This document shows positions 1 to 64,000 of a stretch of 64,000 nucleotides of DNA, one piece after another. Every line of letters starts with the position of its first letter. Position 1 is the stretch's first letter. Under the pieces are notes generated by a model. It made no database searches and was not told the DNA's origin. It saw only the letters and a list, made by a program, of their open reading frames with translations. The translations under genes and the position numbers were made by a program. Source of the DNA: a phage; sequence record PZ445489.1. One strand, given 5' to 3'.

Positions 1-1784
1 GTGATTGCTTTAGCTGCTTGACGCAGAGCTGGGAATAACTTTTTAACATCACGAGGTTCGCATTGGAGCTTAAATACCATGTGTGCGATGTTAGAGTGGA
101 AGTCAGGGTATTTATCAGGTTCATTTCTCATGTTGATAAATACCTGTTGCATATTTCTATCACCAGATAGAACAGCAGCATAATAAACTTCCGCAGTTGT
201 TAAGTCCCATGCGATTACACGGTATCCAGGTGGTGCAACCACACAACCCTTGATAATAGATTCATCACGAGGTAACTGTTGCAGGTTCAGTTTACCAGAA
301 GAACTCAGACGACCAGAAGTAGTCATGTGTTCGTGGAAGCCAGTACGAATGCAACCATCAGCATCAATGCTCAGAAGAATCTTCTCAACGTAAGTAGAGA
401 TCAGCTTAGTCAGCTTACGAATCTCTAGTAGAGTCTTAGCAATTGGATGCTGCGTAGACAATTCGTTCAGAGCTTCTGCATCTGTAGAGTCTGCTCCAGT
501 ATCCGTCAATTTACCTGTTGGGGTTAAGCCAACATAATCAAACAGAAGAACACGTAGCTGCTTAACAGAGTTTGGGTTAAACGCTTCGTTCTGATCTTTC
601 TCTAGCTGAACGACTTCTGGATAAGTATACAGCTTCTCACGAGCTTTATTCAGATTATGAGTTAACTGGTACTGAGCTTCTTTTAAACGATCAATAGAAA
701 TAGGTACACCACGATCCTCAACACGCTGGAGAAATACACAACCAGGCATTAGAACATCATAATACAGACTGCAAAGTTTTTCATTCTTCTCAATTTTTGG
801 TAAGAAGAAGTTGTGCAAACGTATGGTAGCATCTGTATCTTTTGCAGCGTAAGGCCACATAATATCAAACGGAATTAAATCATATGTGAAATCTTCTTTC
901 TTGATTTTATGTGCTTTGCAGTAATCATCCTTGAACTTATCTAGTTCAAAGTCATAGTCGCCCATATCGGTATACTTCATTGCTAGAGATTTCAAGCCAT
1001 GAGTACCACGACGCTCATCTAGAACATAATGCTGCAACATAGTATCATGGAGCCTGCGTTCTTTATGTGCTTTATCAAAAGTAAGTCCCAGATGGTACTT
1101 ATAAAAGTGCATATCAAACTTCAAGTTGTGAAAAACAATAGTGTGGTTTTCACTATCCAGAATTTTCTGGAGATAATATACTGCAACCTCTGTGAGACAA
1201 TCAGAATCGATATATACACCCTGGTACTCTTGGTGAGATATAGAAACACCAAGCAGATAACCATCTCGACAGTATAGTGCTGAGGTTTCAGAGTCAAATG
1301 CGACAGGTCCGATAACCATATTATACACCATCTTGATATATTCTTCCGCCTCGTCAGGGTCAGTAATAGGACGGTAATCACCAGCTTTTGCAATCTTCTC
1401 ACGACCATTGATAATATCGTGGATATTCTCTACTGTTGCATCGAAAACTGGTTTCATTTCAGGCTTAAAGTGTAACTGGGCTGGGCTGATACTCGCAATC
1501 CAGTTAGCATATCCATTATACTCTACACGTTTACCAGTATAATCACCAATGCCTTTCTTACCTGCGAAATACAGGAAAGGTTCAGCACCTACTAGTATAA
1601 CAAAATCATAATCATTCGGATCAAATGGGTTTTCTGGTGTTCCAATAGTAATGTGCTTTTTAAGCAAACGACCAGATAACTTCTCGTTACACATATGGAA
1701 TACATCAACTTCCTCGCCGTATAGCTGGAAATGTTTATCATACCGAGTGTTATTTAGAGCTTTATCAACTACTGCGATTTTCAA
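1..1784 (-). CDS. DNA polymerase, family A (N-terminal part with 3'-5' exonuclease domain; partial, continues beyond window start)
   Basis: Own translation of minus strand from TTG at 1784-1782 (RBS GAGGAG upstream): MKIAVVDKALNN...; contains exonuclease-like FHNLKFDMHFY and Pol I-type motif TSGRLSSSGKLNLQQLPR; ORF open to position 1. Start codon uncertain (no in-frame stop upstream). Confidence 0.8.
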   Translation of the reverse strand, partial: MKIAVVDKALNNTRYDKHFQLYGEEVDVFHMCNEKLSGRLLKKHITIGTPENPFDPNDYDFVILVGAEPFLYFAGKKGIGDYTGKRVEYNGYANWIASISPAQLHFKPEMKPVFDATVENIHDIINGREKIAKAGDYRPITDPDEAEEYIKMVYNMVIGPVAFDSETSALYCRDGYLLGVSISHQEYQGVYIDSDCLTEVAVYYLQKILDSENHTIVFHNLKFDMHFYKYHLGLTFDKAHKERRLHDTMLQHYVLDERRGTHGLKSLAMKYTDMGDYDFELDKFKDDYCKAHKIKKEDFTYDLIPFDIMWPYAAKDTDATIRLHNFFLPKIEKNEKLCSLYYDVLMPGCVFLQRVEDRGVPISIDRLKEAQYQLTHNLNKAREKLYTYPEVVQLEKDQNEAFNPNSVKQLRVLLFDYVGLTPTGKLTDTGADSTDAEALNELSTQHPIAKTLLEIRKLTKLISTYVEKILLSIDADGCIRTGFHEHMTTSGRLSSSGKLNLQQLPRDESIIKGCVVAPPGYRVIAWDLTTAEVYYAAVLSGDRNMQQVFINMRNEPDKYPDFHSNIAHMVFKLQCEPRDVKKLFPALRQAAKAI

Positions 1785-1877
1785 ATTTAATCTCCTCTTG
1801 GTAAGTAAGTATAACTTCAGTGTTTCTTCTCTAACTTACCAATATATTATATCAAAATATTGGGATAATAGCAAATA

Positions 1878-2207
1878 CTATTTATAAGTATGAAGTAATT
1901 TACGCATTTCATTACGCTGCTTTTCTAGTACCCGAAATTCTTCATCTATACGCAGAAAAGCACCTAACACTTTCATAGATTGCTCAGTATTTTCTACAAC
2001 AGCCCAATCATAAGTTAGATACACCTCTTGACCTGTATCTTTTACTTTAAAGAAAATATAAGATGCAGGTAATTTAGGATCACCAAATAAATGAAAATCC
2101 TTCCGTTTATTAAGGGACTCTAGTACTGTAAACAGCTCTAGTTTAATCTCTTCGTGTGTTATACTATCGTATACTGGAACATCTTCATAAATATATACAT
2201 ATTCCAT
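1878..2207 (-). CDS. hypothetical protein (109 aa)
   Basis: ORF between primase and polymerase genes, same strand, tight spacing. Confidence 0.5.
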   Translation of the reverse strand: MEYVYIYEDVPVYDSITHEEIKLELFTVLESLNKRKDFHLFGDPKLPASYIFFKVKDTGQEVYLTYDWAVVENTEQSMKVLGAFLRIDEEFRVLEKQRNEMRKLLHTYK

Positions 2208-2233
2208 AGTAGCTCCTCAGTTATTTAGGACTA

Positions 2234-3124
2234 TTATACCAAATCTTTAAGCGATTCAGCAACTAAAATTTCAATACGTTTTGCCAACATATCGATCTCT
2301 TCTTTATTTAAATCACCTGGATCTTTGCCTTCAGGCAGGAGGAAGTTAGCAACTACAGGTGTTAAACGCGTTTTTGTACGAATTAGCTTAGCCAATGCTT
2401 GTGCAGCTTTATTACCAGAAGCATCATTATCTAGTAAGATAACAACAACTTTTACCCCAGCAATAATATAAGGACTGAACTTATCTGCAATGTTATCCGA
2501 AGTAAACTGATGTGTACCAAAGCAGCAAGAAGCATAGTCTATACCATTATCCTCTAGGTTCAGCATATCAAAGATACCTTCAACTAGAATAAGAACTGGA
2601 GTATTATATCGTACAGGGAAAATTGGTGGTGAAACTTGTTTTGGTTTTACTAAGTATTTAGGAGGGGCAGAACTGTTTATAGAACGACCCAAAAATAGGA
2701 TATTGCGTCCAACAGCATCTGTGATTGGGAATACAATTCTGCCTTCCCAGTCTGCTTGGTGTTGGAAAGCAAAATATTTCTTCAAGGTCTTAGAACTTAT
2801 ACCTCGGAAATCACCTTCGAAAAGGTAAGCAGATTCAGGAATTGCAAGATTCGTAGATCCATTCCTAATCTCTGAAATCTTTTTACGTACCTGTGATAGT
2901 CTTGGGGACTGCCGGTACTGAGTCTCATTAAAATAATGGTAAATGCTCGGTATACCTTTACCGAAGCCACAACTCAAGCAGTGCATAATACCTGTTTCAG
3001 GATCAATACGCAAACTTGGGTGTTTATCGTCATGATCTGGATTGAGACAACAGATGAGGATGTCCCCACCTGTGTCTTTATATTCAATGCCTTTCAGATC
3101 AAGTAGTTCTGTTATTCTACTCAT
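2234..3124 (-). CDS. DNA primase (DnaG-like, CHC2 zinc finger + Toprim)
   Basis: CCLNPDHDDKHPSLRIDPETGIMHCLSCGFGKG zinc-binding motif; Toprim motifs VLILVEG and VVVILLDNDASG. Confidence 0.85.
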   Translation of the reverse strand: MSRITELLDLKGIEYKDTGGDILICCLNPDHDDKHPSLRIDPETGIMHCLSCGFGKGIPSIYHYFNETQYRQSPRLSQVRKKISEIRNGSTNLAIPESAYLFEGDFRGISSKTLKKYFAFQHQADWEGRIVFPITDAVGRNILFLGRSINSSAPPKYLVKPKQVSPPIFPVRYNTPVLILVEGIFDMLNLEDNGIDYASCCFGTHQFTSDNIADKFSPYIIAGVKVVVILLDNDASGNKAAQALAKLIRTKTRLTPVVANFLLPEGKDPGDLNKEEIDMLAKRIEILVAESLKDLV

Positions 3125-4593
3125 ATATCGCTGGCCTGTTCACCTGTTGAATTTTCAGTTTTATCTTTCTTAGCACGTTTAGGTTGAGCCGACTTATCCT
3201 TCTCAATAGGGATAACGAACTCAGCTTCCATTTGAGATATGTCTTCCATTGCTAGGTTAGTTGTATTATCCATTCGCAGAGTTTCCCAGTTCATCTTAGG
3301 CATAAACTTCACGCTATCAGAAGAACGAGTCTTAACGAAGTCAAACATAATAGCACCTTGACCATTATCAGCTTTTGCAGCATTAAGATTAGCAGCCATG
3401 TCTGCGGAGTCAAGAATCCCCTTTGACATACGTGTTCTACCATCTTGATCGATCTGGTAAGGAGCTACACCAGCCACGTTATGTTTCTGGCAGATAGATT
3501 TGAAAGATGAGCTAACAACCATCTGTTCTTTCCAGTCATACATATCAATGGTTTTAGAGTCTGGAAGTCGGGTTTGGTTAATATAGTCCAGTAAAGCTAC
3601 TGTAACTTTATCACCATATCTAGCAACTAATTTATTTAATTCTACGTCAACTGTTGTAATGGACAGTTCGGGGTCATAAACAATAATCATAGGAGTATGT
3701 AGTTCATATCCCTCTATTAGCTTACTCTCCATATCGTAGAAATCACTCATCTTAGCCATTGTGTACTGTTTAACGAAGCTATCGAAAAGCTCTTCACCAC
3801 CATTAAACATTCTAGCTCTAGTTCTGGCTAATCTCAACAGAGCTGCACCTTCTAGAGTATTATTACGCATTGCTAATGCTGATACACCAGCTAACATGGC
3901 TAGATTACGTCTAAATACTTCATGTTCTTTCATCTCAATTGAGAAGTATGGAGCAATATCCCCATTCAAATATTGCTGAACCTGTATGTTTGAACAGATA
4001 ATGGATTTACCAGTACCACGCCAACCACCAAGCAGTAACGTTTCTGTGCGAGCTAAACCAATTTGAGCGTCGAACTCATTACAAATACCAAGAGCGATTA
4101 AGTTCAGTTTGGTATCTTCTTCTCTCTGGAAAATACGCATGTTATCTGCGTTGAATACTTTTCCAGTATTCGTTACTTTCTCTTCTAATTTTAAGTGAAG
4201 GGAGGCAACTCGGTTGAGAATTTCTCCCTGATCCAGCATTGTTAAATCTTGAAGCACGTCTGTTTCTAGAAGCTTCAGGAATAAATCCTGTGTATATTCG
4301 GCCTCTAGGACTTCAAGTGCCTGTTCCATGCTCACTTCTGGAATTTGAGTGTTAGCTAAGACGACTAGAGCTTGAGAAAGGCGGGCGTTCCTATTAGCTT
4401 CAAGCATAAGTGCGTCAATGGACGGCATTGTGTTATATTTTTTATAATAATTCTGGACGGCTTGGTAAATTGAGGAGAAAGCGTCATTAAAATGATCTTT
4501 ATGCAGTTTTGAGAATGTTTCCAATGCTATTTGCTTCTGTTCGGAAGCTAGAAGCATCTTCAACACTACAGCTTGCACGTTAAACAAGGTCAT
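3121..4593 (-). CDS. DnaB-like replicative DNA helicase
   Basis: Walker A-like GWRGTGKS, RecA-like C-terminal half; start taken at ATG 4593-4591 preceded by AAGGAG (ORF track extends to 4644). Confidence 0.6.
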   Translation of the reverse strand: MTLFNVQAVVLKMLLASEQKQIALETFSKLHKDHFNDAFSSIYQAVQNYYKKYNTMPSIDALMLEANRNARLSQALVVLANTQIPEVSMEQALEVLEAEYTQDLFLKLLETDVLQDLTMLDQGEILNRVASLHLKLEEKVTNTGKVFNADNMRIFQREEDTKLNLIALGICNEFDAQIGLARTETLLLGGWRGTGKSIICSNIQVQQYLNGDIAPYFSIEMKEHEVFRRNLAMLAGVSALAMRNNTLEGAALLRLARTRARMFNGGEELFDSFVKQYTMAKMSDFYDMESKLIEGYELHTPMIIVYDPELSITTVDVELNKLVARYGDKVTVALLDYINQTRLPDSKTIDMYDWKEQMVVSSSFKSICQKHNVAGVAPYQIDQDGRTRMSKGILDSADMAANLNAAKADNGQGAIMFDFVKTRSSDSVKFMPKMNWETLRMDNTTNLAMEDISQMEAEFVIPIEKDKSAQPKRAKKDKTENSTGEQASDI

Positions 4594-4621
4594 TCTCCTT
4601 TGCACGCTTTCGTGCCTTCTA

Positions 4622-4658
4622 AATGCAAAAAGGGGAAGGAGCATAGCCCCCTCCCCTT
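4622..4658 (-). terminator. hairpin + T-run (minus strand) downstream of 4676..5443 gene
   Basis: AAGGGGA/TCCCCTT stem with T-rich tail on minus strand. Confidence 0.4.
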
Positions 4659-4675
4659 AGGTTTAATTTACCAGA

Positions 4676-5443
4676 TTATTCAGCAGCCGCAGCTTTTGCA
4701 TCCAGTTTAGCACGCTTAGCGGCACCATCATAGTCCTTAGCAACCAGACCACGACGAGACAGCATAGATTTAACACCACGCTCAGACTTACCAGTTTTCT
4801 CAGCGATCTCAGCAACAGTCATGTTAACCAGATCCAGACCTTCTAGCAGATCTTCACGAGTTTTAGCACTTGAAGTTTCCTGTACCGGCATAGCAGCGAT
4901 ACGACCTTCACGAAGCAGGCTCAGAGCTTTACCACGGATCTGCTTGATATTACGACCGAAGTGAGCAGCGATAGCTTCAATAGTAGCACCAGCAACAACC
5001 TGATTAACAAAATCAGTTTCTTCATCCGGAGTGAAGGAACGAACAGCAGCAGCTTTTTCAGTTGGCTTAACAGAAGCGGTCATTTCTAGACTCAGGATCT
5101 TACCCTGTACCTGTTTAGCACCGAACTGACCACCAGCTACAGCAGCAGCGATTTCAGCATAGGTATACTGACCAGCATGAGCGTTCAGGAAATCAACCAG
5201 TTCAGCTTCCTGCTCAGGAGTCCACGGAGATTTCTGCACTTCGTTAGCTTTTTGTACTTCAAAACCTTCTTTACGCAGTTTAGAGCCAACAGAGCGAGCA
5301 GTAACATCTTTGCCAGTTTCAGCAGCCAGTTCAGCAGCGATAGCCGCTACTTGTTCTTGAGAGATTACAGCAACACCCAGAGCAGTGGCTTTTGCTTTCA
5401 GAGACTCGGTTACACCTTCTACGTTCCAGTTCAGTTTAGACAT
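4676..5443 (-). CDS. hypothetical Ala-rich protein with internal tandem repeat (possible DNA-binding protein)
   Basis: Two similar segments TPEQEAELVDFLNAHAG... and TPDEETDFVNQVVAGA...; position in replication module. Confidence 0.5.
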   Translation of the reverse strand: MSKLNWNVEGVTESLKAKATALGVAVISQEQVAAIAAELAAETGKDVTARSVGSKLRKEGFEVQKANEVQKSPWTPEQEAELVDFLNAHAGQYTYAEIAAAVAGGQFGAKQVQGKILSLEMTASVKPTEKAAAVRSFTPDEETDFVNQVVAGATIEAIAAHFGRNIKQIRGKALSLLREGRIAAMPVQETSSAKTREDLLEGLDLVNMTVAEIAEKTGKSERGVKSMLSRRGLVAKDYDGAAKRAKLDAKAAAAE

Positions 5444-6209
5444 TATTATTTTTCTCCAATAGTTCTTTAATCGACAGGATTTCTATCCCATTCGTTTCGG
5501 CTTTCTTATAAGATGAGGAAGAACGCTTCGATTCATCCTCACAGATTAGGTATTTGACGTCTTTGGTAACGGATTTCTTAACCGTATATCCTAGACCTTC
5601 TAAATAGTTTGTTGCATCCGTTCTATTTGCAAAATCTTGCAAAGATCCGGTAATACATACCGCGATTCCATTTGGCTGGGCAACTAATTCATCTGCAATG
5701 ACGGTTTTAGCTTTAGCACCAGTTGAGAATTTCCACGGTAGTTCGATAACATCCTTGCCTTGTGGGGAACTTAGCCAGGCTTTGTAGTTTTCTCCAGCCT
5801 TGCCGTCAGCCTTCACATCGTGGAAGCTAGTGCAATTTTGGGATAATTTCTTTGCTGCAACCTCTCCGATTAGGGGGATTCCTAAAGAACCGAGAACTGA
5901 ACCAAAGTCAATGTCTCCGCGAACTTTAGTGTTTAATTCGCTAATTAATTTAGCGGCAACCTTGCTACCCACTGCTCTAACCAAATCTTCTTCGGTTAGG
6001 TAAAATAGTTCTGAAATCTTCGTCAGCTCCAGCTTCTCAATAGTTTTTGGGCCAAAGCCCTTTAACTTCATTTTTGTACAAAAGTTCTCAATTAGCTTAC
6101 TTGATTGCGCTGGACAGTTGGACTTATTCCTACAGAATAATTGCCCGTTGACAAGATCTAGCTTAGAACCACAAGAGGGACATTGTGTTGGAATTTCGAT
6201 TTTCATCAA
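5436..6209 (-). CDS. ligB: NAD-dependent DNA ligase, C-terminal subunit (Zn finger, HhH, BRCT)
   Basis: CPSCGSKL...C..NKSNCP zinc ribbon, HhH-like GFGPKTIEKL, C-terminal BRCT-like segment GIAVCITGSL; separate ORF from the adenylation domain. Confidence 0.8.
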   Translation of the reverse strand: MMKIEIPTQCPSCGSKLDLVNGQLFCRNKSNCPAQSSKLIENFCTKMKLKGFGPKTIEKLELTKISELFYLTEEDLVRAVGSKVAAKLISELNTKVRGDIDFGSVLGSLGIPLIGEVAAKKLSQNCTSFHDVKADGKAGENYKAWLSSPQGKDVIELPWKFSTGAKAKTVIADELVAQPNGIAVCITGSLQDFANRTDATNYLEGLGYTVKKSVTKDVKYLICEDESKRSSSSYKKAETNGIEILSIKELLEKNNNV

Positions 6210-6236
6210 ATTTCTTCCTTATCAATTTATATAAAT

Positions 6237-6265
6237 ATTATAGCAAGTATTTAAGCATTTAGCAA
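6237..6265 (-). promoter_or_regulatory. early-type sigma70 promoter (minus strand) between ligase subunit genes
   Basis: minus strand TTGCTA-17 nt-TATAAT followed by conserved ATTTATATAAATTGAT leader. Confidence 0.6.
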
Positions 6266-6408
6266 CTACAATTTTAACTAACTTTGCTTACCCTCGCCAT
6301 AACTTTCTATCCCTCAACTGAATGATAATAGTATATACCTAAGCGGCGAAAATGTCAATAACCACTTTATAATTCCGATATGGTAGATGGGTAGCAAAGG
6401 GTTATGTA

Positions 6409-7383
6409 TTAATCGTATACTCGCTCTACTATGCACGGGATTACACCACCAGCACGAATTACTCGAATCTGGCAACCGATCTCTAGATCGAGAGAGTTAA
6501 TATAATCAACGTTATTAAGAGTCGCTTTAACAATTGTAGCGTCATCAATAATTACCGGTTCGAAATAACCAACAGGAGTTACTTTACCAGAAGCCCCTAC
6601 CTGCCATTCAACTTTAGTAAGAGTTGTAATCTCGCCTTCTTCATCCTCTTTAATAGCGAATGCCCCACGAGGGAATTTATTAGTCCAGCCTTCTCGGAAG
6701 AATTTGTTGTTGTCATTAATACGAACAACTTTACCGTCCGTCGGAATCCATTTAAAGAAGGAACGCACATTAACAACTGTTAAGAAATCTTCATTCTCTA
6801 GCCAGAGCATATCTTTTAAATATGCTTCTGTAATACCTACAGACTCAGCAGAACATTGGATACCATAAGCAACGAAGATTAAACCACCTTCCCCGATACG
6901 TTGTACGAAATCATCACTATCTTTGAGGTTAATAGCACCAGAGGCAAAGTTACGTTTATTTTCTACTTCTTTTGTAATTAGAACTTCACCAGTGATTTGA
7001 GTAGGTACTTTTTGGGAAATCTTTTTAGGGATGTTCAGCAATCTTACGTTGCTTGTGACATCATTCCCTAGAATACCATTACCACGAGTTAGTGCTTGAA
7101 CAAATTCTCCATTAATATATAACAGAGAAATTGCACAACCATCTAACTTATCAGTTTCTACTTGACCTAATGGGTTAAATGGGGGTTTATCTCCACGATT
7201 ATAATAAACTTTCTGTAAAGAATACATACGATACAGATGTGGAATATCACCCTTAGGCCCGATCTCTTCTTCTAGTGGGAAGCGTTTTACCAGGCAATCA
7301 TACTCCTCATCAGAGATTAAAGACATACCTTGATAATATGCTTCTTGACAGCGTTTAATAAATTCTTTTACATTATTCATCAT
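6409..7383 (-). CDS. ligA: NAD-dependent DNA ligase, N-terminal adenylation subunit
   Basis: KxDG adenylation motif (ETDKLDGCAIS), ligase-like downstream motifs. Confidence 0.8.
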   Translation of the reverse strand: MMNNVKEFIKRCQEAYYQGMSLISDEEYDCLVKRFPLEEEIGPKGDIPHLYRMYSLQKVYYNRGDKPPFNPLGQVETDKLDGCAISLLYINGEFVQALTRGNGILGNDVTSNVRLLNIPKKISQKVPTQITGEVLITKEVENKRNFASGAINLKDSDDFVQRIGEGGLIFVAYGIQCSAESVGITEAYLKDMLWLENEDFLTVVNVRSFFKWIPTDGKVVRINDNNKFFREGWTNKFPRGAFAIKEDEEGEITTLTKVEWQVGASGKVTPVGYFEPVIIDDATIVKATLNNVDYINSLDLEIGCQIRVIRAGGVIPCIVERVYD

Positions 7384-7582
7384 CGGCGATTTCCATCTTG
7401 AGTTCTTTATTATATTGTGTAACCATATCCATCAAATCAGCAGATTCTTTCAGAAACGCATCTTTGTACACCTTTTGATTTACTGTGCCTATGCTATCTT
7501 GATAATTAATGCGTGCTGTGGAAAGTAGATTAAGTTTTGCTTGAATCTTGGGAAGTGTTACTTTCATAATTGATCCTCTCAT
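7373..7582 (-). CDS. hypothetical protein (69 aa)
   Basis: ORF directly downstream of a conserved promoter (7597-7625, minus). Confidence 0.45.
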   Translation of the reverse strand: MRGSIMKVTLPKIQAKLNLLSTARINYQDSIGTVNQKVYKDAFLKESADLMDMVTQYNKELKMEIADDE

Positions 7583-7596
7583 TAATTTATATAAAT

Positions 7597-7625
7597 ATTA
7601 TATAACAAAACTGAGTTGAAAGCAA
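7597..7625 (-). promoter_or_regulatory. early-type sigma70 promoter (minus strand)
   Basis: minus strand TTGCTT-17-TATAAT. Confidence 0.55.
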
Positions 7626-7652
7626 ATACATTTATAAAGAAAAAGCCAAGAA

Positions 7653-7961
7653 CTAGGCATTCTTGGCTTTGAGTTCTTCAGCTCGTTTCTGTACTTCATG
7701 TAAAACCTCAGATTCGCTAAGAATCTGTGTAAACGCATAGAAAAGCTGTGATGTTGTTTCCAGGGTGTAAGGAAAAGAGAAGCCAGATTTCGTTGGAAAC
7801 CATTCATCATTAATATCAAGAAGCCAGTAACGAATACCCATGTATAGATTCCCACGAAATTCAGATACTGTTAATCTTACTTGTTCCCCCTCCTTCTCCC
7901 AAAGTATGATGGACTGGTCATCAACGTGTCCTTCATAGTTTTGATTTACCTGTTCGCTCAT
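7653..7961 (-). CDS. hypothetical protein (102 aa)
   Basis: ORF in minus-strand gene series. Confidence 0.5.
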   Translation of the reverse strand: MSEQVNQNYEGHVDDQSIILWEKEGEQVRLTVSEFRGNLYMGIRYWLLDINDEWFPTKSGFSFPYTLETTSQLFYAFTQILSESEVLHEVQKRAEELKAKNA

Positions 7962-8011
7962 TTACATATCCCAAATACACAAAAAGCCCCATATAGGGGC
8001 TAATTGGTTTC

Positions 8012-8308
8012 TTATCGGCCTACTGGAGAAGCACGATCTAACTCTGATTGGAGGCTAGTCACACGACGGACTTTCTCGACAGGAATAAAACGGAAACTAT
8101 CATTAGTACGAGAGAAGACAAGAATTTCATCATCTTTCGCTTTACGAATACGTTCACGTTTAATACGCTCAGCCAGATATTTATCTTGGGCTGGATCAAA
8201 TTCCATCGTACCCTGAAGGTACGTGGTTCCTTTCTGACGAAGTTTCTCGTAATGAAGATAAAACTCACCAAATTTTTCGCACTGTGCAATAATTTCAGCT
8301 TTAGTCAT
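8012..8308 (-). CDS. hypothetical protein (98 aa)
   Basis: ORF in minus-strand gene series. Confidence 0.5.
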   Translation of the reverse strand: MTKAEIIAQCEKFGEFYLHYEKLRQKGTTYLQGTMEFDPAQDKYLAERIKRERIRKAKDDEILVFSRTNDSFRFIPVEKVRRVTSLQSELDRASPVGR

Positions 8309-8345
8309 AGCTATAGTTCCTTTTGTTGGTGGATTTATCTAAAAA

Positions 8346-8756
8346 TTACTTAGTGATAGCTCGGATTGCTTCTGCCAGATGAGCGGCCGCTTTACCAGTC
8401 AGTTTGTCGATAATTGCATCATCCAGAAAATCTGGTGCTAAGCCAGCATCAGAGAATGCTGCGCGAAGGTCGGCATGGGCTTGAGCTTTGGAGGTACGAG
8501 AACCACCGGAAGCTTTTTCTCCAGTAGATGCGCTAGATTTAGAAGTAGAACCAGCAGCTTTCTTAATATACAAACCTGCTTTAGTCAGCTTCATACGAAA
8601 ACCGTTCGGAGTTACACCATTTTCCTGGGCAATTTCGCTAACAATTTCCATGCTAACACCCGGACGTTCATCCTCTGGGAATTGCTCCATACGAGCAACG
8701 TATTCGGAAGACATTTTTTCGAACAGTTCATCAGTCCACTGAGTTGGAGTAGTCAT
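8346..8756 (-). CDS. hypothetical protein (136 aa)
   Basis: ORF with conserved promoter upstream (minus strand, ~8790-8830). Confidence 0.55.
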   Translation of the reverse strand: MTTPTQWTDELFEKMSSEYVARMEQFPEDERPGVSMEIVSEIAQENGVTPNGFRMKLTKAGLYIKKAAGSTSKSSASTGEKASGGSRTSKAQAHADLRAAFSDAGLAPDFLDDAIIDKLTGKAAAHLAEAIRAITK

Positions 8757-8862
8757 ATTTTATATTTCCTTAATTAAGAATTAAACAGAATAGTTCTTTC
8801 AAACTATGAGAATATTATATCAAGAATTGTAGGATTAAGCAACTGAAATTTTTCGGTAATTG

Positions 8863-9132
8863 CTACACATCTAGCTCAACAATCTCCCAATCATCTGCTA
8901 GAATTTCTTCTAAAGTTAACTCTACATCTTGCTTATGTGATCGTTTAAAATTTTCAAAAATACCTGTGGGCAATGGTGCAAAACTTTTGATAGTATCATT
9001 GTCAACATTAAACTCAAAAAGAAGCATAAAGTTTTTATCGTTTTTCCAGCAATCTCGCTGAAGATATTTTATGTCTCCAGCTTTAAGCAAATCTGTTAGC
9101 TTACTCACGACGTTTTCCTTTTTCTTTATCAA
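8863..9132 (-). CDS. hypothetical protein (89 aa)
   Basis: ORF in minus-strand gene series. Confidence 0.5.
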   Translation of the reverse strand: MIKKKENVVSKLTDLLKAGDIKYLQRDCWKNDKNFMLLFEFNVDNDTIKSFAPLPTGIFENFKRSHKQDVELTLEEILADDWEIVELDV

Positions 9133-9805
9133 GTTTCAGGGCAGCCTTAACAGCCTCATTAATCAACGTAATAATTTCTTCACGAGTCCACTTATACCCT
9201 AGAGATTTTACGTCAACCCCTAACTTTTCCAGATGTTTAACAGAAGCCAGCTCGTAATTCATATAATGAACGTTCTGTTGTTTGCTTTCTGATAGAAGCC
9301 ATACACGGTAACAACCAACAGGATTATCCATTGCTTTTTTGATTTCACCAATACACTGGTATCCAGGAACCCAAACAAGTTCTCCAACCTCAAATTCTTC
9401 TGCCACAGCATCGTCAGGAATAATTGGAGGATTCAATGGATCTACAATATCGTTCAAACGAAGTAGAGCACCATATCGTTCCAGAACAGATTTAACCATT
9501 GCTACAGAGCGGTAATTACGATCGGCAATTTCTTCAAAAGAATCACCAGATAGGTACTGTTCAATAACGTTGGCCAACTCAATACCTTCAATGAGTGTAC
9601 CACGTTTCTTTTTCTTCATTTCGGCAACTTGAATCTGGCGGTCTTGCCACTCTTCAATCATCCTTTCCATAGTCGGATTGGAAGATACGCCGAGCATTTC
9701 ACAAGCTGCTTTCTTGGTACCACCGTTCTCCAGATGCTCTATAACCTTTTTAAAGACTTCATCAGGGATTTCATGGATATGTTTCTTTCTGCGAGAACCA
9801 GCCAT
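9101..9805 (-). CDS. helix-turn-helix DNA-binding protein
   Basis: N-terminal HTH-like GGTKKAACEMLGVS; conserved promoter upstream on minus strand (~9815-9860). Confidence 0.5.
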   Translation of the reverse strand: MAGSRRKKHIHEIPDEVFKKVIEHLENGGTKKAACEMLGVSSNPTMERMIEEWQDRQIQVAEMKKKKRGTLIEGIELANVIEQYLSGDSFEEIADRNYRSVAMVKSVLERYGALLRLNDIVDPLNPPIIPDDAVAEEFEVGELVWVPGYQCIGEIKKAMDNPVGCYRVWLLSESKQQNVHYMNYELASVKHLEKLGVDVKSLGYKWTREEIITLINEAVKAALKLDKEKGKRRE

Positions 9806-9874
9806 ATTTAAACTCCTCTCTCAAATTTATGAATCTATTATACAGAAAAATTTTCCTGAAAGCAAATAAAATTT

Positions 9875-10117
9875 TTACGATTCCTTGAGCAGAGAAGAAA
9901 GTTCAGCATATACTTTATCTAACTCAAACCCTATGCGAAGGGATACGTTAGTCCTCCGTTGTTTAAGTAACCATTCGGATATGTTAGGGATGCCAGCTAA
10001 TCTGTGTGGTACCACCCTACATAGCTTTTCCGAAGTATCATAAACAGGAACTTTACGTTCTTTTACTGGAAACTTCCTTGTTTCCCATTTTTTATTCTTC
10101 ACTGTCATTTCTAGCAC
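9875..10117 (-). CDS. hypothetical protein (80 aa)
   Basis: ORF overlapping end of upstream 955-aa gene. Confidence 0.4.
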   Translation of the reverse strand: MLEMTVKNKKWETRKFPVKERKVPVYDTSEKLCRVVPHRLAGIPNISEWLLKQRRTNVSLRIGFELDKVYAELSSLLKES

Positions 10118-12959
10118 CTAGCTCTGACATTGCTTCATCATGCATATGTTTTTCCTCGTCAGTCATGAACTTATAAGGAATTGGCATACACTCGATTTTA
10201 CAATAGGTTCTGTACCAGTCTACAATATTTTCAGTGTTCATATCCTTACCAATACCCATCATACCAAGATACATTCTTGCATATTTTGGGTTAGCACTCT
10301 GACCTGTTTTAAGGAAGAAATCTTTCTTCTTACCTTTCAGAGCTTCTATGAATGGTTTGATAGTGACATTTGAACACTTCTTAATATCTTCCCAGAACAT
10401 CTCGTGCATTTTATGGAAGAATGCCGCTCGATCATTCGGTTTATCCTTGATATACTGTTCAACATGCTCAACTGTTACATCTTTAATAGACTCAAGATGA
10501 TAATAGCGAACAAGAAGTAGTTTAGCTTCATACGCATCCGCATGACGTGGAGCACAATAATCCGGAGTTGAATGTAGAATAGCTTTGATTCGCTCTTCTG
10601 TGTATTCTTTACCAGCACCTTCAATAGTTCCCCAGCTTTCGCTGAAAATATCAATAGTTGCACCCTGATCAAGCAAGTAATAACGTAAAGTACTAGTATA
10701 GTTCCTAGATTCCAGCTCTCTGCGACGTGCGTATAATTGCTGTGCTAACTCCGGCCAACCTTCATCAATATTATATTGCTCAGAACCTGCAGAGAACCCA
10801 CTAGTGGATTTATCAATAAAATAATAGATATTCTGAGCACCACGGTCGCGCCTGATTGCTTGGAAACGCATGTTTGGCGCTTGGTTACTAGTTCTAGTGA
10901 TAACGAATACGTTATCAAAATAGTTGAAGTCAACACCACTCGTTACGGATGGACTACATAATAAGCAATCAATTTGTTGATCAATTAGCTCATTAGTTGT
11001 GTAATCCAGAATACGTCTAATATCTACATCAGATGTAGAGTTTGAGTGGATTTCCTTAACTAACGCACCCGTATTACGACGCAATGCCATGCCCTTCTCA
11101 TTCAGTTCATCTGGACCACAGTCAGATACTAGGATAGATTTCTCACCCATCTCTAGAGAAGTCTGAAGTGCAACCCAAATACTGGACTCATCAGGGAACT
11201 CATAAGCATGAGCTTTTGACAGCATTTTACGGTGATGATTGTAAAATGCAACCGGTTTATCAAACTCAATCAAAGAACCATATGCTTCAATTGTTTCTGC
11301 ACTAATATCCCCATCAGATAATATAATGATTTTTGCAGTTGCAAGAATGTCCCGAAGAACCTGAATACATTCACGACGTTGTTTAACAACCGGGGCGAAT
11401 AATAGGTCATTCATTACAGCGTCACATTCATCGATAAAGATTGCATCAATTTGACCAATAAAACTCTTGAACTTATGCAAAGAGTGAATAGTTGTGGACA
11501 TACGGTCAATAGCACCACGCTTAAAATTAAGCATATCTACAGACTTATCATATTGTCCTGCACTAAATTTCTTAGCATTTGAAGATACCAGTGCTCGAGT
11601 ATTGGTAATTGCTAAGAAATTACCTTTAATAACTCCTGAATCCAGCCAACGCACAACCGCTGTAGTTTTACCTGTACCTAGACTTGCTTTTACAAAAGTC
11701 ATATAACCTTCTGGTGGCACGGTATTTAATTTCAAGAAGTTATCAGTTTCTAGAGAATTAGTTTCTAGCTTTTTAAGTGGAATACCTTTTAAAACATCTG
11801 GTATATCACGTTTAGAATTATTAACAAACGCTTTCAGAGCCTGTTTACGACCGTTGTTAAAATAATCTTGAATATTACGACTATTATCTTTAGTTGCAAT
11901 ATACTCAGATAAAGCTGGGCGGATCTCCTTCTCTAGCCAGCCAAAATCTACACCATCCTCTAGTGCTCGGTGATAGAGTTTAGGAATAATACGTAGATAT
12001 ACACCATCCTCAGCTTCTTCTAATTCGCTGATAGTTTCCTCTACTTTATCAGAGGCAGCTTTTTTACCTTTAATTTGGTCGAGTAAAGAATAGAACTCCT
12101 CCTTAAACTCACCTCTAGTTGTTTCATAGTCAACTAGATTATTAGGTAAATTTACTTTTGAGCCTTTAACAAATACCAGACGTGAAGTACCCTCCGCTTT
12201 AAACGGATCTACTATACCATCAGTAAATAAAGGATCTGCAAAGTAATGGAGCTGTACGGAAGAGTAATAAGCTAAGTCGGCAATATCAAAGCCATACTTT
12301 TGTCTACTACTTTCGTTGATAGATGTAAATAAGAACTTGATTTGACCCTGAGTTACTTTAACATTAGATTCTAGTATTAAGTGCATTCGGATACCTGGTT
12401 TTAGCCCAGCCGAAGATGACGCATGAGCGATAAACCCTGCATCAAGAGGAAACATATCCTCACTAATACTATTTAACATCCTAATAATATGTCGAGCCAT
12501 GCCAACAAGATCAAACTTGTTACAACCTCCTGTATCTACAATACCATCCACATCCATTGCGATTATATGACTTGGATTAGATACATTAAAGTTGCCCTTC
12601 TTACGTCGCACATTATTTTTAGGTGCAAGACATCGACCTCGTACCGCAACGATATGAGGGTCAGACGTTAAACGTCTCATAAGAGGAAGCATTTCTACTA
12701 GGGTTTGAGGATCAACTTCATCAATTACATCAAACTTGAAGGGCATTGAAGCTGGTTTACCTTCAGGATGCTTTGAGGAAAATCTTTTAGCAAAAAGATA
12801 ATCTTCTGCTTTAACTTCTCGCCAATTGCCTGTGGCTAAATCGCGATGAAATCCTGCATGACCTTGTAGGATTGAAAACACAACAATACTCCTGTATTGG
12901 AAATGAAATAAGTTTTCTTTAGGACTATTCAGAAAGAATAGAACAACTGTTACTGTCAA
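10092..12959 (-). CDS. putative replication origin-binding / helicase-like P-loop NTPase (955 aa)
   Basis: Walker A LGTGKTTAV and Walker B-like IFIDECD in central region; large size; position in replication module. Confidence 0.55.
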   Translation of the reverse strand: MTVTVVLFFLNSPKENLFHFQYRSIVVFSILQGHAGFHRDLATGNWREVKAEDYLFAKRFSSKHPEGKPASMPFKFDVIDEVDPQTLVEMLPLMRRLTSDPHIVAVRGRCLAPKNNVRRKKGNFNVSNPSHIIAMDVDGIVDTGGCNKFDLVGMARHIIRMLNSISEDMFPLDAGFIAHASSSAGLKPGIRMHLILESNVKVTQGQIKFLFTSINESSRQKYGFDIADLAYYSSVQLHYFADPLFTDGIVDPFKAEGTSRLVFVKGSKVNLPNNLVDYETTRGEFKEEFYSLLDQIKGKKAASDKVEETISELEEAEDGVYLRIIPKLYHRALEDGVDFGWLEKEIRPALSEYIATKDNSRNIQDYFNNGRKQALKAFVNNSKRDIPDVLKGIPLKKLETNSLETDNFLKLNTVPPEGYMTFVKASLGTGKTTAVVRWLDSGVIKGNFLAITNTRALVSSNAKKFSAGQYDKSVDMLNFKRGAIDRMSTTIHSLHKFKSFIGQIDAIFIDECDAVMNDLLFAPVVKQRRECIQVLRDILATAKIIILSDGDISAETIEAYGSLIEFDKPVAFYNHHRKMLSKAHAYEFPDESSIWVALQTSLEMGEKSILVSDCGPDELNEKGMALRRNTGALVKEIHSNSTSDVDIRRILDYTTNELIDQQIDCLLCSPSVTSGVDFNYFDNVFVITRTSNQAPNMRFQAIRRDRGAQNIYYFIDKSTSGFSAGSEQYNIDEGWPELAQQLYARRRELESRNYTSTLRYYLLDQGATIDIFSESWGTIEGAGKEYTEERIKAILHSTPDYCAPRHADAYEAKLLLVRYYHLESIKDVTVEHVEQYIKDKPNDRAAFFHKMHEMFWEDIKKCSNVTIKPFIEALKGKKKDFFLKTGQSANPKYARMYLGMMGIGKDMNTENIVDWYRTYCKIECMPIPYKFMTDEEKHMHDEAMSELGARNDSEE

Positions 12960-13380
12960 TTTCTCAACAAATTAATCGCAAATACTGAAGGGGGGTGGCA
13001 ACTTCCCCTTTCACGCTACACTGCCGCTTCACTATACCGCACAAATCCTTGAGGATGGCCGCTAAGCCAGATTTGCTCACCTAATGCTTCATGTACTAGC
13101 TCATACTAGATGTAGTATACCTTACGTCATCACTTCTCAGAGTTTTTCACTCTTCCCGTCTCACTTCACAACCACCTCACACTAGGTTGCTTCGAGGCCT
13201 TACCAGGGTTCCTACGGGATGTAGATCGCTAAGTATTCTATTAACTATTTGTTTAAAAACTAACACGTAACAGTTAAAACAACCCTTAATGGGGCAGCCT
13301 AACTGTTCCGTATCGCGGATTGTAAACAAGAAAAATTAGCAAAATCAATTTTTACTAATGTCTCTCAATTCAATATAAAT

Positions 13381-13409
13381 ATTATATCAAGATTTTGGGC
13401 ATCATGCAA
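13381..13409 (-). promoter_or_regulatory. early-type sigma70 promoter (minus strand) upstream of long 5' leader of the 955-aa gene
   Basis: minus strand TTGCAT-17-TATAAT + ATTTATATTGAATTGAGAG leader. Confidence 0.55.
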
Positions 13410-13485
13410 GTAAAATTTTCCGGATGGTGCTATCATTGGTCTTGAGTACGGATAAAACCGAGCCAAAATGACTCGGTTATGTGGA

Positions 13486-13683
13486 TTAGACACTTAAAAT
13501 ACTTCTAATCTCTTCTATATACTTATCTACTTTTTTAGCATCTACTTTATTTAGTTTTCCTATATCAAAACTAGGATCAGTAAACATTCTAGCTATCTCT
13601 ATCTCTAGAGACTTACTAATTTTCCCTGTAGTATTCCACTTAGAAATCTTACCTTTTATTTTCCAAAATTCCTTATTCATCAT
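13486..13683 (-). CDS. hypothetical protein (65 aa)
   Basis: ORF only. Confidence 0.4.
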   Translation of the reverse strand: MMNKEFWKIKGKISKWNTTGKISKSLEIEIARMFTDPSFDIGKLNKVDAKKVDKYIEEIRSILSV

Positions 13684-14065
13684 TTAATCCCGGAACATAT
13701 ATCCCAACACGGTTTAATTGTTCTTTAGCTTCTTTGAGAATATCTGGAGTGTACTCCCAAATATCATCTTCCACCTGTAAAAGATGGGGCGAACAACCAT
13801 CATCAGGCACACGACATATGGCAAAACCACGTGGATGGAACAAAGAGAAATTTAGTGCAACAATTAAACCCATAGCAGACAATTCATTCCAATCCAATTC
13901 CCATTCCCCAGCGTAGCCTGATAGGCAAACACCAATACAGGGATCGTCTATTTGCTGCTCCGGAAAAGTGAAGGAGACTTGTCTTACTCCCAACCAACGT
14001 TGTAGCAGCTTCTCCGCACGTTTCACCAAACTAGGGTCAATCTGACGCCAATATACTTGTTCCAT
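13673..14065 (-). CDS. hypothetical protein, paralog of adjacent 14075..14503 product
   Basis: Shared motifs with neighbour: PCIG, W.EL.EMGL..ALN..LF.P, G(Y/I).PGL. Confidence 0.55.
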   Translation of the reverse strand: MEQVYWRQIDPSLVKRAEKLLQRWLGVRQVSFTFPEQQIDDPCIGVCLSGYAGEWELDWNELSAMGLIVALNFSLFHPRGFAICRVPDDGCSPHLLQVEDDIWEYTPDILKEAKEQLNRVGIYVPGLNDE

Positions 14066-14074
14066 TCTGCCTCC

Positions 14075-14503
14075 TTAAGCAGTTAAACCTGGGATCATAT
14101 ACCCGAAACGTCGAAGTTTCTGAATCCCCTCATTTACTTCTTCCGGTGAGTAAGACCAACCATAACGTTCATTAACCTGAAAACCAGGAGATTCACTAGT
14201 TTTATAGTTAACAACGAGGCGATGCTTAGCAGGCATAAACAGCTTATAGTTTAACGCAAAAACTAAGCCCATTTCATCTAACTCTTTCCAGCCAACAATT
14301 TCTTCAAGACCATCTTCTACCTGCACAATTAAACCAATACAGGGGGCCTCATCAATATCATCTTTAAAAGCAAAGGAGATTTCATTATTCTCACACCATA
14401 TTTTCAGAGCATTAATAGCCTCATTGTACAGGTTGGCTGGAAGAGTATGCCAAAAATTAACCAATATTGGGTTAGCTTCTTTAGAGAATACATTATTGAA
14501 CAT
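14075..14503 (-). CDS. hypothetical protein, paralog of adjacent 13673..14065 product
   Basis: Tandem duplicate, see above. Confidence 0.55.
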   Translation of the reverse strand: MFNNVFSKEANPILVNFWHTLPANLYNEAINALKIWCENNEISFAFKDDIDEAPCIGLIVQVEDGLEEIVGWKELDEMGLVFALNYKLFMPAKHRLVVNYKTSESPGFQVNERYGWSYSPEEVNEGIQKLRRFGYMIPGLTA

Positions 14504-14505
14504 AT

Positions 14506-15012
14506 TTACACCTTAAATTGTTGTAAGGATTTACACATTTCAAGATCTGGGCTAAATTCTAGCATATAGCTAACAGCTTTTAAATCTTGAAGATTTATTC
14601 CAGTTCTACCATTGACTATAACTGTTGGATACTGATACATCATAGCACCAGCGTCATCCAGTACACACCAATGTTTGAGCTTATGCTTTTCAACGAAGCG
14701 AAGAACAGAATTACCCCTAGATAGCCCACCACCAGTAAAATCCGTTGTACCAAGAAAACGATCGATAAGACCTAATCCGGTCATAATCTGAACGTTCTCC
14801 ATCTCATTCCTGACAGAGAACCATGAGGATACTCCAACAATCATTATCGGAGAAGGACGAATAAAGTCCTGAAAAGCCTTGAGAAGCGGTTTGAAAACCC
14901 AGTCACTTCCAAAGAAAATCTTTTCATCATCAGGTGCATGATGGTGGGAGATGCTCGAATTGAGCACCCCATCAATGTCTAGAAAAATAATTGGAGTATT
15001 ACTTATTTCCAT
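14506..15012 (-). CDS. HAD-superfamily phosphatase-like protein
   Basis: N-terminal FLDIDGVL (HAD motif I DxDG), C-terminal VLDDAG. Confidence 0.55.
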   Translation of the reverse strand: MEISNTPIIFLDIDGVLNSSISHHHAPDDEKIFFGSDWVFKPLLKAFQDFIRPSPIMIVGVSSWFSVRNEMENVQIMTGLGLIDRFLGTTDFTGGGLSRGNSVLRFVEKHKLKHWCVLDDAGAMMYQYPTVIVNGRTGINLQDLKAVSYMLEFSPDLEMCKSLQQFKV

Positions 15013-15181
15013 TTTTGTTCCTTTCTAAGAACGTATCATACTCAACCGTATTCACATATATAACACCATAGTCATCGGATTTATAGTCCATTTCCCACAA
15101 CTCACAGCGATAGTACCAACTACCGTCCGCCCATACAAATATATCATCAGGGTGTGTATACACAGATTTAATTATGGACAT
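14999..15181 (-). CDS. hypothetical protein (60 aa)
   Basis: ORF only. Confidence 0.4.
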   Translation of the reverse strand: MSIIKSVYTHPDDIFVWADGSWYYRCELWEMDYKSDDYGVIYVNTVEYDTFLERNKNGNK

Positions 15182-15996
15182 ATTTGTTTCCCTGGCATAT
15201 AAGGTCTACCCTCTAGATGAGCTTCTACACGAGCAATAAAATCAGGGTCACTAAAAGCATCTACCGCACCTTTACTCCAGTAAGGAATACCACGATCTTC
15301 CAACTGGTACATCTCACTACGAGTCATACCTTGATAGCCCGGTTCTGCCGCTAGGGCACTATCGTAGTAGTTAACTACCATTAATTTGGCAGCAGTCAAA
15401 TTAAGAACAGGAAATAATTCCCAGTAGAAGTTAATTACTTGGTTAGAACAACCAACCACAATGATCATATCTTGACTGGTAATATCATCAAAAACATTGT
15501 ACATTTCTGTATATGCTGGAGCATGCTCACCAAAGAAGATTACATTAGGTTTAACCCATTTATAATCATCTGGGTCAATAGAGCTATACCCAACATCAAT
15601 AATTCGTTTATTACTACTATTGTAGCTGTCAGCTACAACAACCTCTTTTAAATATCCGTGAATGTGCAGAATGTCACTATGTGGAACGCCAGCACGTTCA
15701 ATAAGGTCATCAACATTGGTAGTCAAGTTTACTACTTGACCTGGATATTGTTTATACCATTCACCAATACGCAAATGTGCAAGATTGGGTTCAACAGTTT
15801 TTAGCTCTTCACGACGCTTGTTGTAAAACATATGGGTTTTATGATAAAAATTACCACGAAAGGCATGAATATTACATACTTCTTCTAGATTATAATCATC
15901 CCACAATGCTTTACCACTAGCAGTATCAGTACGAAAAGCTCGTACACCACTTTCAACACTCAAACCCGCACCGCTAATAATAATTAATCTACGCAT
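15172..15996 (-). CDS. Sir2/CobB-family NAD-dependent deacylase-like protein
   Basis: ISGAGLSVESGVRAFR (GAGIS..SGIPxFR), NxAHxxI, NVDDLIERAG...HIHGYL (catalytic His), PNVIFFGE, IIVVGCS motifs line up with CobB as recalled. Confidence 0.7.
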   Translation of the reverse strand: MRRLIIISGAGLSVESGVRAFRTDTASGKALWDDYNLEEVCNIHAFRGNFYHKTHMFYNKRREELKTVEPNLAHLRIGEWYKQYPGQVVNLTTNVDDLIERAGVPHSDILHIHGYLKEVVVADSYNSSNKRIIDVGYSSIDPDDYKWVKPNVIFFGEHAPAYTEMYNVFDDITSQDMIIVVGCSNQVINFYWELFPVLNLTAAKLMVVNYYDSALAAEPGYQGMTRSEMYQLEDRGIPYWSKGAVDAFSDPDFIARVEAHLEGRPYMPGKQICP

Positions 15997-16210
15997 TTTT
16001 CACCTGTTCTCTGAAGTTTTGCCCAATACTGTCTAATAGCTCAGCTAATTCTTTATTGCCTTTCTCCATTAAGGTGTTAGCAATAACTTCTAGCATAGTA
16101 GCGCAGGATTCAACCCCATCCTTATAGCCAGTTTCCCAGTGCTGCATTAATGCGTTTTCCAAAGCGGCGTTTAAACCCTTATCTGGTAGCATCGGCTTCG
16201 AGAATGCCAT
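15989..16210 (-). CDS. hypothetical protein (73 aa)
   Basis: ORF only. Confidence 0.45.
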   Translation of the reverse strand: MAFSKPMLPDKGLNAALENALMQHWETGYKDGVESCATMLEVIANTLMEKGNKELAELLDSIGQNFREQVKNA

Positions 16211-16382
16211 AAAGTTTCTCCTCTAGTTCCATAACACGATTTTCATAAGAGGCACGCAACTTTTCAATTGCCAGTGCACGCACTGTAACCTCATTAGAAT
16301 TAATAGCTAACTGGGCCAGATCTTCTGTTTCCATACGTCCGTTGTAAATTAAGCGATATTTAAGATGTTTTACGTTTTTCAT
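16179..16382 (-). CDS. hypothetical protein (67 aa)
   Basis: ORF only. Confidence 0.45.
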   Translation of the reverse strand: MKNVKHLKYRLIYNGRMETEDLAQLAINSNEVTVRALAIEKLRASYENRVMELEEKLYGILEADATR

Positions 16383-16391
16383 TCTTGTTCC

Positions 16392-16673
16392 TTAGTTCTG
16401 TACTGTAAATTCATTCTTATCACAGTGAGCATAATAATACCCATACATACGATAAATTTTCACAGCCTTAGTAGACCCCTTCGATTCTTCATAATCAATC
16501 CAGAGCCACTTGTCTTTACCTACATAATGTACCCGAAACTTCTTAGCTTTCTTATCATTCCATGTTGCAACAACACGACGATAATCAAATCCGCCCAACC
16601 AATCTAGAGCCTTACGTTCTTCACTAGGCTCTCCAAGATGGGAGACATCTACTTTAGGAAGCAATTCGCTCAT
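16392..16673 (-). CDS. hypothetical protein (93 aa)
   Basis: ORF with conserved promoter upstream (minus, ~16690-16735). Confidence 0.5.
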   Translation of the reverse strand: MSELLPKVDVSHLGEPSEERKALDWLGGFDYRRVVATWNDKKAKKFRVHYVGKDKWLWIDYEESKGSTKAVKIYRMYGYYYAHCDKNEFTVQN

Positions 16674-16737
16674 AGCTTTCTCCTCTCAAATTTATAAATC
16701 TATTATATATAAATTTTTGGCTGAAAGCAAATAAAAT

Positions 16738-16770
16738 AAAAGCCAGGTCGACTAGCAACCCGGCTGATTA
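16738..16770 (-). terminator. hairpin + T-rich tail downstream of nrdD (minus strand)
   Basis: AGCCAGG...CCCGGCT stem followed on minus strand by TTTTATTTTATTT. Confidence 0.45.
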
Positions 16771-16772
16771 GC

Positions 16773-18647
16773 TTACTTAGCTCGAATATCCTGATGCTTC
16801 ACTCTACCCATCACCTCGTGCTGTTTGCCAGGGTTAAATGGACGAGCACCCGGATTTCCAAGATACCCACAAACTCGACGAGTTACTTCAAGAGTTTCGG
16901 GGTCATGATTACCACAGATAGGACACTTAAACCCATCTTCGGATGCTATTGTTTCACCTAAGAATCCGCATTTACCGCAAGAATCCACTGGAGTATTAAT
17001 ACCGAAGTAATGAACTTTACTAGCAGCATAATTAATAACCCATTCCAGTGCATCTGGGAATCGTTTCATATCCGGTAGTTCTACATAGGAAATGCACCCA
17101 CCAGAAGCAATAGGCGTAAAGTTAGATTCATAATCAAATTTCACGTTAGGAGCAACTTTACGCTCTACATCAAGGTGGTGCGAGTTAGTGTAGTATCCTT
17201 TAGACAGAATATCTTCATGCTCTGGGAAATATTCACGGTCTAAACGGCAAAACCTATCACATAGGGACTCTGACGGTGTAGCATACAGGCTATAACCTAA
17301 CTTAGTCTCTTCCTTCTTCTGATCGACTCTATCTCGCATGTACTGCAATACACGCTGAACAAACTTGATGCAGGTCTCTGACATTGTGTCTACATCTTTG
17401 CCAAACATGAACTGTAGCATTTCATGGCAACCAATATACCCTAGAGATACAGAAGCACGGTTATAGAAATGATCGAATACATATTCATCAGGCTCCAAGC
17501 GTAACCCAAAGGCTCCTGACATATAGAGGATGGGTGCAGCTTTAGCTTGGATGTATTTTAAGCGATCAACTCTCCACTCCAATGCTTTTAACGCTGTATC
17601 CACACGTAGCTCAAGCAAATCAAAGAATAGATCAATATTTCCTTCAGCTTCGATAGCAATTCTAGGCAAGTTTACAGAAACAACACCTAAGTTATTACGG
17701 CCAGCAGTTTCACCATCTTCTGCAGCAGCTAGGAATGAACGGCAGCCCATAGAAACTTTATAGTCTCCAGTAACTTCTACAACCTTGTCATAGCTGATAT
17801 AATCTGGATACATACGTTCAGCAGTACATTTCATAGCTAACTTCTTGATGTCATAATTAACATCTCCTGGTTTCATATTTACGCCATCGCGAAGTACAAA
17901 TACCAGTTTCGGGAAGATAGCTGTACGTTTATTGATACCTAAACCATCCATGCGTACTTTCAGTATTGCTTTCTGTACTAGACGTGCTTCCCAGGAAGTT
18001 CCTAGACCAAAACCAAAGGTAATAAATGGACTCTGACCATTAGAGTTGAACATGGTATTGATTTCATATTCTAAACCCTGACAAGCGTCATAGACTTCTT
18101 TTTCAGTCATCTCCGTAGCCATTACTGATGCTTTGGCTTCATCCTTAGTCCAACGTTTTGCAAACGCATGATTTTTGTCATAGGATTTACGAACATAAGG
18201 GGCTAATACTTCATCAAGGCGATCTACAGAAGTACCACCGTACTGATGGGAGCTAACCTGAGTGATAATCTGAGCAGTAATAGCCGCCGCAGTAGTGATA
18301 GAGTTTGGAGTGCTAATTTCAGCATTACCAACCTTCATACCATTCTTCAACATATCTTCCAAAGCTACCAGACAACAGTTAGTCATGCCTAATGCAGCAT
18401 AATCAGCATCGTGGAAATGAATATCCCCAATCATATGAGCATTTCGAATCTGAATAGGCATTTCTTCTAGAATTAGATACTTACTCAATTCACCTGCAAG
18501 CATATCCCTTTGTGTAGGGAAACGTTCTGAGGGTTTATTGGCATTATTAAACAGCAGCTCTTCATCTGCTGACCCTTCGATAATCTCTTTGCAGTTTCTA
18601 ATTAACGCCTGCATTTCTTTATACTTTAGTTCTTCATTACGATTCAT
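16773..18647 (-). CDS. nrdD: anaerobic ribonucleoside-triphosphate reductase (class III RNR)
   Basis: C-terminal glycyl radical motif TRRVCGYLG and zinc ribbon CGKCGF...CPICG. Confidence 0.85.
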   Translation of the reverse strand: MNRNEELKYKEMQALIRNCKEIIEGSADEELLFNNANKPSERFPTQRDMLAGELSKYLILEEMPIQIRNAHMIGDIHFHDADYAALGMTNCCLVALEDMLKNGMKVGNAEISTPNSITTAAAITAQIITQVSSHQYGGTSVDRLDEVLAPYVRKSYDKNHAFAKRWTKDEAKASVMATEMTEKEVYDACQGLEYEINTMFNSNGQSPFITFGFGLGTSWEARLVQKAILKVRMDGLGINKRTAIFPKLVFVLRDGVNMKPGDVNYDIKKLAMKCTAERMYPDYISYDKVVEVTGDYKVSMGCRSFLAAAEDGETAGRNNLGVVSVNLPRIAIEAEGNIDLFFDLLELRVDTALKALEWRVDRLKYIQAKAAPILYMSGAFGLRLEPDEYVFDHFYNRASVSLGYIGCHEMLQFMFGKDVDTMSETCIKFVQRVLQYMRDRVDQKKEETKLGYSLYATPSESLCDRFCRLDREYFPEHEDILSKGYYTNSHHLDVERKVAPNVKFDYESNFTPIASGGCISYVELPDMKRFPDALEWVINYAASKVHYFGINTPVDSCGKCGFLGETIASEDGFKCPICGNHDPETLEVTRRVCGYLGNPGARPFNPGKQHEVMGRVKHQDIRAK

Positions 18648-18756
18648 TATACTCTCCTTCTCTAACTAAGACTACTATTATAACTCATTCGAGGGCGGAT
18701 GTCAACAATATTTTACTATAAAGTTCTGTAACATGATCTGAGTCAAAAAATTTTAT

Positions 18757-18785
18757 TTGCCAATCTCTATTAAAAATTGTATAAT
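18757..18785 (+). promoter_or_regulatory. sigma70-type promoter (first of two tandem promoters upstream of phoH)
   Basis: TTGCCA-17-TATAAT. Confidence 0.55.
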
Positions 18786-18897
18786 CACGCACTCGTGCAC
18801 GCGATATAAAATGATTATCTAGTATCACACATCTCACGTTAAAAGCAAGCAAATTTTTTATTTAAATGCAATATCATAGGCTTATTTAAAATTGTAG

Positions 18898-18926
18898 TTG
18901 CTTTTTACTGTATATATTGGTATAAT
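18898..18926 (+). promoter_or_regulatory. sigma70-type promoter (second of tandem pair)
   Basis: TTGCTT-17-TATAAT. Confidence 0.55.
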
Positions 18927-18999
18927 ATATTTGTAAGTTGATAAACAAGATCTTTTTGTTGATCCTCTGTTAGCGAAGTACACTATAGGAGTGTTATTT

Positions 19000-19752
19000 A
19001 TGGGAAAAGCACGTCAAAAAAGAGAGAACCGCAATGGTTCAAGAAAGCGTGGCAACAAATATGAGAATAACGTAATTCAGGCTGATTTTTCTAATGATTA
19101 CGCTAACCCAGTTGCTAAATCCCTAGTAGGTAAAAACCGCGAGCAAAAATCATATATCAATATGATCAAGAACAACACAGTGACTGTGGGTATCGGTGAG
19201 CCAGGTACTGGTAAAACCTTTATTCCGTCCGTTCTTGCAGCTCAGGAACTAGTAGACATTCACTCAGATATTGAGCAAGTGATTCTCGTACGTCCTAATG
19301 AACCTCTAGGTAAGTCTCTTGGTATGCTTCCTGGTGATCTAGCGGAAAAGCTAGAGCCTTGGTTGGAGCCAATAGCTGATGGTATGAAATGGGCCATCGG
19401 CGATCATGCATATAAAGGATATGTCGAACGTCAGAAAATTAAATTTTTGGCTATCGAACATGCTCGTGGCAGAACTTTCAACAACTCCTATGTAATTGTC
19501 GACGAAGCTCAGAATATTTCCGTTGAGGCAATGATTTGTCTCCTAACTCGTGTAGGGCAAGACTGCCGTTTAATTATCTGCGGAGATATAGCTCAGAAAG
19601 ACATTAAAGGTGACTCAGGTCTAGCACTCCTTCTGGAAGTCTATGAGAAATATGAAAATGCCCCATTCTCAATGATCGAATTGATTGATAACGTTCGTTC
19701 TGTTGAGTCTAAAGCATTCTATGACATTTTTAAAGACATGGGGAAGGTGTAA
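19000..19752 (+). CDS. phoH: PhoH-like ATPase
   Basis: Walker A GIGEPGTGKTF, Walker B VIVDEAQN; ATG 19000 with AGGAG RBS (track start 18991 is GTG). Confidence 0.8.
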   Translation: MGKARQKRENRNGSRKRGNKYENNVIQADFSNDYANPVAKSLVGKNREQKSYINMIKNNTVTVGIGEPGTGKTFIPSVLAAQELVDIHSDIEQVILVRPNEPLGKSLGMLPGDLAEKLEPWLEPIADGMKWAIGDHAYKGYVERQKIKFLAIEHARGRTFNNSYVIVDEAQNISVEAMICLLTRVGQDCRLIICGDIAQKDIKGDSGLALLLEVYEKYENAPFSMIELIDNVRSVESKAFYDIFKDMGKV

Positions 19753-19753
19753 T

Positions 19754-19975
19754 ATGGGAAACGTCGTTCATCTGAGCCGTAAAACTAAAATACATCGTAC
19801 TTCACTGAGTGCTGCTAATATGATTACACGTAAGGAAGGGGAAGAAAGTCCTAAGACAACCCTAGCGTGGAAAATTGTAACCTCAAACCCAAATAAACCA
19901 TTCAATTATAACGAGCTGAGCACCTCCATAGATATTCTATTAAAAGAAGTAGCTAGAGCTAAAGTAATTGAATAA
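19754..19975 (+). CDS. hypothetical protein (73 aa)
   Basis: ATG 19754 after GGGGAAGG RBS; track ORF 19685 overlaps phoH. Confidence 0.45.
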   Translation: MGNVVHLSRKTKIHRTSLSAANMITRKEGEESPKTTLAWKIVTSNPNKPFNYNELSTSIDILLKEVARAKVIE

Positions 19976-20116
19976 GCTAAAAAGCTAGACTGGTAATATA
20001 CAGGCCTGGGTATGAAAATACTCGGGCCTTTTCTATCAGAAAATTTTATTTGCCTAATGACCAATAATAATGTAGAATATTCCTTAAATCCTGATAACTA
20101 TAAAAAGGAAAGCCAA

Positions 20117-22447
20117 ATGAGCCATCGCATTGAAAAAGTAATTAAACGTGACGGTACTGTAGAAGACTTTGCTCCTGAAAAACTCAATGGTTGGGCAGAG
20201 TATGGTTGCAAAACAGTTGATGTAAGTTGGTCAGCCATTACTATGGCTGCTCAAAAAACTCTACCTAAAGGGGTTGTAGATTCCGACACTCTGATGGACG
20301 CATTAATTAAAGCTGCTGAAAGTCTTATCAAAGATAATCCAGCATACGATGTGCCAGCAAAGGAATTACGTCTTGCGCAAATGCGTAAACGCCTTTATGA
20401 TTCTTTCGAACCACCCTCTCTACGCTTCTTCCATGACCATATGGTTAGCGTAGGTGCATGGGAAGACATGAGTGCATGGATTACCGATGAGCAATTTGAA
20501 GCTCTGAATCAGGTTATAGACCACGATCGTGACCGTCTTTTTACTAGTGGTGGACTGAAGCAGTTCTTTGATAAGTATTCCCGTCGTAACATAGCCACTG
20601 GTGAAATTTACGAAACCCCGCAGTTTGCCTACATGGGTATGGCAATGGCGATGTTATCTCAACCTAACTGGACAATTCTAGATGCAATCGACCTCTACAA
20701 CGCAATGTCACTCCACAAAATCAACGTTCCTACGCCGCCACTGGTTGGTCTGCGCTCTAGTGACCGTGGATTTGCTAGTTGCTGCCTCGTGGATTCCACT
20801 GACACGTTGGATTCAATCGACACCGCCGAGCACATCGTCTTCAAAATGGTCGCAGCCAGAGCGGGAATCGGGTATCATCTTGAAAGCCGATCAATTGCTG
20901 ATCCGGTGCGAAATGGGGCATTCCCACATTCCGGAAAACTGCCATATTATCGACACATTGACCGCTCAGTAAAGGCCAATACTCAGCAAACTCGTGGTGG
21001 TTCTGCCACAGTGTCTTATCCATACTTCGACCCTGAAATCATTCAATTGATGCAGGTTAAGCAACAACGTGCTACAGATGAGAATAAAATCGATAAGATG
21101 GATTATTCTCTGAGCTTTAACAATCTTTTGTTAAAACGTTATCTTAAAAACGAGGATATTACGCTAATGTCATACTTCTATGCTCCAGAAGTTCATGAAG
21201 CGTTTTATAGTGATGACGAGGCTAAATTTGAAGAAATCTACGTGGCAGCGGAGAAACGTGTGGCATCTCTTACAAAGATCGACCACGAAGGAAAAACAGT
21301 TCCTGCAGCTCCTAAAGTCTCTGCAAAAGAAATCCTAGATACTTGGCTACGTATCCGAATGGAAACAGGACGTATGTATGCTCATCACATCGGGGAATCT
21401 AATCGTCACGGTAACTTCCTTGATCCAATCCGTATGACAAACCTTTGTGTTGAAATTACTCAGCCTACGCGCCCGTTCCATCATATCACAGAACTGTATA
21501 AGACAAAAGAGCAGCTTGATCAAATGAAGCCGGAGGATATTGGTGAAGTATCTCTGTGTAACTTAGGTGGTGTTGTACTGGGGCGCATGGAATCTCTGGC
21601 TGAGTGGGAAAAAACTTGCTACATCCTCCTGAAATTCGTTGATACAATTATTGAAATTCAGGATTATCCGTTCCCAACTATGGAATATACGGCTAAGAAA
21701 CGTCGTAATGTTGGTATTGGCCTAATGAACGCAGCAGGTGCAATGGCAGCAGAAGGTCTGGCTTATGAAGGTATTGAAGCCCGTAACTGGATTCACCGTG
21801 AGGCTGAAAAACTGTCCTACTTCCTGCATAAAGCCTCTGTACGCCTAGCTAAAGAACAGGGTGCATGTGAGTGGTTTGATCGTACTAAACCATCTAAAGG
21901 AATTCTGGTAATCGACACGTACAAGAAAACTGTTGATGAACTGGTATCCGTAGGTCTAGAAATGGATTGGGAGTCTCTGCGTGCAGATATTCTGAAATAC
22001 GGTATGCGTAACTCTGTTCTGACTGCTCAGATGCCAGGAGAAAGTTCTTCTGTTCTGTTAGGTGTTACTAATTCTATTGAACCGCCTCGTAAGATTGTAT
22101 CTATCAAGGGTAGTGCAGTGAATAAAGTAATTGCAATTGCTCCGGGTGCAACCGATTGGGAAACGTTAATGAGCTATAAACTGGCTTATGATGTAGATCG
22201 TATCGAGTGGATCAAATGGGTAGCAACTATGCAGAAATTCTTCAGTCAGTCTATCAGTACGAATATGTACTATGACTACACCAAGTTTGAGAATGAAATC
22301 ATTCCTGGTCCAGTAGTAGTTCGTGATTTCATGACTGCTGTTAAGTATGGGTGGAAGACTTTCTACTACGCAAACTTCAACACCGCTAATGGTGGTGGTG
22401 CAGGGGAAGAATCCGCAGGCTGCGCTTCTGGTGGTTGTACCATCTAA
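20117..22447 (+). CDS. nrdA: ribonucleotide reductase large subunit (class Ia)
   Basis: ATP-cone VIKRDGTVEDFAPEKL at N-terminus, active-site NLCVEI, C-terminal Cys pair; ATG 20117 with RBS AAAGGAAAG. Confidence 0.9.
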   Translation: MSHRIEKVIKRDGTVEDFAPEKLNGWAEYGCKTVDVSWSAITMAAQKTLPKGVVDSDTLMDALIKAAESLIKDNPAYDVPAKELRLAQMRKRLYDSFEPPSLRFFHDHMVSVGAWEDMSAWITDEQFEALNQVIDHDRDRLFTSGGLKQFFDKYSRRNIATGEIYETPQFAYMGMAMAMLSQPNWTILDAIDLYNAMSLHKINVPTPPLVGLRSSDRGFASCCLVDSTDTLDSIDTAEHIVFKMVAARAGIGYHLESRSIADPVRNGAFPHSGKLPYYRHIDRSVKANTQQTRGGSATVSYPYFDPEIIQLMQVKQQRATDENKIDKMDYSLSFNNLLLKRYLKNEDITLMSYFYAPEVHEAFYSDDEAKFEEIYVAAEKRVASLTKIDHEGKTVPAAPKVSAKEILDTWLRIRMETGRMYAHHIGESNRHGNFLDPIRMTNLCVEITQPTRPFHHITELYKTKEQLDQMKPEDIGEVSLCNLGGVVLGRMESLAEWEKTCYILLKFVDTIIEIQDYPFPTMEYTAKKRRNVGIGLMNAAGAMAAEGLAYEGIEARNWIHREAEKLSYFLHKASVRLAKEQGACEWFDRTKPSKGILVIDTYKKTVDELVSVGLEMDWESLRADILKYGMRNSVLTAQMPGESSSVLLGVTNSIEPPRKIVSIKGSAVNKVIAIAPGATDWETLMSYKLAYDVDRIEWIKWVATMQKFFSQSISTNMYYDYTKFENEIIPGPVVVRDFMTAVKYGWKTFYYANFNTANGGGAGEESAGCASGGCTI

Positions 22448-22506
22448 TATTAACAAGGGGACATACGTCCCCTTTATTAGACCTTCTATGGCTGTAATTT
22501 TAAATT

Positions 22507-22989
22507 ATGGAAGAAAAATACAAAGAAATAGTGGGGTTATTTGATTATAATCCAGAAACAGGGATATTTACCCATAAAGCTAGAGAAGATAAATCCTTCA
22601 ATACTAGATTTGCTGGCAAAGAAGCTGGTTCTCTAGAAAAATGCTCTGGATATATTGTAATGCAAGTAAAAGGCACTAAGTATTACGCGCATATCCTAGC
22701 ATTCCTTATCGTTAATGGGTATATTCCAAAGGAAGTAGATCACGATAATAGAATACGGCACGATAACCGAGCTATTAATTTAAAGGCCTCTGACAGACAC
22801 AGTAATGGTAAAAATGTCGGGGCGCACAAAGATAATAAATTAGGTATTAAAAATATTCACCAAAAAGCGAGTGGATCTTACCAGGTACAGATAGCCCGTA
22901 AAGGTGTAAAATATACTAAAACATTCAAAGAACTTGAGGATGCTATAGAGTGGCGCGATATGAAACTATTGGAGCTTGATAGTTTATAA
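22507..22989 (+). CDS. HNH homing endonuclease
   Basis: VDHDNRIRHDNRAINL HNH motif; sits between nrdA and nrdB. Confidence 0.65.
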   Translation: MEEKYKEIVGLFDYNPETGIFTHKAREDKSFNTRFAGKEAGSLEKCSGYIVMQVKGTKYYAHILAFLIVNGYIPKEVDHDNRIRHDNRAINLKASDRHSNGKNVGAHKDNKLGIKNIHQKASGSYQVQIARKGVKYTKTFKELEDAIEWRDMKLLELDSL

Positions 22990-22995
22990 TTTTAC

Positions 22996-23024
22996 TTGCT
23001 AATCGCTACCAGATTTGCTATAAT
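22996..23024 (+). promoter_or_regulatory. early-type promoter upstream of nrdB
   Basis: TTGCTA-17-TATAAT. Confidence 0.55.
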
Positions 23025-23055
23025 ATTCCTGAAATAGTGAGAAAGAGGAAAATCA

Positions 23056-24201
23056 ATGACTACTTTACTAAACCTGAATTGGGATCATACTAATGCTGAC
23101 CTTTTCCTGGGAGATTCTCTCGGTATCGCAGATTATGTACGTGTAGCACATCCAGAACTAGAACGTCTGGCACTTCTGCAACGCTCTCAATTTTGGACTG
23201 AAACTGAGATCAGTCTGGAAGCAGATAAGAAACAATGGCCTAACCTCCCACGGGAAATTCAGGAAATTACACTCCTGAACTTAGCATGGCAGACTCAAAC
23301 AGACTCCTTTATCAGTCGTGCTCCTGAAGCAGCTATTATGCCACTTGTAAGTCGTCCAGAATTGGAAGGTATGCTCAAACAGTGGAGCTATTTTGAAGAC
23401 CTGCATAGTCGTGCTTATAGCAATATTATTCGTAATGTGCTGACTGACCCAGCAGAATTTATTGATTCTGTAACCAAAAACCAAGAAGCATTCGCACGCA
23501 TCGCTGATTCTGTTGAACTATTCGATGAACTGTACCTGTTAGGTCAGTATTTCATTGCAGTACGCGATCATCGTGGCGACAATACATACCCAGAAACTGA
23601 GTTCCCTGAAGTTAAACGTGAAACTCAGGCTAAACTATTAGACGCTTACTTTGCGATCTACGGTCTGGAAGCAATGCAGTTTTACGCATCCTTTGCATGT
23701 ACCTTTGCATTAGCAGAGAATGATATTCTGCAAGGTATTGCTAAAAATCTGCAATTAATCGCTAAAGATGAAGCTCTGCATACTCAGATGTCCAAAGCAA
23801 TCATCCAGATTATGTTTCAGCAATTTGACAAAGATCTGGTAGATGAAGCAGTGGCTAAAGCACCAGCACAGCTCCTGAAAACTCTGAAAACTGAAATTGA
23901 ATGGGGTCATTTCATTTTCAAAGGTCGTAGTCTGATTGGCTTGAACGCAGAACTTCTAGAAGAATATCTGTACTTTGTGGGGCGTAATGCATTTATGCAC
24001 ATTGGTGTAGAATGGCCTAGTCACTTACCAGTAATCACCAAAAACCCTATTCCGTGGATCATGAACTGGTTGGATACTACTTCTCTACAGCCTGCTCCAC
24101 AAGAAATTCAGATTGGTGCAGCTTACCGTGTAGGTCAGGTAACTGAGACATCTACTGATACTCTGAAAGATCTGGGTAATGAATTTGGAGATTTCTTATG
24201 A
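23056..24201 (+). CDS. nrdB: ribonucleotide reductase small subunit
   Basis: Size, adjacency to nrdA, ferritin-like helical pattern with E..H pairs. Confidence 0.8.
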   Translation: MTTLLNLNWDHTNADLFLGDSLGIADYVRVAHPELERLALLQRSQFWTETEISLEADKKQWPNLPREIQEITLLNLAWQTQTDSFISRAPEAAIMPLVSRPELEGMLKQWSYFEDLHSRAYSNIIRNVLTDPAEFIDSVTKNQEAFARIADSVELFDELYLLGQYFIAVRDHRGDNTYPETEFPEVKRETQAKLLDAYFAIYGLEAMQFYASFACTFALAENDILQGIAKNLQLIAKDEALHTQMSKAIIQIMFQQFDKDLVDEAVAKAPAQLLKTLKTEIEWGHFIFKGRSLIGLNAELLEEYLYFVGRNAFMHIGVEWPSHLPVITKNPIPWIMNWLDTTSLQPAPQEIQIGAAYRVGQVTETSTDTLKDLGNEFGDFL

Positions 24202-24731
24202 TTACAGCAATGTATGCAGTTGGGCCGAATGGGGAGTTCGGCCTCCGCGGTAAACTTCCATGGGGTTCCTTCAAAGAAGAACTAGATGCTTTCTATTCTC
24301 AACTGGACGTGTTGAATCCAGATAACATCATCATTGGTGCGGGTACTTATTTAGCTCTTCCATACGCCGTTAGAGAACGTATGATTGGAGCTTCTGACCT
24401 ATTTATTCGTGCTGATCGTCCACTGCCAGACGATATTACACATGATATTTACACTCCAATTTCTAAGATTGGGGATGCTTTACCTACATTTCTGAAAGAT
24501 CAGCAGACAGTAGTTCTAGGTGGGGCTAACCTTCTTCTAGAAATGTATATTCATGGACATATTGAAAGTGCTTTTGTATCCACAATCTTTAGTGATCAAA
24601 AACTAGAGGCAGATGTACATCTGGATAATACGATTCTAGATTACAACTACGAATCTACTCGTTTAGTTTACGCAACTGGCGCAAACAGTGATAACAGCCT
24701 GCGATTTGTACAGGAATTGGTTACTTATTAA
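24198..24731 (+). CDS. frd: dihydrofolate reductase
   Basis: N-terminal AVGPNGEFG..GKLPW resembles DHFR motif; located upstream of thyA. Confidence 0.6.
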   Translation: MITAMYAVGPNGEFGLRGKLPWGSFKEELDAFYSQLDVLNPDNIIIGAGTYLALPYAVRERMIGASDLFIRADRPLPDDITHDIYTPISKIGDALPTFLKDQQTVVLGGANLLLEMYIHGHIESAFVSTIFSDQKLEADVHLDNTILDYNYESTRLVYATGANSDNSLRFVQELVTY

Positions 24732-25570
24732 TGCAACAATACTTAAAAATTTTGACAGATGTAACTTTACTAGGTGAACCCCGTAATGACCGTACAGGAA
24801 CGGGCACAGTTTCAATTTTTGATTCCTATGCTAAGTTCGACCTACGTGAGGGATTCCCGGCTGTAACTACTAAACGCCTGGCCTGGAAATCAGTAGTAGG
24901 AGAACTCTTATGGTTCTTGTCTGGTTCCACAAATCTCCATGATCTACGTGTATTCACATTTGGTCGTGACGAAGGACAGTGGACCATCTGGACTCCAAAT
25001 TATGAAGACCAAGCTATAAGTATGGGGTATGATAAGGGTAATCTAGGACCAGTATATGGTAAACAGTGGCGCAACTTTGGTGGGCGAGATCAGATTCTAG
25101 AACTTATTGAAGGACTCAAGAATAATCCTCATGGCCGCAGACATCTAGTTTCTGCATGGAACGTAGCTGAACTTGATAAAATGGCATTACCACCCTGTCA
25201 CTACGGCTTCCAGTGCTATGTAAGCAACGATGGATACCTAGATCTTAAATGGACACAACGTTCTGTAGACTGTTTTCTAGGCCTACCTTTCAATATTGCT
25301 AGTTATGCTTTATTAACACATATCCTGGCAAAACTGACCGGGTTAAAACCTCGCTACCTTATCTTTAGTGGCGGTGATACTCATATCTATAATGACCATA
25401 TGGAACAGGTAGAAGAACAGGTAAAACGTAAACCTCGTTCTTTACCAACTCTAGTAATGCCAGAATTTGTAGATCTCTACGATTTACTGGAGAATAATAC
25501 TGCAGCTTGGTCATTCCATTTAGAGGGGTACGATCCTCACCCAGCTCTTAAAGCTAAGATGTCTTCTTAA
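24731..25570 (+). CDS. thyA: thymidylate synthase
   Basis: Active site PCHYGFQCYV, DRTGTGT, folate-binding region. Confidence 0.85.
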   Translation: MQQYLKILTDVTLLGEPRNDRTGTGTVSIFDSYAKFDLREGFPAVTTKRLAWKSVVGELLWFLSGSTNLHDLRVFTFGRDEGQWTIWTPNYEDQAISMGYDKGNLGPVYGKQWRNFGGRDQILELIEGLKNNPHGRRHLVSAWNVAELDKMALPPCHYGFQCYVSNDGYLDLKWTQRSVDCFLGLPFNIASYALLTHILAKLTGLKPRYLIFSGGDTHIYNDHMEQVEEQVKRKPRSLPTLVMPEFVDLYDLLENNTAAWSFHLEGYDPHPALKAKMSS

Positions 25571-25611
25571 CTCAAATAGCCCTTTCGGGGGCTATTATAT
25601 TTAAATTTCAT

Positions 25612-25640
25612 TTGCTTATTTAGTGAAATTTAAATATAAT
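25612..25640 (+). promoter_or_regulatory. early-type promoter
   Basis: AAATTTCATTTGCTT..17..TATAAT + ATATTTTATAAATTGGAGG. Confidence 0.55.
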
Positions 25641-25665
25641 ATATTTTATAAATTGGAGGTATACA

Positions 25666-25947
25666 ATGATTTCAGCCAAAGAAGCCCAAGAACTTGCAGG
25701 ATTAACAGAAGTACCCGCATTTCTAAAGTTTATAGAAGAAAAGATTGTAGAAGCTGCTAAGTCTGGAAATACAGAAGTAATTATTCGAGATAATCCTTAC
25801 GCTAGGTGGCTATATAATCCTAGAGAAATGCCAGGAGCAGCTAAATCGGTACTAAAAACCTTATCGGATAAGGGGTATCATCTCTCACAATACTACCGAG
25901 AAGCCGCCTTTGTAGACATGGGTCTTAAAATTAGTTGGGAGGTATAA
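25666..25947 (+). CDS. hypothetical protein (93 aa)
   Basis: ORF with promoter and RBS. Confidence 0.5.
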   Translation: MISAKEAQELAGLTEVPAFLKFIEEKIVEAAKSGNTEVIIRDNPYARWLYNPREMPGAAKSVLKTLSDKGYHLSQYYREAAFVDMGLKISWEV

Positions 25948-26423
25948 TGTCGGTTTTCCACATTTATACAGATGGTGCTTGTAAGTCTAACCCAGGTCCA
26001 GGTGCCTGGGGTTTTATTGTCTATGATGATAACGACGATCGTTTAGGTTCTAAATCTGGTTATAATCCTAAAACTACAAATAATGAGATGGAACTCACAG
26101 CTATCGTAGAAGCCCTACGTTGGTCTGTTAAAAAAGATAATAGACCAATTGCTATCTATACTGACTCTGCTTATTGCAAAAATGGTATGGAAAGTTGGAT
26201 GTTTTCTTGGCAAAGGAAAGGCTGGAAGAAAGCAGATGGTGAAGTTCCTCTTAATCTAGAACTTTGGCAGGAAGCATTTAAATTAACACAGCAGTATATC
26301 AACTTTCATAATACTAATCCTACCTTTATTAAGGTTAAAGGACATTCTGGTATTAGTGGTAATGAAGCTGTAGATGCATTGTGTAACACAGTTATTACTG
26401 AGCAAGAACTTGCCGAGATGTGA
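25935..26423 (+). CDS. rnh: ribonuclease H
   Basis: IYTDGACKSNPGPGAWGF classic RNase HI N-terminal motif. Confidence 0.8.
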   Translation: MGGIMSVFHIYTDGACKSNPGPGAWGFIVYDDNDDRLGSKSGYNPKTTNNEMELTAIVEALRWSVKKDNRPIAIYTDSAYCKNGMESWMFSWQRKGWKKADGEVPLNLELWQEAFKLTQQYINFHNTNPTFIKVKGHSGISGNEAVDALCNTVITEQELAEM

Positions 26424-26499
26424 TAAATAAATTAAAAATCTTCTTGCTTAAAGCCCTCTAATTTAGTATAATATTCGTATTGAAAGTGAGGAGGGCTTT

Positions 26500-26778
26500 A
26501 TGCGAATTTATAACTCAAATTCATTAGGATTTAAACCGTTGAGAAAACGTGCACAATCACCTCGTCAAATAAGAAAGGCTAATATTGGTGAGCCAGAGAC
26601 ACGTCTTCCGCCTCCTCCAGAACAACGTTTAGTTTATCTGGACGAAGAGTTAGCTGAACGCGAAAGAAAAGCTCAAGAAGAGATTGAGCGTAAGAAAATG
26701 TGTACTGCTCCAGCGTATAATAAAGGAGCGTATCAATATGTTTCCGACGCAGAACAAGCTAAGATGGTTGGTAGATAA
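26500..26778 (+). CDS. hypothetical protein (92 aa)
   Basis: ORF with RBS. Confidence 0.5.
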   Translation: MRIYNSNSLGFKPLRKRAQSPRQIRKANIGEPETRLPPPPEQRLVYLDEELAERERKAQEEIERKKMCTAPAYNKGAYQYVSDAEQAKMVGR

Positions 26779-26794
26779 TTTTTAAAAAATTCAT

Positions 26795-26823
26795 TTGCTA
26801 AACGCTTCAAATTCTTGTATAAT
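26795..26823 (+). promoter_or_regulatory. early-type promoter
   Basis: TTGCTA-17-TATAAT. Confidence 0.55.
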
Positions 26824-26861
26824 ATACTTCATAAATTGATAAACAAAAAGGAAAACAAATA

Positions 26862-27377
26862 ATGGCTAAGCAGAAAAACGCAAAAACTCAAGCAGCTACT
26901 ACAGTTAAAACTTTCCCGCAGACTGAGGCTAACCGCAAAGCTCGTCTGGAACGCCACCTGCGCAAGCACCCTACTGATGCTCAAGCTGCACAGGCACTGA
27001 ATCGTCCGGCTCCGATTCGTCAAAAGCCGAAGGCTAAGAACGCTACTCGTTCTGTAGCCCGCCTTGTGACCTATGTACAAGGTTATGGTCACAAATCTGT
27101 TCCAGTAACACTGAGTTTCAATGCTGGTGCAGAATTGTTCCCTCGTAATGGCATGGCCATGAAAGATTACGAGAAAGCAGTTAACCAGAAACGCAAACCA
27201 ACGGCAGATGTACTGCGTGATGCTCGTGGACAGTTTGGTTCTGTTAAGCCAAATATCTTCGGTGTAGAGTATAGCAAAGATAACGTTCGTGCTCTGTGTT
27301 ACGGTGTAGGCATTAAGTTCACGGGTGATTCTGCTCGTAAATCTGCTAAACCAGCTCGCAAGCGTAAAGCGAAGTAA
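26862..27377 (+). CDS. hypothetical basic protein (171 aa)
   Basis: ORF with promoter, Lys/Arg-rich. Confidence 0.5.
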   Translation: MAKQKNAKTQAATTVKTFPQTEANRKARLERHLRKHPTDAQAAQALNRPAPIRQKPKAKNATRSVARLVTYVQGYGHKSVPVTLSFNAGAELFPRNGMAMKDYEKAVNQKRKPTADVLRDARGQFGSVKPNIFGVEYSKDNVRALCYGVGIKFTGDSARKSAKPARKRKAK

Positions 27378-27384
27378 TAGATAA

Positions 27385-27404
27385 GTAGGGGCGAAAGCCC
27401 CTAC
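27385..27404 (+). terminator. GNRA-loop hairpin GTAGGGGC-GAAA-GCCCCTAC (terminator or processing site)
   Basis: 8-bp GC stem with GAAA tetraloop immediately after stop codon. Confidence 0.45.
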
Positions 27405-27441
27405 AATCTACTAATTCTCTAACTAATCAAGGATATTTTTT

Positions 27442-27657
27442 ATGTTCTCTAAGAAACCACGTTCTGTTACTGAAATCGTTGCTTCCTTTACCACTATCAC
27501 TGATGAGCTTCAAGCTCGTATTGAGGCTGATCAAAAAATCGCAGCTGATATTCAGAAACAGCAGGAAGAACTCGCTTTAAAGTTGGCTGAAACTAACAAG
27601 AGTGAAAAGTCTGCCCAAACTATTATGGAAAATATCCTTAAACTGCTGGGCAAGTGA
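27442..27657 (+). CDS. hypothetical protein (71 aa)
   Basis: ORF. Confidence 0.45.
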   Translation: MFSKKPRSVTEIVASFTTITDELQARIEADQKIAADIQKQQEELALKLAETNKSEKSAQTIMENILKLLGK

Positions 27658-27665
27658 TTTAAATC

Positions 27666-27684
27666 AGGGGGCGAAAGCCCCTCT
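27666..27684 (+). terminator. GNRA-loop hairpin GGGGGC-GAAA-GCCCCT (near-copy of 27385 hairpin)
   Basis: Same stem-loop sequence class as at 27385. Confidence 0.45.
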
Positions 27685-27698
27685 TATTTGGAGAAACT

Positions 27699-27935
27699 AT
27701 GCGTAATTTTGTAGCAAAGAATGATTTTAACCGTGCTAGCACCCATAAGTCCACTAGAGATTATACACGACTTTCTAGTCATGAGGTAATGGATACCTGT
27801 TATGAAGAGCTGGAAGGTAGCTGGAATGAATGGCCTGACTTTTCTATGGAAGAGAACTGGGATGTCAGTGAGGATATGCTTCCTGGTTTTAAAGACCCCA
27901 AGAAGTGGGAGTCTATTAAAGAGACAGCTCTTTAA
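27699..27935 (+). CDS. hypothetical protein (78 aa)
   Basis: ORF. Confidence 0.45.
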   Translation: MRNFVAKNDFNRASTHKSTRDYTRLSSHEVMDTCYEELEGSWNEWPDFSMEENWDVSEDMLPGFKDPKKWESIKETAL

Positions 27936-27963
27936 TAGTTTTCTACACAATAAAGGATAAGTT

Positions 27964-28665
27964 ATGAAAGTAAAACCATTTGGTATGCTAGATATTGAAT
28001 CTCTAGGAACTCCGGGAGATTGTGGTACTACTCATATTGTAATGCCTTCTTTCGCTTTTGTGGCTATGCATGGGATTGATAAAGACCCTGATCTAGTGTT
28101 TGTTACTTTAGATGTACAAGATCAGCTTAATTCTGGAGCTAAAGTTACGGCATCTACTCTAGCATTCTGGATGGATCAAGCTAAACATAGCCCGTCTGCT
28201 ATCCACATTATGGAAGCTATGAAGGAACGTAATCCAAAACTGATTGCCTTCCAAAATGGTAAACATCATTGCACTAATAAACTCGGCTCTAACTATGCTG
28301 CCTTCTCTATGGCTAAAAACATTATGGAATTGGCTCTAGGCGACAATGCTTTGTACTATGGCAATGGCCCAGAGTTTGATATGACTATCTACTCTGCAAA
28401 TACGTTCCATGCTGGAACCAATGAAGAGGTAGTTCCGTGGAAATTCTGGAATTTGGGCAATGTTCGATCTCTTCGTAATCTCTGGATGCAAGCTGGATAC
28501 AGTTATAAGGCTCTAGAGACCGAAGGTATTAGCTGGGCAATAGCTAAAATGGAGAAGATGGACACTATTCGTTATGGGATCTATCCGGTTAAGCATGATC
28601 CTGCATTTGATGCCTTAGTTGAAAGCTATTGTGTTGCAGCTATGATCGAAAAAATGAAAATTTGA
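27964..28665 (+). CDS. putative DEDD-type 3'-5' exonuclease
   Basis: N-terminal FGMLDIESLG (exo motif I D.E), C-terminal H..AFDA (motif III-like). Confidence 0.45.
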   Translation: MKVKPFGMLDIESLGTPGDCGTTHIVMPSFAFVAMHGIDKDPDLVFVTLDVQDQLNSGAKVTASTLAFWMDQAKHSPSAIHIMEAMKERNPKLIAFQNGKHHCTNKLGSNYAAFSMAKNIMELALGDNALYYGNGPEFDMTIYSANTFHAGTNEEVVPWKFWNLGNVRSLRNLWMQAGYSYKALETEGISWAIAKMEKMDTIRYGIYPVKHDPAFDALVESYCVAAMIEKMKI

Positions 28666-28666
28666 T

Positions 28667-28695
28667 TTGCTTCCGGCCCCAAAATTCTGTATAAT
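28667..28695 (+). promoter_or_regulatory. early-type promoter
   Basis: TTGCTT-17-TATAAT. Confidence 0.55.
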
Positions 28696-28735
28696 ATATT
28701 CATAAATTTGAGAAAACAATAAAAGGAAAACAAAT

Positions 28736-28918
28736 ATGCCAGTATCTAAAAATGTTCGTAAAAATGGTAAGAAAGCTACTCGTAATCTGGGTATCCGTCG
28801 TATGGCTGAACGTCAATCAGGTATCCAGAAAATCTTTGATCTGCTAAATCGTGCTAATCCTAAAATTGATAACAGTAACGATACTGTTCTGCGCACTCTG
28901 CTGGCAATTGGTCTGTAA
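28736..28918 (+). CDS. hypothetical protein (60 aa)
   Basis: ORF with promoter + RBS. Confidence 0.45.
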   Translation: MPVSKNVRKNGKKATRNLGIRRMAERQSGIQKIFDLLNRANPKIDNSNDTVLRTLLAIGL

Positions 28919-28971
28919 TAGACCAAATTTAAACAAATTCAAATCTCAAACTTCATATAAGGAAGCAAATA

Positions 28972-29610
28972 ATGACTACTCGTATCTCTAAAACTCGCGC
29001 TCTGGCAACTATCAAATCTCTGGAAGCTAAAATCCGTAAAGCTACTGAACAACAGCTTCTGATCGCTGTTGGTGAAGGTAAGGATAAAAATAAGGTTGTA
29101 GTTGGCGCTGCAATCGAAGTAGACGATCTATCTGCTCGTATTAAGGCAGATTTCCAGTCTCTGCTGGATATGATGTCCCAGCGTGATCGTATCAAAGCTG
29201 CTCTGATTAAGAGCAATGCGGAAACAATCGTTGAGATTGGCTCTCGTAAGATGACTGTTGCGGAAGCAATTGAAGCTAAGCGTTCTATGGAACTTAAAGC
29301 TCAACTGCTGGCTAACATGCGTAAGCAGTTCCATGCTGCTACGGTTAAGTTTAACACGCAGAAAGTACAGTTTGATGCTAAATATGAGCGTTTGCAGGAT
29401 AGCATGGCTACCCGCGATAAGAAAACTTCCGAAGATGAAGTTAAAATGCAGCTCAACCTGCTGGAACTCAAGAATACTCCATTCTTGATTGATCCGCTGG
29501 AACTGGAGAAGCTGATTAAGCAGCATGACGAGGAATATCAGGACTTTGCAACAAATGTTGACTTTGTTCTGTCCGAGTCTAACGCCTCTACCTTCATTGA
29601 AGTAGAGTAA
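28972..29610 (+). CDS. hypothetical protein (212 aa)
   Basis: ORF with RBS AAGGAAG. Confidence 0.5.
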   Translation: MTTRISKTRALATIKSLEAKIRKATEQQLLIAVGEGKDKNKVVVGAAIEVDDLSARIKADFQSLLDMMSQRDRIKAALIKSNAETIVEIGSRKMTVAEAIEAKRSMELKAQLLANMRKQFHAATVKFNTQKVQFDAKYERLQDSMATRDKKTSEDEVKMQLNLLELKNTPFLIDPLELEKLIKQHDEEYQDFATNVDFVLSESNASTFIEVE

Positions 29611-29993
29611 TAATTTAAAAGCTAGTAAATCGGTAGACGAAAGCCCAAGCATCTTACCTCGCAGCAGCGGTTGAAATACGAGGTTAAATAAGACCGCTGA
29701 CCATACTATAAGGTATAATCTATTGGAGATTATGTTTATTACATCAGACATTTAATCTGACACGTAAAAACAAAGCGTCGTTGATATTACCGACACAACT
29801 TCAAAGATCAACATTTAAGTATGAAAGCTGAAAAGTTTAAAGAACTCAAACTTCTAAACTTCTAAAGCTAAAAGATGCAAAGTATTCGTTGATGATTCAA
29901 ACCCTAGATCAAAGGTACATGGCTCATAAGATATGGCCTGTGGCGCCTCTAGGCTGTTTATCGGTTTACTAGTTTCACAATTTAAAAATGTAT

Positions 29994-30022
29994 TTGCTAA
30001 TTTACTAAATTATATGTATAAT
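29994..30022 (+). promoter_or_regulatory. early-type promoter
   Basis: TTGCTA-17-TATAAT. Confidence 0.55.
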
Positions 30023-30052
30023 ATATTTTTAAATTGATGAAACGAGGCTATT

Positions 30053-30370
30053 ATGACTTTTCATATTTTGATTGATGATGTGCGTAATCTTCACGGAATG
30101 GACATTATCATTCGAACCCCAGAAGCCGCTGTCGAGTTTCTGAATAAAACTGATACCACAGGCCACTTCGTTTATATGGATAATGACTTGGCTGTAGATG
30201 GTATGGAAGGTTATCAAATTCTTCGTTTACTCTTAGAATTTGGGCAGAGACCAAAGAAAGTGGTACTAGTAACCTCGAACCCAGTAGCTAAGCAACATAT
30301 GCGTAATGATTTGCTTGACTTAGGGTACAAAGAAAACCCCAATCGTGTTGAATATGATTGGCAGGAGTAA
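30053..30370 (+). CDS. small protein with CheY-like receiver (REC) domain features
   Basis: ILIDD acidic pair, FVYMDNDL..DGMEGYQIL (phospho-acceptor-like Asp), KVVLVTSNP (conserved Thr/Ser), downstream Lys. Confidence 0.45.
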   Translation: MTFHILIDDVRNLHGMDIIIRTPEAAVEFLNKTDTTGHFVYMDNDLAVDGMEGYQILRLLLEFGQRPKKVVLVTSNPVAKQHMRNDLLDLGYKENPNRVEYDWQE

Positions 30371-30375
30371 AAAGA

Positions 30376-30825
30376 ATGAAGGCAGCTTTGCTTTTAGTAG
30401 CTGCCCTTACCTTCAGCTTTAGTAGTCAGGCATCGCACGATGCAAAAGAAATAGATTGCATTGCTAAAAATATCTATTTCGAAAGTCGTGGTGAGGGCAT
30501 AAAGGGAATGACGGCGATTGCACACGTTACTAAAAACCGTGTAAACTCCGGTAAATTCCCAGATTCCTACTGTAAAGTAGTATATCAGTCTAACCAGTTC
30601 TCTTGGGTATCTAAGAGACCAAAAGTTGATAAAACTGATGAGGCTTGGCAAACCGCTAAGAATTTAGCTAGAGTGATATACTACGTTGATTTACCACAAG
30701 ATCCTACACATGGAGCACTATACTTCCATAGTGGTAAAGATAAACCTTACTGGACAAAGAAGTTTAAGAAAACAACTAAGATTAAGGGACATACGTTTTA
30801 TAAACCTGTTGTCACTAAAACTTAA
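30376..30825 (+). CDS. secreted SleB/CwlJ-family cell wall hydrolase-like protein
   Basis: Signal peptide MKAALLLVAALTFSFSSQA; NIYFESRGE...AIAHVTKNR characteristic of SleB-type hydrolase domain. Confidence 0.6.
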   Translation: MKAALLLVAALTFSFSSQASHDAKEIDCIAKNIYFESRGEGIKGMTAIAHVTKNRVNSGKFPDSYCKVVYQSNQFSWVSKRPKVDKTDEAWQTAKNLARVIYYVDLPQDPTHGALYFHSGKDKPYWTKKFKKTTKIKGHTFYKPVVTKT

Positions 30826-30833
30826 AAATTTAC

Positions 30834-30862
30834 TTGCTTAAATACTTAAATTTCCGTATAAT
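30834..30862 (+). promoter_or_regulatory. early-type promoter
   Basis: TTGCTT-17-TATAAT. Confidence 0.55.
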
Positions 30863-30893
30863 ACTTCCATAAATTAATGAGAGGAAGCGAAAT

Positions 30894-31064
30894 ATGAAAT
30901 CAGTTGTAATTATTGGTGTTAACACTCGCGGTATTCGTACTACGAAAATTGTTAAAACTTCTAACGTTGCTGAGATCACTACGAACCCTAAAAAGTTTGA
31001 TTTCGCCAAAGTCTCAGCAGTTATGACAGAACAATCTTTTAACCAAGCGTTAGGAATGAAATAA
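30894..31064 (+). CDS. small hypothetical protein (56 aa, not in ORF track)
   Basis: ATG with GAGAGGAAG RBS directly after promoter. Confidence 0.35.
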   Translation: MKSVVIIGVNTRGIRTTKIVKTSNVAEITTNPKKFDFAKVSAVMTEQSFNQALGMK

Positions 31065-31507
31065 TGGAAGAGAATATTTTAGATGTTTTGCGTAGAGCTT
31101 TGCAGGATTCTAAGTTTAATGGTTCTGATAAAGAAGTCGCTAAAAGCTATCAGACCATAATCGGGGATCTTCAGCGTATTAATAAAGATTTCATCACTTC
31201 TGAACAATTTGTGTCTTATCTCAAAGCTCAACTAAAAAGCATTAACCAGATGAAAGCTAAACTTCATGGTCAAGATCTTGATAGTTATAGCTTGCAGTCC
31301 GCTCAGTATGAGTACATTCTAAATAAGTGGTTGCAGGAGTATCTGCCCCCTCAGTTATCTGATACTGAGATTCGTAAATACTTTGCAGAATTAGTTAAGC
31401 TAAACCCTGGAATTACAAAAGGTATGCTGATGAAAGCGATTAAGGAAGAATTTCCTGGGCGTTATGATGGTGGTACTGCTGCTCAGATTGCTGGTGAATT
31501 TAATTAA
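31064..31507 (+). CDS. GatB/YqeY-domain-like protein
   Basis: C-terminal ...GMLMKAIKEEFPGRYDGGTAAQIAGE resembles YqeY domain. Confidence 0.45.
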   Translation: MEENILDVLRRALQDSKFNGSDKEVAKSYQTIIGDLQRINKDFITSEQFVSYLKAQLKSINQMKAKLHGQDLDSYSLQSAQYEYILNKWLQEYLPPQLSDTEIRKYFAELVKLNPGITKGMLMKAIKEEFPGRYDGGTAAQIAGEFN

Positions 31508-31515
31508 AAATTTAT

Positions 31516-31544
31516 TTGCTAAATGCTTATAAATTCTGTATAAT
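31516..31544 (+). promoter_or_regulatory. early-type promoter driving ORF-free region
   Basis: TTGCTA-17-TATAAT. Confidence 0.55.
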
Positions 31545-32356
31545 ATATTCATAAATTAGAGAACAGCGAGCCGATTACGCTGAACTTGTCTTAATGTAAG
31601 ATGCGTCGAGCACTAAGATTCGTTGAATAGAGTCGGTAGGTTAGTTGTAAAACTAGTACACAGGGGGCGGCAATCCCGGTTAGTGGCTAGAACGTGTAAA
31701 ATGAGGCGTCTGAAACCTCTCCCCTAAACTCTTCTCTAATTTATAAATAGTGGGGTGTGGAAATCACTTATGTAGTAACACTGCCGTCCTAGTATAATTG
31801 GTATTATCAAGCCGTAACTGGTGGAAGATATAGATTCGAATCCTACGGTCGGTAAGAACTGGATAACTGATGCTTTTAACGTAAAAGCTTCCGAGGTTAG
31901 TTGCGCACTGCCTAAACCACGCGGTAGTTGGTTCCAGGCTAACCAACCAGTCTGCTGAATAGTTTTATTACGATTTAACTATGTCCAGGCTAAAGAAGAA
32001 CTTTAGAAGGTATTCTAGGATAGTGAAGTTTTTTCTCCATATCGGAGTAGTTTTTCAAGCTATCCACAAAGTGGGAAATGCTGACATGAGAGATGTCACT
32101 AATGGTGCACAATAGCACAGGTAATTCGCGATAACTCCTGTTGAGTAGCAGCAAAAGGCGGGAAGTCATGACCCCAAGCCTAACCGAGTCCTCAATATAC
32201 CGCAGGACATAACCACTAAGTCACCCTGACTTAAACTGGAAAATAATAGACGTTACTGTATTTTGTCTTGAAATACTTAATGAGTGAGACTTATGACTCT
32301 CCCGGTATCGTCTGTATTTTTAAGAGTTTTTACGAGAGTTCTTAAAAATATTTAAA

Positions 32357-32431
32357 CGGGGTGTAGTCTAAGGGAGAGGCAGGAGTCTTCTAAATTCCTT
32401 TATGCAGGTTCGAATCCTGTCACCTCGGCCA
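32357..32431 (+). tRNA. tRNA-Arg (anticodon UCU)
   Basis: Acceptor CGGGGTG/CACCTCG, anticodon stem GGAGU/AUUCC loop CUUCUAA, T-arm GCAGG-TTCGAAT-CCTGT, encoded CCA. Confidence 0.7.
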
Positions 32432-32465
32432 ATTTTATTAACTGTAACTAAAACAAAGGAAATAT

Positions 32466-33413
32466 ATGTTTAATACTAAAAATATGAAAGAACTGACTTC
32501 TGAGCAGAAAGTAATTCGTACTATTAAACGTTGGGGTATTGGTGCTGTAGTTGGTTTAGCAGGCTTGATTCTAGCCTTTAATTCATATACTATTGTTTCT
32601 GATGGTACGGTTAAAACCCAAACATTTCTGGGTAAAGTAGATCCTAACCCAGTATTACCAGGTTTCCATCTTGTAAACCCATTTGCATCTTTCGACACTT
32701 TTAGTACAAAAGATATTGCTGTAAAATTAGATAAACTTCAGGTTCCTAGCCAGGATAAGTTTAAATCCACTGTTGACCTGACTGTTATGTTGCAGTTTGA
32801 TGGTTCTAAGGCACCAATTAACCGTATTAACGCAGGTACTCAGGATCAAGCGTTAGACAAATATGTAACTGAAAAATTACTGTCTACTATTCGTGAGTTT
32901 GGTAAGTCTGTACCTAAAGCACAAGATTTGTTTGATGCTAAAATTCAGGCTCAATTGCAAACTGCAATTCAACAGGAAGTTGAAGAGTATGCACGCCCAT
33001 ATGGTTACACAGTTAAGCAGGTATTCCTTCAGGATATTACTTTGCCACCGGTAATCATGGAACAGGTACAGAATACCAAAGTTCGTGAAGAACAGGTTAA
33101 TGCTGCTAAAGCTGAATTAGCTCGTGTTGAACAGGAAGCACAGCAAAAAGTTAAACAAGCAGAAGCAGATCGTGAAGCTCGCAACAACCAAGCTATCGCT
33201 AATGAACGTGACGCAGATGCTAAACTGTACGCAGCTAAGAAAGAAGCTGAAGCTAACGCCGCACTGCAACGTACCATTACTCCTGAGATGATTCGTTGGA
33301 AACAACTGGAAGTCGAAATGATTCGTGCTCAGAAATATCAAGGTGGTGTACCACAGACTGTGGTAGGTACTGGCTACGATGGTCAAATGATCATGGATAT
33401 GCGTAATAAATAA
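32466..33413 (+). CDS. SPFH/band-7 (prohibitin/HflK-like) membrane protein
   Basis: N-terminal TM segment, SPFH-like core, C-terminal Ala/Glu/Gln-rich coiled coil. Confidence 0.6.
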   Translation: MFNTKNMKELTSEQKVIRTIKRWGIGAVVGLAGLILAFNSYTIVSDGTVKTQTFLGKVDPNPVLPGFHLVNPFASFDTFSTKDIAVKLDKLQVPSQDKFKSTVDLTVMLQFDGSKAPINRINAGTQDQALDKYVTEKLLSTIREFGKSVPKAQDLFDAKIQAQLQTAIQQEVEEYARPYGYTVKQVFLQDITLPPVIMEQVQNTKVREEQVNAAKAELARVEQEAQQKVKQAEADREARNNQAIANERDADAKLYAAKKEAEANAALQRTITPEMIRWKQLEVEMIRAQKYQGGVPQTVVGTGYDGQMIMDMRNK

Positions 33414-33437
33414 TATCCGCATGTAACATCTGAAGTA

Positions 33438-33476
33438 AGCCCTGCGTTCCCTGGAGAGCGCAGGGCTTTTCTTTTA
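33438..33476 (+). terminator. rho-independent terminator
   Basis: AGCCCTGCG...CGCAGGGCT hairpin + TTTTCTTTT. Confidence 0.6.
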
Positions 33477-33486
33477 TCTTAAATAC

Positions 33487-33526
33487 AGAAAAGCCCCTAA
33501 GTCTTTCGACTAGGGGCTTTATTGTT
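33487..33526. terminator. bidirectional rho-independent terminator
   Basis: AAAAGCCCCTAAGTCTTTCGACTAGGGGCTTTATTGTTT: GC stem flanked by A-run and T-run. Confidence 0.6.
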
Positions 33527-33737
33527 TGGTTCTTCAGAACCACACTCTCGGTGTACAGCAACCACCCATACGGGAGGCCAATCTTGACTGAAAATCTACT
33601 CTAGGGGGCAGGATAAGAGTAGGCTTAAAGGCAAAGGGATTGAACGCCGGTATTTGTGTAAACATTGCTGGAGAGCAACAACGTGCTACAGGCATTGGGC
33701 AGCACGAAACAGGTTTTCTGCAACACATAATTTCTCC

Positions 33738-34154
33738 TTAGGAGTTATTACCACCATTTTGAGCTTTTGCAACTTGGCTTTGGCAGAAGCTATTAAACTT
33801 ACCCATAAGTGATACAAGCTGCTTCCCATCCTCTGTCTTTGCGAAGTCTTCGAAAAGGGCTAGTACTGCCTGTCCTTCCGCAGAAACCTGCGGTTGTTGG
33901 GTTTGCTGCTGAACTTGCTGCTGCGGCATCTGTTGTTGCATTTGTTGAGGCATTTGCGACTGCCCGCTCATTTGCTGCATCATTTGCATAGGACTCACAC
34001 TTCCAGGGTTTTGCTGGAGTTGTTGTTGCATCTGTTGCGCTTCTGCTAAACGCTGTTGCAATTGTTGTAAGTAGGGGTTATCCAGACCCGGAATGGGCTG
34101 CTGGGAGCCCATACTTTGATTAAGTCCGTTATTTACAAAACCATATTTACTCAT
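33738..34154 (-). CDS. glutamine-rich low-complexity protein (138 aa)
   Basis: ORF; long Q/M/P runs. Confidence 0.5.
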   Translation of the reverse strand: MSKYGFVNNGLNQSMGSQQPIPGLDNPYLQQLQQRLAEAQQMQQQLQQNPGSVSPMQMMQQMSGQSQMPQQMQQQMPQQQVQQQTQQPQVSAEGQAVLALFEDFAKTEDGKQLVSLMGKFNSFCQSQVAKAQNGGNNS

Positions 34155-34175
34155 AATGGGCTCCTCCCCTTAATA

Positions 34176-35158
34176 TTAAGCCGGCAGTTTAGCCTGCAGA
34201 CCAGCCAGAGTCTGAGTGATAGCACCAAGACTTACAGCGATTTGATTAATTACCTGACCGTTAGCACCGTTACCCGCAGCGATTGCTTCACGTAGGCGAC
34301 ATGCATCTAACTCATCCTGAATACGAGCAGTAGTTACACCAGCGATAGCAGTCTGAAGTTCACAGCAACATTCAGCGATCTGACGTTCCAGAGAGTTCTG
34401 GTTAGCACACATCTGAGCCTGAACAGCGGCAAACTGGTTATTAGTTTGTAAAGTCTGCTGGAAAGCGATCTGTGCAGAATCAAACTTATCTTGTGCACGA
34501 GCTATCTGATTAGCTGCGAAAGATTGATCAATCTGGCGAGAAAGATCGAACTGACCCTGAATAACGTTGCGAGTTTCCTGACAGATCTGATTAGACAGAT
34601 TAGCACCTGTACCATAGATCGTAGTTAGTACAGACTGAGTATCACGGCTCTGGTTTTGGGATGTCTGGCTAAACCCATTGTTAACTGCGCTTAAAACAGC
34701 TCCAGTACCCTGGTTAGCTTCTGTACGAGTAGTGTTAATAGCTGCTAGAATACTAGCGGTATCTTGGTTCTGAAGTACTGCATCAACTGCGGTACCATCA
34801 CCAACTACACCACGTCCACCGAATCCACCGAAACCACCGAATCCGCCTGTTAATAGAGCACCGATTAGGATAGCTCCGAATAGTCCCATACCTTCACCAC
34901 CGAAAGCACCTGCGTTTGCTGGGTAACCACCCAGTAGGCCAGGGAAGCCACTAGTAAATACGTTTACTGGTTCTTGCATTTTATGTTTTCCATATTTATG
35001 ACAATGTTCATCGTCATCTTCTTCATCATCGTGTTCACGATGTTTTTCTTCGTAGGCTCTGACCTTCTCCCACTTTTTCTTATCTGATTCCTCGTGACGG
35101 TGCAGTTCTGCTGCAACGCTAGCGACGGTCTCAGGACTCTTAGCTACTTCTTCTGTCA
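34176..35158 (-). CDS. glycine-zipper membrane protein with His/acidic N-terminus and Q/N/A-rich C-terminal region
   Basis: AGGAGGTG RBS then ATG at 35158-35156; GLFGAILIGALLTGGFGGFGGFGG segment. Confidence 0.5.
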
Positions 35159-35365
35159 TTTTTGACACCTCCTAGTATATAGAAAATGTGTGTCTCTTTG
35201 ATCACTCATCCATAACATATACTTTACACTACCCCAGCGAAAATGTCAAGGGGTCTTTAAAAATTGCCCCTGAATTTTTAGTGGGGTCACAAATTTTGGT
35301 CCTCACCACTTATCTGCTATCCTTAAGTGCCCTATGATTTTCCTCTAAAAAGTTAAAAAATTTGA

Positions 35366-35394
35366 TTGCTTGAATGCTAAATTCTCTGTATAAT
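35366..35394 (+). promoter_or_regulatory. early-type promoter
   Basis: AAAAATTTGATTGCTT-17-TATAAT + ATATCTATAAATTTGAAAGAGG. Confidence 0.55.
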
Positions 35395-35424
35395 ATATCT
35401 ATAAATTTGAAAGAGGAACCAAAT

Positions 35425-35943
35425 ATGAATGTTGATGAGCTAACACAGCACCTCTTATCTAGAGGATTTGATACAGATAAATATCATTGCTGGTTAAGTC
35501 CGGAAGGATGGCTAACAGTCCCGTTGTATGACTTCTCTGGGATGTTGAGGGGCTATCAAACTTATAATCCTTCTGCTCCAAAAGGTCATGGTAAGTGCCC
35601 CTTTGAAGCTAAATACTTTACTTATTCTACTACCCAGTGTGTATGGGGACTAGAAACTCTCAATGGAGATGAAAAAGTAGTATTGATTGCTGAATCTGTA
35701 TTTAAGGCAGTTGCGTTACATAATGCTGGTTATCCAGCCCTAGCAATGTTGGGTTCTTCTCCAGGAAAAGCGTTATTAAAGCAACTGAAATTACTACCTT
35801 TTAAATTGGTAGCTGTCGGAGATAATGATCCTGCGGGTGAAAAATTTGCTAGAAAATTAAACGGCTTTGTTTCTCCCGTAGATGTGGATGAGATGTCTAC
35901 CGAAAACTTGAAAAATTTTCTTGCTATGAAGCTAAATTTCTAA
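35425..35943 (+). CDS. standalone Toprim-domain protein
   Basis: VVLIAESVFKAV (Toprim Glu) and LVAVGDNDPAGEKFA (DxD) motifs; ATG 35425 with GAAAGAGGAA RBS. Confidence 0.55.
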   Translation: MNVDELTQHLLSRGFDTDKYHCWLSPEGWLTVPLYDFSGMLRGYQTYNPSAPKGHGKCPFEAKYFTYSTTQCVWGLETLNGDEKVVLIAESVFKAVALHNAGYPALAMLGSSPGKALLKQLKLLPFKLVAVGDNDPAGEKFARKLNGFVSPVDVDEMSTENLKNFLAMKLNF

Positions 35944-35964
35944 TATAATATATCTTATAAATTC

Positions 35965-36053
35965 GGAAGAATAGCATAACGGTATTGCAGCAGATTGCTA
36001 ATCTGTCGGTTTGAAATATAGCCTTGTGGGTTCGATTCCCGCTTCTTCCGCCA
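35965..36053 (+). tRNA. tRNA-Ser (GCU), type II
   Basis: Acceptor GGAAGAA/TTCTTCC, anticodon loop TTGCTAA, long variable arm, T-arm GTGGG-TTCGATT-CCCGC, CCA. Confidence 0.75.
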
Positions 36054-36059
36054 AATTCT

Positions 36060-36137
36060 GGTTCTCAAGCTCATATGGTATGAGCACCCGGCTCATAACC
36101 GGAAGGTACGTAGGTTCGAATCCTCGGGGAGCCACCA
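36060..36137 (+). tRNA. tRNA-like, anticodon CAU (Met/Ile2), imperfect T stem
   Basis: Acceptor GGTTCTC/GGGAGCC (2 GU), D stem GCTC/GAGC, anticodon loop CTCATAA, T loop TTCGAAT with 2 mismatches in stem. Confidence 0.45.
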
Positions 36138-36156
36138 AATTAAATAGAGGTCACAA

Positions 36157-36345
36157 ATGGATCTATATATAGTTTATGTTGTGTTTATCCAAGATAGAGA
36201 ATACCCGGATGAATATAAAAAAGGATATAGGTTAGCCAGAGCTACCTCTGAAGCCCAAGCTATGGATAAAGTGGCAGATTATATGATTACGGTAGAAAAC
36301 ATACACTATATCGACTACCTTGAAGCCTCAAAAGTAATTGACTAA
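36157..36345 (+). CDS. hypothetical protein (62 aa)
   Basis: ORF. Confidence 0.4.
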   Translation: MDLYIVYVVFIQDREYPDEYKKGYRLARATSEAQAMDKVADYMITVENIHYIDYLEASKVID

Positions 36346-36354
36346 GGAGACTAT

Positions 36355-36540
36355 ATGTCTAAGTTTCAAGAACTCAAGCAAGAGCTAGAAGAATGTGCCT
36401 GCCCTGAGTGTAGAGGAATTGGTGAAAGTTCTGATGCAGAAGCAGGAGATACTTTTTGCAATATCTGGGTTTGCCCAAATTGCAATGGTACAGGTATTAA
36501 TCCTAACTGTGGTATTTCCCTAGATATTGAACGAGGATAA
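36355..36540 (+). CDS. small zinc-ribbon protein (61 aa)
   Basis: CACPEC...CPNCNG. Confidence 0.45.
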   Translation: MSKFQELKQELEECACPECRGIGESSDAEAGDTFCNIWVCPNCNGTGINPNCGISLDIERG

Positions 36541-36641
36541 TACCTGTAAAACTAAAAGATTATTATATTGGTTGGTTTGTGGGACTAGTAGTAGGATTTT
36601 CACTAGGCTATAATATGTATCAACTAATAAACTGATTACAC

Positions 36642-36718
36642 GGGGGTGTAATCGAATTGGCATAGGTACTGGACTTAAAATTCAGGTTTTGTGGGTTCGA
36701 ATCCCACCACCCCTACCA
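36642..36718 (+). tRNA. tRNA-like, anticodon UAA (Leu-type anticodon on short-variable-arm scaffold), atypical D arm
   Basis: Acceptor GGGGGTG/CACCCCT, anticodon stem CTGGA/TTCAG loop CTTAAAA, T-arm GTGGG-TTCGAAT-CCCAC, disc A, CCA. Confidence 0.5.
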
Positions 36719-36893
36719 AACTAAGGAAATAAGATGTATAGACATCCACCTCCGCCAACACGTCGTTCTAGAGAAGTTATCCTCATGGAATTGACTAAAA
36801 ACTTCAAGGCAACTCTTGAAGATAGAGATCTAGGTACAGATGAAGACGTTGATTTCATTTGTAAACTATTAAAAATGAAGCTGGAGAAACATC

Positions 36894-37100
36894 ATGGCTA
36901 ACCGTGAAATTACTATGCAACGAATCATGACTAAAGGCATGATAGCCGAGGCAGGTATTGAACAAGAAGTAAAAGGCTATTACGAACAGATTAAGACTAT
37001 TATAGACTCTGCTAAAAACACCGGAGAAAAAGAACACGGTGCAGCAATTATGGCTATAACTCTTATTAGCCTAGACTTAGCTGAAGAATCTGGAGTTTAG
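36894..37100 (+). CDS. hypothetical protein (68 aa)
   Basis: ORF. Confidence 0.4.
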   Translation: MANREITMQRIMTKGMIAEAGIEQEVKGYYEQIKTIIDSAKNTGEKEHGAAIMAITLISLDLAEESGV

Positions 37101-37130
37101 CTCCTCCAAACAGAATTTTTAAAAATGTAC

Positions 37131-37160
37131 TTGCCTTTTGCTTTAAATTTCTGATATAAT
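37131..37160 (+). promoter_or_regulatory. early-type promoter
   Basis: TTGCCT-18-TATAAT. Confidence 0.5.
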
Positions 37161-37190
37161 AGTTGTATAAATTGATGAAGGAGTTAACGA

Positions 37191-37466
37191 ATGCAAAATC
37201 GTGTTGTAGCAACTGGTATTGAAAGTGCAATCTGCAAATCCTGGGAAGACTGGGAAGGTGAGATTGAGTGGCTCTATCTCTATAACGTAGATCTTCTACC
37301 GGAGGTTAAAGCTAAATGTATTGAAGCTGGCATGGCTCCAGATGCAAAAGCTGATATTGATATTTCAATGTCTGAACTTAAAGGTCGTGTAATTACTGTT
37401 AGTGATGAGGGCGAAGAAGTTTTCGAACTTCCGTTCTCCTTAACTGTCACTCCTAAGTTCGACTAA
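37191..37466 (+). CDS. hypothetical protein (91 aa)
   Basis: ORF with promoter and GAAGGAG RBS. Confidence 0.45.
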   Translation: MQNRVVATGIESAICKSWEDWEGEIEWLYLYNVDLLPEVKAKCIEAGMAPDAKADIDISMSELKGRVITVSDEGEEVFELPFSLTVTPKFD

Positions 37467-37503
37467 CTAATACAGCACTGAGCAAGTTCTTTAAAATTTG
37501 ACT

Positions 37504-37531
37504 TGCTCAGTGCCTTAAAACTTGGTATAAT
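37504..37531 (+). promoter_or_regulatory. early-type promoter driving tRNA sub-cluster
   Basis: TTGCTC-16-TATAAT. Confidence 0.5.
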
Positions 37532-37596
37532 ATTTACCTAATTTGGAAACATATTTAAAAGTGTTTAAATGAGAATTTTTGAATACTTCTAAATAT

Positions 37597-37687
37597 GTTG
37601 GATTAGTATCGTAGAGGTAGCGAAGCAGACTGTAAATCTGCCGACTCGGAAGGGTCTCGGGTGGTTCGACTCCATCATCCAACACCA
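37597..37687 (+). tRNA. tRNA-Tyr (GUA), type II
   Basis: Acceptor GTTGGAT/ATCCAAC, anticodon stem GCAGA/TCTGC loop CTGTAAA, long variable arm, T-arm GGTGG-TTCGACT-CCATC, CCA. Confidence 0.75.
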
Positions 37688-37694
37688 AATTTAA

Positions 37695-37771
37695 GTCCTG
37701 TTAGACAAACTGGTAAAGTCACTACCCTTTCAAGGTAGGATTTGCGGGTTCGATCCCCGCACAGGACGCCA
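37695..37771 (+). tRNA. tRNA-Glu (UUC)
   Basis: Acceptor GTCCTGT/ACAGGAC, anticodon stem CTACC/GGTAG loop CTTTCAA, T-arm GCGGG-TTCGATC-CCCGC, CCA. Confidence 0.75.
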
Positions 37772-37779
37772 ATTTCTGC

Positions 37780-37856
37780 ATTCCTAGAGTGTTACTGGAC
37801 AGCATGTCGGTCTCCAAAACCGTACGGTCTAGGTTCGAGTCCTAGTAGGTTTGCCA
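37780..37856 (+). tRNA. tRNA-like, anticodon CCA (Trp), acceptor stem with mismatches
   Basis: Anticodon loop CTCCAAA, T-arm CTAGG-TTCGAGT-CCTAG, 3' GCCA; acceptor pairing imperfect. Confidence 0.5.
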
Positions 37857-37862
37857 AAATTT

Positions 37863-37937
37863 GCACCTTTAGCTGAGATGGATTAGCGCTTGCCTGAAGA
37901 GCTTGAGAGGTTCGTTCGATACGAACAGGGTGCACCA
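37863..37937 (+). tRNA. tRNA-like, anticodon uncertain (possibly GAA, Phe)
   Basis: Acceptor GCACCTT/AGGGTGC, T-arm GTTCG-TTCGATA-CGAAC, CCA; anticodon stem poorly paired. Confidence 0.45.
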
Positions 37938-37954
37938 AATTGAAGGAGCTGCTG

Positions 37955-38227
37955 ATGCATCCTGAAAACTTCTTTATTTACTGCGCTGATAAGTCGCTAA
38001 AACGTAGAATTAACAAAGTCTACCATTATCGTGCTAGTCAACAGCCTTATGTATATGCTTTTGACGGTGATCACATTCCATTAGAACAATTATCTTGTGA
38101 TTACATGATATTAAAGAACTTTGACGAGACGAAGATCTCAAGCGTTCACAATCGGCAGAATCCATTAACGTGGAAATATAAGAAGAAAAAGAAAGGCATC
38201 AAATTCTTAAAAAATATAGTTGCTTAG
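37955..38227 (+). CDS. hypothetical protein (90 aa)
   Basis: ATG 37955 after AAGGAG. Confidence 0.45.
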   Translation: MHPENFFIYCADKSLKRRINKVYHYRASQQPYVYAFDGDHIPLEQLSCDYMILKNFDETKISSVHNRQNPLTWKYKKKKKGIKFLKNIVA

Positions 38228-38248
38228 TTTCCAAAAGTTCTGTATAAT
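38220..38248 (+). promoter_or_regulatory. early-type promoter
   Basis: TTGCTT-17-TATAAT. Confidence 0.55.
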
Positions 38249-38296
38249 AATTACATAAATTGAACTGGAGAAGCAACATGACAGAACAAGATAAAC

Positions 38297-38372
38297 CGAC
38301 CGTTGGCTGAATGGCTTAGGCGAAGGATTGCAAATCCTTTTTATGTGAGTTCAAATCTCATGCGGTCGTCCA
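38297..38372 (+). tRNA. tRNA-Cys (GCA)
   Basis: Acceptor CGACCGT/GCGGTCG, anticodon stem AAGGA/TCCTT loop TTGCAAA, T-arm GTGAG-TTCAAAT-CTCAT, CCA. Confidence 0.7.
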
Positions 38373-38379
38373 AATTTTA

Positions 38380-38462
38380 GGGTCGTTAGCCAAGCGGTTT
38401 GGCGGTGGACTGTTAATCCATGTCGAAAGACAACGTAGGTTCGAATCCTACACGGCCCGCCA
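38380..38462 (+). tRNA. tRNA-Asn (GUU) with extended variable region
   Basis: Acceptor GGGTCGT/ACGGCCC, anticodon loop CTGTTAA, T-arm GTAGG-TTCGAAT-CCTAC, CCA. Confidence 0.6.
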
Positions 38463-38564
38463 AATTCTGTGTAGAGTTAAGTAAACCGGTAGCCAACCAG
38501 CTATCATTGCTGACATCGAATTCAGCCACAGATACCATTTTCATTAATAACTGAGGAAACAAGC

Positions 38565-38750
38565 ATGTCCAAGAATGTAATTGCGCAGCTAGAAGTTCAT
38601 CGTGATAGCACTATCAACAATATTGAAGTTGAAAAGAAATACATCGAAGAACTTAAACATGATATACTAGTGAGTCTCAACCGTCTTAATGTACGAAAAG
38701 AGTTTCTTAAAGAACTTAATGCAGCTATTGAAAAACTCAAAGCTGAGTAA
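38565..38750 (+). CDS. hypothetical protein (61 aa)
   Basis: ORF with GAGGAAACAAGC RBS. Confidence 0.4.
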   Translation: MSKNVIAQLEVHRDSTINNIEVEKKYIEELKHDILVSLNRLNVRKEFLKELNAAIEKLKAE

Positions 38751-38759
38751 ATGAATTAT

Positions 38760-38836
38760 GCGACCGGGGCTGGCTTGGTAATGGTACTCCCCTGTCACGG
38801 GAGAGAATGTGGGTTCAAATCCCATCGGTCGCGCCA
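38760..38836 (+). tRNA. tRNA-Asp (GUC)
   Basis: Acceptor GCGACCG/CGGTCGC, anticodon stem CTCCC/GGGAG loop CTGTCAC, T-arm GTGGG-TTCAAAT-CCCAT, CCA. Confidence 0.8.
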
Positions 38837-38862
38837 AATTAATTTAGTATGAGAAATATGCT

Positions 38863-39210
38863 ATGATTAATGCTAAAGAAGAATTGTTACTTGCCCTAAA
38901 GAATACTAATTCTGAAGTTAAGTGTATTAAGATAGAATTCGGTTATTATGGAGACAAAGAAGTTTGGGTATTACCCGTAGGTTATACAGAAAAAGATATT
39001 GAAGATTTTCTAAATAATCTAGACTTTAAATATGATTCTGGTTTCGGTGGACAATTGCTTTATGGTAACGTATGGTTTACTGATGGAACTTGGTTAGAAC
39101 GTGGTGAATATGATGGTTCTGAATGGTGGGAATATAAGACTACACCAGCAATTCCAGAGGAATGCCGAACAATTAATGGTGAAGTAGATCGTACTTTACT
39201 ATTAAATTAA
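38863..39210 (+). CDS. hypothetical protein (115 aa)
   Basis: ORF. Confidence 0.5.
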   Translation: MINAKEELLLALKNTNSEVKCIKIEFGYYGDKEVWVLPVGYTEKDIEDFLNNLDFKYDSGFGGQLLYGNVWFTDGTWLERGEYDGSEWWEYKTTPAIPEECRTINGEVDRTLLLN

Positions 39211-39450
39211 CAAAATCTCAGTGCAGAACACGGAGCTAGCAATTCGGAAGTGCTGACTCATGATAAGCTGCCTATGTACTTGCGAAGCGGTCGTGTCCAA
39301 GACTCGGACTCTTGCACTGAAAACAATCAAACATTCTAGCGTGGTTGATGGGGAAACCAGCTTGGCTAGGGCAGAAGCTCGTTCGATTCGAGTGAAAGAA
39401 TGGTTCTCGTAAGTCCGCACAAGTGATAGCAGGTTCGAGTCCTGTCTAGA

Positions 39451-39642
39451 ATGACATATTCTGGAGGTTTTGTGAATTACAAAGAATTAGATCTTTTAGC
39501 AAATAAATTCACAGAGCTATCTGATAACGTTGTATCAAAGGACTCCAACATAGATAATTTTATTACTGAATATCGTGATGGTATAATCTCTAAACAAGAG
39601 TTGTTAGATAAAACGTATAAATATTTAAAGGGGTTCAGCTAA
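39451..39642 (+). CDS. hypothetical protein (63 aa)
   Basis: ORF. Confidence 0.4.
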   Translation: MTYSGGFVNYKELDLLANKFTELSDNVVSKDSNIDNFITEYRDGIISKQELLDKTYKYLKGFS

Positions 39643-39953
39643 ACGGTTAAGCACTGTCCTACTTCGGACAGAGGGAGTAACACGTAGTCTCCCAAACTCC
39701 CCCAAATTTAGATTTCTGCTTCCTAGAGAACGGACTTCTGAATAAACAAGGCGATGAAGTTTCCGGCCGGTTCTAGTCGCTAAAGTCCCTCTAACGGGGC
39801 GTAAGTAAATGAAAGTTTACTTATTATGTAGGTTCCGATAGATCGGCGGGTCTATTCTGGCATTTAAGAGAGGTCTCGCAAACTTCTTTGTCAGCCGTGG
39901 GGTTGGTAGCCTCCAGGTGGCCTACACAATAAGTAAATTTATTAAAAATTCAT

Positions 39954-39982
39954 TTGCTATTCTGCTATATTATCTGTATAAT
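39954..39982 (+). promoter_or_regulatory. early-type promoter
   Basis: TTGCTA-17-TATAAT. Confidence 0.55.
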
Positions 39983-40014
39983 ATATTTTATAAAGTGAAG
40001 AGAAGGAAAGCAAA

Positions 40015-40173
40015 ATGAAACACAAGATAGCTCAAGTTTTTATGACATTATGGTGTATGCCAATAGCTATAACAGCATTTAATCTAGATACTTTTACTAT
40101 AGAAGAAAAATGTATCGGATTAGTTAGCGGCTTTAGTATGCTGGGCTTATCTTTGTTGTGGTTGAAGAAATAA
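40015..40173 (+). CDS. small hydrophobic protein (52 aa, not in ORF track)
   Basis: ATG after GAGAAGGAAAG RBS and promoter; two hydrophobic segments. Confidence 0.35.
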   Translation: MKHKIAQVFMTLWCMPIAITAFNLDTFTIEEKCIGLVSGFSMLGLSLLWLKK

Positions 40174-40177
40174 TATT

Positions 40178-40255
40178 CTCCGTGTAGCTCAGTTTGGCCA
40201 GAGCGTTTCGTTTGGGGCGATAGGGTCGGGGGTTCAAATCCTCCCACGGAGACCA
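40178..40255 (+). tRNA. tRNA-Pro (UGG)
   Basis: Acceptor CTCCGTG/CACGGAG, D stem GCTC/GAGC, anticodon loop TTTGGGG, T-arm GGGGG-TTCAAAT-CCTCC, CCA. Confidence 0.7.
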
Positions 40256-40261
40256 AACAAT

Positions 40262-40339
40262 TGCGGGTTAGATCTCTGGTAGAGATCGCTAGTCTCATAA
40301 GCTAGAAAGAGGTAGGTTCGATTCCTGCACCCGCTTCCA
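40262..40339 (+). tRNA. tRNA with anticodon CAU (Met/fMet/Ile2)
   Basis: Anticodon stem CTAGT/GCTAG loop CTCATAA, T-arm GTAGG-TTCGATT-CCTGC, CCA. Confidence 0.6.
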
Positions 40340-40359
40340 CTTTAATAGAGGATTTCGAA

Positions 40360-40527
40360 ATGAAAGTATTTCGATTAGTAGTAAGTGACAAACGTTTAGG
40401 TAATAATACCTCAAGATCCTTACTTGCACATTATGGTAAAAATTGGGATGAAGTAATGGCAGAGTTTAATACTAATCACCCTTACTTGAAAGTTCACTCT
40501 ATTAAAGAGGTATATAATGGTTACTAA
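40360..40527 (+). CDS. small hypothetical protein (55 aa, not in ORF track)
   Basis: ATG 40360 between tRNAs. Confidence 0.3.
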   Translation: MKVFRLVVSDKRLGNNTSRSLLAHYGKNWDEVMAEFNTNHPYLKVHSIKEVYNGY

Positions 40528-40528
40528 T

Positions 40529-40606
40529 AGATCGCTAGCTCAACTGGATAAGAGTAGCGGACCTTTAATCCGTCAGTTCTGGGTTCGAATCCCAGGCGAT
40601 CTACCA
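40529..40606 (+). tRNA. tRNA-Lys (UUU), C at position 33
   Basis: Acceptor AGATCGC/GCGATCT, anticodon stem GCGGA/TCCGT loop CCTTTAA, T-arm CTGGG-TTCGAAT-CCCAG, CCA. Confidence 0.6.
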
Positions 40607-40610
40607 AATT

Positions 40611-40684
40611 GCTCGGTTAGTTTAATGGGAGAACCCCGTCTTTACACGGCGGTTGTGATAGTTCGATTCTATCACCGAGTACCA
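40611..40684 (+). tRNA. tRNA-like with non-canonical anticodon loop (identity unclear)
   Basis: Acceptor GCTCGGT/ACCGAGT, T-arm GATAG-TTCGATT-CTATC, CCA; anticodon region CCGT-CTTTAC-ACGG (6-nt loop). Confidence 0.45.
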
Positions 40685-40703
40685 ATTAACTCAAAATAAG
40701 GAA

Positions 40704-41072
40704 TTGCAAATGCAATTATCAAACAAGATTCAAGGTTATTTCGGTCATGTGACAATGGAGTTCGCATTGCAGCATGGCTGGGATATGGAAAAAGATCTAT
40801 CGGAATTTTATGAGTCTCATAAAGAGATTGATCTTAGTTCTGTCTATTTGGGATTATCTACTGGTCAAGAACTTACAGAATATGATGTATTCAAGGCAAG
40901 TCAAGGTGAGATAACACCTAGTTTTGCCGAGTTCTGGCTAGGAATTACCTTGAAGGATAATGCACCAGATGAAGGTGTGGTTATGCAAAGTATGCACTCT
41001 GGAAGCTCTGATTACCTTTACGTTCGTGATGTAAAGGAACTACAGGAAATCGCTAAAAATGTACTTGCTTAA
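40704..41072 (+). CDS. hypothetical protein (122 aa)
   Basis: ORF with RBS AAGGAATTG. Confidence 0.5.
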   Translation: MQMQLSNKIQGYFGHVTMEFALQHGWDMEKDLSEFYESHKEIDLSSVYLGLSTGQELTEYDVFKASQGEITPSFAEFWLGITLKDNAPDEGVVMQSMHSGSSDYLYVRDVKELQEIAKNVLA

Positions 41073-41093
41073 TGCTTAATTTCTTGTTATAAT
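41065..41093 (+). promoter_or_regulatory. early-type promoter
   Basis: TTGCTT-17-TATAAT. Confidence 0.55.
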
Positions 41094-41432
41094 ATTTATA
41101 TAAATTGATGCGAAAATAGCTGCCTAGATACCAGGTGTATGACGTCTACACTAGCAGAGCTACCGAAAAAGAGATCCTCAGGATAAACGTCGTAGCAAAA
41201 TTAGTCTGGTATCCATCAATTTAGTTCACTAAGGTATTAGCTCGACCTAGGACTGGCTGCCAAAAAGCACGATCCCTACAATTCGGGAGAAGTTCTAGAT
41301 TAGTCCACTAGATTCAGCGGCAACTGAATAGTGTATCGGGTTTGCGAGATGACGCAGTTCCTTCCGCTCGAAGCGAAGGTGCTGTAGTTACGCCGAGCTA
41401 ATAGCCTTAGTAAACTTACAGGGGTTAACGCA

Positions 41433-41819
41433 GTGTGTACAAAAACATGTAGAGCCTGTGGGAATGAATATCCGTTAACAACCGAATATTTTTATTCGAA
41501 TGGATTTACTCCTAATGGCACAAAGAAGTGGAAGCCAACATGTAAAGCATGTGAAAAAGCTGAACGAGTAGCTGGACATGAAGAATTAATTAAAGAAGTA
41601 TTTCCTGTATTAGAATGTAGTATTTGTGGATATAATAGGTGTAAACAAGCCCTAGATTTCCACCGTACTAATCCAGAAGAAAAGGAATACTCCATTGCAA
41701 GGTTTAGAACTTCTCGTAGAAACAGAGAAGTAGTAATAGCAGAACTTAAAAAGTGCGTACTATTATGCTCTAACTGCCATAGAGAAGTACATGCTGGATT
41801 AATAAATTTGGGCGAATAG
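41433..41819 (+). CDS. HNH endonuclease
   Basis: C-terminal CVLLCSNCHREVHAG HNH motif plus CxxC pairs; GTG start per ORF track; 3' end overlaps tRNA-Ala. Confidence 0.65.
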   Translation: MCTKTCRACGNEYPLTTEYFYSNGFTPNGTKKWKPTCKACEKAERVAGHEELIKEVFPVLECSICGYNRCKQALDFHRTNPEEKEYSIARFRTSRRNREVVIAELKKCVLLCSNCHREVHAGLINLGE

Positions 41820-41884
41820 TGTCAGCGGGAGCACACCAGACTTGCAATCTGGTAGGGAGGGTTCGAGTCCCTCTTTGTCCACCA
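41810..41884 (+). tRNA. tRNA-Ala (UGC)
   Basis: Acceptor GGGCGAA/TTTGTCC (2 GU), D stem GTGT/ACAC, anticodon stem CCAGA/TCTGG loop CTTGCAA, T-arm GAGGG-TTCGAGT-CCCTC, CCA. Confidence 0.65.
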
Positions 41885-41889
41885 AATAC

Positions 41890-41966
41890 GCGTGATTGAT
41901 GGAATTGGCATACATACCGTCCTTAGAAGTCGGGTTTTGAGGGTTCGAATCCCTTGTCACGCACCA
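41890..41966 (+). tRNA. tRNA-like, anticodon UAG (Leu-type) on short-variable-arm scaffold; paralog of 36642 element
   Basis: Acceptor GCGTGAT/GTCACGC, loop CTTAGAA, T-arm GAGGG-TTCGAAT-CCCTT, CCA; shares GAATTGGCATA D-region with 36642 tRNA. Confidence 0.5.
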
Positions 41967-42078
41967 AATTTGATGGTCAGAGTAAATTAAACCTACTATC
42001 TCGGTTGAGCTGTTTTAATGGGTTCGAATCCCAGCGAGGCGTAACTGCCTGGTGTGATAGAGGCATCATCTTATTATT

Positions 42079-42169
42079 GGAAGAGCAAATCGAATTGGCG
42101 ACGAAAACCGCTTGGAAAGTGGCTGACTGGTAAAACGGCTTGAGAGTTCAAATCTCTCCTCTTCCGCCA
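42079..42169 (+). tRNA. type II tRNA, probably Ser (GGA)
   Basis: Acceptor GGAAGAG/CTCTTCC, T-arm GAGAG-TTCAAAT-CTCTC, CCA, 91 nt; anticodon loop assignment TTGGAAA tentative. Confidence 0.55.
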
Positions 42170-42175
42170 AATAAT

Positions 42176-42265
42176 AGAAGATAGGACGTAGTGGTACGTA
42201 ACTGGTCTTGAAAACCAGCCCGCTGTAGCGATACGGTGATGGTTCGACTCCATTATCTTCTGCCA
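42176..42265 (+). tRNA. tRNA-Ser (UGA), type II
   Basis: Acceptor AGAAGAT/ATCTTCT, anticodon stem CTGGT/ACCAG loop CTTGAAA, long variable arm, T-arm GATGG-TTCGACT-CCATT, CCA. Confidence 0.75.
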
Positions 42266-42285
42266 ATTAGCTATAAGGAAACCTT

Positions 42286-42459
42286 ATGAGCAAAACAGTT
42301 ACTGTAACAATGAAGGATGGCAAAAAATTTAAAGCATGTCTTCATGAAACAGATAAGGGATGGATGGCTTACTTGCCACACCTAGATTCCACCGGGTATG
42401 GAATGACCCAACGTGAAGCTATTGTTGATGCTTTAAATGAGGCTTCTGCTGGTTTATAA
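42286..42459 (+). CDS. small hypothetical protein (57 aa, not in ORF track)
   Basis: ATG after AAGGAAACC RBS. Confidence 0.35.
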   Translation: MSKTVTVTMKDGKKFKACLHETDKGWMAYLPHLDSTGYGMTQREAIVDALNEASAGL

Positions 42460-42828
42460 AAAATTCTTGAAGTATGCCGGAATCGGTAGACGGGGCTGCC
42501 TAAAAGGTTTATAGGGAACATCCACTCCCTGCAACATACCTCATAAAGCGGCTGAGATAAATGGTCTATCTCGTGAAGGTTCAAGTCCTTCTGCTTCTTG
42601 ATACATCTATGGCTCAAAGTGTAACGGTGCTATTTGATGCTCTTGGTAAGACTTCCCCGACATGCGTTCGGGAGTAAGCTGCTAAGACTAGAGTAGAAGA
42701 GTTTCTGAGAGCCGCCACAATTGAAAATTCGTACTCGTCTTGAGCTGCGTGCAATAGGAGATAACTTGATTAGTATTCTAGAACATGCTAATTGAGGAAG
42801 GTTTCGCTAACCCTGCGAGTTTTCAATT

Positions 42829-42905
42829 GTGGCTATATCATAATTGGTTAATGATCCTGATTGTGAATCAGGCCTATGTGGATTCGAATTCCACTAGCCA
42901 CCCCA
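42829..42905 (+). tRNA. tRNA-His (GUG)
   Basis: Acceptor GTGGCTA/TAGCCAC, anticodon stem CCTGA/TCAGG loop TTGTGAA, T-arm GTGGA-TTCGAAT-TCCAC, CCA. Confidence 0.75.
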
Positions 42906-42930
42906 AATTAACTTAAATAGGAAATAAAAT

Positions 42931-43137
42931 ATGGCTGATTTCTGCAAACAATGCTCCATTGATATGTGGGGCAGAGATACTGGTGATCTTTCTGGTTTGA
43001 TTACAGAAGCTGAGGTCAAAGAAGGTTATGGTGTAGTTGTGGTTTGCGAAGGGTGCGGAGTTATTCGAGTAGATCATGAAGGCAAACGTTTAGAAGATCC
43101 AAAAAGTATTAAGAAGAAGGTTAGCCAAGTCGGTTAA
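42931..43137 (+). CDS. hypothetical Cys-rich protein (68 aa); 3' end overlaps tRNA-Gln
   Basis: CKQC...CEGCG; RBS AGGAAATAAAAT. Confidence 0.4.
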   Translation: MADFCKQCSIDMWGRDTGDLSGLITEAEVKEGYGVVVVCEGCGVIRVDHEGKRLEDPKSIKKKVSQVG

Positions 43138-43190
43138 GGCTGGGGTCTCTGAAACCCCGATCAGTGGTTCGAACCCACTACCTTCTGCCA
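43115..43190 (+). tRNA. tRNA-Gln (CUG)
   Basis: Acceptor AGAAGGT/ACCTTCT, anticodon stem GGGGT/ACCCC loop CTCTGAA, T-arm AGTGG-TTCGAAC-CCACT, CCA. Confidence 0.7.
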
Positions 43191-43196
43191 AACAGT

Positions 43197-43274
43197 TGGG
43201 GATTAGCTTAGCCTGGTCTAAAGCTTCGGCCTTTGAAGTCGAGATCATTGGTTCAAATCCAATATCCCCTGCCA
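43197..43274 (+). tRNA. tRNA-Gln (UUG)
   Basis: D stem GCTT/AAGC, anticodon stem TCGGC/GTCGA loop CTTTGAA, T-arm ATTGG-TTCAAAT-CCAAT, CCA. Confidence 0.65.
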
Positions 43275-43282
43275 AACAATAA

Positions 43283-43357
43283 GCGGTTAAGCACACGGGT
43301 TGTGTCGCAGGCCTTCCAAGCCTCGCTGAGTAGGGTTCGATTCCCTCTAGCCGCTCC
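43283..43357 (+). tRNA. tRNA-Gly (UCC)
   Basis: Acceptor GCGGTTA/TAGCCGC, anticodon loop CTTCCAA, T-arm TAGGG-TTCGATT-CCCTC, CCA. Confidence 0.6.
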
Positions 43358-43374
43358 AACTTTAAGGGAACATT

Positions 43375-43596
43375 ATGCACGTTTTTGAGTTTCGTAATAA
43401 AAGTACTGATAAACGAGTTATTGTTATTGGGGAAACATACCGAGCATACGAACAAACTGACGGTTCTGTTATCCTGAATGATGAGAAAGGAGGTTTTAGC
43501 TTTTATCCCAAAGAAACTTACGAAGAATTTCGTACAAAGTTTCTTCTACCAGACTGGCTAGAAGTAGCGCAGCAACGAGAACCCGAAGATGGCTGA
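43375..43596 (+). CDS. hypothetical protein (73 aa)
   Basis: ORF. Confidence 0.45.
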   Translation: MHVFEFRNKSTDKRVIVIGETYRAYEQTDGSVILNDEKGGFSFYPKETYEEFRTKFLLPDWLEVAQQREPEDG

Positions 43597-43753
43597 CAAC
43601 CTAAAAGTCAAGATCGATAAACAAAAGAAACGTGTAGAAGTAGAGATTGGTGAAGAACGTGTAGCCTTCACCTTTGAATTTCTACAACAAATGGCAATGA
43701 CAGTTATGACTGATAAGTCTCCTGTTATTGAAAAAGAAATCCCGTTGAAATAA
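43589..43753 (+). CDS. small hypothetical protein (54 aa, not in ORF track)
   Basis: ATG overlapping upstream stop. Confidence 0.3.
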   Translation: MADNLKVKIDKQKKRVEVEIGEERVAFTFEFLQQMAMTVMTDKSPVIEKEIPLK

Positions 43754-43763
43754 CGGGATCATC

Positions 43764-43838
43764 GCTCCTAAAGCATTGCTGGCGATGCAGTTGCCTTGTA
43801 AGCATCTGAACCGGGTTCGATTCCTGGTGGGAGCACCA
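43764..43838 (+). tRNA. tRNA-Thr (UGU)
   Basis: Acceptor GCTCCTA/TGGGAGC, D stem GCAT/ATGC, anticodon loop CTTGTAA, T-arm CCGGG-TTCGATT-CCTGG, CCA. Confidence 0.65.
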
Positions 43839-43863
43839 AATTTAAAAATTCATTTGCCTTCTC

Positions 43864-43892
43864 TCTTATTTCTTGTTATAATATCTATATAA
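43864..43892 (+). promoter_or_regulatory. early-type promoter
   Basis: TTGCCT-17-TATAAT. Confidence 0.55.
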
Positions 43893-43912
43893 ATTAATGA
43901 GAGGGAAACCAA

Positions 43913-44203
43913 ATGAAACGTTATCTTTCTGTAGTATTCCAAACTGGTGGTCAAAGATATACCTATGAATTTCCATCTTCTTGGAAAATCAAAGAAGGTG
44001 ATCAAGTAGTAGTGTTAACACCGCGTGAAGGATATAAAGTAGTAACGGTTAAACAAGTATTCCCAAAAGATCATGAACCAGCTAAAGGCATTCGCTATAA
44101 GATGATTCATGGTGTGGTTCGTCAAGTACCACGAACTGAGGTAGAAGTAGATAAGACTGGAGAAGCTAAATTCCATTATACTTCTTACTTAGACAGTGTA
44201 TGA
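43913..44203 (+). CDS. hypothetical protein (96 aa)
   Basis: ORF with GAGAGGGAAACC RBS. Confidence 0.5.
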   Translation: MKRYLSVVFQTGGQRYTYEFPSSWKIKEGDQVVVLTPREGYKVVTVKQVFPKDHEPAKGIRYKMIHGVVRQVPRTEVEVDKTGEAKFHYTSYLDSV

Positions 44204-44218
44204 TGTAAATATTCTAAT

Positions 44219-44295
44219 ACTTCGGTAGCTTAGCGATCTAAAGCACTCGGCTGATAACCGAGAGATCGGGGGTTTAAATCCCTCCCGGAGTACCA
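44219..44295 (+). tRNA. tRNA-Ile (GAU) with variant T loop TTTAAAT
   Basis: Acceptor ACTTCGG/CCGGAGT, anticodon stem CTCGG/CCGAG loop CTGATAA, T-arm GGGGG-TTTAAAT-CCCTC, CCA. Confidence 0.65.
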
Positions 44296-44391
44296 AATCT
44301 AGGAATTAAGACTATGCGTCCAGGAAAGTTTAAAAAAGCTAATTGGTCTAAAGAGTATAAAGAATACTTACTTAGTCTAGTAAAACATAAC

Positions 44392-44467
44392 AGTTAGTTG
44401 GCAGAGTGGTTATGCACCTCCTTCATACGGAGCGACTACAGTGGTTCAAATCCACTACTAACTACCA
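44392..44467 (+). tRNA. tRNA with anticodon CAU (Met/fMet/Ile2), third CAU species
   Basis: Acceptor AGTTAGT/ACTAACT, anticodon loop TTCATAC, T-arm AGTGG-TTCAAAT-CCACT, CCA. Confidence 0.65.
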
Positions 44468-44504
44468 TTAAAAGAGCTAGAGATAGCTAAATATAGGAGC
44501 AATT

Positions 44505-44699
44505 ATGTTAACAGTTAAAATAATGTCCACTGATGGTGGTGAGCAGATTCATGTTGGTAAAAGCGTAGGGTTTAATCCCAGAAATAAAAGCATAGCTATT
44601 TCTGGAATAGATCAAGCAATCTTCTTAAAAGAAGATGAAGTAGCATACGTTATGAACCAAACTGGTAAGACAGTTTCTGTATATCGTGGTAAACTATAG
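44505..44699 (+). CDS. hypothetical protein (64 aa)
   Basis: ORF with RBS AGGAG. Confidence 0.4.
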   Translation: MLTVKIMSTDGGEQIHVGKSVGFNPRNKSIAISGIDQAIFLKEDEVAYVMNQTGKTVSVYRGKL

Positions 44700-44741
44700 A
44701 CAATAAAGAGCTGAGCCAAATTCTAACATCAGGGAGATCTA

Positions 44742-45110
44742 ATGAAAGCATATCAAAATCTTAAGTCTGGCGTAATTAACCTTGTTCATGAAAATCAGAT
44801 TATTCAGCTATACTCCGACAATGGTGAACTTAAACAGAAAGTTCTAGTTGAAGATCTAGAAGGTATCACACCACAATTCGATCCCGAAGCCTTCCGTGAA
44901 GTTAAGGTGGAAGTCGCCCCTCAAATCGAAGGTGGTCAGCACCTAAATGTCAATGTGTTAAGCCGTGATCAGCTTTTGGATGCGCAGAAACATCCTGAAA
45001 AATATCCTCAGTTGACCATCCGTGTCTCTGGCTACGCTGTTCGATTTAATGCACTGACTCGTGAACAACAGAACGACGTTATTAGTCGTACATTTACTCA
45101 GGCGATGTAA
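44742..45110 (+). CDS. grcA: autonomous glycyl radical cofactor (GrcA/YfiD-like)
   Basis: C-terminal ...[45 protein letters not shown] matches the PFL/GrcA glycyl radical domain (RVSGY) as recalled. Confidence 0.75.
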
Positions 45111-45191
45111 TGGGGTTTGGATACGATTTCTCCCAGCTACGCAAGGTAGTCGAGCAAACTCCGTTTATCTCCCAAGTTTTAGGAGAAATGT

Positions 45192-45506
45192 GTGGATCGA
45201 GCATTAAGACGCCATCACCGGCAACGTGTGAAGAACAACCGCAAGAAGTATTGGACAGTCTTCCCACATGAAGAAAGCCCTAAGCGGTTAGGTATTATCA
45301 CTACTACTCCTTGCATCTGTTCTTGTTGGATGTGCGGGAACCCTCGCAAATATTATAAGAATAGTAAAGCAGGCATGAAAATTTCGGAGATTAGGAAAAT
45401 GGAAGCAATGATTATGGGCATCTCAAATGATGAATTTGATGGCTTTGTAGGATTCGGAGAAGGAATTAGCTCAGGCTGTTTCGAAGATGAACGCCCCGAT
45501 CTGTAA
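45192..45506 (+). CDS. hypothetical Cys-containing protein (104 aa)
   Basis: ORF. Confidence 0.4.
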   Translation: MDRALRRHHRQRVKNNRKKYWTVFPHEESPKRLGIITTTPCICSCWMCGNPRKYYKNSKAGMKISEIRKMEAMIMGISNDEFDGFVGFGEGISSGCFEDERPDL

Positions 45507-45515
45507 TTAATAACA

Positions 45516-45551
45516 AACCCCAGCTATTGAATAAGTAGTCTGGGGTTTTTC
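45516..45551 (+). terminator. rho-independent terminator
   Basis: AACCCCAG...CTGGGGTTTTT. Confidence 0.6.
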
Positions 45552-45627
45552 TGTATAAAGGTACATAATATATGTATAACAAAATTCATCCACATTAGGT
45601 TAATTTAAAAGACTTAATGGAGGTAAT

Positions 45628-45975
45628 ATGAGCCGTACTTATCGTAAACAATCTGGTGATCAGTGGTGGAAGTCTAAAGAACAATTCTCTCAAGAATATT
45701 CTTTCATCAAAGAAAATGGCTACTGGATTCGTGTTATTTATGCTAAATCCTGGGATGATGTAGAACAGGAAATGAAGGAAGCAACCATTCGTAATGAGAA
45801 AAAGGATGGTTATAACTGGAATTCTATTAGTAAGAATGTTAAGTGGCATTCTAATAAAATGGTTCGTCAAGGGAATCGTCAAGAACTCCACCGCGTGATG
45901 AAAGATCCAGAAAATTATGATTATAATCGCGATCATGACATGCGTAAGCGTGGATTATGGTGGTGCTATGACTAA
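45628..45975 (+). CDS. hypothetical protein (115 aa)
   Basis: ORF with GGAGGT RBS. Confidence 0.5.
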   Translation: MSRTYRKQSGDQWWKSKEQFSQEYSFIKENGYWIRVIYAKSWDDVEQEMKEATIRNEKKDGYNWNSISKNVKWHSNKMVRQGNRQELHRVMKDPENYDYNRDHDMRKRGLWWCYD

Positions 45976-45992
45976 ATTCTGAAATAATTCAT

Positions 45993-46021
45993 TTGCTAAA
46001 CCTCTCTTTTCTTGCTATAAT
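45993..46021 (+). promoter_or_regulatory. early-type promoter
   Basis: TTGCTA-17-TATAAT. Confidence 0.55.
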
Positions 46022-46051
46022 ATATTTATAAATTGATGAGAGAGGTTTGAA

Positions 46052-46333
46052 ATGAAAACTCGTCTAGACTGTGCTGTTCATGTTCTTGAACATGATGTTG
46101 TGGGAACCTGTATGTCTTATCACGAAGCAGGTCGTTTAATTAAAGAACGTGTGGCAGATGTGTGCGGATTGAAGATTACTGCTGAGGAAGCTGATGATCT
46201 TTTAGGTCAAGCACTAGAGAAAACCGAAATGTTTCTCTGCGATTCTTGTTCTTGGTGGTGTGAAGCTCACGAACGTTCTTTCAACGATTATGATGTATGT
46301 CGTGATTGTAGTGGGGAGGATGAAGATGAATAA
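46052..46333 (+). CDS. hypothetical Cys-rich protein (93 aa)
   Basis: CDSCSWWC...CRDCSG. Confidence 0.45.
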   Translation: MKTRLDCAVHVLEHDVVGTCMSYHEAGRLIKERVADVCGLKITAEEADDLLGQALEKTEMFLCDSCSWWCEAHERSFNDYDVCRDCSGEDEDE

Positions 46334-46625
46334 GTTTATTATTGCACTGATGATCTCCACAGTTAGTTTCGGTTCTCTGGCATCTATCAAAGTTTCTATG
46401 AAAAATGGTAATGTTAAAGTCCAACAGAACGGCATTATTACCGAGTATGGTAAAGTTCGTGATGTTAAGGAACGTAATGGTAAAGTAGAAATATATACTA
46501 ATAAAAACTTCTCTACTCCAGCCGTTACTATTAGCAAACGCGGTGAAATAACCACTCAACGTACTAATAGCTCCAGTTCTTTTACTTGTCGTTATGATTG
46601 CGACTTTGAAGGTGAAGATGAATAA
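46324..46625 (+). CDS. hypothetical secreted protein (signal peptide)
   Basis: ATG 46324 MNKFIIALMISTVSFGSLAS; track ORF 46260 overlaps upstream gene. Confidence 0.45.
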
Positions 46626-47037
46626 TTTAGACCCTAGAATTAAATTTGCAATTACAGAAATCCAAGATCAAATTGATGAGGATTTCACTGTTTGGTCAAG
46701 ATCTGGTAATGGAGAATATTGCCAGCTTTATAGCATGAAAATGGGTATCTCAATTGATCTTAATATCAACTCTGAAGGTAGAGTGGAAGCCCAACCCATG
46801 TTCAGTGTTCCAGGCTTCTCTGGATTTGTTGCAGGTATAAAATTGTGTCTACCAAATAACCATCTTCATCGAGTTATTTGTCAGCTAGAGACTATTAAGC
46901 ATTTCTTGCCAGAAGGTAACATTAATGACTACTACCATGAAGTTGTAGCAGCTCATATGATGAAAGAATGCAAACGTAGGAGAGAAGAACGTGAAAAAGC
47001 TAAACATCAACAGCACGGTGCAGATTCCAGCAACTAA
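46618..47037 (+). CDS. hypothetical protein
   Basis: ATG 46618 (track ORF 46594..47037). Confidence 0.45.
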   Translation: MNNLDPRIKFAITEIQDQIDEDFTVWSRSGNGEYCQLYSMKMGISIDLNINSEGRVEAQPMFSVPGFSGFVAGIKLCLPNNHLHRVICQLETIKHFLPEGNINDYYHEVVAAHMMKECKRRREEREKAKHQQHGADSSN

Positions 47038-47287
47038 GGATGTTTTAACATTCCTACGTAGTGAGAATACCCAGTTTTGGCATGACTATATTCAGGAAAA
47101 TAAAAATAATCCAGATGTAGTTGCCTTTGCCAAAAAACGTATCGAAGAATATAAAGATCCAGAGATTAAAGATGGGATGATCACTATGCAGCTGTGGGTA
47201 GCTATGAATACGTTTGGACCTGCTATGAGTCTAGGGGTTATTCCACTGTTTACTAATATTCTAATTAATGAAAAGGATCTGAAATGA
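46991..47287 (+). CDS. hypothetical protein (98 aa)
   Basis: ORF; start uncertain. Confidence 0.4.
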   Translation: MKKLNINSTVQIPATKDVLTFLRSENTQFWHDYIQENKNNPDVVAFAKKRIEEYKDPEIKDGMITMQLWVAMNTFGPAMSLGVIPLFTNILINEKDLK

Positions 47288-47568
47288 TTATCTCTCCATT
47301 TGCTCTTTGGTTCGTCATTGGATCTATAGTAGCTATTTACAGCTTGGTTGATGATCTGTATATTTCTAAGAATAAAGATGTAATATTATACGTTATACAT
47401 AAAACTCGACCGTTAGATCTGCCTCCTCTTGATGATAAAACATTACTCAGATGTGCTAGATCTATGATATTTATTGTGGATATTCTTCTAGGCCCAACAT
47501 CTGTGTTTTTCTTTTATAGAAAGACTCGTAATATGAAAAAATTTAAAGCTGAAATGCAGAATACCTAA
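47284..47568 (+). CDS. hypothetical membrane protein (94 aa)
   Basis: ORF; hydrophobic segments. Confidence 0.4.
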   Translation: MIISPFALWFVIGSIVAIYSLVDDLYISKNKDVILYVIHKTRPLDLPPLDDKTLLRCARSMIFIVDILLGPTSVFFFYRKTRNMKKFKAEMQNT

Positions 47569-47678
47569 AGAACTCGCGTAGGACCGAGTTGCGTCACCTG
47601 CAACTGTTACGGATAAGGGAGTCGTGCCCCTTAGTGCGGTAAGTGGTGAGTTGGTCGCTGACCTTAACTGGAGATTAT

Positions 47679-48023
47679 ATGACTATAATACTAATTCTTG
47701 TTACCACTTGGTTTTTAATTGGCGCTGGGTATGCAGTAGCTATACTTAGACACTTAGATGAATATTCTGCTGAATGGTTCATTAAACACCTTCGTATAGA
47801 CAACAAGGAGCACGAGTTTGAAAACGAAAAACAAAGAAAAGCAGTTGAAGAAATGACAGGCGAAGAATGCTTGTTCTATATGCGTGCAATAGGATTCTTA
47901 GGGTTATTTAGTGCTGGCCCACTAGGTTTTACCATAGCTCCTTATAAAGAAACAGTAGACGATATTAAGTTATGGAGAAATGCAGGGGTACTACGCAAAG
48001 CTAGAGAAACTAATATTACATAA
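47679..48023 (+). CDS. hypothetical membrane protein
   Basis: ATG 47679 MTIILILVTTWFLIGAG (track start 47643). Confidence 0.45.
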   Translation: MTIILILVTTWFLIGAGYAVAILRHLDEYSAEWFIKHLRIDNKEHEFENEKQRKAVEEMTGEECLFYMRAIGFLGLFSAGPLGFTIAPYKETVDDIKLWRNAGVLRKARETNIT

Positions 48024-48065
48024 GATTGACACTAAGTCAACTTACTAGCAAAAGCAAATAATGAC

Positions 48066-48104
48066 AAAGCCCAGCACGCACTTTTGCGACTGGGCTATTT
48101 TTAT
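48066..48104 (+). terminator. rho-independent terminator
   Basis: AGCCCAG...CTGGGCT hairpin + ATTTTTA. Confidence 0.55.
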
Positions 48105-48117
48105 AATAAAATTTTAG

Positions 48118-48146
48118 TTGCTTAGATGCCCAAACTTTTGTATAAT
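48118..48146 (+). promoter_or_regulatory. early-type promoter
   Basis: TTGCTT-17-TATAAT. Confidence 0.55.
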
Positions 48147-48177
48147 ATGTTTATAGATTGAGGCAAGAGGATTAAAT

Positions 48178-48876
48178 ATGAGGATTATTTCTAAGTTCGC
48201 CGATGTGTATGATTTGCAGAACAGTTTGTTCGACCCCGATCGTGTTTGGGAGCGTAAAACTGAAGAGCTACTGGTTAAGGTAACTGATGATGCAGAAAAG
48301 AACATTGTGCATACTCGCCAAGTATTTCGGGATGGTTCACTATCTTTCCGTGGCGACTTCGAATACTTTGTAAACCCACTGTTTGTTGCAGGTGAAGTTT
48401 ACTGGTTACACGAGCTGTACTGCTGGCATCCAGCATTTAGCTTCAAAACGTTTAATCTCGACACTATGTTTGATAAAATGGAAGAGATGGGATTACATGC
48501 TCGCTCTTACTTAATGGATAAGAGTCGTGGAGATGTTCGTGAAACAATGCGTGATCTGCTCGCTGAAGCAAAACCTAAAGCAGAACGTATCTTATCCGAA
48601 CTGCGTGTACCAATTGCATATGTGAAAGGTATTAAAAAGAACGATAACGATGATGTTCGTAACTTCGTAATTCAGACTAACATTCGTTTCCATCAGTCCG
48701 GTATTCCGTGGCAGGAAATTGAAAGTAACTTATACCGTTTACACCAAGTTCTCGAACAGTATATCTTCGGTGTACTAGGAACTGGTGAGCCTGATATGAT
48801 TAAAGTATCAGATAAAGACAGGTTAGCAGCGCATGGATTTGATACAAAAACTTCTTTCAGGAATATGGCACGGTAA
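48178..48876 (+). CDS. hypothetical protein (232 aa)
   Basis: ORF with promoter + RBS. Confidence 0.5.
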   Translation: MRIISKFADVYDLQNSLFDPDRVWERKTEELLVKVTDDAEKNIVHTRQVFRDGSLSFRGDFEYFVNPLFVAGEVYWLHELYCWHPAFSFKTFNLDTMFDKMEEMGLHARSYLMDKSRGDVRETMRDLLAEAKPKAERILSELRVPIAYVKGIKKNDNDDVRNFVIQTNIRFHQSGIPWQEIESNLYRLHQVLEQYIFGVLGTGEPDMIKVSDKDRLAAHGFDTKTSFRNMAR

Positions 48877-49282
48877 GTGGTGTATCCTGGGAGCAGGTCT
48901 AGCGATAGGCATCGGGTTCGGTGCTTATCACTTAGTAGATAAAGTGGAGACTTTAGCGGGTGATCTTGCGGTAGCTACTAAAAAGATCTCTTCTCTAGAA
49001 ACTTCCTTGAATAATGTAAAAGTTGAGAGTGAACGTCGTGAGACACGCATGAATCAATATTTTACACTGAATAATGTATCTCAAGCAGATCTAGACAAAA
49101 AGATTAAGCAGCTAGATAAAGCTCTTAGTCGCCAAGATGTTATCGCTGCAAAGCCTGGATTGGTAACATTAATTGCTAAAAAGCAGAATAAAGAGTTCGA
49201 GGAAAGATTAGCGTGTTTAACTGGAAACTTGGAGTACTGCTCGCAGCCACAATCACAATCACAGGCTGTGCAGAAGAAATAA
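48833..49282 (+). CDS. hypothetical membrane-anchored coiled-coil protein
   Basis: ORF; N-terminal hydrophobic segment. Confidence 0.45.
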   Translation: MDLIQKLLSGIWHGKWCILGAGLAIGIGFGAYHLVDKVETLAGDLAVATKKISSLETSLNNVKVESERRETRMNQYFTLNNVSQADLDKKIKQLDKALSRQDVIAAKPGLVTLIAKKQNKEFEERLACLTGNLEYCSQPQSQSQAVQKK

Positions 49283-49566
49283 AACCAGAGCCATCTCATG
49301 AGTTAAAGCAAGCTCATGTAGACTGGCCTAAAGGACTTCAACCTTGTAGCTTTGACTTTAAGTTTGAAAAGAAATTAGCTACAAATGGAGAAGATGGCGT
49401 AGTAGTTGTTGTACCGTATAAAGATTGGAATGCAAAAGCAAAATGTGAGGAAGCAGTTTACTCTTACATTTCACGACTGACTGGTATGGTTTGCTTCTAT
49501 CGCCAAGATTTACAAGAAAAACGTTGCTTAGTTTACTATCCACCAATTAACAATAGGAAAGATTAA
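49213..49566 (+). CDS. putative lipoprotein
   Basis: N-terminal LLAATITITGC lipobox-like signal; GTG start per track. Confidence 0.45.
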   Translation: MFNWKLGVLLAATITITGCAEEIKPEPSHELKQAHVDWPKGLQPCSFDFKFEKKLATNGEDGVVVVVPYKDWNAKAKCEEAVYSYISRLTGMVCFYRQDLQEKRCLVYYPPINNRKD

Positions 49567-50318
49567 TGTCAGTATTAGTCGGTTTACATGGTGAAGCTGG
49601 TTCGGGAAAAGATACCGTTGCAAAATTAATTATCGATTGGTGTAATGACACGTATCCAACGTGTTTATCCCGTCGTTATAGTTTTGCTAAGCCCGTTTAT
49701 GAACTTGCATCCGTAATCCTCGGTGTAACTCCAGAGTTTTTAGGAGAGCGCAGGGGAAAAGAGATTGACCAATGGTTTACGGTCACACAATCTCAATTGG
49801 AGCGAGCCAGAGATGTGTGGTTTAAGTACGGTATCGATAAGTTTGAAGACTTCTCGTACGTTTGGCCTATTTTTGAGGAAAAATATCTTAATCCTCAACA
49901 ACTTATCTCAGAGAATAAAGAAGACGGACTTTATAGTTTATTTAGTTCTCCGAGAAAAATGTTACAGCTCATAGGGACAGAGCTAGGAAGGCAGCTGGTG
50001 CATGAACGCATTTGGCTCATAATTCTGGAGCAATCCATCGCTAAAGACGACCCAGACGTCGCCGTAATAACAGATGTTAGATTCCCCAATGAAGGAGAGT
50101 TACTCAGAGAAACAAACCATTTAGATATGGATTCTTTGATAGTAAATGTAGTACCCGCTGAGCAGAAGTTCACTATTAAATCAGATCATCCATCTGAAAG
50201 TGGTATTCCTGCAAAATATATTACTCACGAATTAGTTAATAAATTCGATGGTATCAATAACCTTAAACTAGAAGTTTATAACTTCTGTGACTTAGAGCTA
50301 GAACCACTAGTTGGATAA
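49566..50318 (+). CDS. dnk: P-loop nucleotide kinase, probably deoxynucleoside monophosphate kinase
   Basis: N-terminal LVGLHGEAGSGKDT P-loop typical of phage dNMP kinases. Confidence 0.55.
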   Translation: MSVLVGLHGEAGSGKDTVAKLIIDWCNDTYPTCLSRRYSFAKPVYELASVILGVTPEFLGERRGKEIDQWFTVTQSQLERARDVWFKYGIDKFEDFSYVWPIFEEKYLNPQQLISENKEDGLYSLFSSPRKMLQLIGTELGRQLVHERIWLIILEQSIAKDDPDVAVITDVRFPNEGELLRETNHLDMDSLIVNVVPAEQKFTIKSDHPSESGIPAKYITHELVNKFDGINNLKLEVYNFCDLELEPLVG

Positions 50319-50330
50319 TCAAGGATCGCT

Positions 50331-50930
50331 ATGACTAATAAAAAAGAAGAAAAGACTAACCTGTTTCACTCCATTCGCCAATCTAATGAGTATACCTTTT
50401 TCTTTGATGAAGAATTAGGCCCGCCGGATGAATACCGTGATTTATCAATGGTACTTATGCAAGCAAATGAGGACGACGAAATTAATCTGATGATTAATGG
50501 CCCGGGTGGTTATGTTGATACTGCTGCACAGTTATCTAACTTAATTGCTAATTGCCGTGGAACAGTTATAGGGCATCTGATTGGTCCTAGTGCTTCTGCT
50601 TACTGCACAATTTTCCTATCTTGCCATGGATGGGTAGTACATCCACATGCTACGCTAATGGGACACACGTTCTCTGGCGGGTTCTGTGAGAAAGGTCAAG
50701 AAATCAAGAAAGCCTATGAATCTTACAACAAGTTTGTAGAAGATATGATGCTAGATGTCTACTATCCGTTCTTCTCAATAGATGAAATCGACGAGATGGT
50801 AAAAGACAACAAAAATATCTATCTAGATAGCAAGGAAATCCGTAAGCGTATTGAAATCTTGGCAAAATATCGATCTGAGCAATATAATAAAGCCCAGTTA
50901 CCTCAATCAGAGGAGCATAACGAAGAGTAA
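50331..50930 (+). CDS. ClpP-like serine peptidase (S14 family)
   Basis: LMINGPGGYV (ClpP INSPGG-like), GPSASAY (Ser nucleophile region), downstream His. Confidence 0.55.
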   Translation: MTNKKEEKTNLFHSIRQSNEYTFFFDEELGPPDEYRDLSMVLMQANEDDEINLMINGPGGYVDTAAQLSNLIANCRGTVIGHLIGPSASAYCTIFLSCHGWVVHPHATLMGHTFSGGFCEKGQEIKKAYESYNKFVEDMMLDVYYPFFSIDEIDEMVKDNKNIYLDSKEIRKRIEILAKYRSEQYNKAQLPQSEEHNEE

Positions 50931-50940
50931 GTAATTTTAA

Positions 50941-50971
50941 GCCAGGGTTTAACGACCCTGGCTTTTCTTTT
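50941..50971 (+). terminator. rho-independent terminator
   Basis: GCCAGGGTTTAACGACCCTGGC + TTTTCTTTT. Confidence 0.6.
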
Positions 50972-51086
50972 ATCTAAAATTCTTCTTGACAACGACAAAA
51001 TTTTATGCTCCAGAAGTGATCTTTAAAAACACATTGTAATTTTCCTCCAAAATTAGTATAATGGTATTGGTTAGAGGAGGTTACAA

Positions 51087-51743
51087 TTGGAAAAGTTCTT
51101 ACAATTATTAACGGTACTGCTCCAAGAAGCGAAAGATCCAGCATCGCTTCTTAAACGTCTGCTAACTATCTTAGTTGCTGTCATTATTTTCTTATTTGTT
51201 AGTAATACTAGCGAGGTGATGTCATTCTTAAAGACTTTCTCCACGTCTGCGGTTCTACAGGATGTTCAAACTCAAAGGATAGATAACTTTCCTAATGTAG
51301 CTAGAGAAAAGAGCATGGTACTCTTTTCTCAAACGGGTGCGGATGCTGTTTTTGTCGTCAAGTATAAACCCGATGCCATTAATGATTATTCTAACATTAT
51401 TGCATGGGAAAGCAATGCGCAATTAGATAGGGCTGACTTGGCCGATAAAGCGGTAAATAAAACGTCTGAGCTATATAGACGTCACTTGGAAGGCTTTAAC
51501 TACGCATCGGATTTAAGTGTAAAAGTAAATAAATACATGGGGTTAAATATACCTGCGTTTAAGAACGTTACTTTTAATTACATATACACTTGTCCGTATT
51601 TCAATCTAAACAATATCTATGCTGGATATATTGGTATTGCTTGGAAAGATAACCCTGTAGATGCAGCCGATTCTGAGAAATTTAAGGAATATTTAACAAA
51701 GCTCTGTTCACCACAACAGAGATCTTTAGGTAGATCAATATGA
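51087..51743 (+). CDS. putative holin / membrane protein immediately upstream of endolysin
   Basis: TTG start 8 nt after GAGGAGG RBS; N-terminal TM segment; position before endolysin. Confidence 0.45.
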   Translation: MEKFLQLLTVLLQEAKDPASLLKRLLTILVAVIIFLFVSNTSEVMSFLKTFSTSAVLQDVQTQRIDNFPNVAREKSMVLFSQTGADAVFVVKYKPDAINDYSNIIAWESNAQLDRADLADKAVNKTSELYRRHLEGFNYASDLSVKVNKYMGLNIPAFKNVTFNYIYTCPYFNLNNIYAGYIGIAWKDNPVDAADSEKFKEYLTKLCSPQQRSLGRSI

Positions 51744-52153
51744 GTTTTAAATTTGGTAAAAATAGCGAAAAACAATTAGCTACCGTCAAGCCAGAGCTAC
51801 AAAAAGTAGCTCGTAGAGCTTTAGAATTATCTCCATATGATTTTACGATCGTACAGGGTATTCGTACAGTAGCACAAAGTGCCCAGAATATTGCTAATGG
51901 TACTTCATTTTTAAAAGATCCTAGTAAAAGTAAGCATATTACTGGGGATGCTCTTGATTTTGCTCCATACATTAATGGCAAAATTGATTGGAATGATTTA
52001 GAAGCATTTTGGGCAGTTAAGAAGGCTTTTGAACAAGCTGGTAAAGAGCTAGGCATTAAACTTCGTTTTGGTGCTGATTGGAATGCTTCGGGAGACTATC
52101 ACGATGAAATAAAACGTGGTACCTATGATGGCGGTCATGTCGAACTAGTTTAA
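51740..52153 (+). CDS. lys: endolysin, L-alanyl-D-glutamate peptidase (M15 family)
   Basis: H..GDALDF...DWNASGD..H..GGHVEL zinc-peptidase motifs; 137 aa. Confidence 0.7.
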   Translation: MSFKFGKNSEKQLATVKPELQKVARRALELSPYDFTIVQGIRTVAQSAQNIANGTSFLKDPSKSKHITGDALDFAPYINGKIDWNDLEAFWAVKKAFEQAGKELGIKLRFGADWNASGDYHDEIKRGTYDGGHVELV

Positions 52154-52163
52154 TTAATAACTT

Positions 52164-52188
52164 AGGCGGGAGTATTCCCGCCTTTTTA
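52164..52188 (+). terminator. rho-independent terminator
   Basis: GGCGGGAGTATTCCCGCC + TTTTT. Confidence 0.6.
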
Positions 52189-52231
52189 GGCAAAGGGGGC
52201 TTTAATAATTTTTTGAAGATAGGAGAAAGCC

Positions 52232-52648
52232 ATGTTTGCAGAACTATTCACTATGATGCTGCTAGGTATCTGGAAAATAAGTCTAGTAGTATTCGTTTTA
52301 ATGATAGTCTTTACTATCATTGCATTAACTACCCGAAATAGCTTATTAATAAAGGTTATTCACGGACTAGAGTATATAATTATGGGTTCATTCGGCGTTT
52401 GTAAATGCAATTGCCATAGAGATACGAAATATTGTTGGTTATGGATGGAACTAGAGAATCCTATATCCATAGCTTTGGCTGTTTCATTCGGCATGATTCT
52501 TATGGCCCTTACTCTAGCATTAATACCTTTGATGTTAGCTGGGGGAGTTACAGCGTATTTCACCCTTTTCTCCCCGATACTTATGTACTCAATTTACCCA
52601 ATAACTATGTATCTAGTTAGGAAAAGATTTATACATGCAGTAGATTAA
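52232..52648 (+). CDS. hypothetical integral membrane protein (138 aa)
   Basis: Multiple hydrophobic segments. Confidence 0.45.
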   Translation: MFAELFTMMLLGIWKISLVVFVLMIVFTIIALTTRNSLLIKVIHGLEYIIMGSFGVCKCNCHRDTKYCWLWMELENPISIALAVSFGMILMALTLALIPLMLAGGVTAYFTLFSPILMYSIYPITMYLVRKRFIHAVD

Positions 52649-52661
52649 GATAAAAAAGTAG

Positions 52662-52690
52662 TTGACTTTTAGCCCTAGTTATTATATAAT
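52662..52690 (+). promoter_or_regulatory. sigma70-type promoter
   Basis: TTGACT-17-TATAAT. Confidence 0.55.
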
Positions 52691-52723
52691 ATATACATAA
52701 ATTAGTTAAGAGAGGTATATAAT

Positions 52724-53155
52724 ATGTCTGATCGTTTCTACACTCAAATGGCGGAACATTTTCGTATACCACATTACGAGCTAAACATTGCACTCCGCGA
52801 TCATGACTCTCCTGAGTACAAAAAGCTCGAAAAGAAAGCGGAAAAATCTATTGATACAAAGGTAGGTGCATCTATGTCTAAGGGCAAAAAGTTAACTCGT
52901 CTTGATCTTAATAAAATTTTAACTGAACTTTTGGGTACTGATATTGAGGGTGCTAAATTACCGCTTCTTGTACTAGAGACTATGATTAAAAAGGTCAAAA
53001 ATAAAGAATATAAGAAGGTAGAAGTCCCAGAAGGCAGATTAAAGGCTCCTTATCAGGAAGCATTAACCGAGTGTTTGGGTGTAAATCTTGATCTGAGCAC
53101 CGCAACCGTAAAAACTATGAAAAACTTCTTAGAGGCCATTAATAACTATGAGTAA
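52724..53155 (+). CDS. hypothetical protein (143 aa)
   Basis: ORF with promoter + RBS. Confidence 0.5.
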   Translation: MSDRFYTQMAEHFRIPHYELNIALRDHDSPEYKKLEKKAEKSIDTKVGASMSKGKKLTRLDLNKILTELLGTDIEGAKLPLLVLETMIKKVKNKEYKKVEVPEGRLKAPYQEALTECLGVNLDLSTATVKTMKNFLEAINNYE

Positions 53156-53438
53156 ATTAGTATATCTATTGAAAGGTTCTACTTGCAATCCTTGCAAAAT
53201 GTTTGAGCCAGTATTTGATAAAGTAGTCAATGACTATAATTTGGAAGTCCATAAAGAGACTGATAATACAGAATTAATGCAGAAATTTGGTGTACGCCAA
53301 GTTCCTGTAGTAGTTCTAGCGGATCGCTTACCTAATGGTCGAGTAGAAGCTAATCATATTTTGATTGGACGCCAGCTTCGTAAAGAAACTATGCACGAAG
53401 CTATTAAAAATTTCCTGGATGATAATCCAGAGGATTAA
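53148..53438 (+). CDS. thioredoxin/glutaredoxin-like protein
   Basis: CNPC redox motif near N-terminus, VPVVV beta strand. Confidence 0.5.
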   Translation: MSKLVYLLKGSTCNPCKMFEPVFDKVVNDYNLEVHKETDNTELMQKFGVRQVPVVVLADRLPNGRVEANHILIGRQLRKETMHEAIKNFLDDNPED

Positions 53439-53442
53439 TAAA

Positions 53443-53477
53443 CCAAGCCTGATCTTAGCGGATCAGGCTTTTATTTT
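53443..53477 (+). terminator. rho-independent terminator
   Basis: AAGCCTGATC...GATCAGGCTT + TTATTTT. Confidence 0.6.
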
Positions 53478-53479
53478 AC

Positions 53480-53508
53480 TTGCTTTTTGCTAAAAATTTT
53501 GGTATAAT
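53480..53508 (+). promoter_or_regulatory. early-type promoter
   Basis: TTGCTT-17-TATAAT. Confidence 0.55.
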
Positions 53509-53565
53509 AATTATATAAATTGATAAGAAGGCTATCTACACACTACAAGAAATAGGGGTATTCCA

Positions 53566-53943
53566 ATGAACTATGCATATCTAATTATTAATAATAACGT
53601 AGTTTGTGGTACTCGCGCTGTTGAGATGGGTATTACAGAAGAAAAGTATAAGTCACTTCCAGAAAAGGAACAACAATATTATGTTGAAGAAGCTGCTTGG
53701 GAGTATGCTGAGGTTTATCCCGAAGAACGTGAAGATTGTCTTACTCTTGTTGTGTCTCTGGGTTTGGTTGGCTGTGATACCGAAGTTGATACAGACCTAG
53801 AGACTTTAGAGGAGTGGGAAGAGTTAGATATTTCAGCTAAAAACTCCTTAATCCGTGAAGCCTTTTGGGAAGCTGTAGATTGCCACGTAGTATTTGAACC
53901 TAATGATGAAGAGGCTGAAAAACATACTAACCATTGGGGATAA
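53566..53943 (+). CDS. hypothetical acidic protein (125 aa)
   Basis: ORF. Confidence 0.45.
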   Translation: MNYAYLIINNNVVCGTRAVEMGITEEKYKSLPEKEQQYYVEEAAWEYAEVYPEEREDCLTLVVSLGLVGCDTEVDTDLETLEEWEELDISAKNSLIREAFWEAVDCHVVFEPNDEEAEKHTNHWG

Positions 53944-53947
53944 TTAA

Positions 53948-54193
53948 ATGTTAGCAGAACAAGCAAAACGTTTAGCTAGAATAAATAGAGCTGCACTCCT
54001 TAAGAGCCGAAAGAAGCCGTATAGATACGTTAAAAGACGGATTCTAGCTTCTGTAGAGGCTGGGGGTTCTTTTATACAATTTAATCGTGATGAAATTAGT
54101 TATGAAGCTATAAAAGCCCTCTATAAAGATGGTTATACTCTAAAACTATCAAATAATTATGGTACAACTATTTTAAATGTTATTTGGGAATAA
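53948..54193 (+). CDS. hypothetical protein (81 aa)
   Basis: ORF. Confidence 0.45.
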   Translation: MLAEQAKRLARINRAALLKSRKKPYRYVKRRILASVEAGGSFIQFNRDEISYEAIKALYKDGYTLKLSNNYGTTILNVIWE

Positions 54194-55059
54194 TTATGAA
54201 AAAAGAATTTAATGTGCATAAAACACTAGTAGTACCTGATGACGTTAATTTATTCTTTGTTGGTGATATTCATGGATGCAACGATTTACTAGAAGATGCA
54301 CTACAATTAGCTGGCTATAACGGCAAGAAAGACTGCGTTGTATGCGTGGGGGATTTAATTGATCGAGGCACGCAGAACCTACAAGTTTTAGCCAAATTCC
54401 TGTATAATCCACGCTTTATCAGTGTCCGTGGTAATCATGACCAATTTATGATTGTGGGAGATTGGGCTAACTGGATGTATAACGGTGGTATGTGGGCCAT
54501 GAATGAACTAGATGCAGATACCATTAAAAATATTGCTGAAGACATGGCTGAAAAAATGCCAGTATTTCTGACTGTATTGCATCGTGGTAAAAAGTATGGT
54601 GTTGTTCATGGTGGTGTACCTTTTACGTACAAAGAATGCGGTAACGAAGTAGAAACCCCAGTATGGGATAGTCTTATTGCACAAGTAGAAGCAGCTAAGG
54701 AAGACCCCCATGACCATCCTGGATACCATGTTGAGCCATACTTATGGGATCGAGATGTAATCCAAGAAATAGGTTTTCACTTAGCTAAAAATGGTGAAGA
54801 ACACTCATATTTCCAGCGTTATGCAGGGTTTAAAGAGAAATACATGGTAGAAGTACCTCCAGTTAAAGGTGTAGATTTCGTGTTTCACGGACATACTGGA
54901 GTTCCTTACCCACTTCTTTATAAGAACCGTGTTTATCTTGATACTGGCGGTGTTTTCAACGGGCAGTTGACGGTTGCGCAGGTTAACGATGAAACTGGCA
55001 AAATCACCACATTTACCACAGACAAAAATGATAGCTGCGGTGTACAGAGGATCCTTTAA
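54184..55059 (+). CDS. Ser/Thr protein phosphatase (PPP-family metallophosphoesterase)
   Basis: GDIHGC, GDLIDRG, RGNHD motifs. Confidence 0.8.
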   Translation: MGIIMKKEFNVHKTLVVPDDVNLFFVGDIHGCNDLLEDALQLAGYNGKKDCVVCVGDLIDRGTQNLQVLAKFLYNPRFISVRGNHDQFMIVGDWANWMYNGGMWAMNELDADTIKNIAEDMAEKMPVFLTVLHRGKKYGVVHGGVPFTYKECGNEVETPVWDSLIAQVEAAKEDPHDHPGYHVEPYLWDRDVIQEIGFHLAKNGEEHSYFQRYAGFKEKYMVEVPPVKGVDFVFHGHTGVPYPLLYKNRVYLDTGGVFNGQLTVAQVNDETGKITTFTTDKNDSCGVQRIL

Positions 55060-55358
55060 TGAATGATAGAATGAAAGAAGTACAAGAAGAATTACGAGCA
55101 ATGCGTATTGATGCCCTTCGTTGGAGGGCATTAGTTAATGCTTTCGTCAAAGGAGACACCGGAGTAATATATTCTGGAATAGCAGTCAATTTTTGTTTTA
55201 ATTCTCCTGCTGAAATAGAGATAGAAACAAGGCTTACTACCTACCTTAATGAGGTAGATCTTAAGGAAGGAGAGACTCCCGAGGAGTTTAAAACCAAAGT
55301 GTTAACCTCTTGGGTTGATAGTTTAATACAGAATAAGGAAAAGAGTAATGAAAGTTAA
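55059..55358 (+). CDS. hypothetical protein (99 aa)
   Basis: ORF. Confidence 0.45.
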   Translation: MNDRMKEVQEELRAMRIDALRWRALVNAFVKGDTGVIYSGIAVNFCFNSPAEIEIETRLTTYLNEVDLKEGETPEEFKTKVLTSWVDSLIQNKEKSNES

Positions 55359-55938
55359 ATTCTGGTCAGACTTGCATCTAGACCACCCTGGAGCGTTACG
55401 TTTCCGTCCGTGGTTTAAGAACATGAAAGAGCACGATGAGTATATTCTAGATACTTTGTCTAAGCATATTGGTAAACGAACAAAACTTATTTTGCTAGGA
55501 GATATTGCAGTAGGTCGTGAAGGTCTAACCAAATTAAAGTCGGTTATCCACAATGTCCCTAATCAACTTATTATGGGTAATCATGATGCGGAACGTCAAG
55601 GACTGAGCATCAGGGATTTAGCGGAAGTTTATGACGATATCCAGGCTCTAGGTAAACAGACTGGAGGCGGCAAAAAGTTTTGGCTATCTCACTGCCCTTT
55701 GCACCCTAATGAACTTCGTGGCAAACTAAATATTCACGGACATGTACATACTACTTCTCTACGTGATCCACGTTATATTAATGTCTCATTTGAAATGAGT
55801 AAAACTCCAATCCCACTGGAGGATATTGTATCTGGTAAGTTTACTAGCTATGATAGAGTAGTTAATTGTACTACCGGCGAAGTATTACAAATAGGGGAAG
55901 ATGTAGCTGCCGTATTGCGTGGAGATATAAATGTCTAA
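55348..55938 (+). CDS. calcineurin-like metallophosphoesterase
   Basis: SDLHLD, LGDIAVG, MGNHDAE motifs. Confidence 0.65.
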   Translation: MKVKFWSDLHLDHPGALRFRPWFKNMKEHDEYILDTLSKHIGKRTKLILLGDIAVGREGLTKLKSVIHNVPNQLIMGNHDAERQGLSIRDLAEVYDDIQALGKQTGGGKKFWLSHCPLHPNELRGKLNIHGHVHTTSLRDPRYINVSFEMSKTPIPLEDIVSGKFTSYDRVVNCTTGEVLQIGEDVAAVLRGDINV

Positions 55939-56046
55939 GTATATAGCTGAGGCTATTATTAAACGAATCATACAAACAGTAGCAATACTTATAATCATTT
56001 GTATTGCTATTGGCACAGGATTAGGCATTTTAACTAAAAGTTTTAT

Positions 56047-56075
56047 TTGCTAAAATGCTTAAGTTTCTGTATAAT
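56047..56075 (+). promoter_or_regulatory. early-type promoter
   Basis: TTGCTA-17-TATAAT. Confidence 0.55.
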
Positions 56076-56105
56076 TACTTTATAAATTGATGAGAAGGAA
56101 TCAAA

Positions 56106-56537
56106 ATGAACAAAGTTGATAAAGCTCTAGTTTTCGCAGCAGCAGATAAGTTTGAACAAGTTAAGGCAACTTTCCGAACCCTGTTTCAGTCTTACGTTCA
56201 GGATAAGTCTAATCCTATTTCTGAACGCTTGATGGTTTGGGAGTGTCATGCTTGCAATGCCCTATTAATTGCGGATTATCGTAGCGATATAGATAAAGAT
56301 CTTTGTGAAATCCTTATCCCCGAGGAAGCAGAACGTTATCAGCTAATCTCTTTCCAAGATTTGGCGGAGCACATCATCCCCGATGATCTTTGGGATAAAT
56401 ACTATGGTGATCCTGAAGATGAAGGAATGACTCCAGAAGCATGCATTGAGCTGATCTGCAAAGATCATCCTGAAATTACAGAGAAATTTGAAAAAGTTTT
56501 TGCTTCTGAGTTCTCCGGCGTTGTTAATGATTGGTAA
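56106..56537 (+). CDS. hypothetical protein (143 aa)
   Basis: ORF with promoter + RBS. Confidence 0.5.
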   Translation: MNKVDKALVFAAADKFEQVKATFRTLFQSYVQDKSNPISERLMVWECHACNALLIADYRSDIDKDLCEILIPEEAERYQLISFQDLAEHIIPDDLWDKYYGDPEDEGMTPEACIELICKDHPEITEKFEKVFASEFSGVVNDW

Positions 56538-56554
56538 GTAATTAAAAAATTCAG

Positions 56555-56583
56555 TTGCTTTAAGCCTTAAAATTCTGTATAAT
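56555..56583 (+). promoter_or_regulatory. early-type promoter
   Basis: TTGCTT-17-TATAAT. Confidence 0.55.
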
Positions 56584-56615
56584 AAGTTCATAAATTAATG
56601 AGAGAGGAAATTCTA

Positions 56616-56867
56616 ATGGAAAACATGACTAAAAATGAAATGGCTAACGTTCTGGCAATTCTCCTCGACATGCAGGGTTTTGAGGGTCAGCTCATGAAGA
56701 TGTCTATTCCGGCAATGAAAAAGATGTATGATTCTCTGAATAAGAATGCTATGGCATTCAACCTTGCAAAACAGGAAGCACGTTTTGCTAAAGAGCATCA
56801 AGCGACTGCCGAACGTCGTGCAGCATCTTTTGAGCGTGAAGTTAAGCAACTGAAAGGTAAGAAATAA
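56616..56867 (+). CDS. hypothetical protein (83 aa)
   Basis: ATG 56616 after GAGAGAGGAAA. Confidence 0.45.
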   Translation: MENMTKNEMANVLAILLDMQGFEGQLMKMSIPAMKKMYDSLNKNAMAFNLAKQEARFAKEHQATAERRAASFEREVKQLKGKK

Positions 56868-57031
56868 TGGAAAGAGTATCAATTTCAATACTGTCATTCC
56901 TTATAGGAATACTAATATATAATATGGTTTCTCTTAACATACGCTTAACTGAAGTAGACAAGTCTCTTCATGAGCTAAACGTAGAGATTTGCAAAGTAAC
57001 GCCAAATAACGAAAAATGTAGGGGCATTTAA
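56867..57031 (+). CDS. small hydrophobic protein (54 aa, not in ORF track)
   Basis: ATG overlapping upstream stop; hydrophobic N-terminus. Confidence 0.3.
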   Translation: MERVSISILSFLIGILIYNMVSLNIRLTEVDKSLHELNVEICKVTPNNEKCRGI

Positions 57032-57312
57032 TGTTAACTGAAATTCTCATTGGATTGCTAGTGCTTATGACACTAGTAGCGATTGGCGGGATTATTGGTA
57101 TTGTAAGCATGCGAAAAAATATAGAGAGTATGCTTACTACTAATAGTGGACTTCACTGCCGCTTAATAGAACAAGAACAAGATATTGAACTAGCACAGAG
57201 ACGCTCAGATATTCTAAAAGAAAAACTAAATAATATTGAAGCAATAGCTGGGAATACAAAATTACCTAATAAAGTAATGCGTGCACAGATAATTACGGAG
57301 ATTAAAAAATGA
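57031..57312 (+). CDS. hypothetical membrane protein (93 aa)
   Basis: ORF. Confidence 0.45.
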   Translation: MLTEILIGLLVLMTLVAIGGIIGIVSMRKNIESMLTTNSGLHCRLIEQEQDIELAQRRSDILKEKLNNIEAIAGNTKLPNKVMRAQIITEIKK

Positions 57313-57554
57313 TGATGTTTATTCTAGCGTTTTATCTAATTGTGGTTGGTGTACTGGTTACCAAGTACCACACATGGACGCCAAAGAATGTTGTTAAGGT
57401 AGCTTTATTTGTTATTCCAGTCCCACTTATTATATTTTCTATGTTACTGGTGATGTTAATCGGTAGAGTGACGAAGACCGATATTAAGCGCATTGCTGAC
57501 GAATTGCAACAGTCCTGTGATATGGTTGAGGATATTCTTAAAGATGAAGCTTAA
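57309..57554 (+). CDS. hypothetical membrane protein (81 aa)
   Basis: ORF. Confidence 0.45.
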   Translation: MMMFILAFYLIVVGVLVTKYHTWTPKNVVKVALFVIPVPLIIFSMLLVMLIGRVTKTDIKRIADELQQSCDMVEDILKDEA

Positions 57555-57870
57555 TTTTAATGAATTAAATACCTTACATGAGATATTACAGTTTGTGAAT
57601 AATAATATTAGTATTCCAGATGATACACTAGAAGTCCTCATGGTAATCGAGAAAAAGGTAGGAATTGAGATTGAGGACTTCTGGAAACCGCTTTCTGTAT
57701 TAACACCTCTTAATATGAAAGTGATAGTTAAAAATATCGATACTGGTGAAGAATGTAAGATGATTCGTAAAGAGCTAGCTGATAGCTATTCACCAAAGTC
57801 TGTAGTAATGTATCATGATGACACACCTAAGGTTCTACAGACAGCTAATTACGTATGGCGTCTCCCATGA
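57544..57870 (+). CDS. hypothetical protein
   Basis: ATG 57544 (track start 57493). Confidence 0.45.
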   Translation: MKLNFNELNTLHEILQFVNNNISIPDDTLEVLMVIEKKVGIEIEDFWKPLSVLTPLNMKVIVKNIDTGEECKMIRKELADSYSPKSVVMYHDDTPKVLQTANYVWRLP

Positions 57871-57969
57871 TTGATTTAGTACCAATTACTGCGGGGCTAA
57901 TAGCACTATTAGTGCTCGCAGTTTTCATTATTGTGGAGCAGGCCAAAGTAATAAGGAGACTTAAAAACA

Positions 57970-58170
57970 ATGATAAAACGTCTTGTTTATCGGGCACCAA
58001 AGATTGTAACTGAGTATTTTGTATTACTGCCCCAGATTGTATTTCTAACAGCATTATTTAATATACTTTTTCGACATCTAGGAATAACGGAAAATATCTT
58101 CTACACTTCTGAACTACTTCCTTTTATGTATGAAGGCATCATCGTGGCAATTAACGGAGTTCGTAAATGA
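57970..58170 (+). CDS. hypothetical protein (66 aa)
   Basis: ORF; an alternative 50-aa ORF from 57867 in another frame also possible. Confidence 0.35.
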   Translation: MIKRLVYRAPKIVTEYFVLLPQIVFLTALFNILFRHLGITENIFYTSELLPFMYEGIIVAINGVRK

Positions 58171-58628
58171 CAGCACTACAACAACTACAGAATTACTGGT
58201 TTGATAACCAATTTAACGATCTTTTCATCCAGTTGTTTGTCGAAACGAACGGACGCTTCAACTACCGATTCTTTAATAAGTTTCACGAAACAAAATTCTC
58301 GCATACAGAAATTAATGCAGCGATCCAAGACCTAACTGGTTCTAAAGTAGTTCAATATCGTGAAGTAGACTTTACACCAGATTGTTTTGGGTTTGAATTG
58401 TTTAAGAAAGCATATAAATTTGGTAAGTTTGAGGATGCTCGTCAATGGGTTCATGATTTCTGGTACAACACTGATATTGTTCCTAGTCGTGTACTGATTC
58501 TTAGCTGGATTGCTAAACAACATCCGCCTAAAGCTCAATCATCCTTCTTACCGACTGACACAGGAAACCTCTACCATGACAGAAAAGAAAAATCCATTAT
58601 TGGAGCAGATGAAGGAGTGGGAGAGTAA
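58167..58628 (+). CDS. hypothetical protein (153 aa)
   Basis: ORF. Confidence 0.45.
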   Translation: MTALQQLQNYWFDNQFNDLFIQLFVETNGRFNYRFFNKFHETKFSHTEINAAIQDLTGSKVVQYREVDFTPDCFGFELFKKAYKFGKFEDARQWVHDFWYNTDIVPSRVLILSWIAKQHPPKAQSSFLPTDTGNLYHDRKEKSIIGADEGVGE

Positions 58629-58947
58629 TATTGAATCTGGTCTAATAGATGGTGAAGATATTGTTAACTCCATGCTAGAAGTAACAGTAGATAATATTAA
58701 TCCTATTCTGGCTGGAGAAACCTCAGATCTTATAGGACTCTCTAGCACATTTGATTCTTTGGCTAAATTAGCCTTAGACGATGAAGAGATAACCAAAGAA
58801 GATCTCGCTACAGCTATGAATATGGCTATTAACGCTTACATTGGTAAACGTACCGATGAACTCGGTAAACAGATCAATAAGCGTGATACTACGCTAGGTC
58901 TTATGGAAACGGCCACTATGTTAAGAAGTGGTAAACAACTTCATTAA
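58576..58947 (+). CDS. hypothetical protein
   Basis: ATG 58576 (track start 58510). Confidence 0.4.
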   Translation: MTEKKNPLLEQMKEWESNIESGLIDGEDIVNSMLEVTVDNINPILAGETSDLIGLSSTFDSLAKLALDDEEITKEDLATAMNMAINAYIGKRTDELGKQINKRDTTLGLMETATMLRSGKQLH

Positions 58948-58954
58948 TTTTAAG

Positions 58955-58986
58955 GGGCCAGGACTTAGTTGTTCTGGCCTTTTGTG
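58955..58986 (+). terminator. rho-independent terminator
   Basis: GGCCAGGACTTAGTTGTTCTGGCC + TTTT. Confidence 0.6.
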
Positions 58987-59002
58987 CTTCAAGGAACTTC
59001 AA

Positions 59003-59206
59003 ATGCAAGTATATGTCCTTACTAGAGATATAAATGAGTATAATCAGGATGGTGAGTATTTTGTAAAAGTATTCGCTGAAAAGCCAAGTAAACAACAATT
59101 ATTAGATGCTGGAGTACCGGAAGACCAAGCTAAGTGTTTACTGCAGGATAAAGAGTTTACTGGGGATGCTTACGAATGTTTCTACCTTAACTGTGAGACT
59201 ATTTAA
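59003..59206 (+). CDS. hypothetical protein (67 aa)
   Basis: ATG 59003. Confidence 0.4.
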   Translation: MQVYVLTRDINEYNQDGEYFVKVFAEKPSKQQLLDAGVPEDQAKCLLQDKEFTGDAYECFYLNCETI

Positions 59207-59207
59207 T

Positions 59208-59654
59208 ATGAGAGAGAAAGTAAATGAATTATTAATCGAGGAAGCTAACAACTTTCCAATAAATAGGTTCATTAAATCGGATGGATCTATTAATAGAACT
59301 AAGATTAAGCAGCTACACCCCGACTTTCAACAAGAAGCACTAAACCTTATATTTATCAAGAAAGCCGTTGCAGCTCACGGGGCTTTCTTCGGATATGAGC
59401 GTGTAAATTATAAAACAATGCAGCAGCAAGTCGAGATTTATTGTCCAGATCATGATGGTTATTACTGGCAGACTGCTAGATCTCATTTAGAAGGGCATGG
59501 TTGTCGACTGTGTGCACACAAGGTTGTGCAGCGCGTCACGGATTATGGAACTTATACCGTACCAGCATGTTACCATAAATTTGTGATTGACGATAATCAT
59601 ATAGTTTGGTATAATAAGTTTTCAAAGCTAAGAATGGAGATAAATAGTGAGTAG
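59208..59654 (+). CDS. hypothetical Cys/His-containing protein
   Basis: ATG 59208; CPDHDG...HGCRLCAHK. Confidence 0.45.
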   Translation: MREKVNELLIEEANNFPINRFIKSDGSINRTKIKQLHPDFQQEALNLIFIKKAVAAHGAFFGYERVNYKTMQQQVEIYCPDHDGYYWQTARSHLEGHGCRLCAHKVVQRVTDYGTYTVPACYHKFVIDDNHIVWYNKFSKLRMEINSE

Positions 59655-59937
59655 CTATATTGTATGGTCAAACCCACTAGCAGCACTTAGTAACAAACTA
59701 TTTAAAACAACGTGGGGATATAATGAGATAGACTTAGGTAGTCGCCCAATACCAAACAAACACCCCTTAGTTCCAGAGCTGTATAGGGTAGTAATAAATG
59801 GCGCAGAGTATTTGGTTGATAAATTTGACAGAAAACGTTTACTAGAGGGTATCTACGATAATTCTACATCAATAAATGAATTAGTAGAACATGCTCAAAT
59901 ATATGATAAAAGCTGGATGTTAATATGGAGATCATAG
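59647..59937 (+). CDS. hypothetical protein (96 aa)
   Basis: ORF, GTG start. Confidence 0.4.
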   Translation: MSSYIVWSNPLAALSNKLFKTTWGYNEIDLGSRPIPNKHPLVPELYRVVINGAEYLVDKFDRKRLLEGIYDNSTSINELVEHAQIYDKSWMLIWRS

Positions 59938-60158
59938 TAATTATTTTAGCAGTTATGTTATTTATTGTAACATTTGTATCATTTGCTATTATGCGCAGAG
60001 CTAGAGAACTAGCGGAAGATATAACAAAATTACGTGGTGAGTTAGCTGCTCTTAAATTACAGCGTGAGGCTTTAAAGTTGTTTGTGGTTCAGGGTAGCGT
60101 AGAACATACAACAGAAGACTTCATCACGTATCTCAAACGTTACATGGGAATTAAATAA
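59925..60158 (+). CDS. hypothetical membrane protein (77 aa)
   Basis: ORF. Confidence 0.4.
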   Translation: MEIIVIILAVMLFIVTFVSFAIMRRARELAEDITKLRGELAALKLQREALKLFVVQGSVEHTTEDFITYLKRYMGIK

Positions 60159-60343
60159 TGGAAACTCTTTTTCTTTTAATGCTCGTAGGTTCCCTGCTAG
60201 TTATACTAGCACTTCTACTAATCTGTAATATTCTTAATAATAAGAATTTAGAGTTAAAGTGTGAGAACCAAATCCTTAACCGTGAACTTAAACAATATAA
60301 CCTAGCAGCTCATAAGCTGTTAGACAAACTGGAGAATAAATAA
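60158..60343 (+). CDS. hypothetical membrane protein (61 aa)
   Basis: ORF. Confidence 0.4.
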   Translation: METLFLLMLVGSLLVILALLLICNILNNKNLELKCENQILNRELKQYNLAAHKLLDKLENK

Positions 60344-60963
60344 TGACTTTATATGCACAACAATCTATTCAAGTAGTACCAGAGCATGAACTGAATACAT
60401 GGGATTATAGCTTTAAAGATTTAACTGCTACTGTACAATTCAAATCTATGAAGCTAACCTTTGCACACACTAGTATTAAAGCATGTAAAGATCTTGAAGG
60501 TAAGCTCGAAGATGCTCGCAAGATTTTTGGTACGGCTCGCATCCCGGCGGATAACCTGATTAATGCACTGATCGATGCAGGGTACAAACTTGTGAAGACT
60601 GAGGTGAACCGCCCCAGTACTCCAGTGACTATTAGAGATCCGTGGCAGTCAGGGACAATCTCAATGCTGAATAACTCCGATAAAAGATTAATGTCGGATA
60701 TGCACAATGTTCCTTGTGGGGGTGTGGTAAGTAGTACGAAGTCATATAAGTTTGGGGAAGATTACGGCCCTTCTGTACAGTTGAAACATACCCAAGAAGC
60801 TTTTGAATCTGATATGCGAAGCGTAGCACCTGTGGATGCTGGAGTTTCTAGGAGTTCTGTTTGTACTATTCATTTTAATAATCCTAGTAAACATGGAAGT
60901 CTAGAAGATGCAATTATGGAAGCACTGGGAGCTGTTATTAATGAAGATAAGAGGGGTAATTAA
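60343..60963 (+). CDS. hypothetical protein (206 aa)
   Basis: ORF. Confidence 0.5.
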   Translation: MTLYAQQSIQVVPEHELNTWDYSFKDLTATVQFKSMKLTFAHTSIKACKDLEGKLEDARKIFGTARIPADNLINALIDAGYKLVKTEVNRPSTPVTIRDPWQSGTISMLNNSDKRLMSDMHNVPCGGVVSSTKSYKFGEDYGPSVQLKHTQEAFESDMRSVAPVDAGVSRSSVCTIHFNNPSKHGSLEDAIMEALGAVINEDKRGN

Positions 60964-61694
60964 TGAAAGATTTGGCAGTAAAATTTAAGAATATTCTAGC
61001 CCTCGCTAAGGGGGCTGATCATCGCTGTTTCTCTGATCTAACTGCTCAAGAGAAACATGCAGTAATGTTTGTTTGTGAGATGTTCCCAGCTAGGTGGGAA
61101 GGTGGTAAGATTAAGTATGATAACAAAGCTGCAAAAGCTGACCTTGCTTACTCTTATGTTGATATGAATAAACTTCTCAAGTCTTTAGATCCAACTGCTA
61201 AAGGTCACATGGGAAACTATATTCATGTTATTATTGATGAACCTCTCCCAGCGTATAGAGAAACATCCGCTAGAGAAGCGTTAGAAGCGTATCCTGAGCA
61301 ACTTCTTATCCCACCTAAGAAATGTAAGTTCGATCATCTTCCAGCATTAGCTTTTGAAACTAGCATTACGTTTGAAGATATTTATAGAACGATTGGAGCT
61401 GTAGTAGCACGGATTGCAGTGGCACATCATCGTGATATAGAACTAACTACAGCGGAAGATTACATTCTATATGCTATCCACGATGAAAAGGACTCCTTCA
61501 AACGTTTAATGGATGCGCTAGGATTAGGTAGTCTCACTGCACTTGTGCTTAACCAGGCTCCTAGAACTAAGCGTTATGCAAAAGGATCTATTACTCTTGA
61601 AGAAACAGGATCTACATCTTCATTCCTTGCTACGTATATTTATCTAGCATCTAAAGGAATCTATCTAAAGGCTAGAAAGAATGTCACTATATAA
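60963..61694 (+). CDS. hypothetical protein (243 aa)
   Basis: ORF. Confidence 0.5.
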   Translation: MKDLAVKFKNILALAKGADHRCFSDLTAQEKHAVMFVCEMFPARWEGGKIKYDNKAAKADLAYSYVDMNKLLKSLDPTAKGHMGNYIHVIIDEPLPAYRETSAREALEAYPEQLLIPPKKCKFDHLPALAFETSITFEDIYRTIGAVVARIAVAHHRDIELTTAEDYILYAIHDEKDSFKRLMDALGLGSLTALVLNQAPRTKRYAKGSITLEETGSTSSFLATYIYLASKGIYLKARKNVTI

Positions 61695-62037
61695 AGTATA
61701 TATTCTTGCAAATAGGGATCTGACGAAGATCCCTAAGAGAACAAAGATCGGTATTAGTATGAATCCACATAATAGGATTCAAACACTAAACTTAGATAAG
61801 ATAGTTTATCGTGGTTTTGACGATTTATACGTGTATGGGATCTATGAAACCCATAATCCTAGAGATCTAGAAGCCGCTGCACATATCTACTTTAAGAAAT
61901 ACCGCTGTAATTTAAAGGGATTCGAAGGATGCACAGAGTTCTTTGATATTCACCCACAACTTGCAGAACGATTCCTATTAAATACAGGAGCCAAGAAGAT
62001 TTACGACCCCAATATCAATCTCGAAGGAGATGTATAA
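61681..62037 (+). CDS. hypothetical protein (118 aa)
   Basis: ORF. Confidence 0.5.
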   Translation: MSLYKVYILANRDLTKIPKRTKIGISMNPHNRIQTLNLDKIVYRGFDDLYVYGIYETHNPRDLEAAAHIYFKKYRCNLKGFEGCTEFFDIHPQLAERFLLNTGAKKIYDPNINLEGDV

Positions 62038-62054
62038 ACGTTAACAAAATCTTC

Positions 62055-62084
62055 TTGACAACTCATTGCGGAACATGTTATAAT
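62055..62084 (+). promoter_or_regulatory. strong sigma70-type promoter reading into ORF-free repeat region
   Basis: TTGACA-18-TATAAT. Confidence 0.55.
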
Positions 62085-62359
62085 AATCTCATAGATTAAA
62101 AACAACTCTTGTTTTGAACTCTAGGGGCGATGATTATTACACTTAGTATTACGTCTATACGTTGCGACAGCACGAGTATAGATCTAATTACTAAGTCTTC
62201 CGTAATACTCACGCGCCCCACGAGGAATCTCACATGAAATGGGGGTATATTTACTTTTAAATAACTAAAAATATTTAAAGGCAATATCTGTGTTCAAGAT
62301 GATACACCTGTTGCCGCTCATCTGCTAGGATGGCACAACACTTTCTAGTAGACTCCTAA

Positions 62360-62563
62360 GTTTCTAGGAATAGTTGAGCACTAACTCTAGAGTTTACATT
62401 AAACTTTAAATCTGTTTCTCTAGCCAACTCAGGCGGTTTTCATTGTTCCTAGAAACTCTAGCAATAGGCGGTTATAGGGAGGGCGGTTATTTCTAGAAGA
62501 CATTTTTTGAAAACACATTTCCAGAAATTACTGTCGGATTTGCACACTGCATTTCTAGAAATT
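62360..62563. repeat. cluster of palindromic (A)TTTCTAGAAA-like sites (~5 copies)
   Basis: TTTCTAGGAA 62361, TTCCTAGAAA ~62446, TTTCTAGAA 62489, ATTTCCAGAAAT ~62517, ATTTCTAGAAAT ~62551. Confidence 0.6.
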
Positions 62564-63133
62564 TATGGTCGGATTTGCACAAACGCCTAAGTTTTTAGGG
62601 ACACATAATCTCCTGAAAATAGCAGCATTATTTCGGGCCGAAGGCCCATGATTGCCTGAGTTTTTAGAGCCACAGAAATTTTCACTTGTCAAGCTATTTT
62701 GCCCCGTTTAGCTAATAAAATTTTACTTTTTCTGCACCTATCTCAAATTAACCCAAATTATCTCACATCTTCCCCAAAATCCCCGCAAATCAGGTGCTCC
62801 GCACCAAACATGCGCCCCATCCTTCTAGCCTCCCAAATTTCTCTCACTCTCTCATCTTCTCCTCAAACCCACACAATCACACACCCTCCAATCGAAGTCA
62901 CAAAAATCTTGTCGGATTCGCACAAATAAACCCATGTCGGATTTGCACATATTCTAGCTAATTCCACAGGATTGATGCGCAGCATCGGATTGCTGGAGTT
63001 TTTGGGAAAATTCATTGTCGGATTTGCACACTATAAAAATTTTTCGGGTCGGATTTGCACACTACCAAAAATTGTCGGATTCGCACATACATGCCCGCAC
63101 GTAACACCCGTGGAGCAATGTCGGATTTGCACA
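62533..63133 (+). repeat. 8 direct copies of 14-bp motif GTCGGATT(T/C)GCACA
   Basis: Copies start at 62533, 62568, 62911, 62936, 63017, 63048, 63074, 63120, all in same orientation, variable spacing. Confidence 0.8.
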
Positions 63134-63138
63134 AAAGC

Positions 63139-63156
63139 GCAGGGCAATTGCCCTGC
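63139..63156. repeat. 18-bp perfect palindrome GCAGGGCAATTGCCCTGC
   Basis: Self-complementary. Confidence 0.75.
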
Positions 63157-63164
63157 TAGCCTGA

Positions 63165-63300
63165 ATGCGAATGATAATAAGAATCATTATCATTTAAAAA
63201 GCGAAATGAGAACTATTCAAAAAGTGAAATGATTCTCATTTAGGAAAGGAAATGATTATCGGTTAGAAAGTGAAATGCGAATGAGAATAATTCTCATTTA
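63165..63300. repeat. series of inverted repeats built on GAAATGA / TCATTTC and AATGAGAAT / ATTCTCATT half-sites
   Basis: ATGATAATAAGAATCATTATCAT, GAAATGATTCTCATTT, AATGAGAATAATTCTCATT. Confidence 0.65.
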
Positions 63301-63331
63301 AGAATGGAAGTGAGAAACACTGTTATTTAAG

Positions 63332-63340
63332 TTATCCACA
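63332..63340 (+). promoter_or_regulatory. DnaA box (TTATCCACA)
   Basis: Exact 9-mer match to consensus. Confidence 0.5.
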
Positions 63341-63404
63341 GACTTATTAACAGCACGATTTGACTTGACAGAATCCTAGCCATTTTGAGGCGTTATTAAC
63401 AGAC

Positions 63405-63413
63405 TTATCCACA
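63405..63413 (+). promoter_or_regulatory. DnaA box (TTATCCACA)
   Basis: Exact 9-mer match; flanked by repeated GACTTAT / TTATTAACAG motifs. Confidence 0.5.
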
Positions 63414-63421
63414 GCTTATCC

Positions 63422-63441
63422 TACTGTATAAATATACAGTA
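63422..63441. promoter_or_regulatory. LexA-box-like palindrome TACTGTATAAATATACAGTA
   Basis: CTG-N10-CAG with AT-rich spacer, 9-bp arms perfectly self-complementary. Confidence 0.55.
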
Positions 63442-63644
63442 TTCCTACGTAGTGAATAATTCTAATATACCGCTAAAACGTCCTAGATCGCATTCTAACG
63501 CGTTTAATTTTGGTGGGGATACTAAAACAAGGGCAAAATTGGAGGAGGCTTAAAAATTAGTTAGCCCGCTAACGATCACACAAGTCGACACGTAACACCC
63601 TAATCATTAGCAGGCTAACCATCGCGGGCGCGCTCAAATGAGAA

Positions 63645-63669
63645 TGATTCTCATTTGAGAATTGGGGGC
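63645..63669. repeat. 25-bp near-perfect palindrome TCAAATGAGAATGATTCTCATTTGA
   Basis: Same half-site family as 63165-63300 repeats. Confidence 0.65.
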
Positions 63670-63697
63670 ACTCCCTGGTAGTTGCGCCCCGTTATTA

Positions 63698-63892
63698 TTA
63701 ATCCGGTAATTGATGCGTGATCTTCTCCTCTTCCCCATAGGAATCGACCAAATGCTGATAATAACCATCGGCATCATAAATAACGCTATCATATTCCCCC
63801 CGCTCGACCGCTTGCCGGTTTTCCGGCGTATCGGGCACGTAAAAAACATCAACCATTGTACTGATTTTGGTTACAACAATTTTATTGCTCAT
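63698..63892 (-). CDS. hypothetical protein (64 aa)
   Basis: ORF only; beyond the repeat region, opposite strand. Confidence 0.3.
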   Translation of the reverse strand: MSNKIVVTKISTMVDVFYVPDTPENRQAVERGEYDSVIYDADGYYQHLVDSYGEEEKITHQLPD

Positions 63893-64000
63893 TGCGCCAC
63901 CTTTCGAAACGCTGTTTCAATACTATCCGCAGTGGATTGAATATACGCGCCTTTCATTACTAGGCGCTCGGTGCATACCTTGCGGAAAATATTAATAAAA

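What the first reader, a model, noticed from the sequence alone, without database searches (positions are those of the whole stretch)
35965..44467. Large tRNA cluster (~26 genes) with conserved AAAT trailer and several non-canonical members
tRNAs for Ser (x3), Met/Ile-CAU (x3), Tyr, Glu, Trp, Cys, Asn, Asp, Pro, Lys, Ala, His, Gln (x2), Gly, Thr, Ile and Arg were hand-folded. Nearly all end in encoded CCA followed by AAAT(T), suggesting a conserved 3' processing signal. Several have atypical features: two mismatches in a T stem (36060), a 6-nt anticodon loop (40611), C33 (40529), T loop TTTAAAT (44219), and poorly paired acceptor or anticodon stems (37780, 37863). Some may be pseudo-tRNAs or have non-translational roles.
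Basis: partly seen in the sequence, partly recalled or inferred. Interest (0 to 1): 0.55.

Follow-up and report, generated by a model that had tools for sequence, protein, structure and literature searches.

The report
T5-type phage tRNA gene cluster
This is the long-known block of about 25 transfer-RNA genes that T5-like phages of E. coli and Salmonella carry to keep making protein when host tRNAs are scarce or are cut by defence nucleases; the finding is real but already described.

Summary
The window comes from a T5-like phage (Tequintavirus). It is 98.9% identical to Escherichia phage vB_EcoD-Elw over this stretch. Positions 35965-44467 are the classical T5 "tRNA gene region".

I find 25 tRNA genes in the interval, and a 26th (Arg-UCU) lies outside it at 32357. 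Together they cover all 20 amino acids. ARAGORN finds 22 of the 25. Rfam adds Ile2(CAU). Ser2(GGA) and Gly1(UCC) are recovered only by identity to the curated T5 and phage 5 records. Seven known stable or tRNA-like RNAs, seven early promoters, small ORFs and one HNH endonuclease gene lie between the tRNAs.

All 26 genes encode CCA. It is strongly non-random and more uniform than in 22 E. coli tRNAs. It matches the RNase E core motif RN|WUU.

Five of the six "atypical" claims hold; the 6-nt loop in Val does not. The oddities are conserved, and for Trp, Gly1 and Phe I showed compensatory changes around them. GenBank notes report suppressor activity for sequences identical to the window's Trp, Gly1 and Ile1 (Ile2 97% identical). 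They are therefore working variants, not pseudogenes.

Published work shows that T5-type tRNAs rescue infection from PARIS, retron-Eco7 and PrrC. Verdict: already known.

The parts
32357..32431 (+). tRNA-Arg(UCU). Lies outside the reported interval; the 26th tRNA of the window.
   Evidence: ARAGORN; Rfam 49.3 bits; 100% identical to T5 tRNA-Arg
35965..36053 (+). tRNA-Ser3(GCU), type II
   Evidence: (57.9 bits)
36060..36137 (+). tRNA-Ile2(CAU). T stem has G.G and U.C mismatches. Missed by ARAGORN.
   Evidence: Rfam 40.3 bits; 100% identical to phage 5 tRNAI2; the T5 record note on its 97.4%-identical Ile2 reports suppressor activity; MFE fold is a cloverleaf
36642..36718 (+). tRNA-Leu2(UAA)
37597..37687 (+). 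tRNA-Tyr(GUA), type II. An allele different from T5's.
   Evidence: (32.6 bits)
37695..37771 (+). tRNA-Glu(UUC)
37780..37856 (+). tRNA-Trp(CCA) with conserved mismatches at 2.71, 3.70 and 27.43
   Evidence: Rfam 36.3 bits; covariation; at least 99% identical in 239 phage records; phage 5 suppressor note
37863..37937 (+). tRNA-Phe(GAA) with U.U at 28.42 and 29.41, and G37
   Evidence: the cloverleaf register is supported by Acinetobacter and Karamvirus phage homologues
38297..38372 (+). tRNA-Cys(GCA)
38380..38462 (+). tRNA-Asn(GUU), the 83-nt allele with a 12-nt variable loop. Differs from the T5 allele.
38465..38537 (+). RNA3, a tRNA-like RNA ending in ACCA; function unknown
   Evidence: 100% identical to T5 and phage 5 rna3; fold z = -3.0 with a terminal helix
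38760..38836 (+). tRNA-Asp(GUC)
39332..39456 (+). RNA2, a tRNA-like stable RNA with a T-arm-like hairpin CAGGTTCGAGTCCTG
39826..39928 (+). RNAIV, a stable RNA of unknown function
40178..40255 (+). tRNA-Pro(UGG) with C1-G72. The allele is only 73% identical to T5's.
40262..40339 (+). Initiator-type tRNA-fMet(CAU) with a U1.U72 mismatch
   Evidence: 100% identical to T5
40529..40606 (+). tRNA-Lys(UUU), C33 allele. Anticodon loop is CCUUUAA, and positions 36-41 read UAAUCC.
   Evidence: the allele occurs in 88 phage records; three Lys allele families
40611..40684 (+). tRNA-Val(UAC) with a normal 7-nt anticodon loop
   Evidence: Rfam 57.8 bits
41235..41406 (+). RNA2H, a stable RNA of unknown function
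   Evidence: 97-99% identical to T5 and phage 5 rna2H
41433..41819 (+). HNH homing-endonuclease ORF (GTG start). Its end overlaps the start of tRNA-Ala.
   Evidence: ORF; phrog_2255 E 4.6e-31; no Pfam hit
41810..41884 (+). tRNA-Ala(UGC)
41890..41966 (+). tRNA-Leu1(UAG)
42079..42169 (+). tRNA-Ser2(GGA), type II with an aberrant D arm. Missed by both ARAGORN and Rfam.
   Evidence: 100% identical to phage 5 tRNAS2; the MFE fold has acceptor, anticodon, variable and T arms
42176..42265 (+). tRNA-Ser1(UGA), type II
   Evidence: (32.2 bits)
42466..42610 (+). RNA1, a tRNA-like stable RNA
   Evidence: sub-threshold RF00005 hit of 25.2 bits; fold
42611..42717 (+). RNAI, a stable RNA ending in GCCA
42722..42827 (+). 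RNAIII, a stable RNA with a 12-bp terminal helix; abuts tRNA-His
   Evidence: fold z = -2.9
42828..42905 (+). tRNA-His(GUG). The curated 78-nt form carries U at position -1, not G.
43115..43190 (+). tRNA-Gln2(CUG)
43197..43274 (+). tRNA-Gln1(UUG)
43283..43358 (+). tRNA-Gly1(UCC), non-canonical, with conserved mismatches at 27.43-equivalent and 49.65. Missed by ARAGORN and by the Rfam tRNA model.
   Evidence: 100% identical to T5 tRNAG1; T5 note 'effective amber suppressor'; covariation; cloverleaf MFE
43764..43838 (+). tRNA-Thr(UGU). Positions 36-41 read UAAGCA; E. coli has UAAUCA.
44219..44295 (+). tRNA-Ile1(GAU) with T loop UUUAAAU (U56)
   Evidence: the highest Rfam score, 65.5 bits; 100% identical to T5
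44392..44467 (+). Elongator tRNA-Met(CAU)
35902..35976 (+). Early promoter P15b
   Evidence: 100% identical to the phage 5 feature; TTGCTA-17-TATAAT
37112..37186 (+). Early promoter P15c
37481..37555 (+). Early promoter P14a, upstream of Tyr-Glu-Trp-Phe
38200..38274 (+). Early promoter P14b
39934..40009 (+). Early promoter P13a
41055..41119 (+). Early promoter P13b
43842..43907 (+). Early promoter P11
31788..32356 (+). Counterpart of T5 'RNAX', a stable RNA of unknown function immediately upstream of tRNA-Arg
   Evidence: 91% identical to T5 rnaX over 31788-32241; weak tRNA-like hit at 31783-31854, 22.3 bits

Best explanation
The interval is the tRNA gene region ("tRNA-rich region") of a T5-like phage. 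It holds 25 tRNA genes, and Arg-UCU lies 3.5 kb upstream. Together they cover all 20 amino acids. All are on one strand and interleaved with seven small stable or tRNA-like RNAs, about 20 small early ORFs and one HNH homing-endonuclease gene.

Shown by homology to curated records: the region is transcribed from seven strong sigma-70 early promoters, as polycistronic RNAs.

Inferred from the sequence and from the E. coli pathway: host RNase P makes the 5' ends. The stereotyped trailer CCA|A-AUU offers an RNase E site that cuts about 1 nt after the encoded CCA. Exonucleases then trim to CCA, so no CCA addition is needed.

Function, from published experiments on T5 and SP15:
- The phage tRNAs feed translation of an A/T-rich genome.
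- They also replace host tRNAs destroyed by defence nucleases: PARIS AriB (Lys, Thr, Asn), retron-Eco7 PtuAB (Tyr) and PrrC (Lys).
- For T5's tRNA-Lys, resistance to AriB cleavage has been shown directly. For Tyr the published explanation is overproduction from a strong promoter.

Inferred for this window: the non-canonical features are fixed, selected variants of working tRNAs, and some probably reduce recognition by such nucleases. These features are C33 in Lys, the anticodon-stem mismatches in Phe, Trp, Gly1 and Thr, U56 in Ile1 and the odd D arms.

Inferred from the allele pattern and the homing-endonuclease literature: homing endonucleases and recombination shuffle alternative alleles of each tRNA among T5-like phages.
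For: Identity:
- 607 phage records match the interval, all within or near T5-like phages. The best is vB_EcoD-Elw, at 98.9% identity over 96% of the query.
- Gene order and boundaries are the same as in the curated T5 and phage 5 records.

tRNA genes.

Trailer:
- Enrichment within the window.
- The same trailer appears in 56 allele families from 19 related loci.
- It is more uniform than in 22 E. coli K-12 tRNAs: A at +1 in 24/26 against 8/22, P = 5e-5; AA in 19/26 against 1/22, P = 1e-6.
- A full RN|WUU core placed 1-2 nt after CCA is present in 16/26. The motif is from PMC5222698, and RNase E cutting 1-3 nt after CCA is from PMC2190699.

Evidence that the odd tRNAs work:
- Covariation in Trp: 10 of 21 pairs have compensatory changes while the mismatches are kept.
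- Covariation in Gly1 and in Phe.
- Two compensatory acceptor-stem changes within the C33 Lys allele family.
- Suppressor notes in the GenBank records.

Defence role:
- PMC11464382 and PMC12409363: T5 tRNA-Lys is not cleaved by AriB, and T5 Lys, Thr and Asn together rescue infection.
- PMC11555353: tRNA-Tyr against retron-Eco7, and SP15 tRNA-Lys against PrrC170.
- PMC10264068: the general hypothesis.
- At the AriB site, the window's Lys reads U36AAUCC41 and its Thr reads U36AAGCA41. E. coli has U36AAUCA41 in both.

Codon usage: ORFs in the window have GC3 of 0.33 and use A-ending codons heavily, for example CTA 21% of Leu, AGA 17% of Arg and GTA 41% of Val. The U34 tRNAs read these codons.
Against: - There are no expression, end-mapping or aminoacylation data for this phage. 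The processing route and the role of the trailer are inferred.
- The window's tRNA-Asn has the same U36AAUCC41 as the E. coli tRNA-Asn that AriB cleaves. Its tRNA-Lys carries only the weaker of T5's two protective substitutions: C41 but not A39. Resistance to PARIS therefore cannot be assumed for this phage.
- The effect of C33 on any nuclease, or on decoding, is untested.
- GenBank notes say several T5 tRNAs did not become suppressors: Phe, T5's own Trp and Ser2 alleles, Val, Thr, Asn and Asp. This may reflect synthetase identity rules, but it leaves function formally unproven for Ser2 and Phe.
- tRNA-Trp does not reach a cloverleaf as its minimum-energy fold (z = +0.3).
Confidence: 0.9

Rival explanations
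1. Codon compensation only. The tRNAs exist solely to read the A/U-ending codons that the A/T-rich phage uses more than its host does. The sequence oddities are neutral drift tolerated in a short-lived infection.
For: GC3 of 0.33 and heavy use of CTA, AGA, TTA, GGA, GTA and CCA in window ORFs, matched by U34 anticodons. This is the classical view cited in PMC10644984 and PMC11555353.
Against: Experiments show defence rescue by T5-type Lys, Thr, Asn and Tyr (PMC11464382, PMC12409363, PMC11555353). The set also includes tRNAs for codons that are abundant in the host (Met, Trp, His, Asp). The mismatches are conserved while neighbouring pairs covary, which is not drift. The two roles are not mutually exclusive.
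Confidence: 0.25
2. Several flagged members (36060, 37780, 37863, 40529, 44219) are pseudo-tRNAs or RNAs with non-translational roles such as decoys, primers or regulators.
For: Low or missing covariance-model scores: Trp 36.3 bits, Ile2 40.3 bits, and Gly1 and Ser2 below threshold. Trp does not fold as a cloverleaf on its own. T5 notes report no suppressor activity for Phe and for T5's Trp and Ser2 alleles. PMC12409363 raises the possibility that overexpressed viral tRNAs act as competitive inhibitors of AriB.
Against: All have intact anticodon loops, an encoded CCA and identity elements. For Gly1 these are G1-C72, C2-G71, G3-C70 and U73, read from the sequence. Compensatory changes are seen. 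Sequences identical to the window's Trp, Gly1 and Ile1, and T5's 97.4%-identical Ile2, are annotated as convertible to amber suppressors. Ile1 has the highest Rfam score of all, 65.5 bits. The C33 Lys allele is kept in 88 records.
Confidence: 0.1
3. The CCA-AAU(U) trailer has no processing role. It reflects A/T-rich intergenic DNA, common descent of duplicated cassettes, or the RNase P leader of the next gene.
For: The genome is 39% G+C. Eleven of the 25 genes in the interval are followed within 4-8 nt by another tRNA, so trailer and leader coincide.
Against: AAT follows only 3% of the other CCA triplets in the same window but 54% of tRNA ends. The trailer is equally present before ORFs and before tRNAs. 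It is kept across 56 unrelated allele families. The stable RNAs of the same region do not share it.
Confidence: 0.12
4. The cluster is a bacterial tRNA array or a prophage remnant rather than part of a virulent phage.
For: Long tRNA arrays exist in bacteria (PMC8421152).
Against: There is near-identity and synteny with complete T5-like phage genomes across the whole interval and its flanks.
Confidence: 0.01

Closest known systems
Escherichia phage T5 tRNA gene region (AY543070, about 28.0-37.3 kb, plus tRNA-Arg and RNAX at 40.8 kb)
   Same: Same gene order, promoters P15b to P11 and stable RNAs (RNA1, 2, 3, I, III, IV, 2H). Met, Ile1, Gly1, His, Ala, fMet, Asp, Cys and Arg are 100% identical.
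   Different: Different alleles of Lys (75% identity; T5 has U33 and A39), Pro (73%), Tyr, Ser2, Asn and Leu1, and T5's Trp has no match. T5 lacks Leu2(UAA) and carries hegA, hegC and hegD where the window has none. The window has an HNH gene before Ala instead.
Salmonella phage 5 tRNA gene region (AJ604531; curated by the depositors, compared by them with BF23)
   Same: Ser3, Ile2, Leu2, Glu, Trp, Phe, Asn, RNA3, fMet, Leu1, Ser2, His, Gly1 and Ile1 are 100% identical. The small ORFs trn2.x are the same.
   Different: Different Lys (80% identity, U33), Pro, Ala, Thr and Gln alleles. Phage 5 has hegB before Pro, has an Asp with anticodon AUC, and has no Val gene annotated.
Escherichia phage vB_EcoD-Elw (OR621298), the nearest complete genome
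   Same: 98.9% identity over 96% of the interval. It carries the identical C33 tRNA-Lys.
   Different: Elw has an extra tRNA-Lys(CUU), the T5-type Asn allele and an insertion between Cys and Asn. Its annotation lacks Ser2, Gly1, all the stable RNAs and the HNH ORF.
Phage T4 tRNA gene cluster with the SegB homing endonuclease (PMC2330249)
   Same: A virulent coliphage cluster of tRNA genes with small stable RNAs of unknown function and a homing endonuclease that drives its inheritance. The stable-RNA point is from my own knowledge of T4.
   Different: T4 has only 8 tRNAs, a GIY-YIG rather than an HNH nuclease, and no sequence relationship. As I recall, some T4 tRNAs lack an encoded CCA, whereas all 26 here encode it.
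Phage tRNAs with anticodon-loop changes that evade host tRNases (van den Berg et al. 2023, PMC10264068)
   Same: The concept is the same: phage tRNAs differ from host tRNAs at nuclease recognition or cleavage sites.
   Different: That study is mainly on mycobacteriophages and is predictive. A text search of it for U33 or position 33 found nothing. For T5-type tRNAs there is direct experimental evidence, but only for the T5 and SP15 alleles.

Membership tests
T5-like (Demerecviridae, Tequintavirus/Epseptimavirus) tRNA gene region | Nucleotide similarity and synteny with the tRNA region of T5 and its relatives | tested here: met
   607 records; best 98.9%; feature-by-feature BLAST
T5-like (Demerecviridae, Tequintavirus/Epseptimavirus) tRNA gene region | More than 20 co-oriented tRNA genes covering nearly all amino acids | tested here: met
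   25 in the interval plus Arg, covering 20 amino acids
T5-like (Demerecviridae, Tequintavirus/Epseptimavirus) tRNA gene region | Interspersed stable or tRNA-like RNAs (RNA1, 2, 3, I, III, IV, 2H) and early promoters P15 to P11 | tested here: met
   85-100% identity to the curated features
T5-like (Demerecviridae, Tequintavirus/Epseptimavirus) tRNA gene region | Homing endonuclease genes embedded among the tRNA genes | tested here: met
   One HNH ORF at 41433-41819, phrog_2255 E 4.6e-31; hegA-D of T5 are absent
Canonical bacterial-type tRNA (Rfam RF00005) | Score at or above the gathering threshold of the tRNA covariance model | tested here: met
   Met for 23 of the 25 genes in the interval, and for Arg. 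Not met for Ser2 (no hit) or Gly1 (30.9 bits, to the tRNA-Sec model only).
Canonical bacterial-type tRNA (Rfam RF00005) | U33 and a 7-nt anticodon loop | tested here: met
   The loop is 7 nt in all genes, including Val at 40611. U33 is present in all except Lys(UUU), which has C33.
Canonical bacterial-type tRNA (Rfam RF00005) | T loop TΨC with C56 | tested here: not met
   Not met in Ile1 only, where the T loop is UUUAAAU with U56. The other genes have TTCRA.
Canonical bacterial-type tRNA (Rfam RF00005) | Fully paired acceptor and anticodon stems | tested here: not met
   Not met in Trp, Phe, Gly1, Thr, Pro, Leu1 or fMet. The mismatches are conserved in relatives.
Functional (aminoacylated, decoding) tRNA | Charged by the cognate synthetase and used on the ribosome | not testable with these tools
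   Only indirect evidence: suppressor notes in GenBank for sequences identical to Trp, Gly1 and Ile1 and for T5's 97.4%-identical Ile2. The window's Lys(C33), Ser2 and Phe alleles carry no positive suppressor note.
Nuclease-evading phage tRNA (PARIS/AriB, PrrC, retron-Eco7 PtuAB) | Sequence differs from the host tRNA at the mapped recognition or cleavage site | tested here: inconclusive
   Lys reads UAAUCC where the host has UAAUCA, and also has C33. Thr reads UAAGCA where the host has UAAUCA. Asn reads UAAUCC, identical to the host Asn site quoted in PMC12409363.
Nuclease-evading phage tRNA (PARIS/AriB, PrrC, retron-Eco7 PtuAB) | Resists cleavage and rescues infection | not testable with these tools
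   Shown only for the T5 and SP15 alleles (PMC11464382, PMC12409363, PMC11555353)
RNase E tRNA 3'-processing site | Single-stranded RN|WUU core 1-3 nt downstream of CCA | tested here: met
   Full core in 16/26 trailers, with the cut 1 nt after CCA in 14 of them. The E. coli sample has 8/22.
RNase E tRNA 3'-processing site | RNase E-dependent cleavage in vivo | not testable with these tools
   No transcript data are available

The most novel reading that the evidence does not exclude
The uniform CCA|AAUU trailer could be a phage-specific processing code: an RNase E "U+2 ruler" site set so that a single cut 1 nt after every encoded CCA frees all tRNAs quickly and without CCA repair. The recurrent C33 tRNA-Lys allele, together with the conserved stem mismatches in Trp, Phe and Gly1, could be a second, uncharacterised way of escaping anticodon-loop nucleases such as PrrC, which cuts next to position 33. 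That would differ from T5's characterised A39/C41 solution against PARIS. The seven tRNA-like stable RNAs could be decoys or competitive inhibitors of tRNA-targeting effectors.
Probability: 0.2. Interest if true: 0.5.

Novelty: already known. Interest (0 to 1): 0.2.

Why it matters
As a discovery it does not matter much. The T5 tRNA region was mapped and sequenced decades ago, is curated in GenBank, and has recently been tied by experiment to escape from PARIS, retron-Eco7 and PrrC.

Four practical points remain useful:
- Standard finders miss three real genes here. ARAGORN misses Ile2, Ser2 and Gly1, and Rfam misses Ser2 and Gly1. Most deposited T5-like genomes leave Gly1 unannotated.
- T5-like phages carry alternative alleles of the defence-relevant tRNAs (Lys, Asn, Thr, Tyr, Pro). 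This window has the C33 Lys allele and an Asn whose AriB site equals the host's. Defence-escape results obtained with T5 therefore cannot be transferred to every relative.
- The stereotyped trailer gives a simple, testable handle on how a phage gets 25 tRNAs processed by host enzymes.
- Seven stable RNAs in the region still have no known function.

Tried and rejected
- I did not accept ARAGORN alone as the census. It misses Ile2, Ser2 and Gly1, so I used Rfam and the curated records as well.
- I checked the 6-nt anticodon loop at 40611. It arises only if CCGU is paired with ACGG. The cloverleaf register gives 7 nt with anticodon UAC, so I rejected the claim.
- For Phe, the RNAfold minimum-energy structure uses a shifted anticodon stem with loop GCCUGAA. 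I rejected this because the Acinetobacter and Karamvirus phage homologues covary in the ARAGORN register and break the shifted one.
- I searched for further tRNA remnants with blastn-short of every tRNA against the window. This found only isolated T-arm-like pieces at 39429-39446 (inside RNA2) and 42019-42034. The similarity I saw by eye between 39700-39735 and the Glu-Trp junction did not reach significance.
- An Rfam scan at E up to 5 gave no family for any of the stable RNAs, apart from sub-threshold tRNA hits for RNA1 and the start of RNAX.
- Pfam gave nothing for the HNH ORF, but PHROGs did.
- The consensus promoter scan was not enriched over shuffles (27 found against 33.8 expected). I therefore took the promoters from homology to the curated features.
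- I made no protein-database, structure-prediction or metagenome searches, because the question was settled at the nucleotide level.

Full report
WHAT IS THERE

ARAGORN on the whole window returns 23 tRNA genes, all on the + strand. Twenty-two lie between 35965 and 44467, and the first and last coordinates are exactly those of the finding. One, Arg(UCU), lies at 32357-32431. Rfam's tRNA model at its gathering threshold gives 24 hits: the same set plus 36060-36134, which has a CAU anticodon.

A megablast of 35900-44500 against 50,697 phage records hits 607 records, essentially all T5-like phages of Salmonella, Escherichia, Klebsiella and relatives. The best is Escherichia phage vB_EcoD-Elw, at 98.9% identity over 96% of the query. 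The window is therefore a T5-like phage (Demerecviridae, Tequintavirus), and the interval is its classical tRNA gene region.

Two records carry detailed curation by the depositors: T5 itself (AY543070) and the "Bacteriophage 5 tRNA gene region" (AJ604531). I blasted each of their annotated features onto the window. This gave the following.
- 25 tRNA genes in the interval. In order: Ser3-GCU, Ile2-CAU, Leu2-UAA, Tyr, Glu, Trp, Phe, Cys, Asn, Asp, Pro, fMet, Lys-UUU, Val, Ala, Leu1-UAG, Ser2-GGA, Ser1-UGA, His, Gln2-CUG, Gln1-UUG, Gly1-UCC, Thr, Ile1-GAU, Met.
- With Arg-UCU outside the interval, the total is 26 genes covering all 20 amino acids.
- Seven stable or tRNA-like RNAs "with unknown functions": RNA3, RNA2, RNAIV, RNA2H, RNA1, RNAI and RNAIII.
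- Seven early promoters: P15b, P15c, P14a, P14b, P13a, P13b and P11.
- The family of small trn2.x ORFs.

Ser2 (42079-42169) and Gly1 (43283-43358) are 100% identical to curated genes but are invisible to ARAGORN. They are also missed by the Rfam tRNA model even at E up to 5: Gly1 scores only 30.9 bits, against the tRNA-Sec model, and Ser2 gives nothing. Both fold as cloverleaves without constraints. The genes it left unnamed are Leu x2, Phe and Val, and its Arg lies outside the stated interval.

THE TRAILER

All 26 genes end in an encoded CCA. The following bases are A (24/26), A (19/26), U (20/26) and U (17/26). Fourteen trailers begin AAT and eleven begin AATT. After the other 833 CCA triplets on this strand of the window, AAT follows 3.0% and AATT follows 1.2% (binomial P about 1e-15). 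The motif is CCA+AAU(U).

The trailer is present both before ORFs and before closely following tRNAs. It is kept in 56 different allele families of tRNAs collected from 19 related loci. It is not shared by the stable RNAs.

For comparison I took 22 E. coli K-12 tRNAs from four operons. They have U-rich trailers but no fixed A: A at +1 in 8/22 and AA in 1/22 (Fisher P = 5e-5 and 1e-6).

CCA|A-AUU is a complete match to the RNase E core "RN|WUU" with its U+2 ruler (PMC5222698). It is positioned to cut 1 nt after CCA. Sixteen of the 26 trailers have a full core within 2 nt of CCA, against 8 of 22 in the host sample. The accepted E. coli pathway begins with RNase E cuts 1-3 nt after the encoded CCA (PMC2190699). 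It is best described as a stereotyped version of the ordinary host signal, and the cleavage itself is inferred, not shown.

THE ATYPICAL MEMBERS

Confirmed:
- C33 in Lys(UUU): the loop is CCUUUAA.
- G.G and U.C at the base of the T stem of Ile2.
- T loop UUUAAAU (U56) in Ile1.
- U.U at 2.71 and 3.70, plus 27.43, in Trp.
- U.U at 28.42 and 29.41 in Phe.

Not confirmed: a 6-nt loop in Val. The cloverleaf register gives UUUACAC.

These features are not signs of decay.

Trp. The sequence is at least 99% identical in 239 phage records. In an alignment with Klebsiella, Pectobacterium and Serratia phage homologues, 10 of 21 pairs show compensatory double changes. Positions 2.71 and 3.70 stay unpaired in 4 of 5 sequences, and 27.43 stays unpaired in all 5.

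Gly1. It has homologues in Klebsiella Vequintavirinae and in Vibrio phages. Five pairs covary, and its two mismatches are kept in 4 of 4 sequences. Most of the GenBank records sampled have nothing annotated at this position.

Phe. Homologues in an Acinetobacter phage and a T4-like Karamvirus restore or flip pairs 28.42, 29.41 and 30-40 in the ARAGORN register. This supports the GAA anticodon and rules out the shifted minimum-energy fold.

Depositor notes. The depositors' notes state that the anticodon-to-amber versions of Trp (phage 5; identical to the window), Gly1 and Ile1 (T5; identical) and Ile2 (T5; 97% identical) act as suppressors. No such positive evidence exists for the window's Ser2, Phe or Lys alleles.

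ALLELES

Running ARAGORN over 19 related loci shows that many positions in the cluster are occupied by quite different alleles in different T5-like phages. Lys(UUU) has three families:
- the T5 type (U33; U36AAACC41);
- a second U33 type, as in phage 5;
- the C33 type of this window.

The C33 type occurs in 88 phage records. It includes two variants that differ by two compensatory acceptor-stem changes: A1-U72 to G1-C72, and C5-G68 to U5-A68.

The window also differs from T5 in Pro (73% identity), Tyr, Asn (an 83-nt allele with a 12-nt variable loop), Ser2, Leu1 and Trp. An HNH endonuclease ORF sits at 41433-41819, overlapping the start of tRNA-Ala. T5 carries other HNH genes at other junctions. 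This fits endonuclease-driven exchange of cassettes (PMC10448857; compare T4 SegB, PMC2330249).

FUNCTION

Published experiments, not my analysis, show three things.
- T5's tRNA-Lys is not cut by the PARIS effector AriB. T5 Lys, Thr and Asn together neutralise PARIS (PMC11464382, PMC12409363).
- The tRNA-Tyr of T5 and SP15, expressed from a strong promoter in this region, rescues infection from retron-Eco7 PtuAB (PMC11555353).
- The tRNA-Lys of SP15 rescues from PrrC170 (PMC11555353).

I read the window against the mapped AriB site, which is U36AAUC|A41 in E. coli Lys and Thr (confirmed).
- The window's Thr has U36AAGCA41, like T5.
- Its Lys has U36AAUCC41. This is only the weaker "Mut2" change and not the decisive A39.
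- Its Asn has U36AAUCC41, the same as the cleavable E. coli Asn.

Whether this phage escapes PARIS therefore cannot be inferred from T5. What C33 does is also open. It lies next to the PrrC cut site; that last statement is from my own knowledge.

The older codon-usage explanation also fits. ORFs of at least 150 aa in the window have GC3 of 0.33 and use CTA, AGA, TTA, GGA, GTA and CCA heavily, and these are read by the U34 tRNAs encoded here. The statement that these codons are rarer in E. coli rests on my own knowledge.

VERDICT

The object is the already known and recently much-studied T5 tRNA-rich region. Nothing in this copy is new at the sequence level, because every tRNA allele recurs in deposited genomes.

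What remains open:
- the function of the seven stable RNAs;
- the role of the uniform trailer;
- the properties of the C33 Lys allele.

Noticed in passing
window 31788-32431: tRNA-Arg(UCU) sits alone 3.5 kb upstream of the cluster. It is directly preceded by the counterpart of T5's 719-nt 'RNAX, stable RNA with unknown functions'. The start of that stretch gives a weak tRNA-like Rfam hit (31783-31854, 22.3 bits), and a TTGCTA-17-TATAAT promoter-like site lies at 31516-31544.
   Followed up: partly
window 41433-41819: A 128-aa ORF with a GTG start matches PHROG HNH endonucleases (E 4.6e-31) but no Pfam family. It covers only positions 53-174 of the 211-position profile, so it may be truncated. 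Its end overlaps tRNA-Ala. The equivalent stretch is unannotated in the nearest genome, vB_EcoD-Elw.
   Followed up: partly
window 41967-42078: The 112-nt spacer between Leu1 and Ser2 contains an isolated T-arm-like element, GGGTTCGAATCCCAG, identical to the T arm of Lys and Leu2. It has no convincing fold (z = -0.2). In T5 this junction is occupied by the HNH gene hegC. It may be a tRNA remnant or an endonuclease target.
   Followed up: partly
window 42827-42829: The base before G1 of tRNA-His is T, not the G(-1) that bacterial tRNA-His genes normally encode. The curated records annotate a 78-nt tRNA-His that starts with this U and abuts RNAIII.
   Followed up: no
window 39644-39825: An unannotated 180-nt stretch between ORF trn2.10.1 and RNAIV. 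By eye it contains CCCCCAAATTT (like a tRNA 3' end plus trailer) followed by ATTTCTGC-TTCCTAGAG, which resembles the Glu-Trp junction at 37772-37790. It was not significant in blastn-short. T5 lacks this stretch.
   Followed up: partly
window 35374-35943: The ORF immediately upstream of the cluster (T5.076 / trn2.1) has a Toprim domain (Pfam Toprim_2, E 2.6e-5). Its 3' end overlaps promoter P15b.
   Followed up: no
L002 (vB_EcoD-Elw) 2609-3904 versus window 38297-38860: Although 98.9% identical overall, Elw has a roughly 500-bp insertion between Cys and Asn, carries the T5-type Asn allele instead of the 83-nt allele, and has an extra tRNA-Lys(CUU) after Asp. This shows cassette-level mosaicism between very close relatives.
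   Followed up: partly
L028 (Vibrio phage D28), L029 (Klebsiella phage KpS11): Homologues of the non-canonical tRNA-Gly1(UCC) occur outside Demerecviridae, in Vequintavirinae and in hundreds of Vibrio phage records. The T arm is invariant. Most of the records sampled have nothing annotated there.
   Followed up: partly
window 33437-33468: A strong intrinsic-terminator-like hairpin (13-bp stem followed by a T run) lies between tRNA-Arg and the cluster. By position it may correspond to the bidirectional terminator annotated in T5.
   Followed up: no
L001 (phage 5) 3718-3794: The deposited phage 5 tRNA-Asp has anticodon ATC rather than GTC, a single-base difference from the window. The record nevertheless labels the codon recognised as GAU.
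   Followed up: no

What the first reader, a model, noticed from the sequence alone, without database searches (positions are those of the whole stretch)
36642..41966. Pair of paralogous tRNA-like genes with Leu-type anticodons (UAA, UAG) on a short-variable-arm scaffold
The elements at 36642-36718 and 41890-41966 share a distinctive D-region (GAATTGGCATA), variable loop and T-arm (GTTTTG.GGGTTCGAATCCC), and differ mainly in acceptor stem and anticodon loop (CTTAAAA vs CTTAGAA). Leu anticodons on class I-like tRNAs with irregular D stems are unusual for bacteria; they could be specialised decoders or, after modification or mutation, nonsense suppressors.
Basis: seen in the sequence. Interest (0 to 1): 0.5.

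Follow-up and report, generated by a model that had tools for sequence, protein, structure and literature searches.

The report
Known T5-like phage leucine tRNAs, short-armed
The two elements are real, already annotated leucine tRNA genes of a T5-like phage; they lack the long extra arm of the host's leucine tRNAs but keep every feature the host charging enzyme is known to need, so they are unusual in shape but ordinary in function.

Summary
36642-36718 and 41890-41966 are full-length tRNAs (Rfam tRNA 57.4 and 47.5 bits). Their anticodons are UAA and UAG, and each has a 5-nt variable loop.

The window is a T5-like phage (Tequintavirus). Both genes are 77/77 identical to tRNAL2 and tRNAL1 of Salmonella phage 5 (AJ604531). 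That record notes that an anticodon-to-CUA version of tRNAL2 is an effective amber suppressor, so the genes are already known.

The "irregular" D arm is the normal E. coli tRNA-Leu D arm: three base pairs plus a G13.A22 mismatch, and a 9-nt AAUUGGYAK loop. A73, U8/A14, A15/U48, G18G19 and A20a are all present. These are the published E. coli LeuRS determinants, and LeuRS needs neither the long arm nor the anticodon.

The cognate codons UUA and CUA are 2.2x and 4.4x more frequent in the window's ORFs than in an E. coli sample.

The scaffold is a large family, found in more than 120 viral contigs. 94.5% of its predicted pairs are standard, and about 95% of its members carry Leu anticodons. It is also the solitary chromosomal tRNA-Leu(UAA) of many Actinomycetota.

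The suppressor idea is not supported. The two genes are family members, not recent duplicates. T5 itself carries an 85-nt long-arm tRNA-Leu(UAG) at the same locus.

In passing I found an unannotated ~83-nt Leu-tRNA type in other phages with an extra covarying helix.

The parts
36642..36718 (+). tRNA-Leu(UAA), 77 nt with encoded CCA; equals tRNAL2 of Salmonella phage 5
   Evidence: ARAGORN. Rfam tRNA 57.4 bits, full length. 77/77 identical to AJ604531 tRNAL2. At least 99% identical in 292 phage records.
36651..36667 (+). D arm of Leu(UAA): A10-U25, U11.G24, C12-G23, G13.A22, with loop AAUUGGCAU (A14 A15 G18 G19 A20a)
   Evidence: Rfam alignment. Same layout as E. coli leuZ and leuW. The 13-22 position is non-standard in 97/103 family members.
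36676..36678 (+). Anticodon TAA (reads UUA/UUG), in loop CUUAAAA with A36 A37 A38
36686..36690 (+). 5-nt variable loop GUUUU; its last base is U48, the partner of A15
   Evidence: U48 is invariant in 103 family members although the search pattern did not impose it.
36715..36715 (+). Discriminator A73, followed by encoded CCA at 36716-36718
   Evidence: A73 is present in 125/125 matches to the pattern, which does not cover that position.
41890..41966 (+). tRNA-Leu(UAG), 77 nt with encoded CCA; equals tRNAL1 of Salmonella phage 5 and BF23
   Evidence: ARAGORN. Rfam tRNA 47.5 bits, full length, with one U30.U40 mismatch. 77/77 identical to AJ604531 tRNAL1. At least 95% identical in 162 phage records.
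41899..41915 (+). D arm of Leu(UAG): A10-U25, U11-A24, G12-C23, G13.A22, with loop AAUUGGCAU
41924..41926 (+). Anticodon TAG (reads CUA/CUG, possibly all CUN), in loop CUUAGAA; position 37 is A where E. coli leuW has G
41934..41938 (+). 5-nt variable loop GUUUU. T5's tRNA-Leu(UAG) at the same locus has 13 nt here
41963..41963 (+). Discriminator A73, followed by encoded CCA at 41964-41966
41810..41884 (+). tRNA-Ala(UGC), 5 nt upstream of Leu(UAG); probably the same precursor transcript (inferred from spacing)
35921..35949 (+). Promoter-like site TTGCTA-17-TATAAT ahead of Ser(GCU)-Ile2-ORF-Leu(UAA); sits where P15b is annotated in phage 5
   Evidence: Consensus scan only; annotation in the related record.

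Best explanation
The two elements are the known leucine tRNA genes of BF23/phage-5-type T5-like phages: tRNAL2 (anticodon UAA) and tRNAL1 (anticodon UAG). They lie in the phage's cluster of about 26 tRNA genes.

How they most likely work:
- They are transcribed with neighbouring tRNAs and small ORFs, and processed to 77-nt tRNAs whose CCA end is encoded.
- They fold as class I cloverleaves with a 5-nt variable loop.
- The host leucyl-tRNA synthetase charges them with leucine. They keep all the elements that E. coli LeuRS is reported to use: A73, U8:A14, the A15:U48 pair, G18G19 at the right place in a 9-nt D loop, and A20a. That enzyme needs neither the long variable arm nor the anticodon.
- They then read UUA/UUG and CUA/CUG (possibly other CUN codons). 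These are the Leu codons this AT-rich phage uses far more than its host does.

What is shown and what is inferred:
- Shown here: tRNA identity, the class I fold, conservation and covariation, presence of the identity elements, the codon bias, and identity to annotated genes.
- Taken from the GenBank record: the anticodon-to-CUA version of tRNAL2 suppresses amber efficiently, so the tRNA body is expressed, processed, charged and used by the ribosome in E. coli.
- Inferred: that the amino acid is leucine, and the wobble range.
For: tRNA calls:
- ARAGORN and Rfam call both as full-length tRNAs.
- Both are 77/77 identical to annotated tRNAL2 and tRNAL1 of AJ604531, whose note reports the suppressor result.

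Identity elements:
- The D arm has the same architecture as E. coli leuZ and leuW, and A73 and U48 are present.
- The review PMC9976931 lists A73, A15-U48, G18G19, A20a and the D/T-loop tertiary pairs as the E. coli Leu identity set. It states that the long arm and the anticodon are not required, and that variants lacking both arms are still charged.

Family evidence:
- 103 distinct class I relatives from viral contigs give 94.5% standard pairs, against 34-47% when the partners are slid. Of 21 pairs, 18 show changes on both sides. U8, U48 and A73 are invariant although the pattern did not impose them.
- In a scan with the anticodon left free, 48 of 54 newly found cloverleaves carry Leu anticodons (UAG, CAA, AAG, UAA, GAG, CAG). 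All 48 have A73, whereas five of the six non-Leu ones do not.

Codon use and interchangeability:
- In the window versus a 50-kb E. coli sample, UUA is 22.1 versus 10.2 per 1000 codons and CUA is 19.1 versus 4.3.
- T5 has a long-arm tRNA-Leu(UAG) at the same position after tRNA-Ala, so the two forms are interchangeable alleles.
Against: - No charging or expression data can be produced here.
- The GenBank note does not say which amino acid the suppressor inserts.
- Leu(UAG) has a U30.U40 mismatch and A37 where the host isoacceptor has G37, so its decoding properties may differ from the host tRNA's.
- Single-sequence energy folding does not recover the cloverleaf (z = -1.2 and -1.4).
- T5 variants that have lost 16 of 23 tRNA genes, or the segment containing tRNA-Leu(UAG), still grow on laboratory E. 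coli (PMC11464382). Codon supply is therefore not essential under those conditions.
Confidence: 0.85

Rival explanations
1. Anti-defence spare parts. The short-armed Leu tRNAs are kept mainly because their altered shape and anticodon loop make them resistant to a host or prophage tRNA-targeting toxin. The altered features are the missing long arm, C32, A37 and A38. On this view they would keep translation running when host tRNA-Leu is cleaved or blocked.
For: - T5 tRNA-Lys resists the PARIS nuclease AriB through anticodon-stem changes, and T5 tRNA-Tyr counters a retron toxin (PMC11464382; PMC10644984).
- A toxin that uses a long variable loop as an anchor exists: MenT3 on tRNA-Ser (PMC11541572).
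- Long-arm and short-arm Leu(UAG) alleles coexist at one locus in T5-like phages, with 52 and 162 records.
- The anticodon loops differ from the host's.
Against: - My literature searches found no enterobacterial defence system that targets tRNA-Leu or its long arm.
- The same architecture is an ordinary chromosomal tRNA in Actinomycetota, so it needs no defence rationale.
- The strong UUA/CUA codon bias already explains which anticodons were retained.
Confidence: 0.1
2. One reading: the tRNAs are specialised decoders or natural nonsense suppressors that read stop codons, or that insert something other than leucine.
For: Engineering the tRNAL2 anticodon to CUA gives an effective amber suppressor (GenBank note). 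One substitution (A35U) would turn UAA into an ochre-reading anticodon.
Against: - As encoded, anticodons UAA and UAG pair with UUR and CUN, not with stop codons.
- The sequences are invariant in hundreds of phage isolates.
- In the anticodon-free scan the scaffold is tied to Leu anticodons and A73.
- Convertibility to a suppressor is expected for any tRNA whose synthetase ignores the anticodon.
Confidence: 0.02
3. They are non-functional or non-translational tRNA-like RNAs, such as decoys, processing signals or homing-endonuclease targets, like the 'tRNA-like stable RNAs' annotated in the same cluster.
For: The cluster contains annotated tRNA-like RNAs of unknown function (rna1, rna2, rna3) and homing endonuclease genes. 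The tRNA region is dispensable in the laboratory.
Against: - Both have a full canonical cloverleaf with an encoded CCA.
- All Leu identity elements are intact.
- Compensatory changes across the family keep every stem paired.
- The suppressor derivative works in translation.
Confidence: 0.03

Closest known systems
tRNAL2 (UUA) and tRNAL1 (CUA) of Salmonella phage 5 and BF23, GenBank AJ604531 (bacteriophage 5 tRNA gene region)
   Same: 77/77 identical for both genes. Same order in the cluster: Ser3-Ile2-ORF-Leu2, and Ala-Leu1-Ser2-Ser1.
   Different: Nothing in the tRNAs themselves. The upstream tRNA-Ala in the window is the T5 version, not the phage 5 version, so the cluster is a mosaic.
Phage T5 tRNA-Leu(UAG), T5t10 in NC_005859/AY543070, 85 nt
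   Same: Same locus directly after tRNA-Ala, same anticodon, A37, A73 and a Leu-type D loop.
   Different: T5 has a 13-nt variable region; the window has 5 nt. The stems differ in sequence. T5 has no tRNA-Leu(UAA): the homing endonuclease gene hegA occupies that place.
E. coli tRNA-Leu leuZ (UAA) and leuW (UAG)
   Same: Same anticodons. Same D-arm layout (3 bp plus a 13.22 mismatch, and a 9-nt AAUYGGUAG-type loop). U8, A14, A15, G18G19, A20a, U48 and A73 are shared.
   Different: The host tRNAs have 15- and 13-nt variable arms. leuW has G37 where the phage has A37. Stem sequences are unrelated. The phage tRNA-Leu(UAA) sequence has no BLAST match in 5,426 complete E. coli genomes.
Chromosomal class I tRNA-Leu(UAA) of Actinomycetota (Mycobacterium, Nocardia, Gordonia, Rhodococcus, Arthrobacter and others)
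   Same: 74 nt without CCA, a 5-nt variable loop, an AAUUGGCAG D loop with a 13.22 mismatch, and A73. A paper on M. tuberculosis lists only three of its Leu tRNAs as having a long loop (PMC11541572).
   Different: They are solitary host genes. Most lack an encoded CCA. The D stem is GCCC/AGGC and the variable loop is of the CAAGU or ACAGU type, rather than AUSG and GUUUU.
Engineered minimal E. coli tRNA-Leu lacking the variable and anticodon arms (work summarised in PMC9976931)
   Same: It shows that E. coli LeuRS charges a tRNA-Leu without the long arm, provided A73 and the D/T-loop tertiary contacts are kept.
   Different: Those are laboratory constructs; the phage tRNAs are natural genes with a full anticodon arm.
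Animal mitochondrial tRNA-Leu
   Same: Class I (short variable loop) Leu tRNAs. A73 and A14 are the main determinants.
   Different: Reduced, AT-rich organellar tRNAs charged by a mitochondrial LeuRS. There is no specific sequence relationship.

Membership tests
tRNA (Rfam RF00005) | Full-length match to the covariance model above the gathering score of 29 bits | tested here: met
   57.4 and 47.5 bits, model positions 1-71.
tRNA (Rfam RF00005) | Cloverleaf stems maintained by compensatory changes in relatives | tested here: met
   Across 103 relatives, 94.5% of cells are paired, against 34-47% with slid partners. 18 of 21 pairs change on both sides.
Bacterial tRNA-Leu as a substrate of E. coli-type LeuRS | Leu anticodon (NAA or NAG) | tested here: met
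   The anticodons are UAA and UAG.
Bacterial tRNA-Leu as a substrate of E. coli-type LeuRS | Discriminator A73 | tested here: met
   A at 36715 and at 41963. Present in 125/125 family matches.
Bacterial tRNA-Leu as a substrate of E. coli-type LeuRS | Hinge elements: U8:A14, A15:U48, G18G19 placement, A20a, and a 3-bp D stem with unpaired 13-22 | tested here: met
   Position-for-position agreement with leuZ and leuW. The element list comes from PMC9976931.
Bacterial tRNA-Leu as a substrate of E. coli-type LeuRS | Long variable arm (class II architecture) | tested here: not met
   5-nt variable loop against 13-15 nt in the host. The arm is reported not to be needed for charging, so this fails as a structural hallmark, not as a functional requirement.
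Bacterial tRNA-Leu as a substrate of E. coli-type LeuRS | G37 in CUN-reading isoacceptors, as in E. coli leuW | tested here: not met
   The phage Leu(UAG) loop is CUUAGAA (A37); leuW has UUUAGGU. T5's long-arm Leu(UAG) also has A37.
Bacterial tRNA-Leu as a substrate of E. coli-type LeuRS | Charged with leucine in vivo or in vitro | not testable with these tools
   Indirect only: the CUA derivative of tRNAL2 is an effective amber suppressor (GenBank note).
T5-like phage tRNA cluster genes tRNAL1 and tRNAL2 | Sequence identity and conserved position in the cluster | tested here: met
   77/77 identity for both genes, with the same neighbours. Found in 325 (UAA) and 162 (UAG) phage records at 95% identity or more.
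Natural nonsense suppressor tRNA | Anticodon complementary to a stop codon (CUA, UUA or UCA) | tested here: not met
   The anticodons are UAA and UAG, read 5' to 3'.

The most novel reading that the evidence does not exclude
Loss of the long variable arm in these phage Leu tRNAs may be an adaptation rather than a neutral variant. The 77-nt and 85-nt Leu(UAG) alleles would then be kept in T5-like phages because one of them escapes a host or prophage toxin that recognises the class II arm or the host-type anticodon loop of tRNA-Leu. Alternatively, it may escape a host processing or modification dependency such as m1G37.
Probability: 0.1. Interest if true: 0.6.

Novelty: already known. Interest (0 to 1): 0.28.

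Why it matters
For this window it mainly closes the question. The pair is the annotated tRNA-Leu set of a T5-like phage, and the odd-looking features are the host LeuRS identity elements plus a missing arm that the enzyme does not need.

The wider context is mildly useful. Short-armed Leu tRNAs for all six Leu anticodons are common in phage tRNA clusters, and the same architecture is native in Actinomycetota. This qualifies the statement in the review read here that Leu tRNAs carry a long arm everywhere except animal mitochondria (PMC9976931). Natural 77-nt and 85-nt alleles at one T5 locus also offer a ready-made test of what the long arm is for.

Tried and rejected
- **Single-sequence folding.** The minimum-energy structures are not cloverleaves, and z-scores of -1.2 and -1.4 are uninformative. 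I relied on the covariance model and on covariation instead.
- **A slip in my first collection scan.** The pattern had one N too many. It therefore found relatives with 6-nt variable loops, not the T5 type. I reran it correctly. The slip was still useful, because it exposed the insert-type Leu tRNAs.
- **Recent duplication within this phage.** Rejected, because each tRNA has closer same-anticodon relatives elsewhere.
- **Host or prophage origin in E. coli.** There is no match in 5,426 complete genomes.
- **Literature searches.** I looked for an explicit description of the short arm in T5-like Leu tRNAs and found none in the held library. The nearest items were a remark on a short-loop Leu(TAG) in a mycobacterial tRNA array and the M. 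tuberculosis statement. The 1980s T5 tRNA sequencing papers are not in the library, so I could not check RNA-level modification data.
- **Mukai 2017 irregular tRNAs.** These are not the same as anything seen here.
- **Promoter and terminator scan.** It found no more sites than shuffled sequence gives. I cite only its positional agreement with the annotated P15b promoter.


Full report
**What is there**

ARAGORN finds 23 tRNA genes on the + strand between 32.3 and 44.5 kb of the window.

Rfam's tRNA model matches both from end to end, at 57.4 and 47.5 bits against a gathering score of 29. Both have the ordinary class I layout with a 5-nt variable loop. Leu(UAG) has one non-standard pair in its anticodon stem, U30.U40.

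The two sequences are 70% identical. The shared part is the D arm, variable loop and T arm (83%); the acceptor and anticodon stems differ (44%).

Energy folding of the single sequences does not give a cloverleaf and is no better than shuffles. That is common for unmodified tRNA sequences, and I give it no weight.

**Where the window comes from, and whether this is known**

The 8.5 kb around the genes matches 607 phage records. The best is Escherichia phage vB_EcoD-Elw at 98.9%, and all are T5-like (Tequintavirus, Demerecviridae).

The curated record AJ604531 ('Bacteriophage 5 tRNA gene region') annotates the same two genes:
- tRNAL2: 'codon recognized: UUA; replacement of the anticodon with CUA sequence converts this tRNA into effective amber suppressor'.
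- tRNAL1: 'codon recognized: CUA; identical with its bacteriophage BF23 counterpart'.

Both window genes are 77/77 identical to those entries. Leu(UAA) is at least 99% identical in 292 phage records. Leu(UAG) is at least 95% identical in 162 records. Most of those records label them tRNA-Leu. The genes are therefore already known, and a functional test of the tRNAL2 body in E. coli translation is on record.

**What the 'irregular' D arm really is**

I aligned both genes with E. coli K-12 leuZ (UAA) and leuW (UAG), fetched from NC_000913.3. The D arms agree position for position:
- U8.
- A D stem of three pairs closed by an unpaired 13.22 (G.A).
- A 9-nt loop A14 A15 U16 U17 G18 G19 Y20 A20a K21.

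U48 and A73 are also shared. The only architectural difference is that the host's 13-15-nt variable arm is replaced by GUUUU.

The 2023 identity review (PMC9976931) gives the E. coli leucine identity set as A73, the A15-U48 pair, G18G19 and A20a, and the D/T-loop tertiary pairs. [quoted passage not shown] Every listed element is present in both phage tRNAs.

**Evidence from relatives**

I scanned IMG/VR with a pattern that specifies only the D loop, A22, A26, the YUUARA part of the anticodon loop, class I spacing and the T loop. The scan hit its 120-locus limit. The contigs range from 4 to 179 kb.

In the resulting set:
- 118 of 125 matches have six nucleotides between the acceptor 5' strand and A14, as in a standard cloverleaf. 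111 of them have a 7/7 acceptor helix.
- All 125 have A73.
- 92 have an encoded CCA. None of these features was in the pattern.

I aligned 103 distinct sequences, including the two from the window. On that alignment:
- 94.5% of cells form standard pairs, against 34-47% when the 3' partners are slid by one to three columns.
- 18 of 21 pairs show changes on both sides.
- The 13-22 position is non-standard in 97 of 103 sequences, confirming the three-pair D stem.
- U8, U48 and A73 are invariant without having been imposed.

I then left the anticodon free. Among the 54 well-formed cloverleaves in loci not found by the earlier scans, 48 carry Leu anticodons: UAG 13, CAA 12, AAG 8, UAA 7, GAG 4, CAG 4. 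All 48 have A73. The six non-Leu exceptions (Glu, His, Gln, Asn and an Ile-type UAU) mostly have other discriminators. Counting the roughly 61 loci of that scan that the earlier UAA/UAG scan had already found, about 95% of the scaffold's occurrences carry Leu anticodons.

This is independent support for the view that the scaffold means 'leucine' whatever the anticodon. It also shows that phages have short-armed Leu tRNAs for all six Leu anticodons.

**Not only phages**

The hits were almost all solitary chromosomal tRNA-Leu(UAA) genes of Actinomycetota: Nocardia, Mycobacterium, Gordonia, Rhodococcus, Arthrobacter, Corynebacterium and others. There were a few from other phyla.

115 of 119 have 7/7 acceptor helices, and all complete matches have A73. 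Only five of the 120 loci were tRNA arrays.

A paper on M. tuberculosis remarks that only tRNA-Leu-2, -3 and -5 have a long variable loop. A comparative study of mycobacteria noted a short-loop Leu(TAG) in a tRNA array.

The review's statement that Leu tRNAs have long arms everywhere except animal mitochondria is therefore too broad. 'Unusual for bacteria' holds only for the enterobacterial host. The phage tRNA-Leu(UAA) sequence has no match in 5,426 complete E. coli genomes.

**Are the two a paralogous pair?**

Only in the sense that they belong to the same family. On the 52 positions not fixed by my pattern they are 58% identical. The family mean is 49%, and 26% of random family pairs are at least as similar. 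Each has a closer relative with its own anticodon in an unrelated contig (75% for UAA, 71% for UAG). The shared D loop, variable loop and T loop are the family's constrained core, not a sign of duplication inside this phage.

**The locus in T5 itself**

T5 (NC_005859) has an 85-nt tRNA-Leu(UAG) with a 13-nt variable region, directly after tRNA-Ala. This is the place where the window has the 77-nt gene. T5 has no tRNA-Leu(UAA); the homing endonuclease gene hegA sits there instead.

The window's tRNA-Ala is the T5 version, while its Leu(UAG) is the phage 5 version. The cluster is therefore a mosaic.

The T5 long-arm allele occurs at 95% identity or more in 52 phage records, and the short-arm allele in 162. 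Some phages combine the short-arm UAA gene with the long-arm UAG gene, for example vB_SenS_SB13 and HK6. Natural replacement of one form by the other at the same site argues that they do the same job.

**Why these two anticodons**

I compared ORFs of the window (102 ORFs, 16,220 codons, 39% G+C) with a 50-kb stretch of E. coli K-12 analysed the same way:
- UUA: 22.1 versus 10.2 per 1000 codons.
- CUA: 19.1 versus 4.3 per 1000 codons.
- CUG: 14.9 versus 56.3 per 1000 codons.

The phage supplies the tRNAs whose Watson-Crick codons it over-uses most.

Against a strict need, T5 variants that have lost 16 of 23 tRNA genes, or the segment that includes tRNA-Leu(UAG), still grow on laboratory strains. 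In addition, T5 tRNA-Lys and tRNA-Tyr have documented anti-defence roles. I therefore keep an anti-defence role as a minor rival.

Nothing here points to a Leu-specific toxin in enterobacteria. The differences from the host that such a role could exploit are the missing arm, C32, A37 in place of G37, and A38.

**Suppressor idea**

Anticodons 5'-UAA-3' and 5'-UAG-3' pair with UUR and CUN, not with stop codons. Suppression required replacing the anticodon. This works for Leu tRNAs because LeuRS ignores the anticodon. There is no evidence of native stop-codon reading.

**Verdict**

These are the known tRNA-Leu genes of a T5-like phage: class I in shape, Leu in identity, and most likely charged by the host LeuRS to read UUR and CUN codons. 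Novelty: already known. Interest is low to moderate, and comes mainly from the family context and the natural long-arm and short-arm alleles.

**A side finding outside the window**

My mistyped first pattern turned up about 50 sequences that ARAGORN mostly misses or miscalls.
- Their acceptor strands pair 7/7 only if there are 11 nucleotides, rather than 6, before A14.
- The five extra nucleotides lie at the 8-9 junction, and the variable loop has six nucleotides.
- In 48 distinct sequences, three junction bases pair with the first three variable-loop bases in 100% of cells. The compensatory changes are clear: GC 30 / AU 18 at one pair, and CG 28 / UA 14 / AU 5 / GC 1 at another.
- With the anticodon left free, all 48 distinct matches carry Leu anticodons (UAG 33, CAA 8, UAA 6, AAG 1), and 47 have A73.
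- Rfam's tRNA model gives one of them only 23.9 bits.
- Copies in two cultured phages are unannotated: Synechococcus phage BUCT-ZZ01 and Rhizobium phage RHph_I1_18.

This looks like a third way of building a leucine tRNA and deserves its own study.

Noticed in passing
Outside the window: IMG/VR loci such as L026 7708-7769(+), L004 8163-8213(+), L034 (three copies) and L036 (three copies); also ON615601.1 122321-122403 and MN988519.1 9260-9337: An approximately 83-nt Leu-anticodon tRNA type. It has five extra nucleotides at the 8-9 junction and a 6-nt variable loop, and these form an extra 3-bp helix: 100% paired in 48 distinct sequences, with compensatory changes at two of the three pairs. All anticodons are Leu (UAG, CAA, UAA, AAG), and 47/48 have A73. 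ARAGORN mostly misses it, Rfam tRNA gives 23.9 bits, and it is unannotated in two cultured phages. It is possibly an undescribed tRNA-Leu architecture.
   Followed up: partly
Window 41810-41966, compared with L242 (NC_005859) 5625-5789: At the same site after tRNA-Ala, T5 has an 85-nt long-arm tRNA-Leu(UAG) and the window has the 77-nt short-arm one. The window's tRNA-Ala is T5-type while its Leu is phage-5-type, so the cluster is a recombinant mosaic. Homing endonuclease genes lie beside these sites in T5: hegC next to Leu1, and hegA where Leu2 would be.
   Followed up: partly
Window 36060-36137, 42079-42169 and 43283-43358: Three tRNA genes that ARAGORN did not call in the window. They are exact copies of annotated phage 5 genes: tRNA-Ile2 (CAU), tRNA-Ser2 (GGA) and tRNA-Gly1 (UCC). 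Rfam gives 40.3 bits for the first and a sub-threshold tRNA-Sec hit for the third. The cluster therefore holds at least 26 tRNA genes.
   Followed up: partly
Window 38380-38462: The tRNA-Asn(GUU) is 83 nt. Read from the sequence, it has a variable region of about 13 nt (GTCGAAAGACAAC). This is the reverse oddity to the Leu tRNAs, because Asn tRNAs are normally class I. T5's own tRNA-Asn is annotated as 78 nt.
   Followed up: no
Window 38465-38537, 39332-39456 and 42466-42610: Counterparts of the 'tRNA-like stable RNAs of unknown function' rna3, rna2 and rna1 annotated in phage 5 and T5. rna1 gives a sub-threshold Rfam tRNA hit of 25.2 bits.
   Followed up: no
Window about 41985-42045: A conserved unannotated stretch between Leu(UAG) and Ser2 contains a T-arm-like GGGTTCGAATCCC followed by an acceptor-like strand. 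It is near-identical in phage 5 (one mismatch in the aligned stretch) and may be a tRNA remnant.
   Followed up: no
Outside the window: genome loci L244-L363: A class I (74-nt, 5-nt variable loop) tRNA-Leu(UAA) is the solitary chromosomal gene in many Actinomycetota and a few other phyla. This contradicts the general statement that Leu tRNAs always have long arms outside animal mitochondria.
   Followed up: partly
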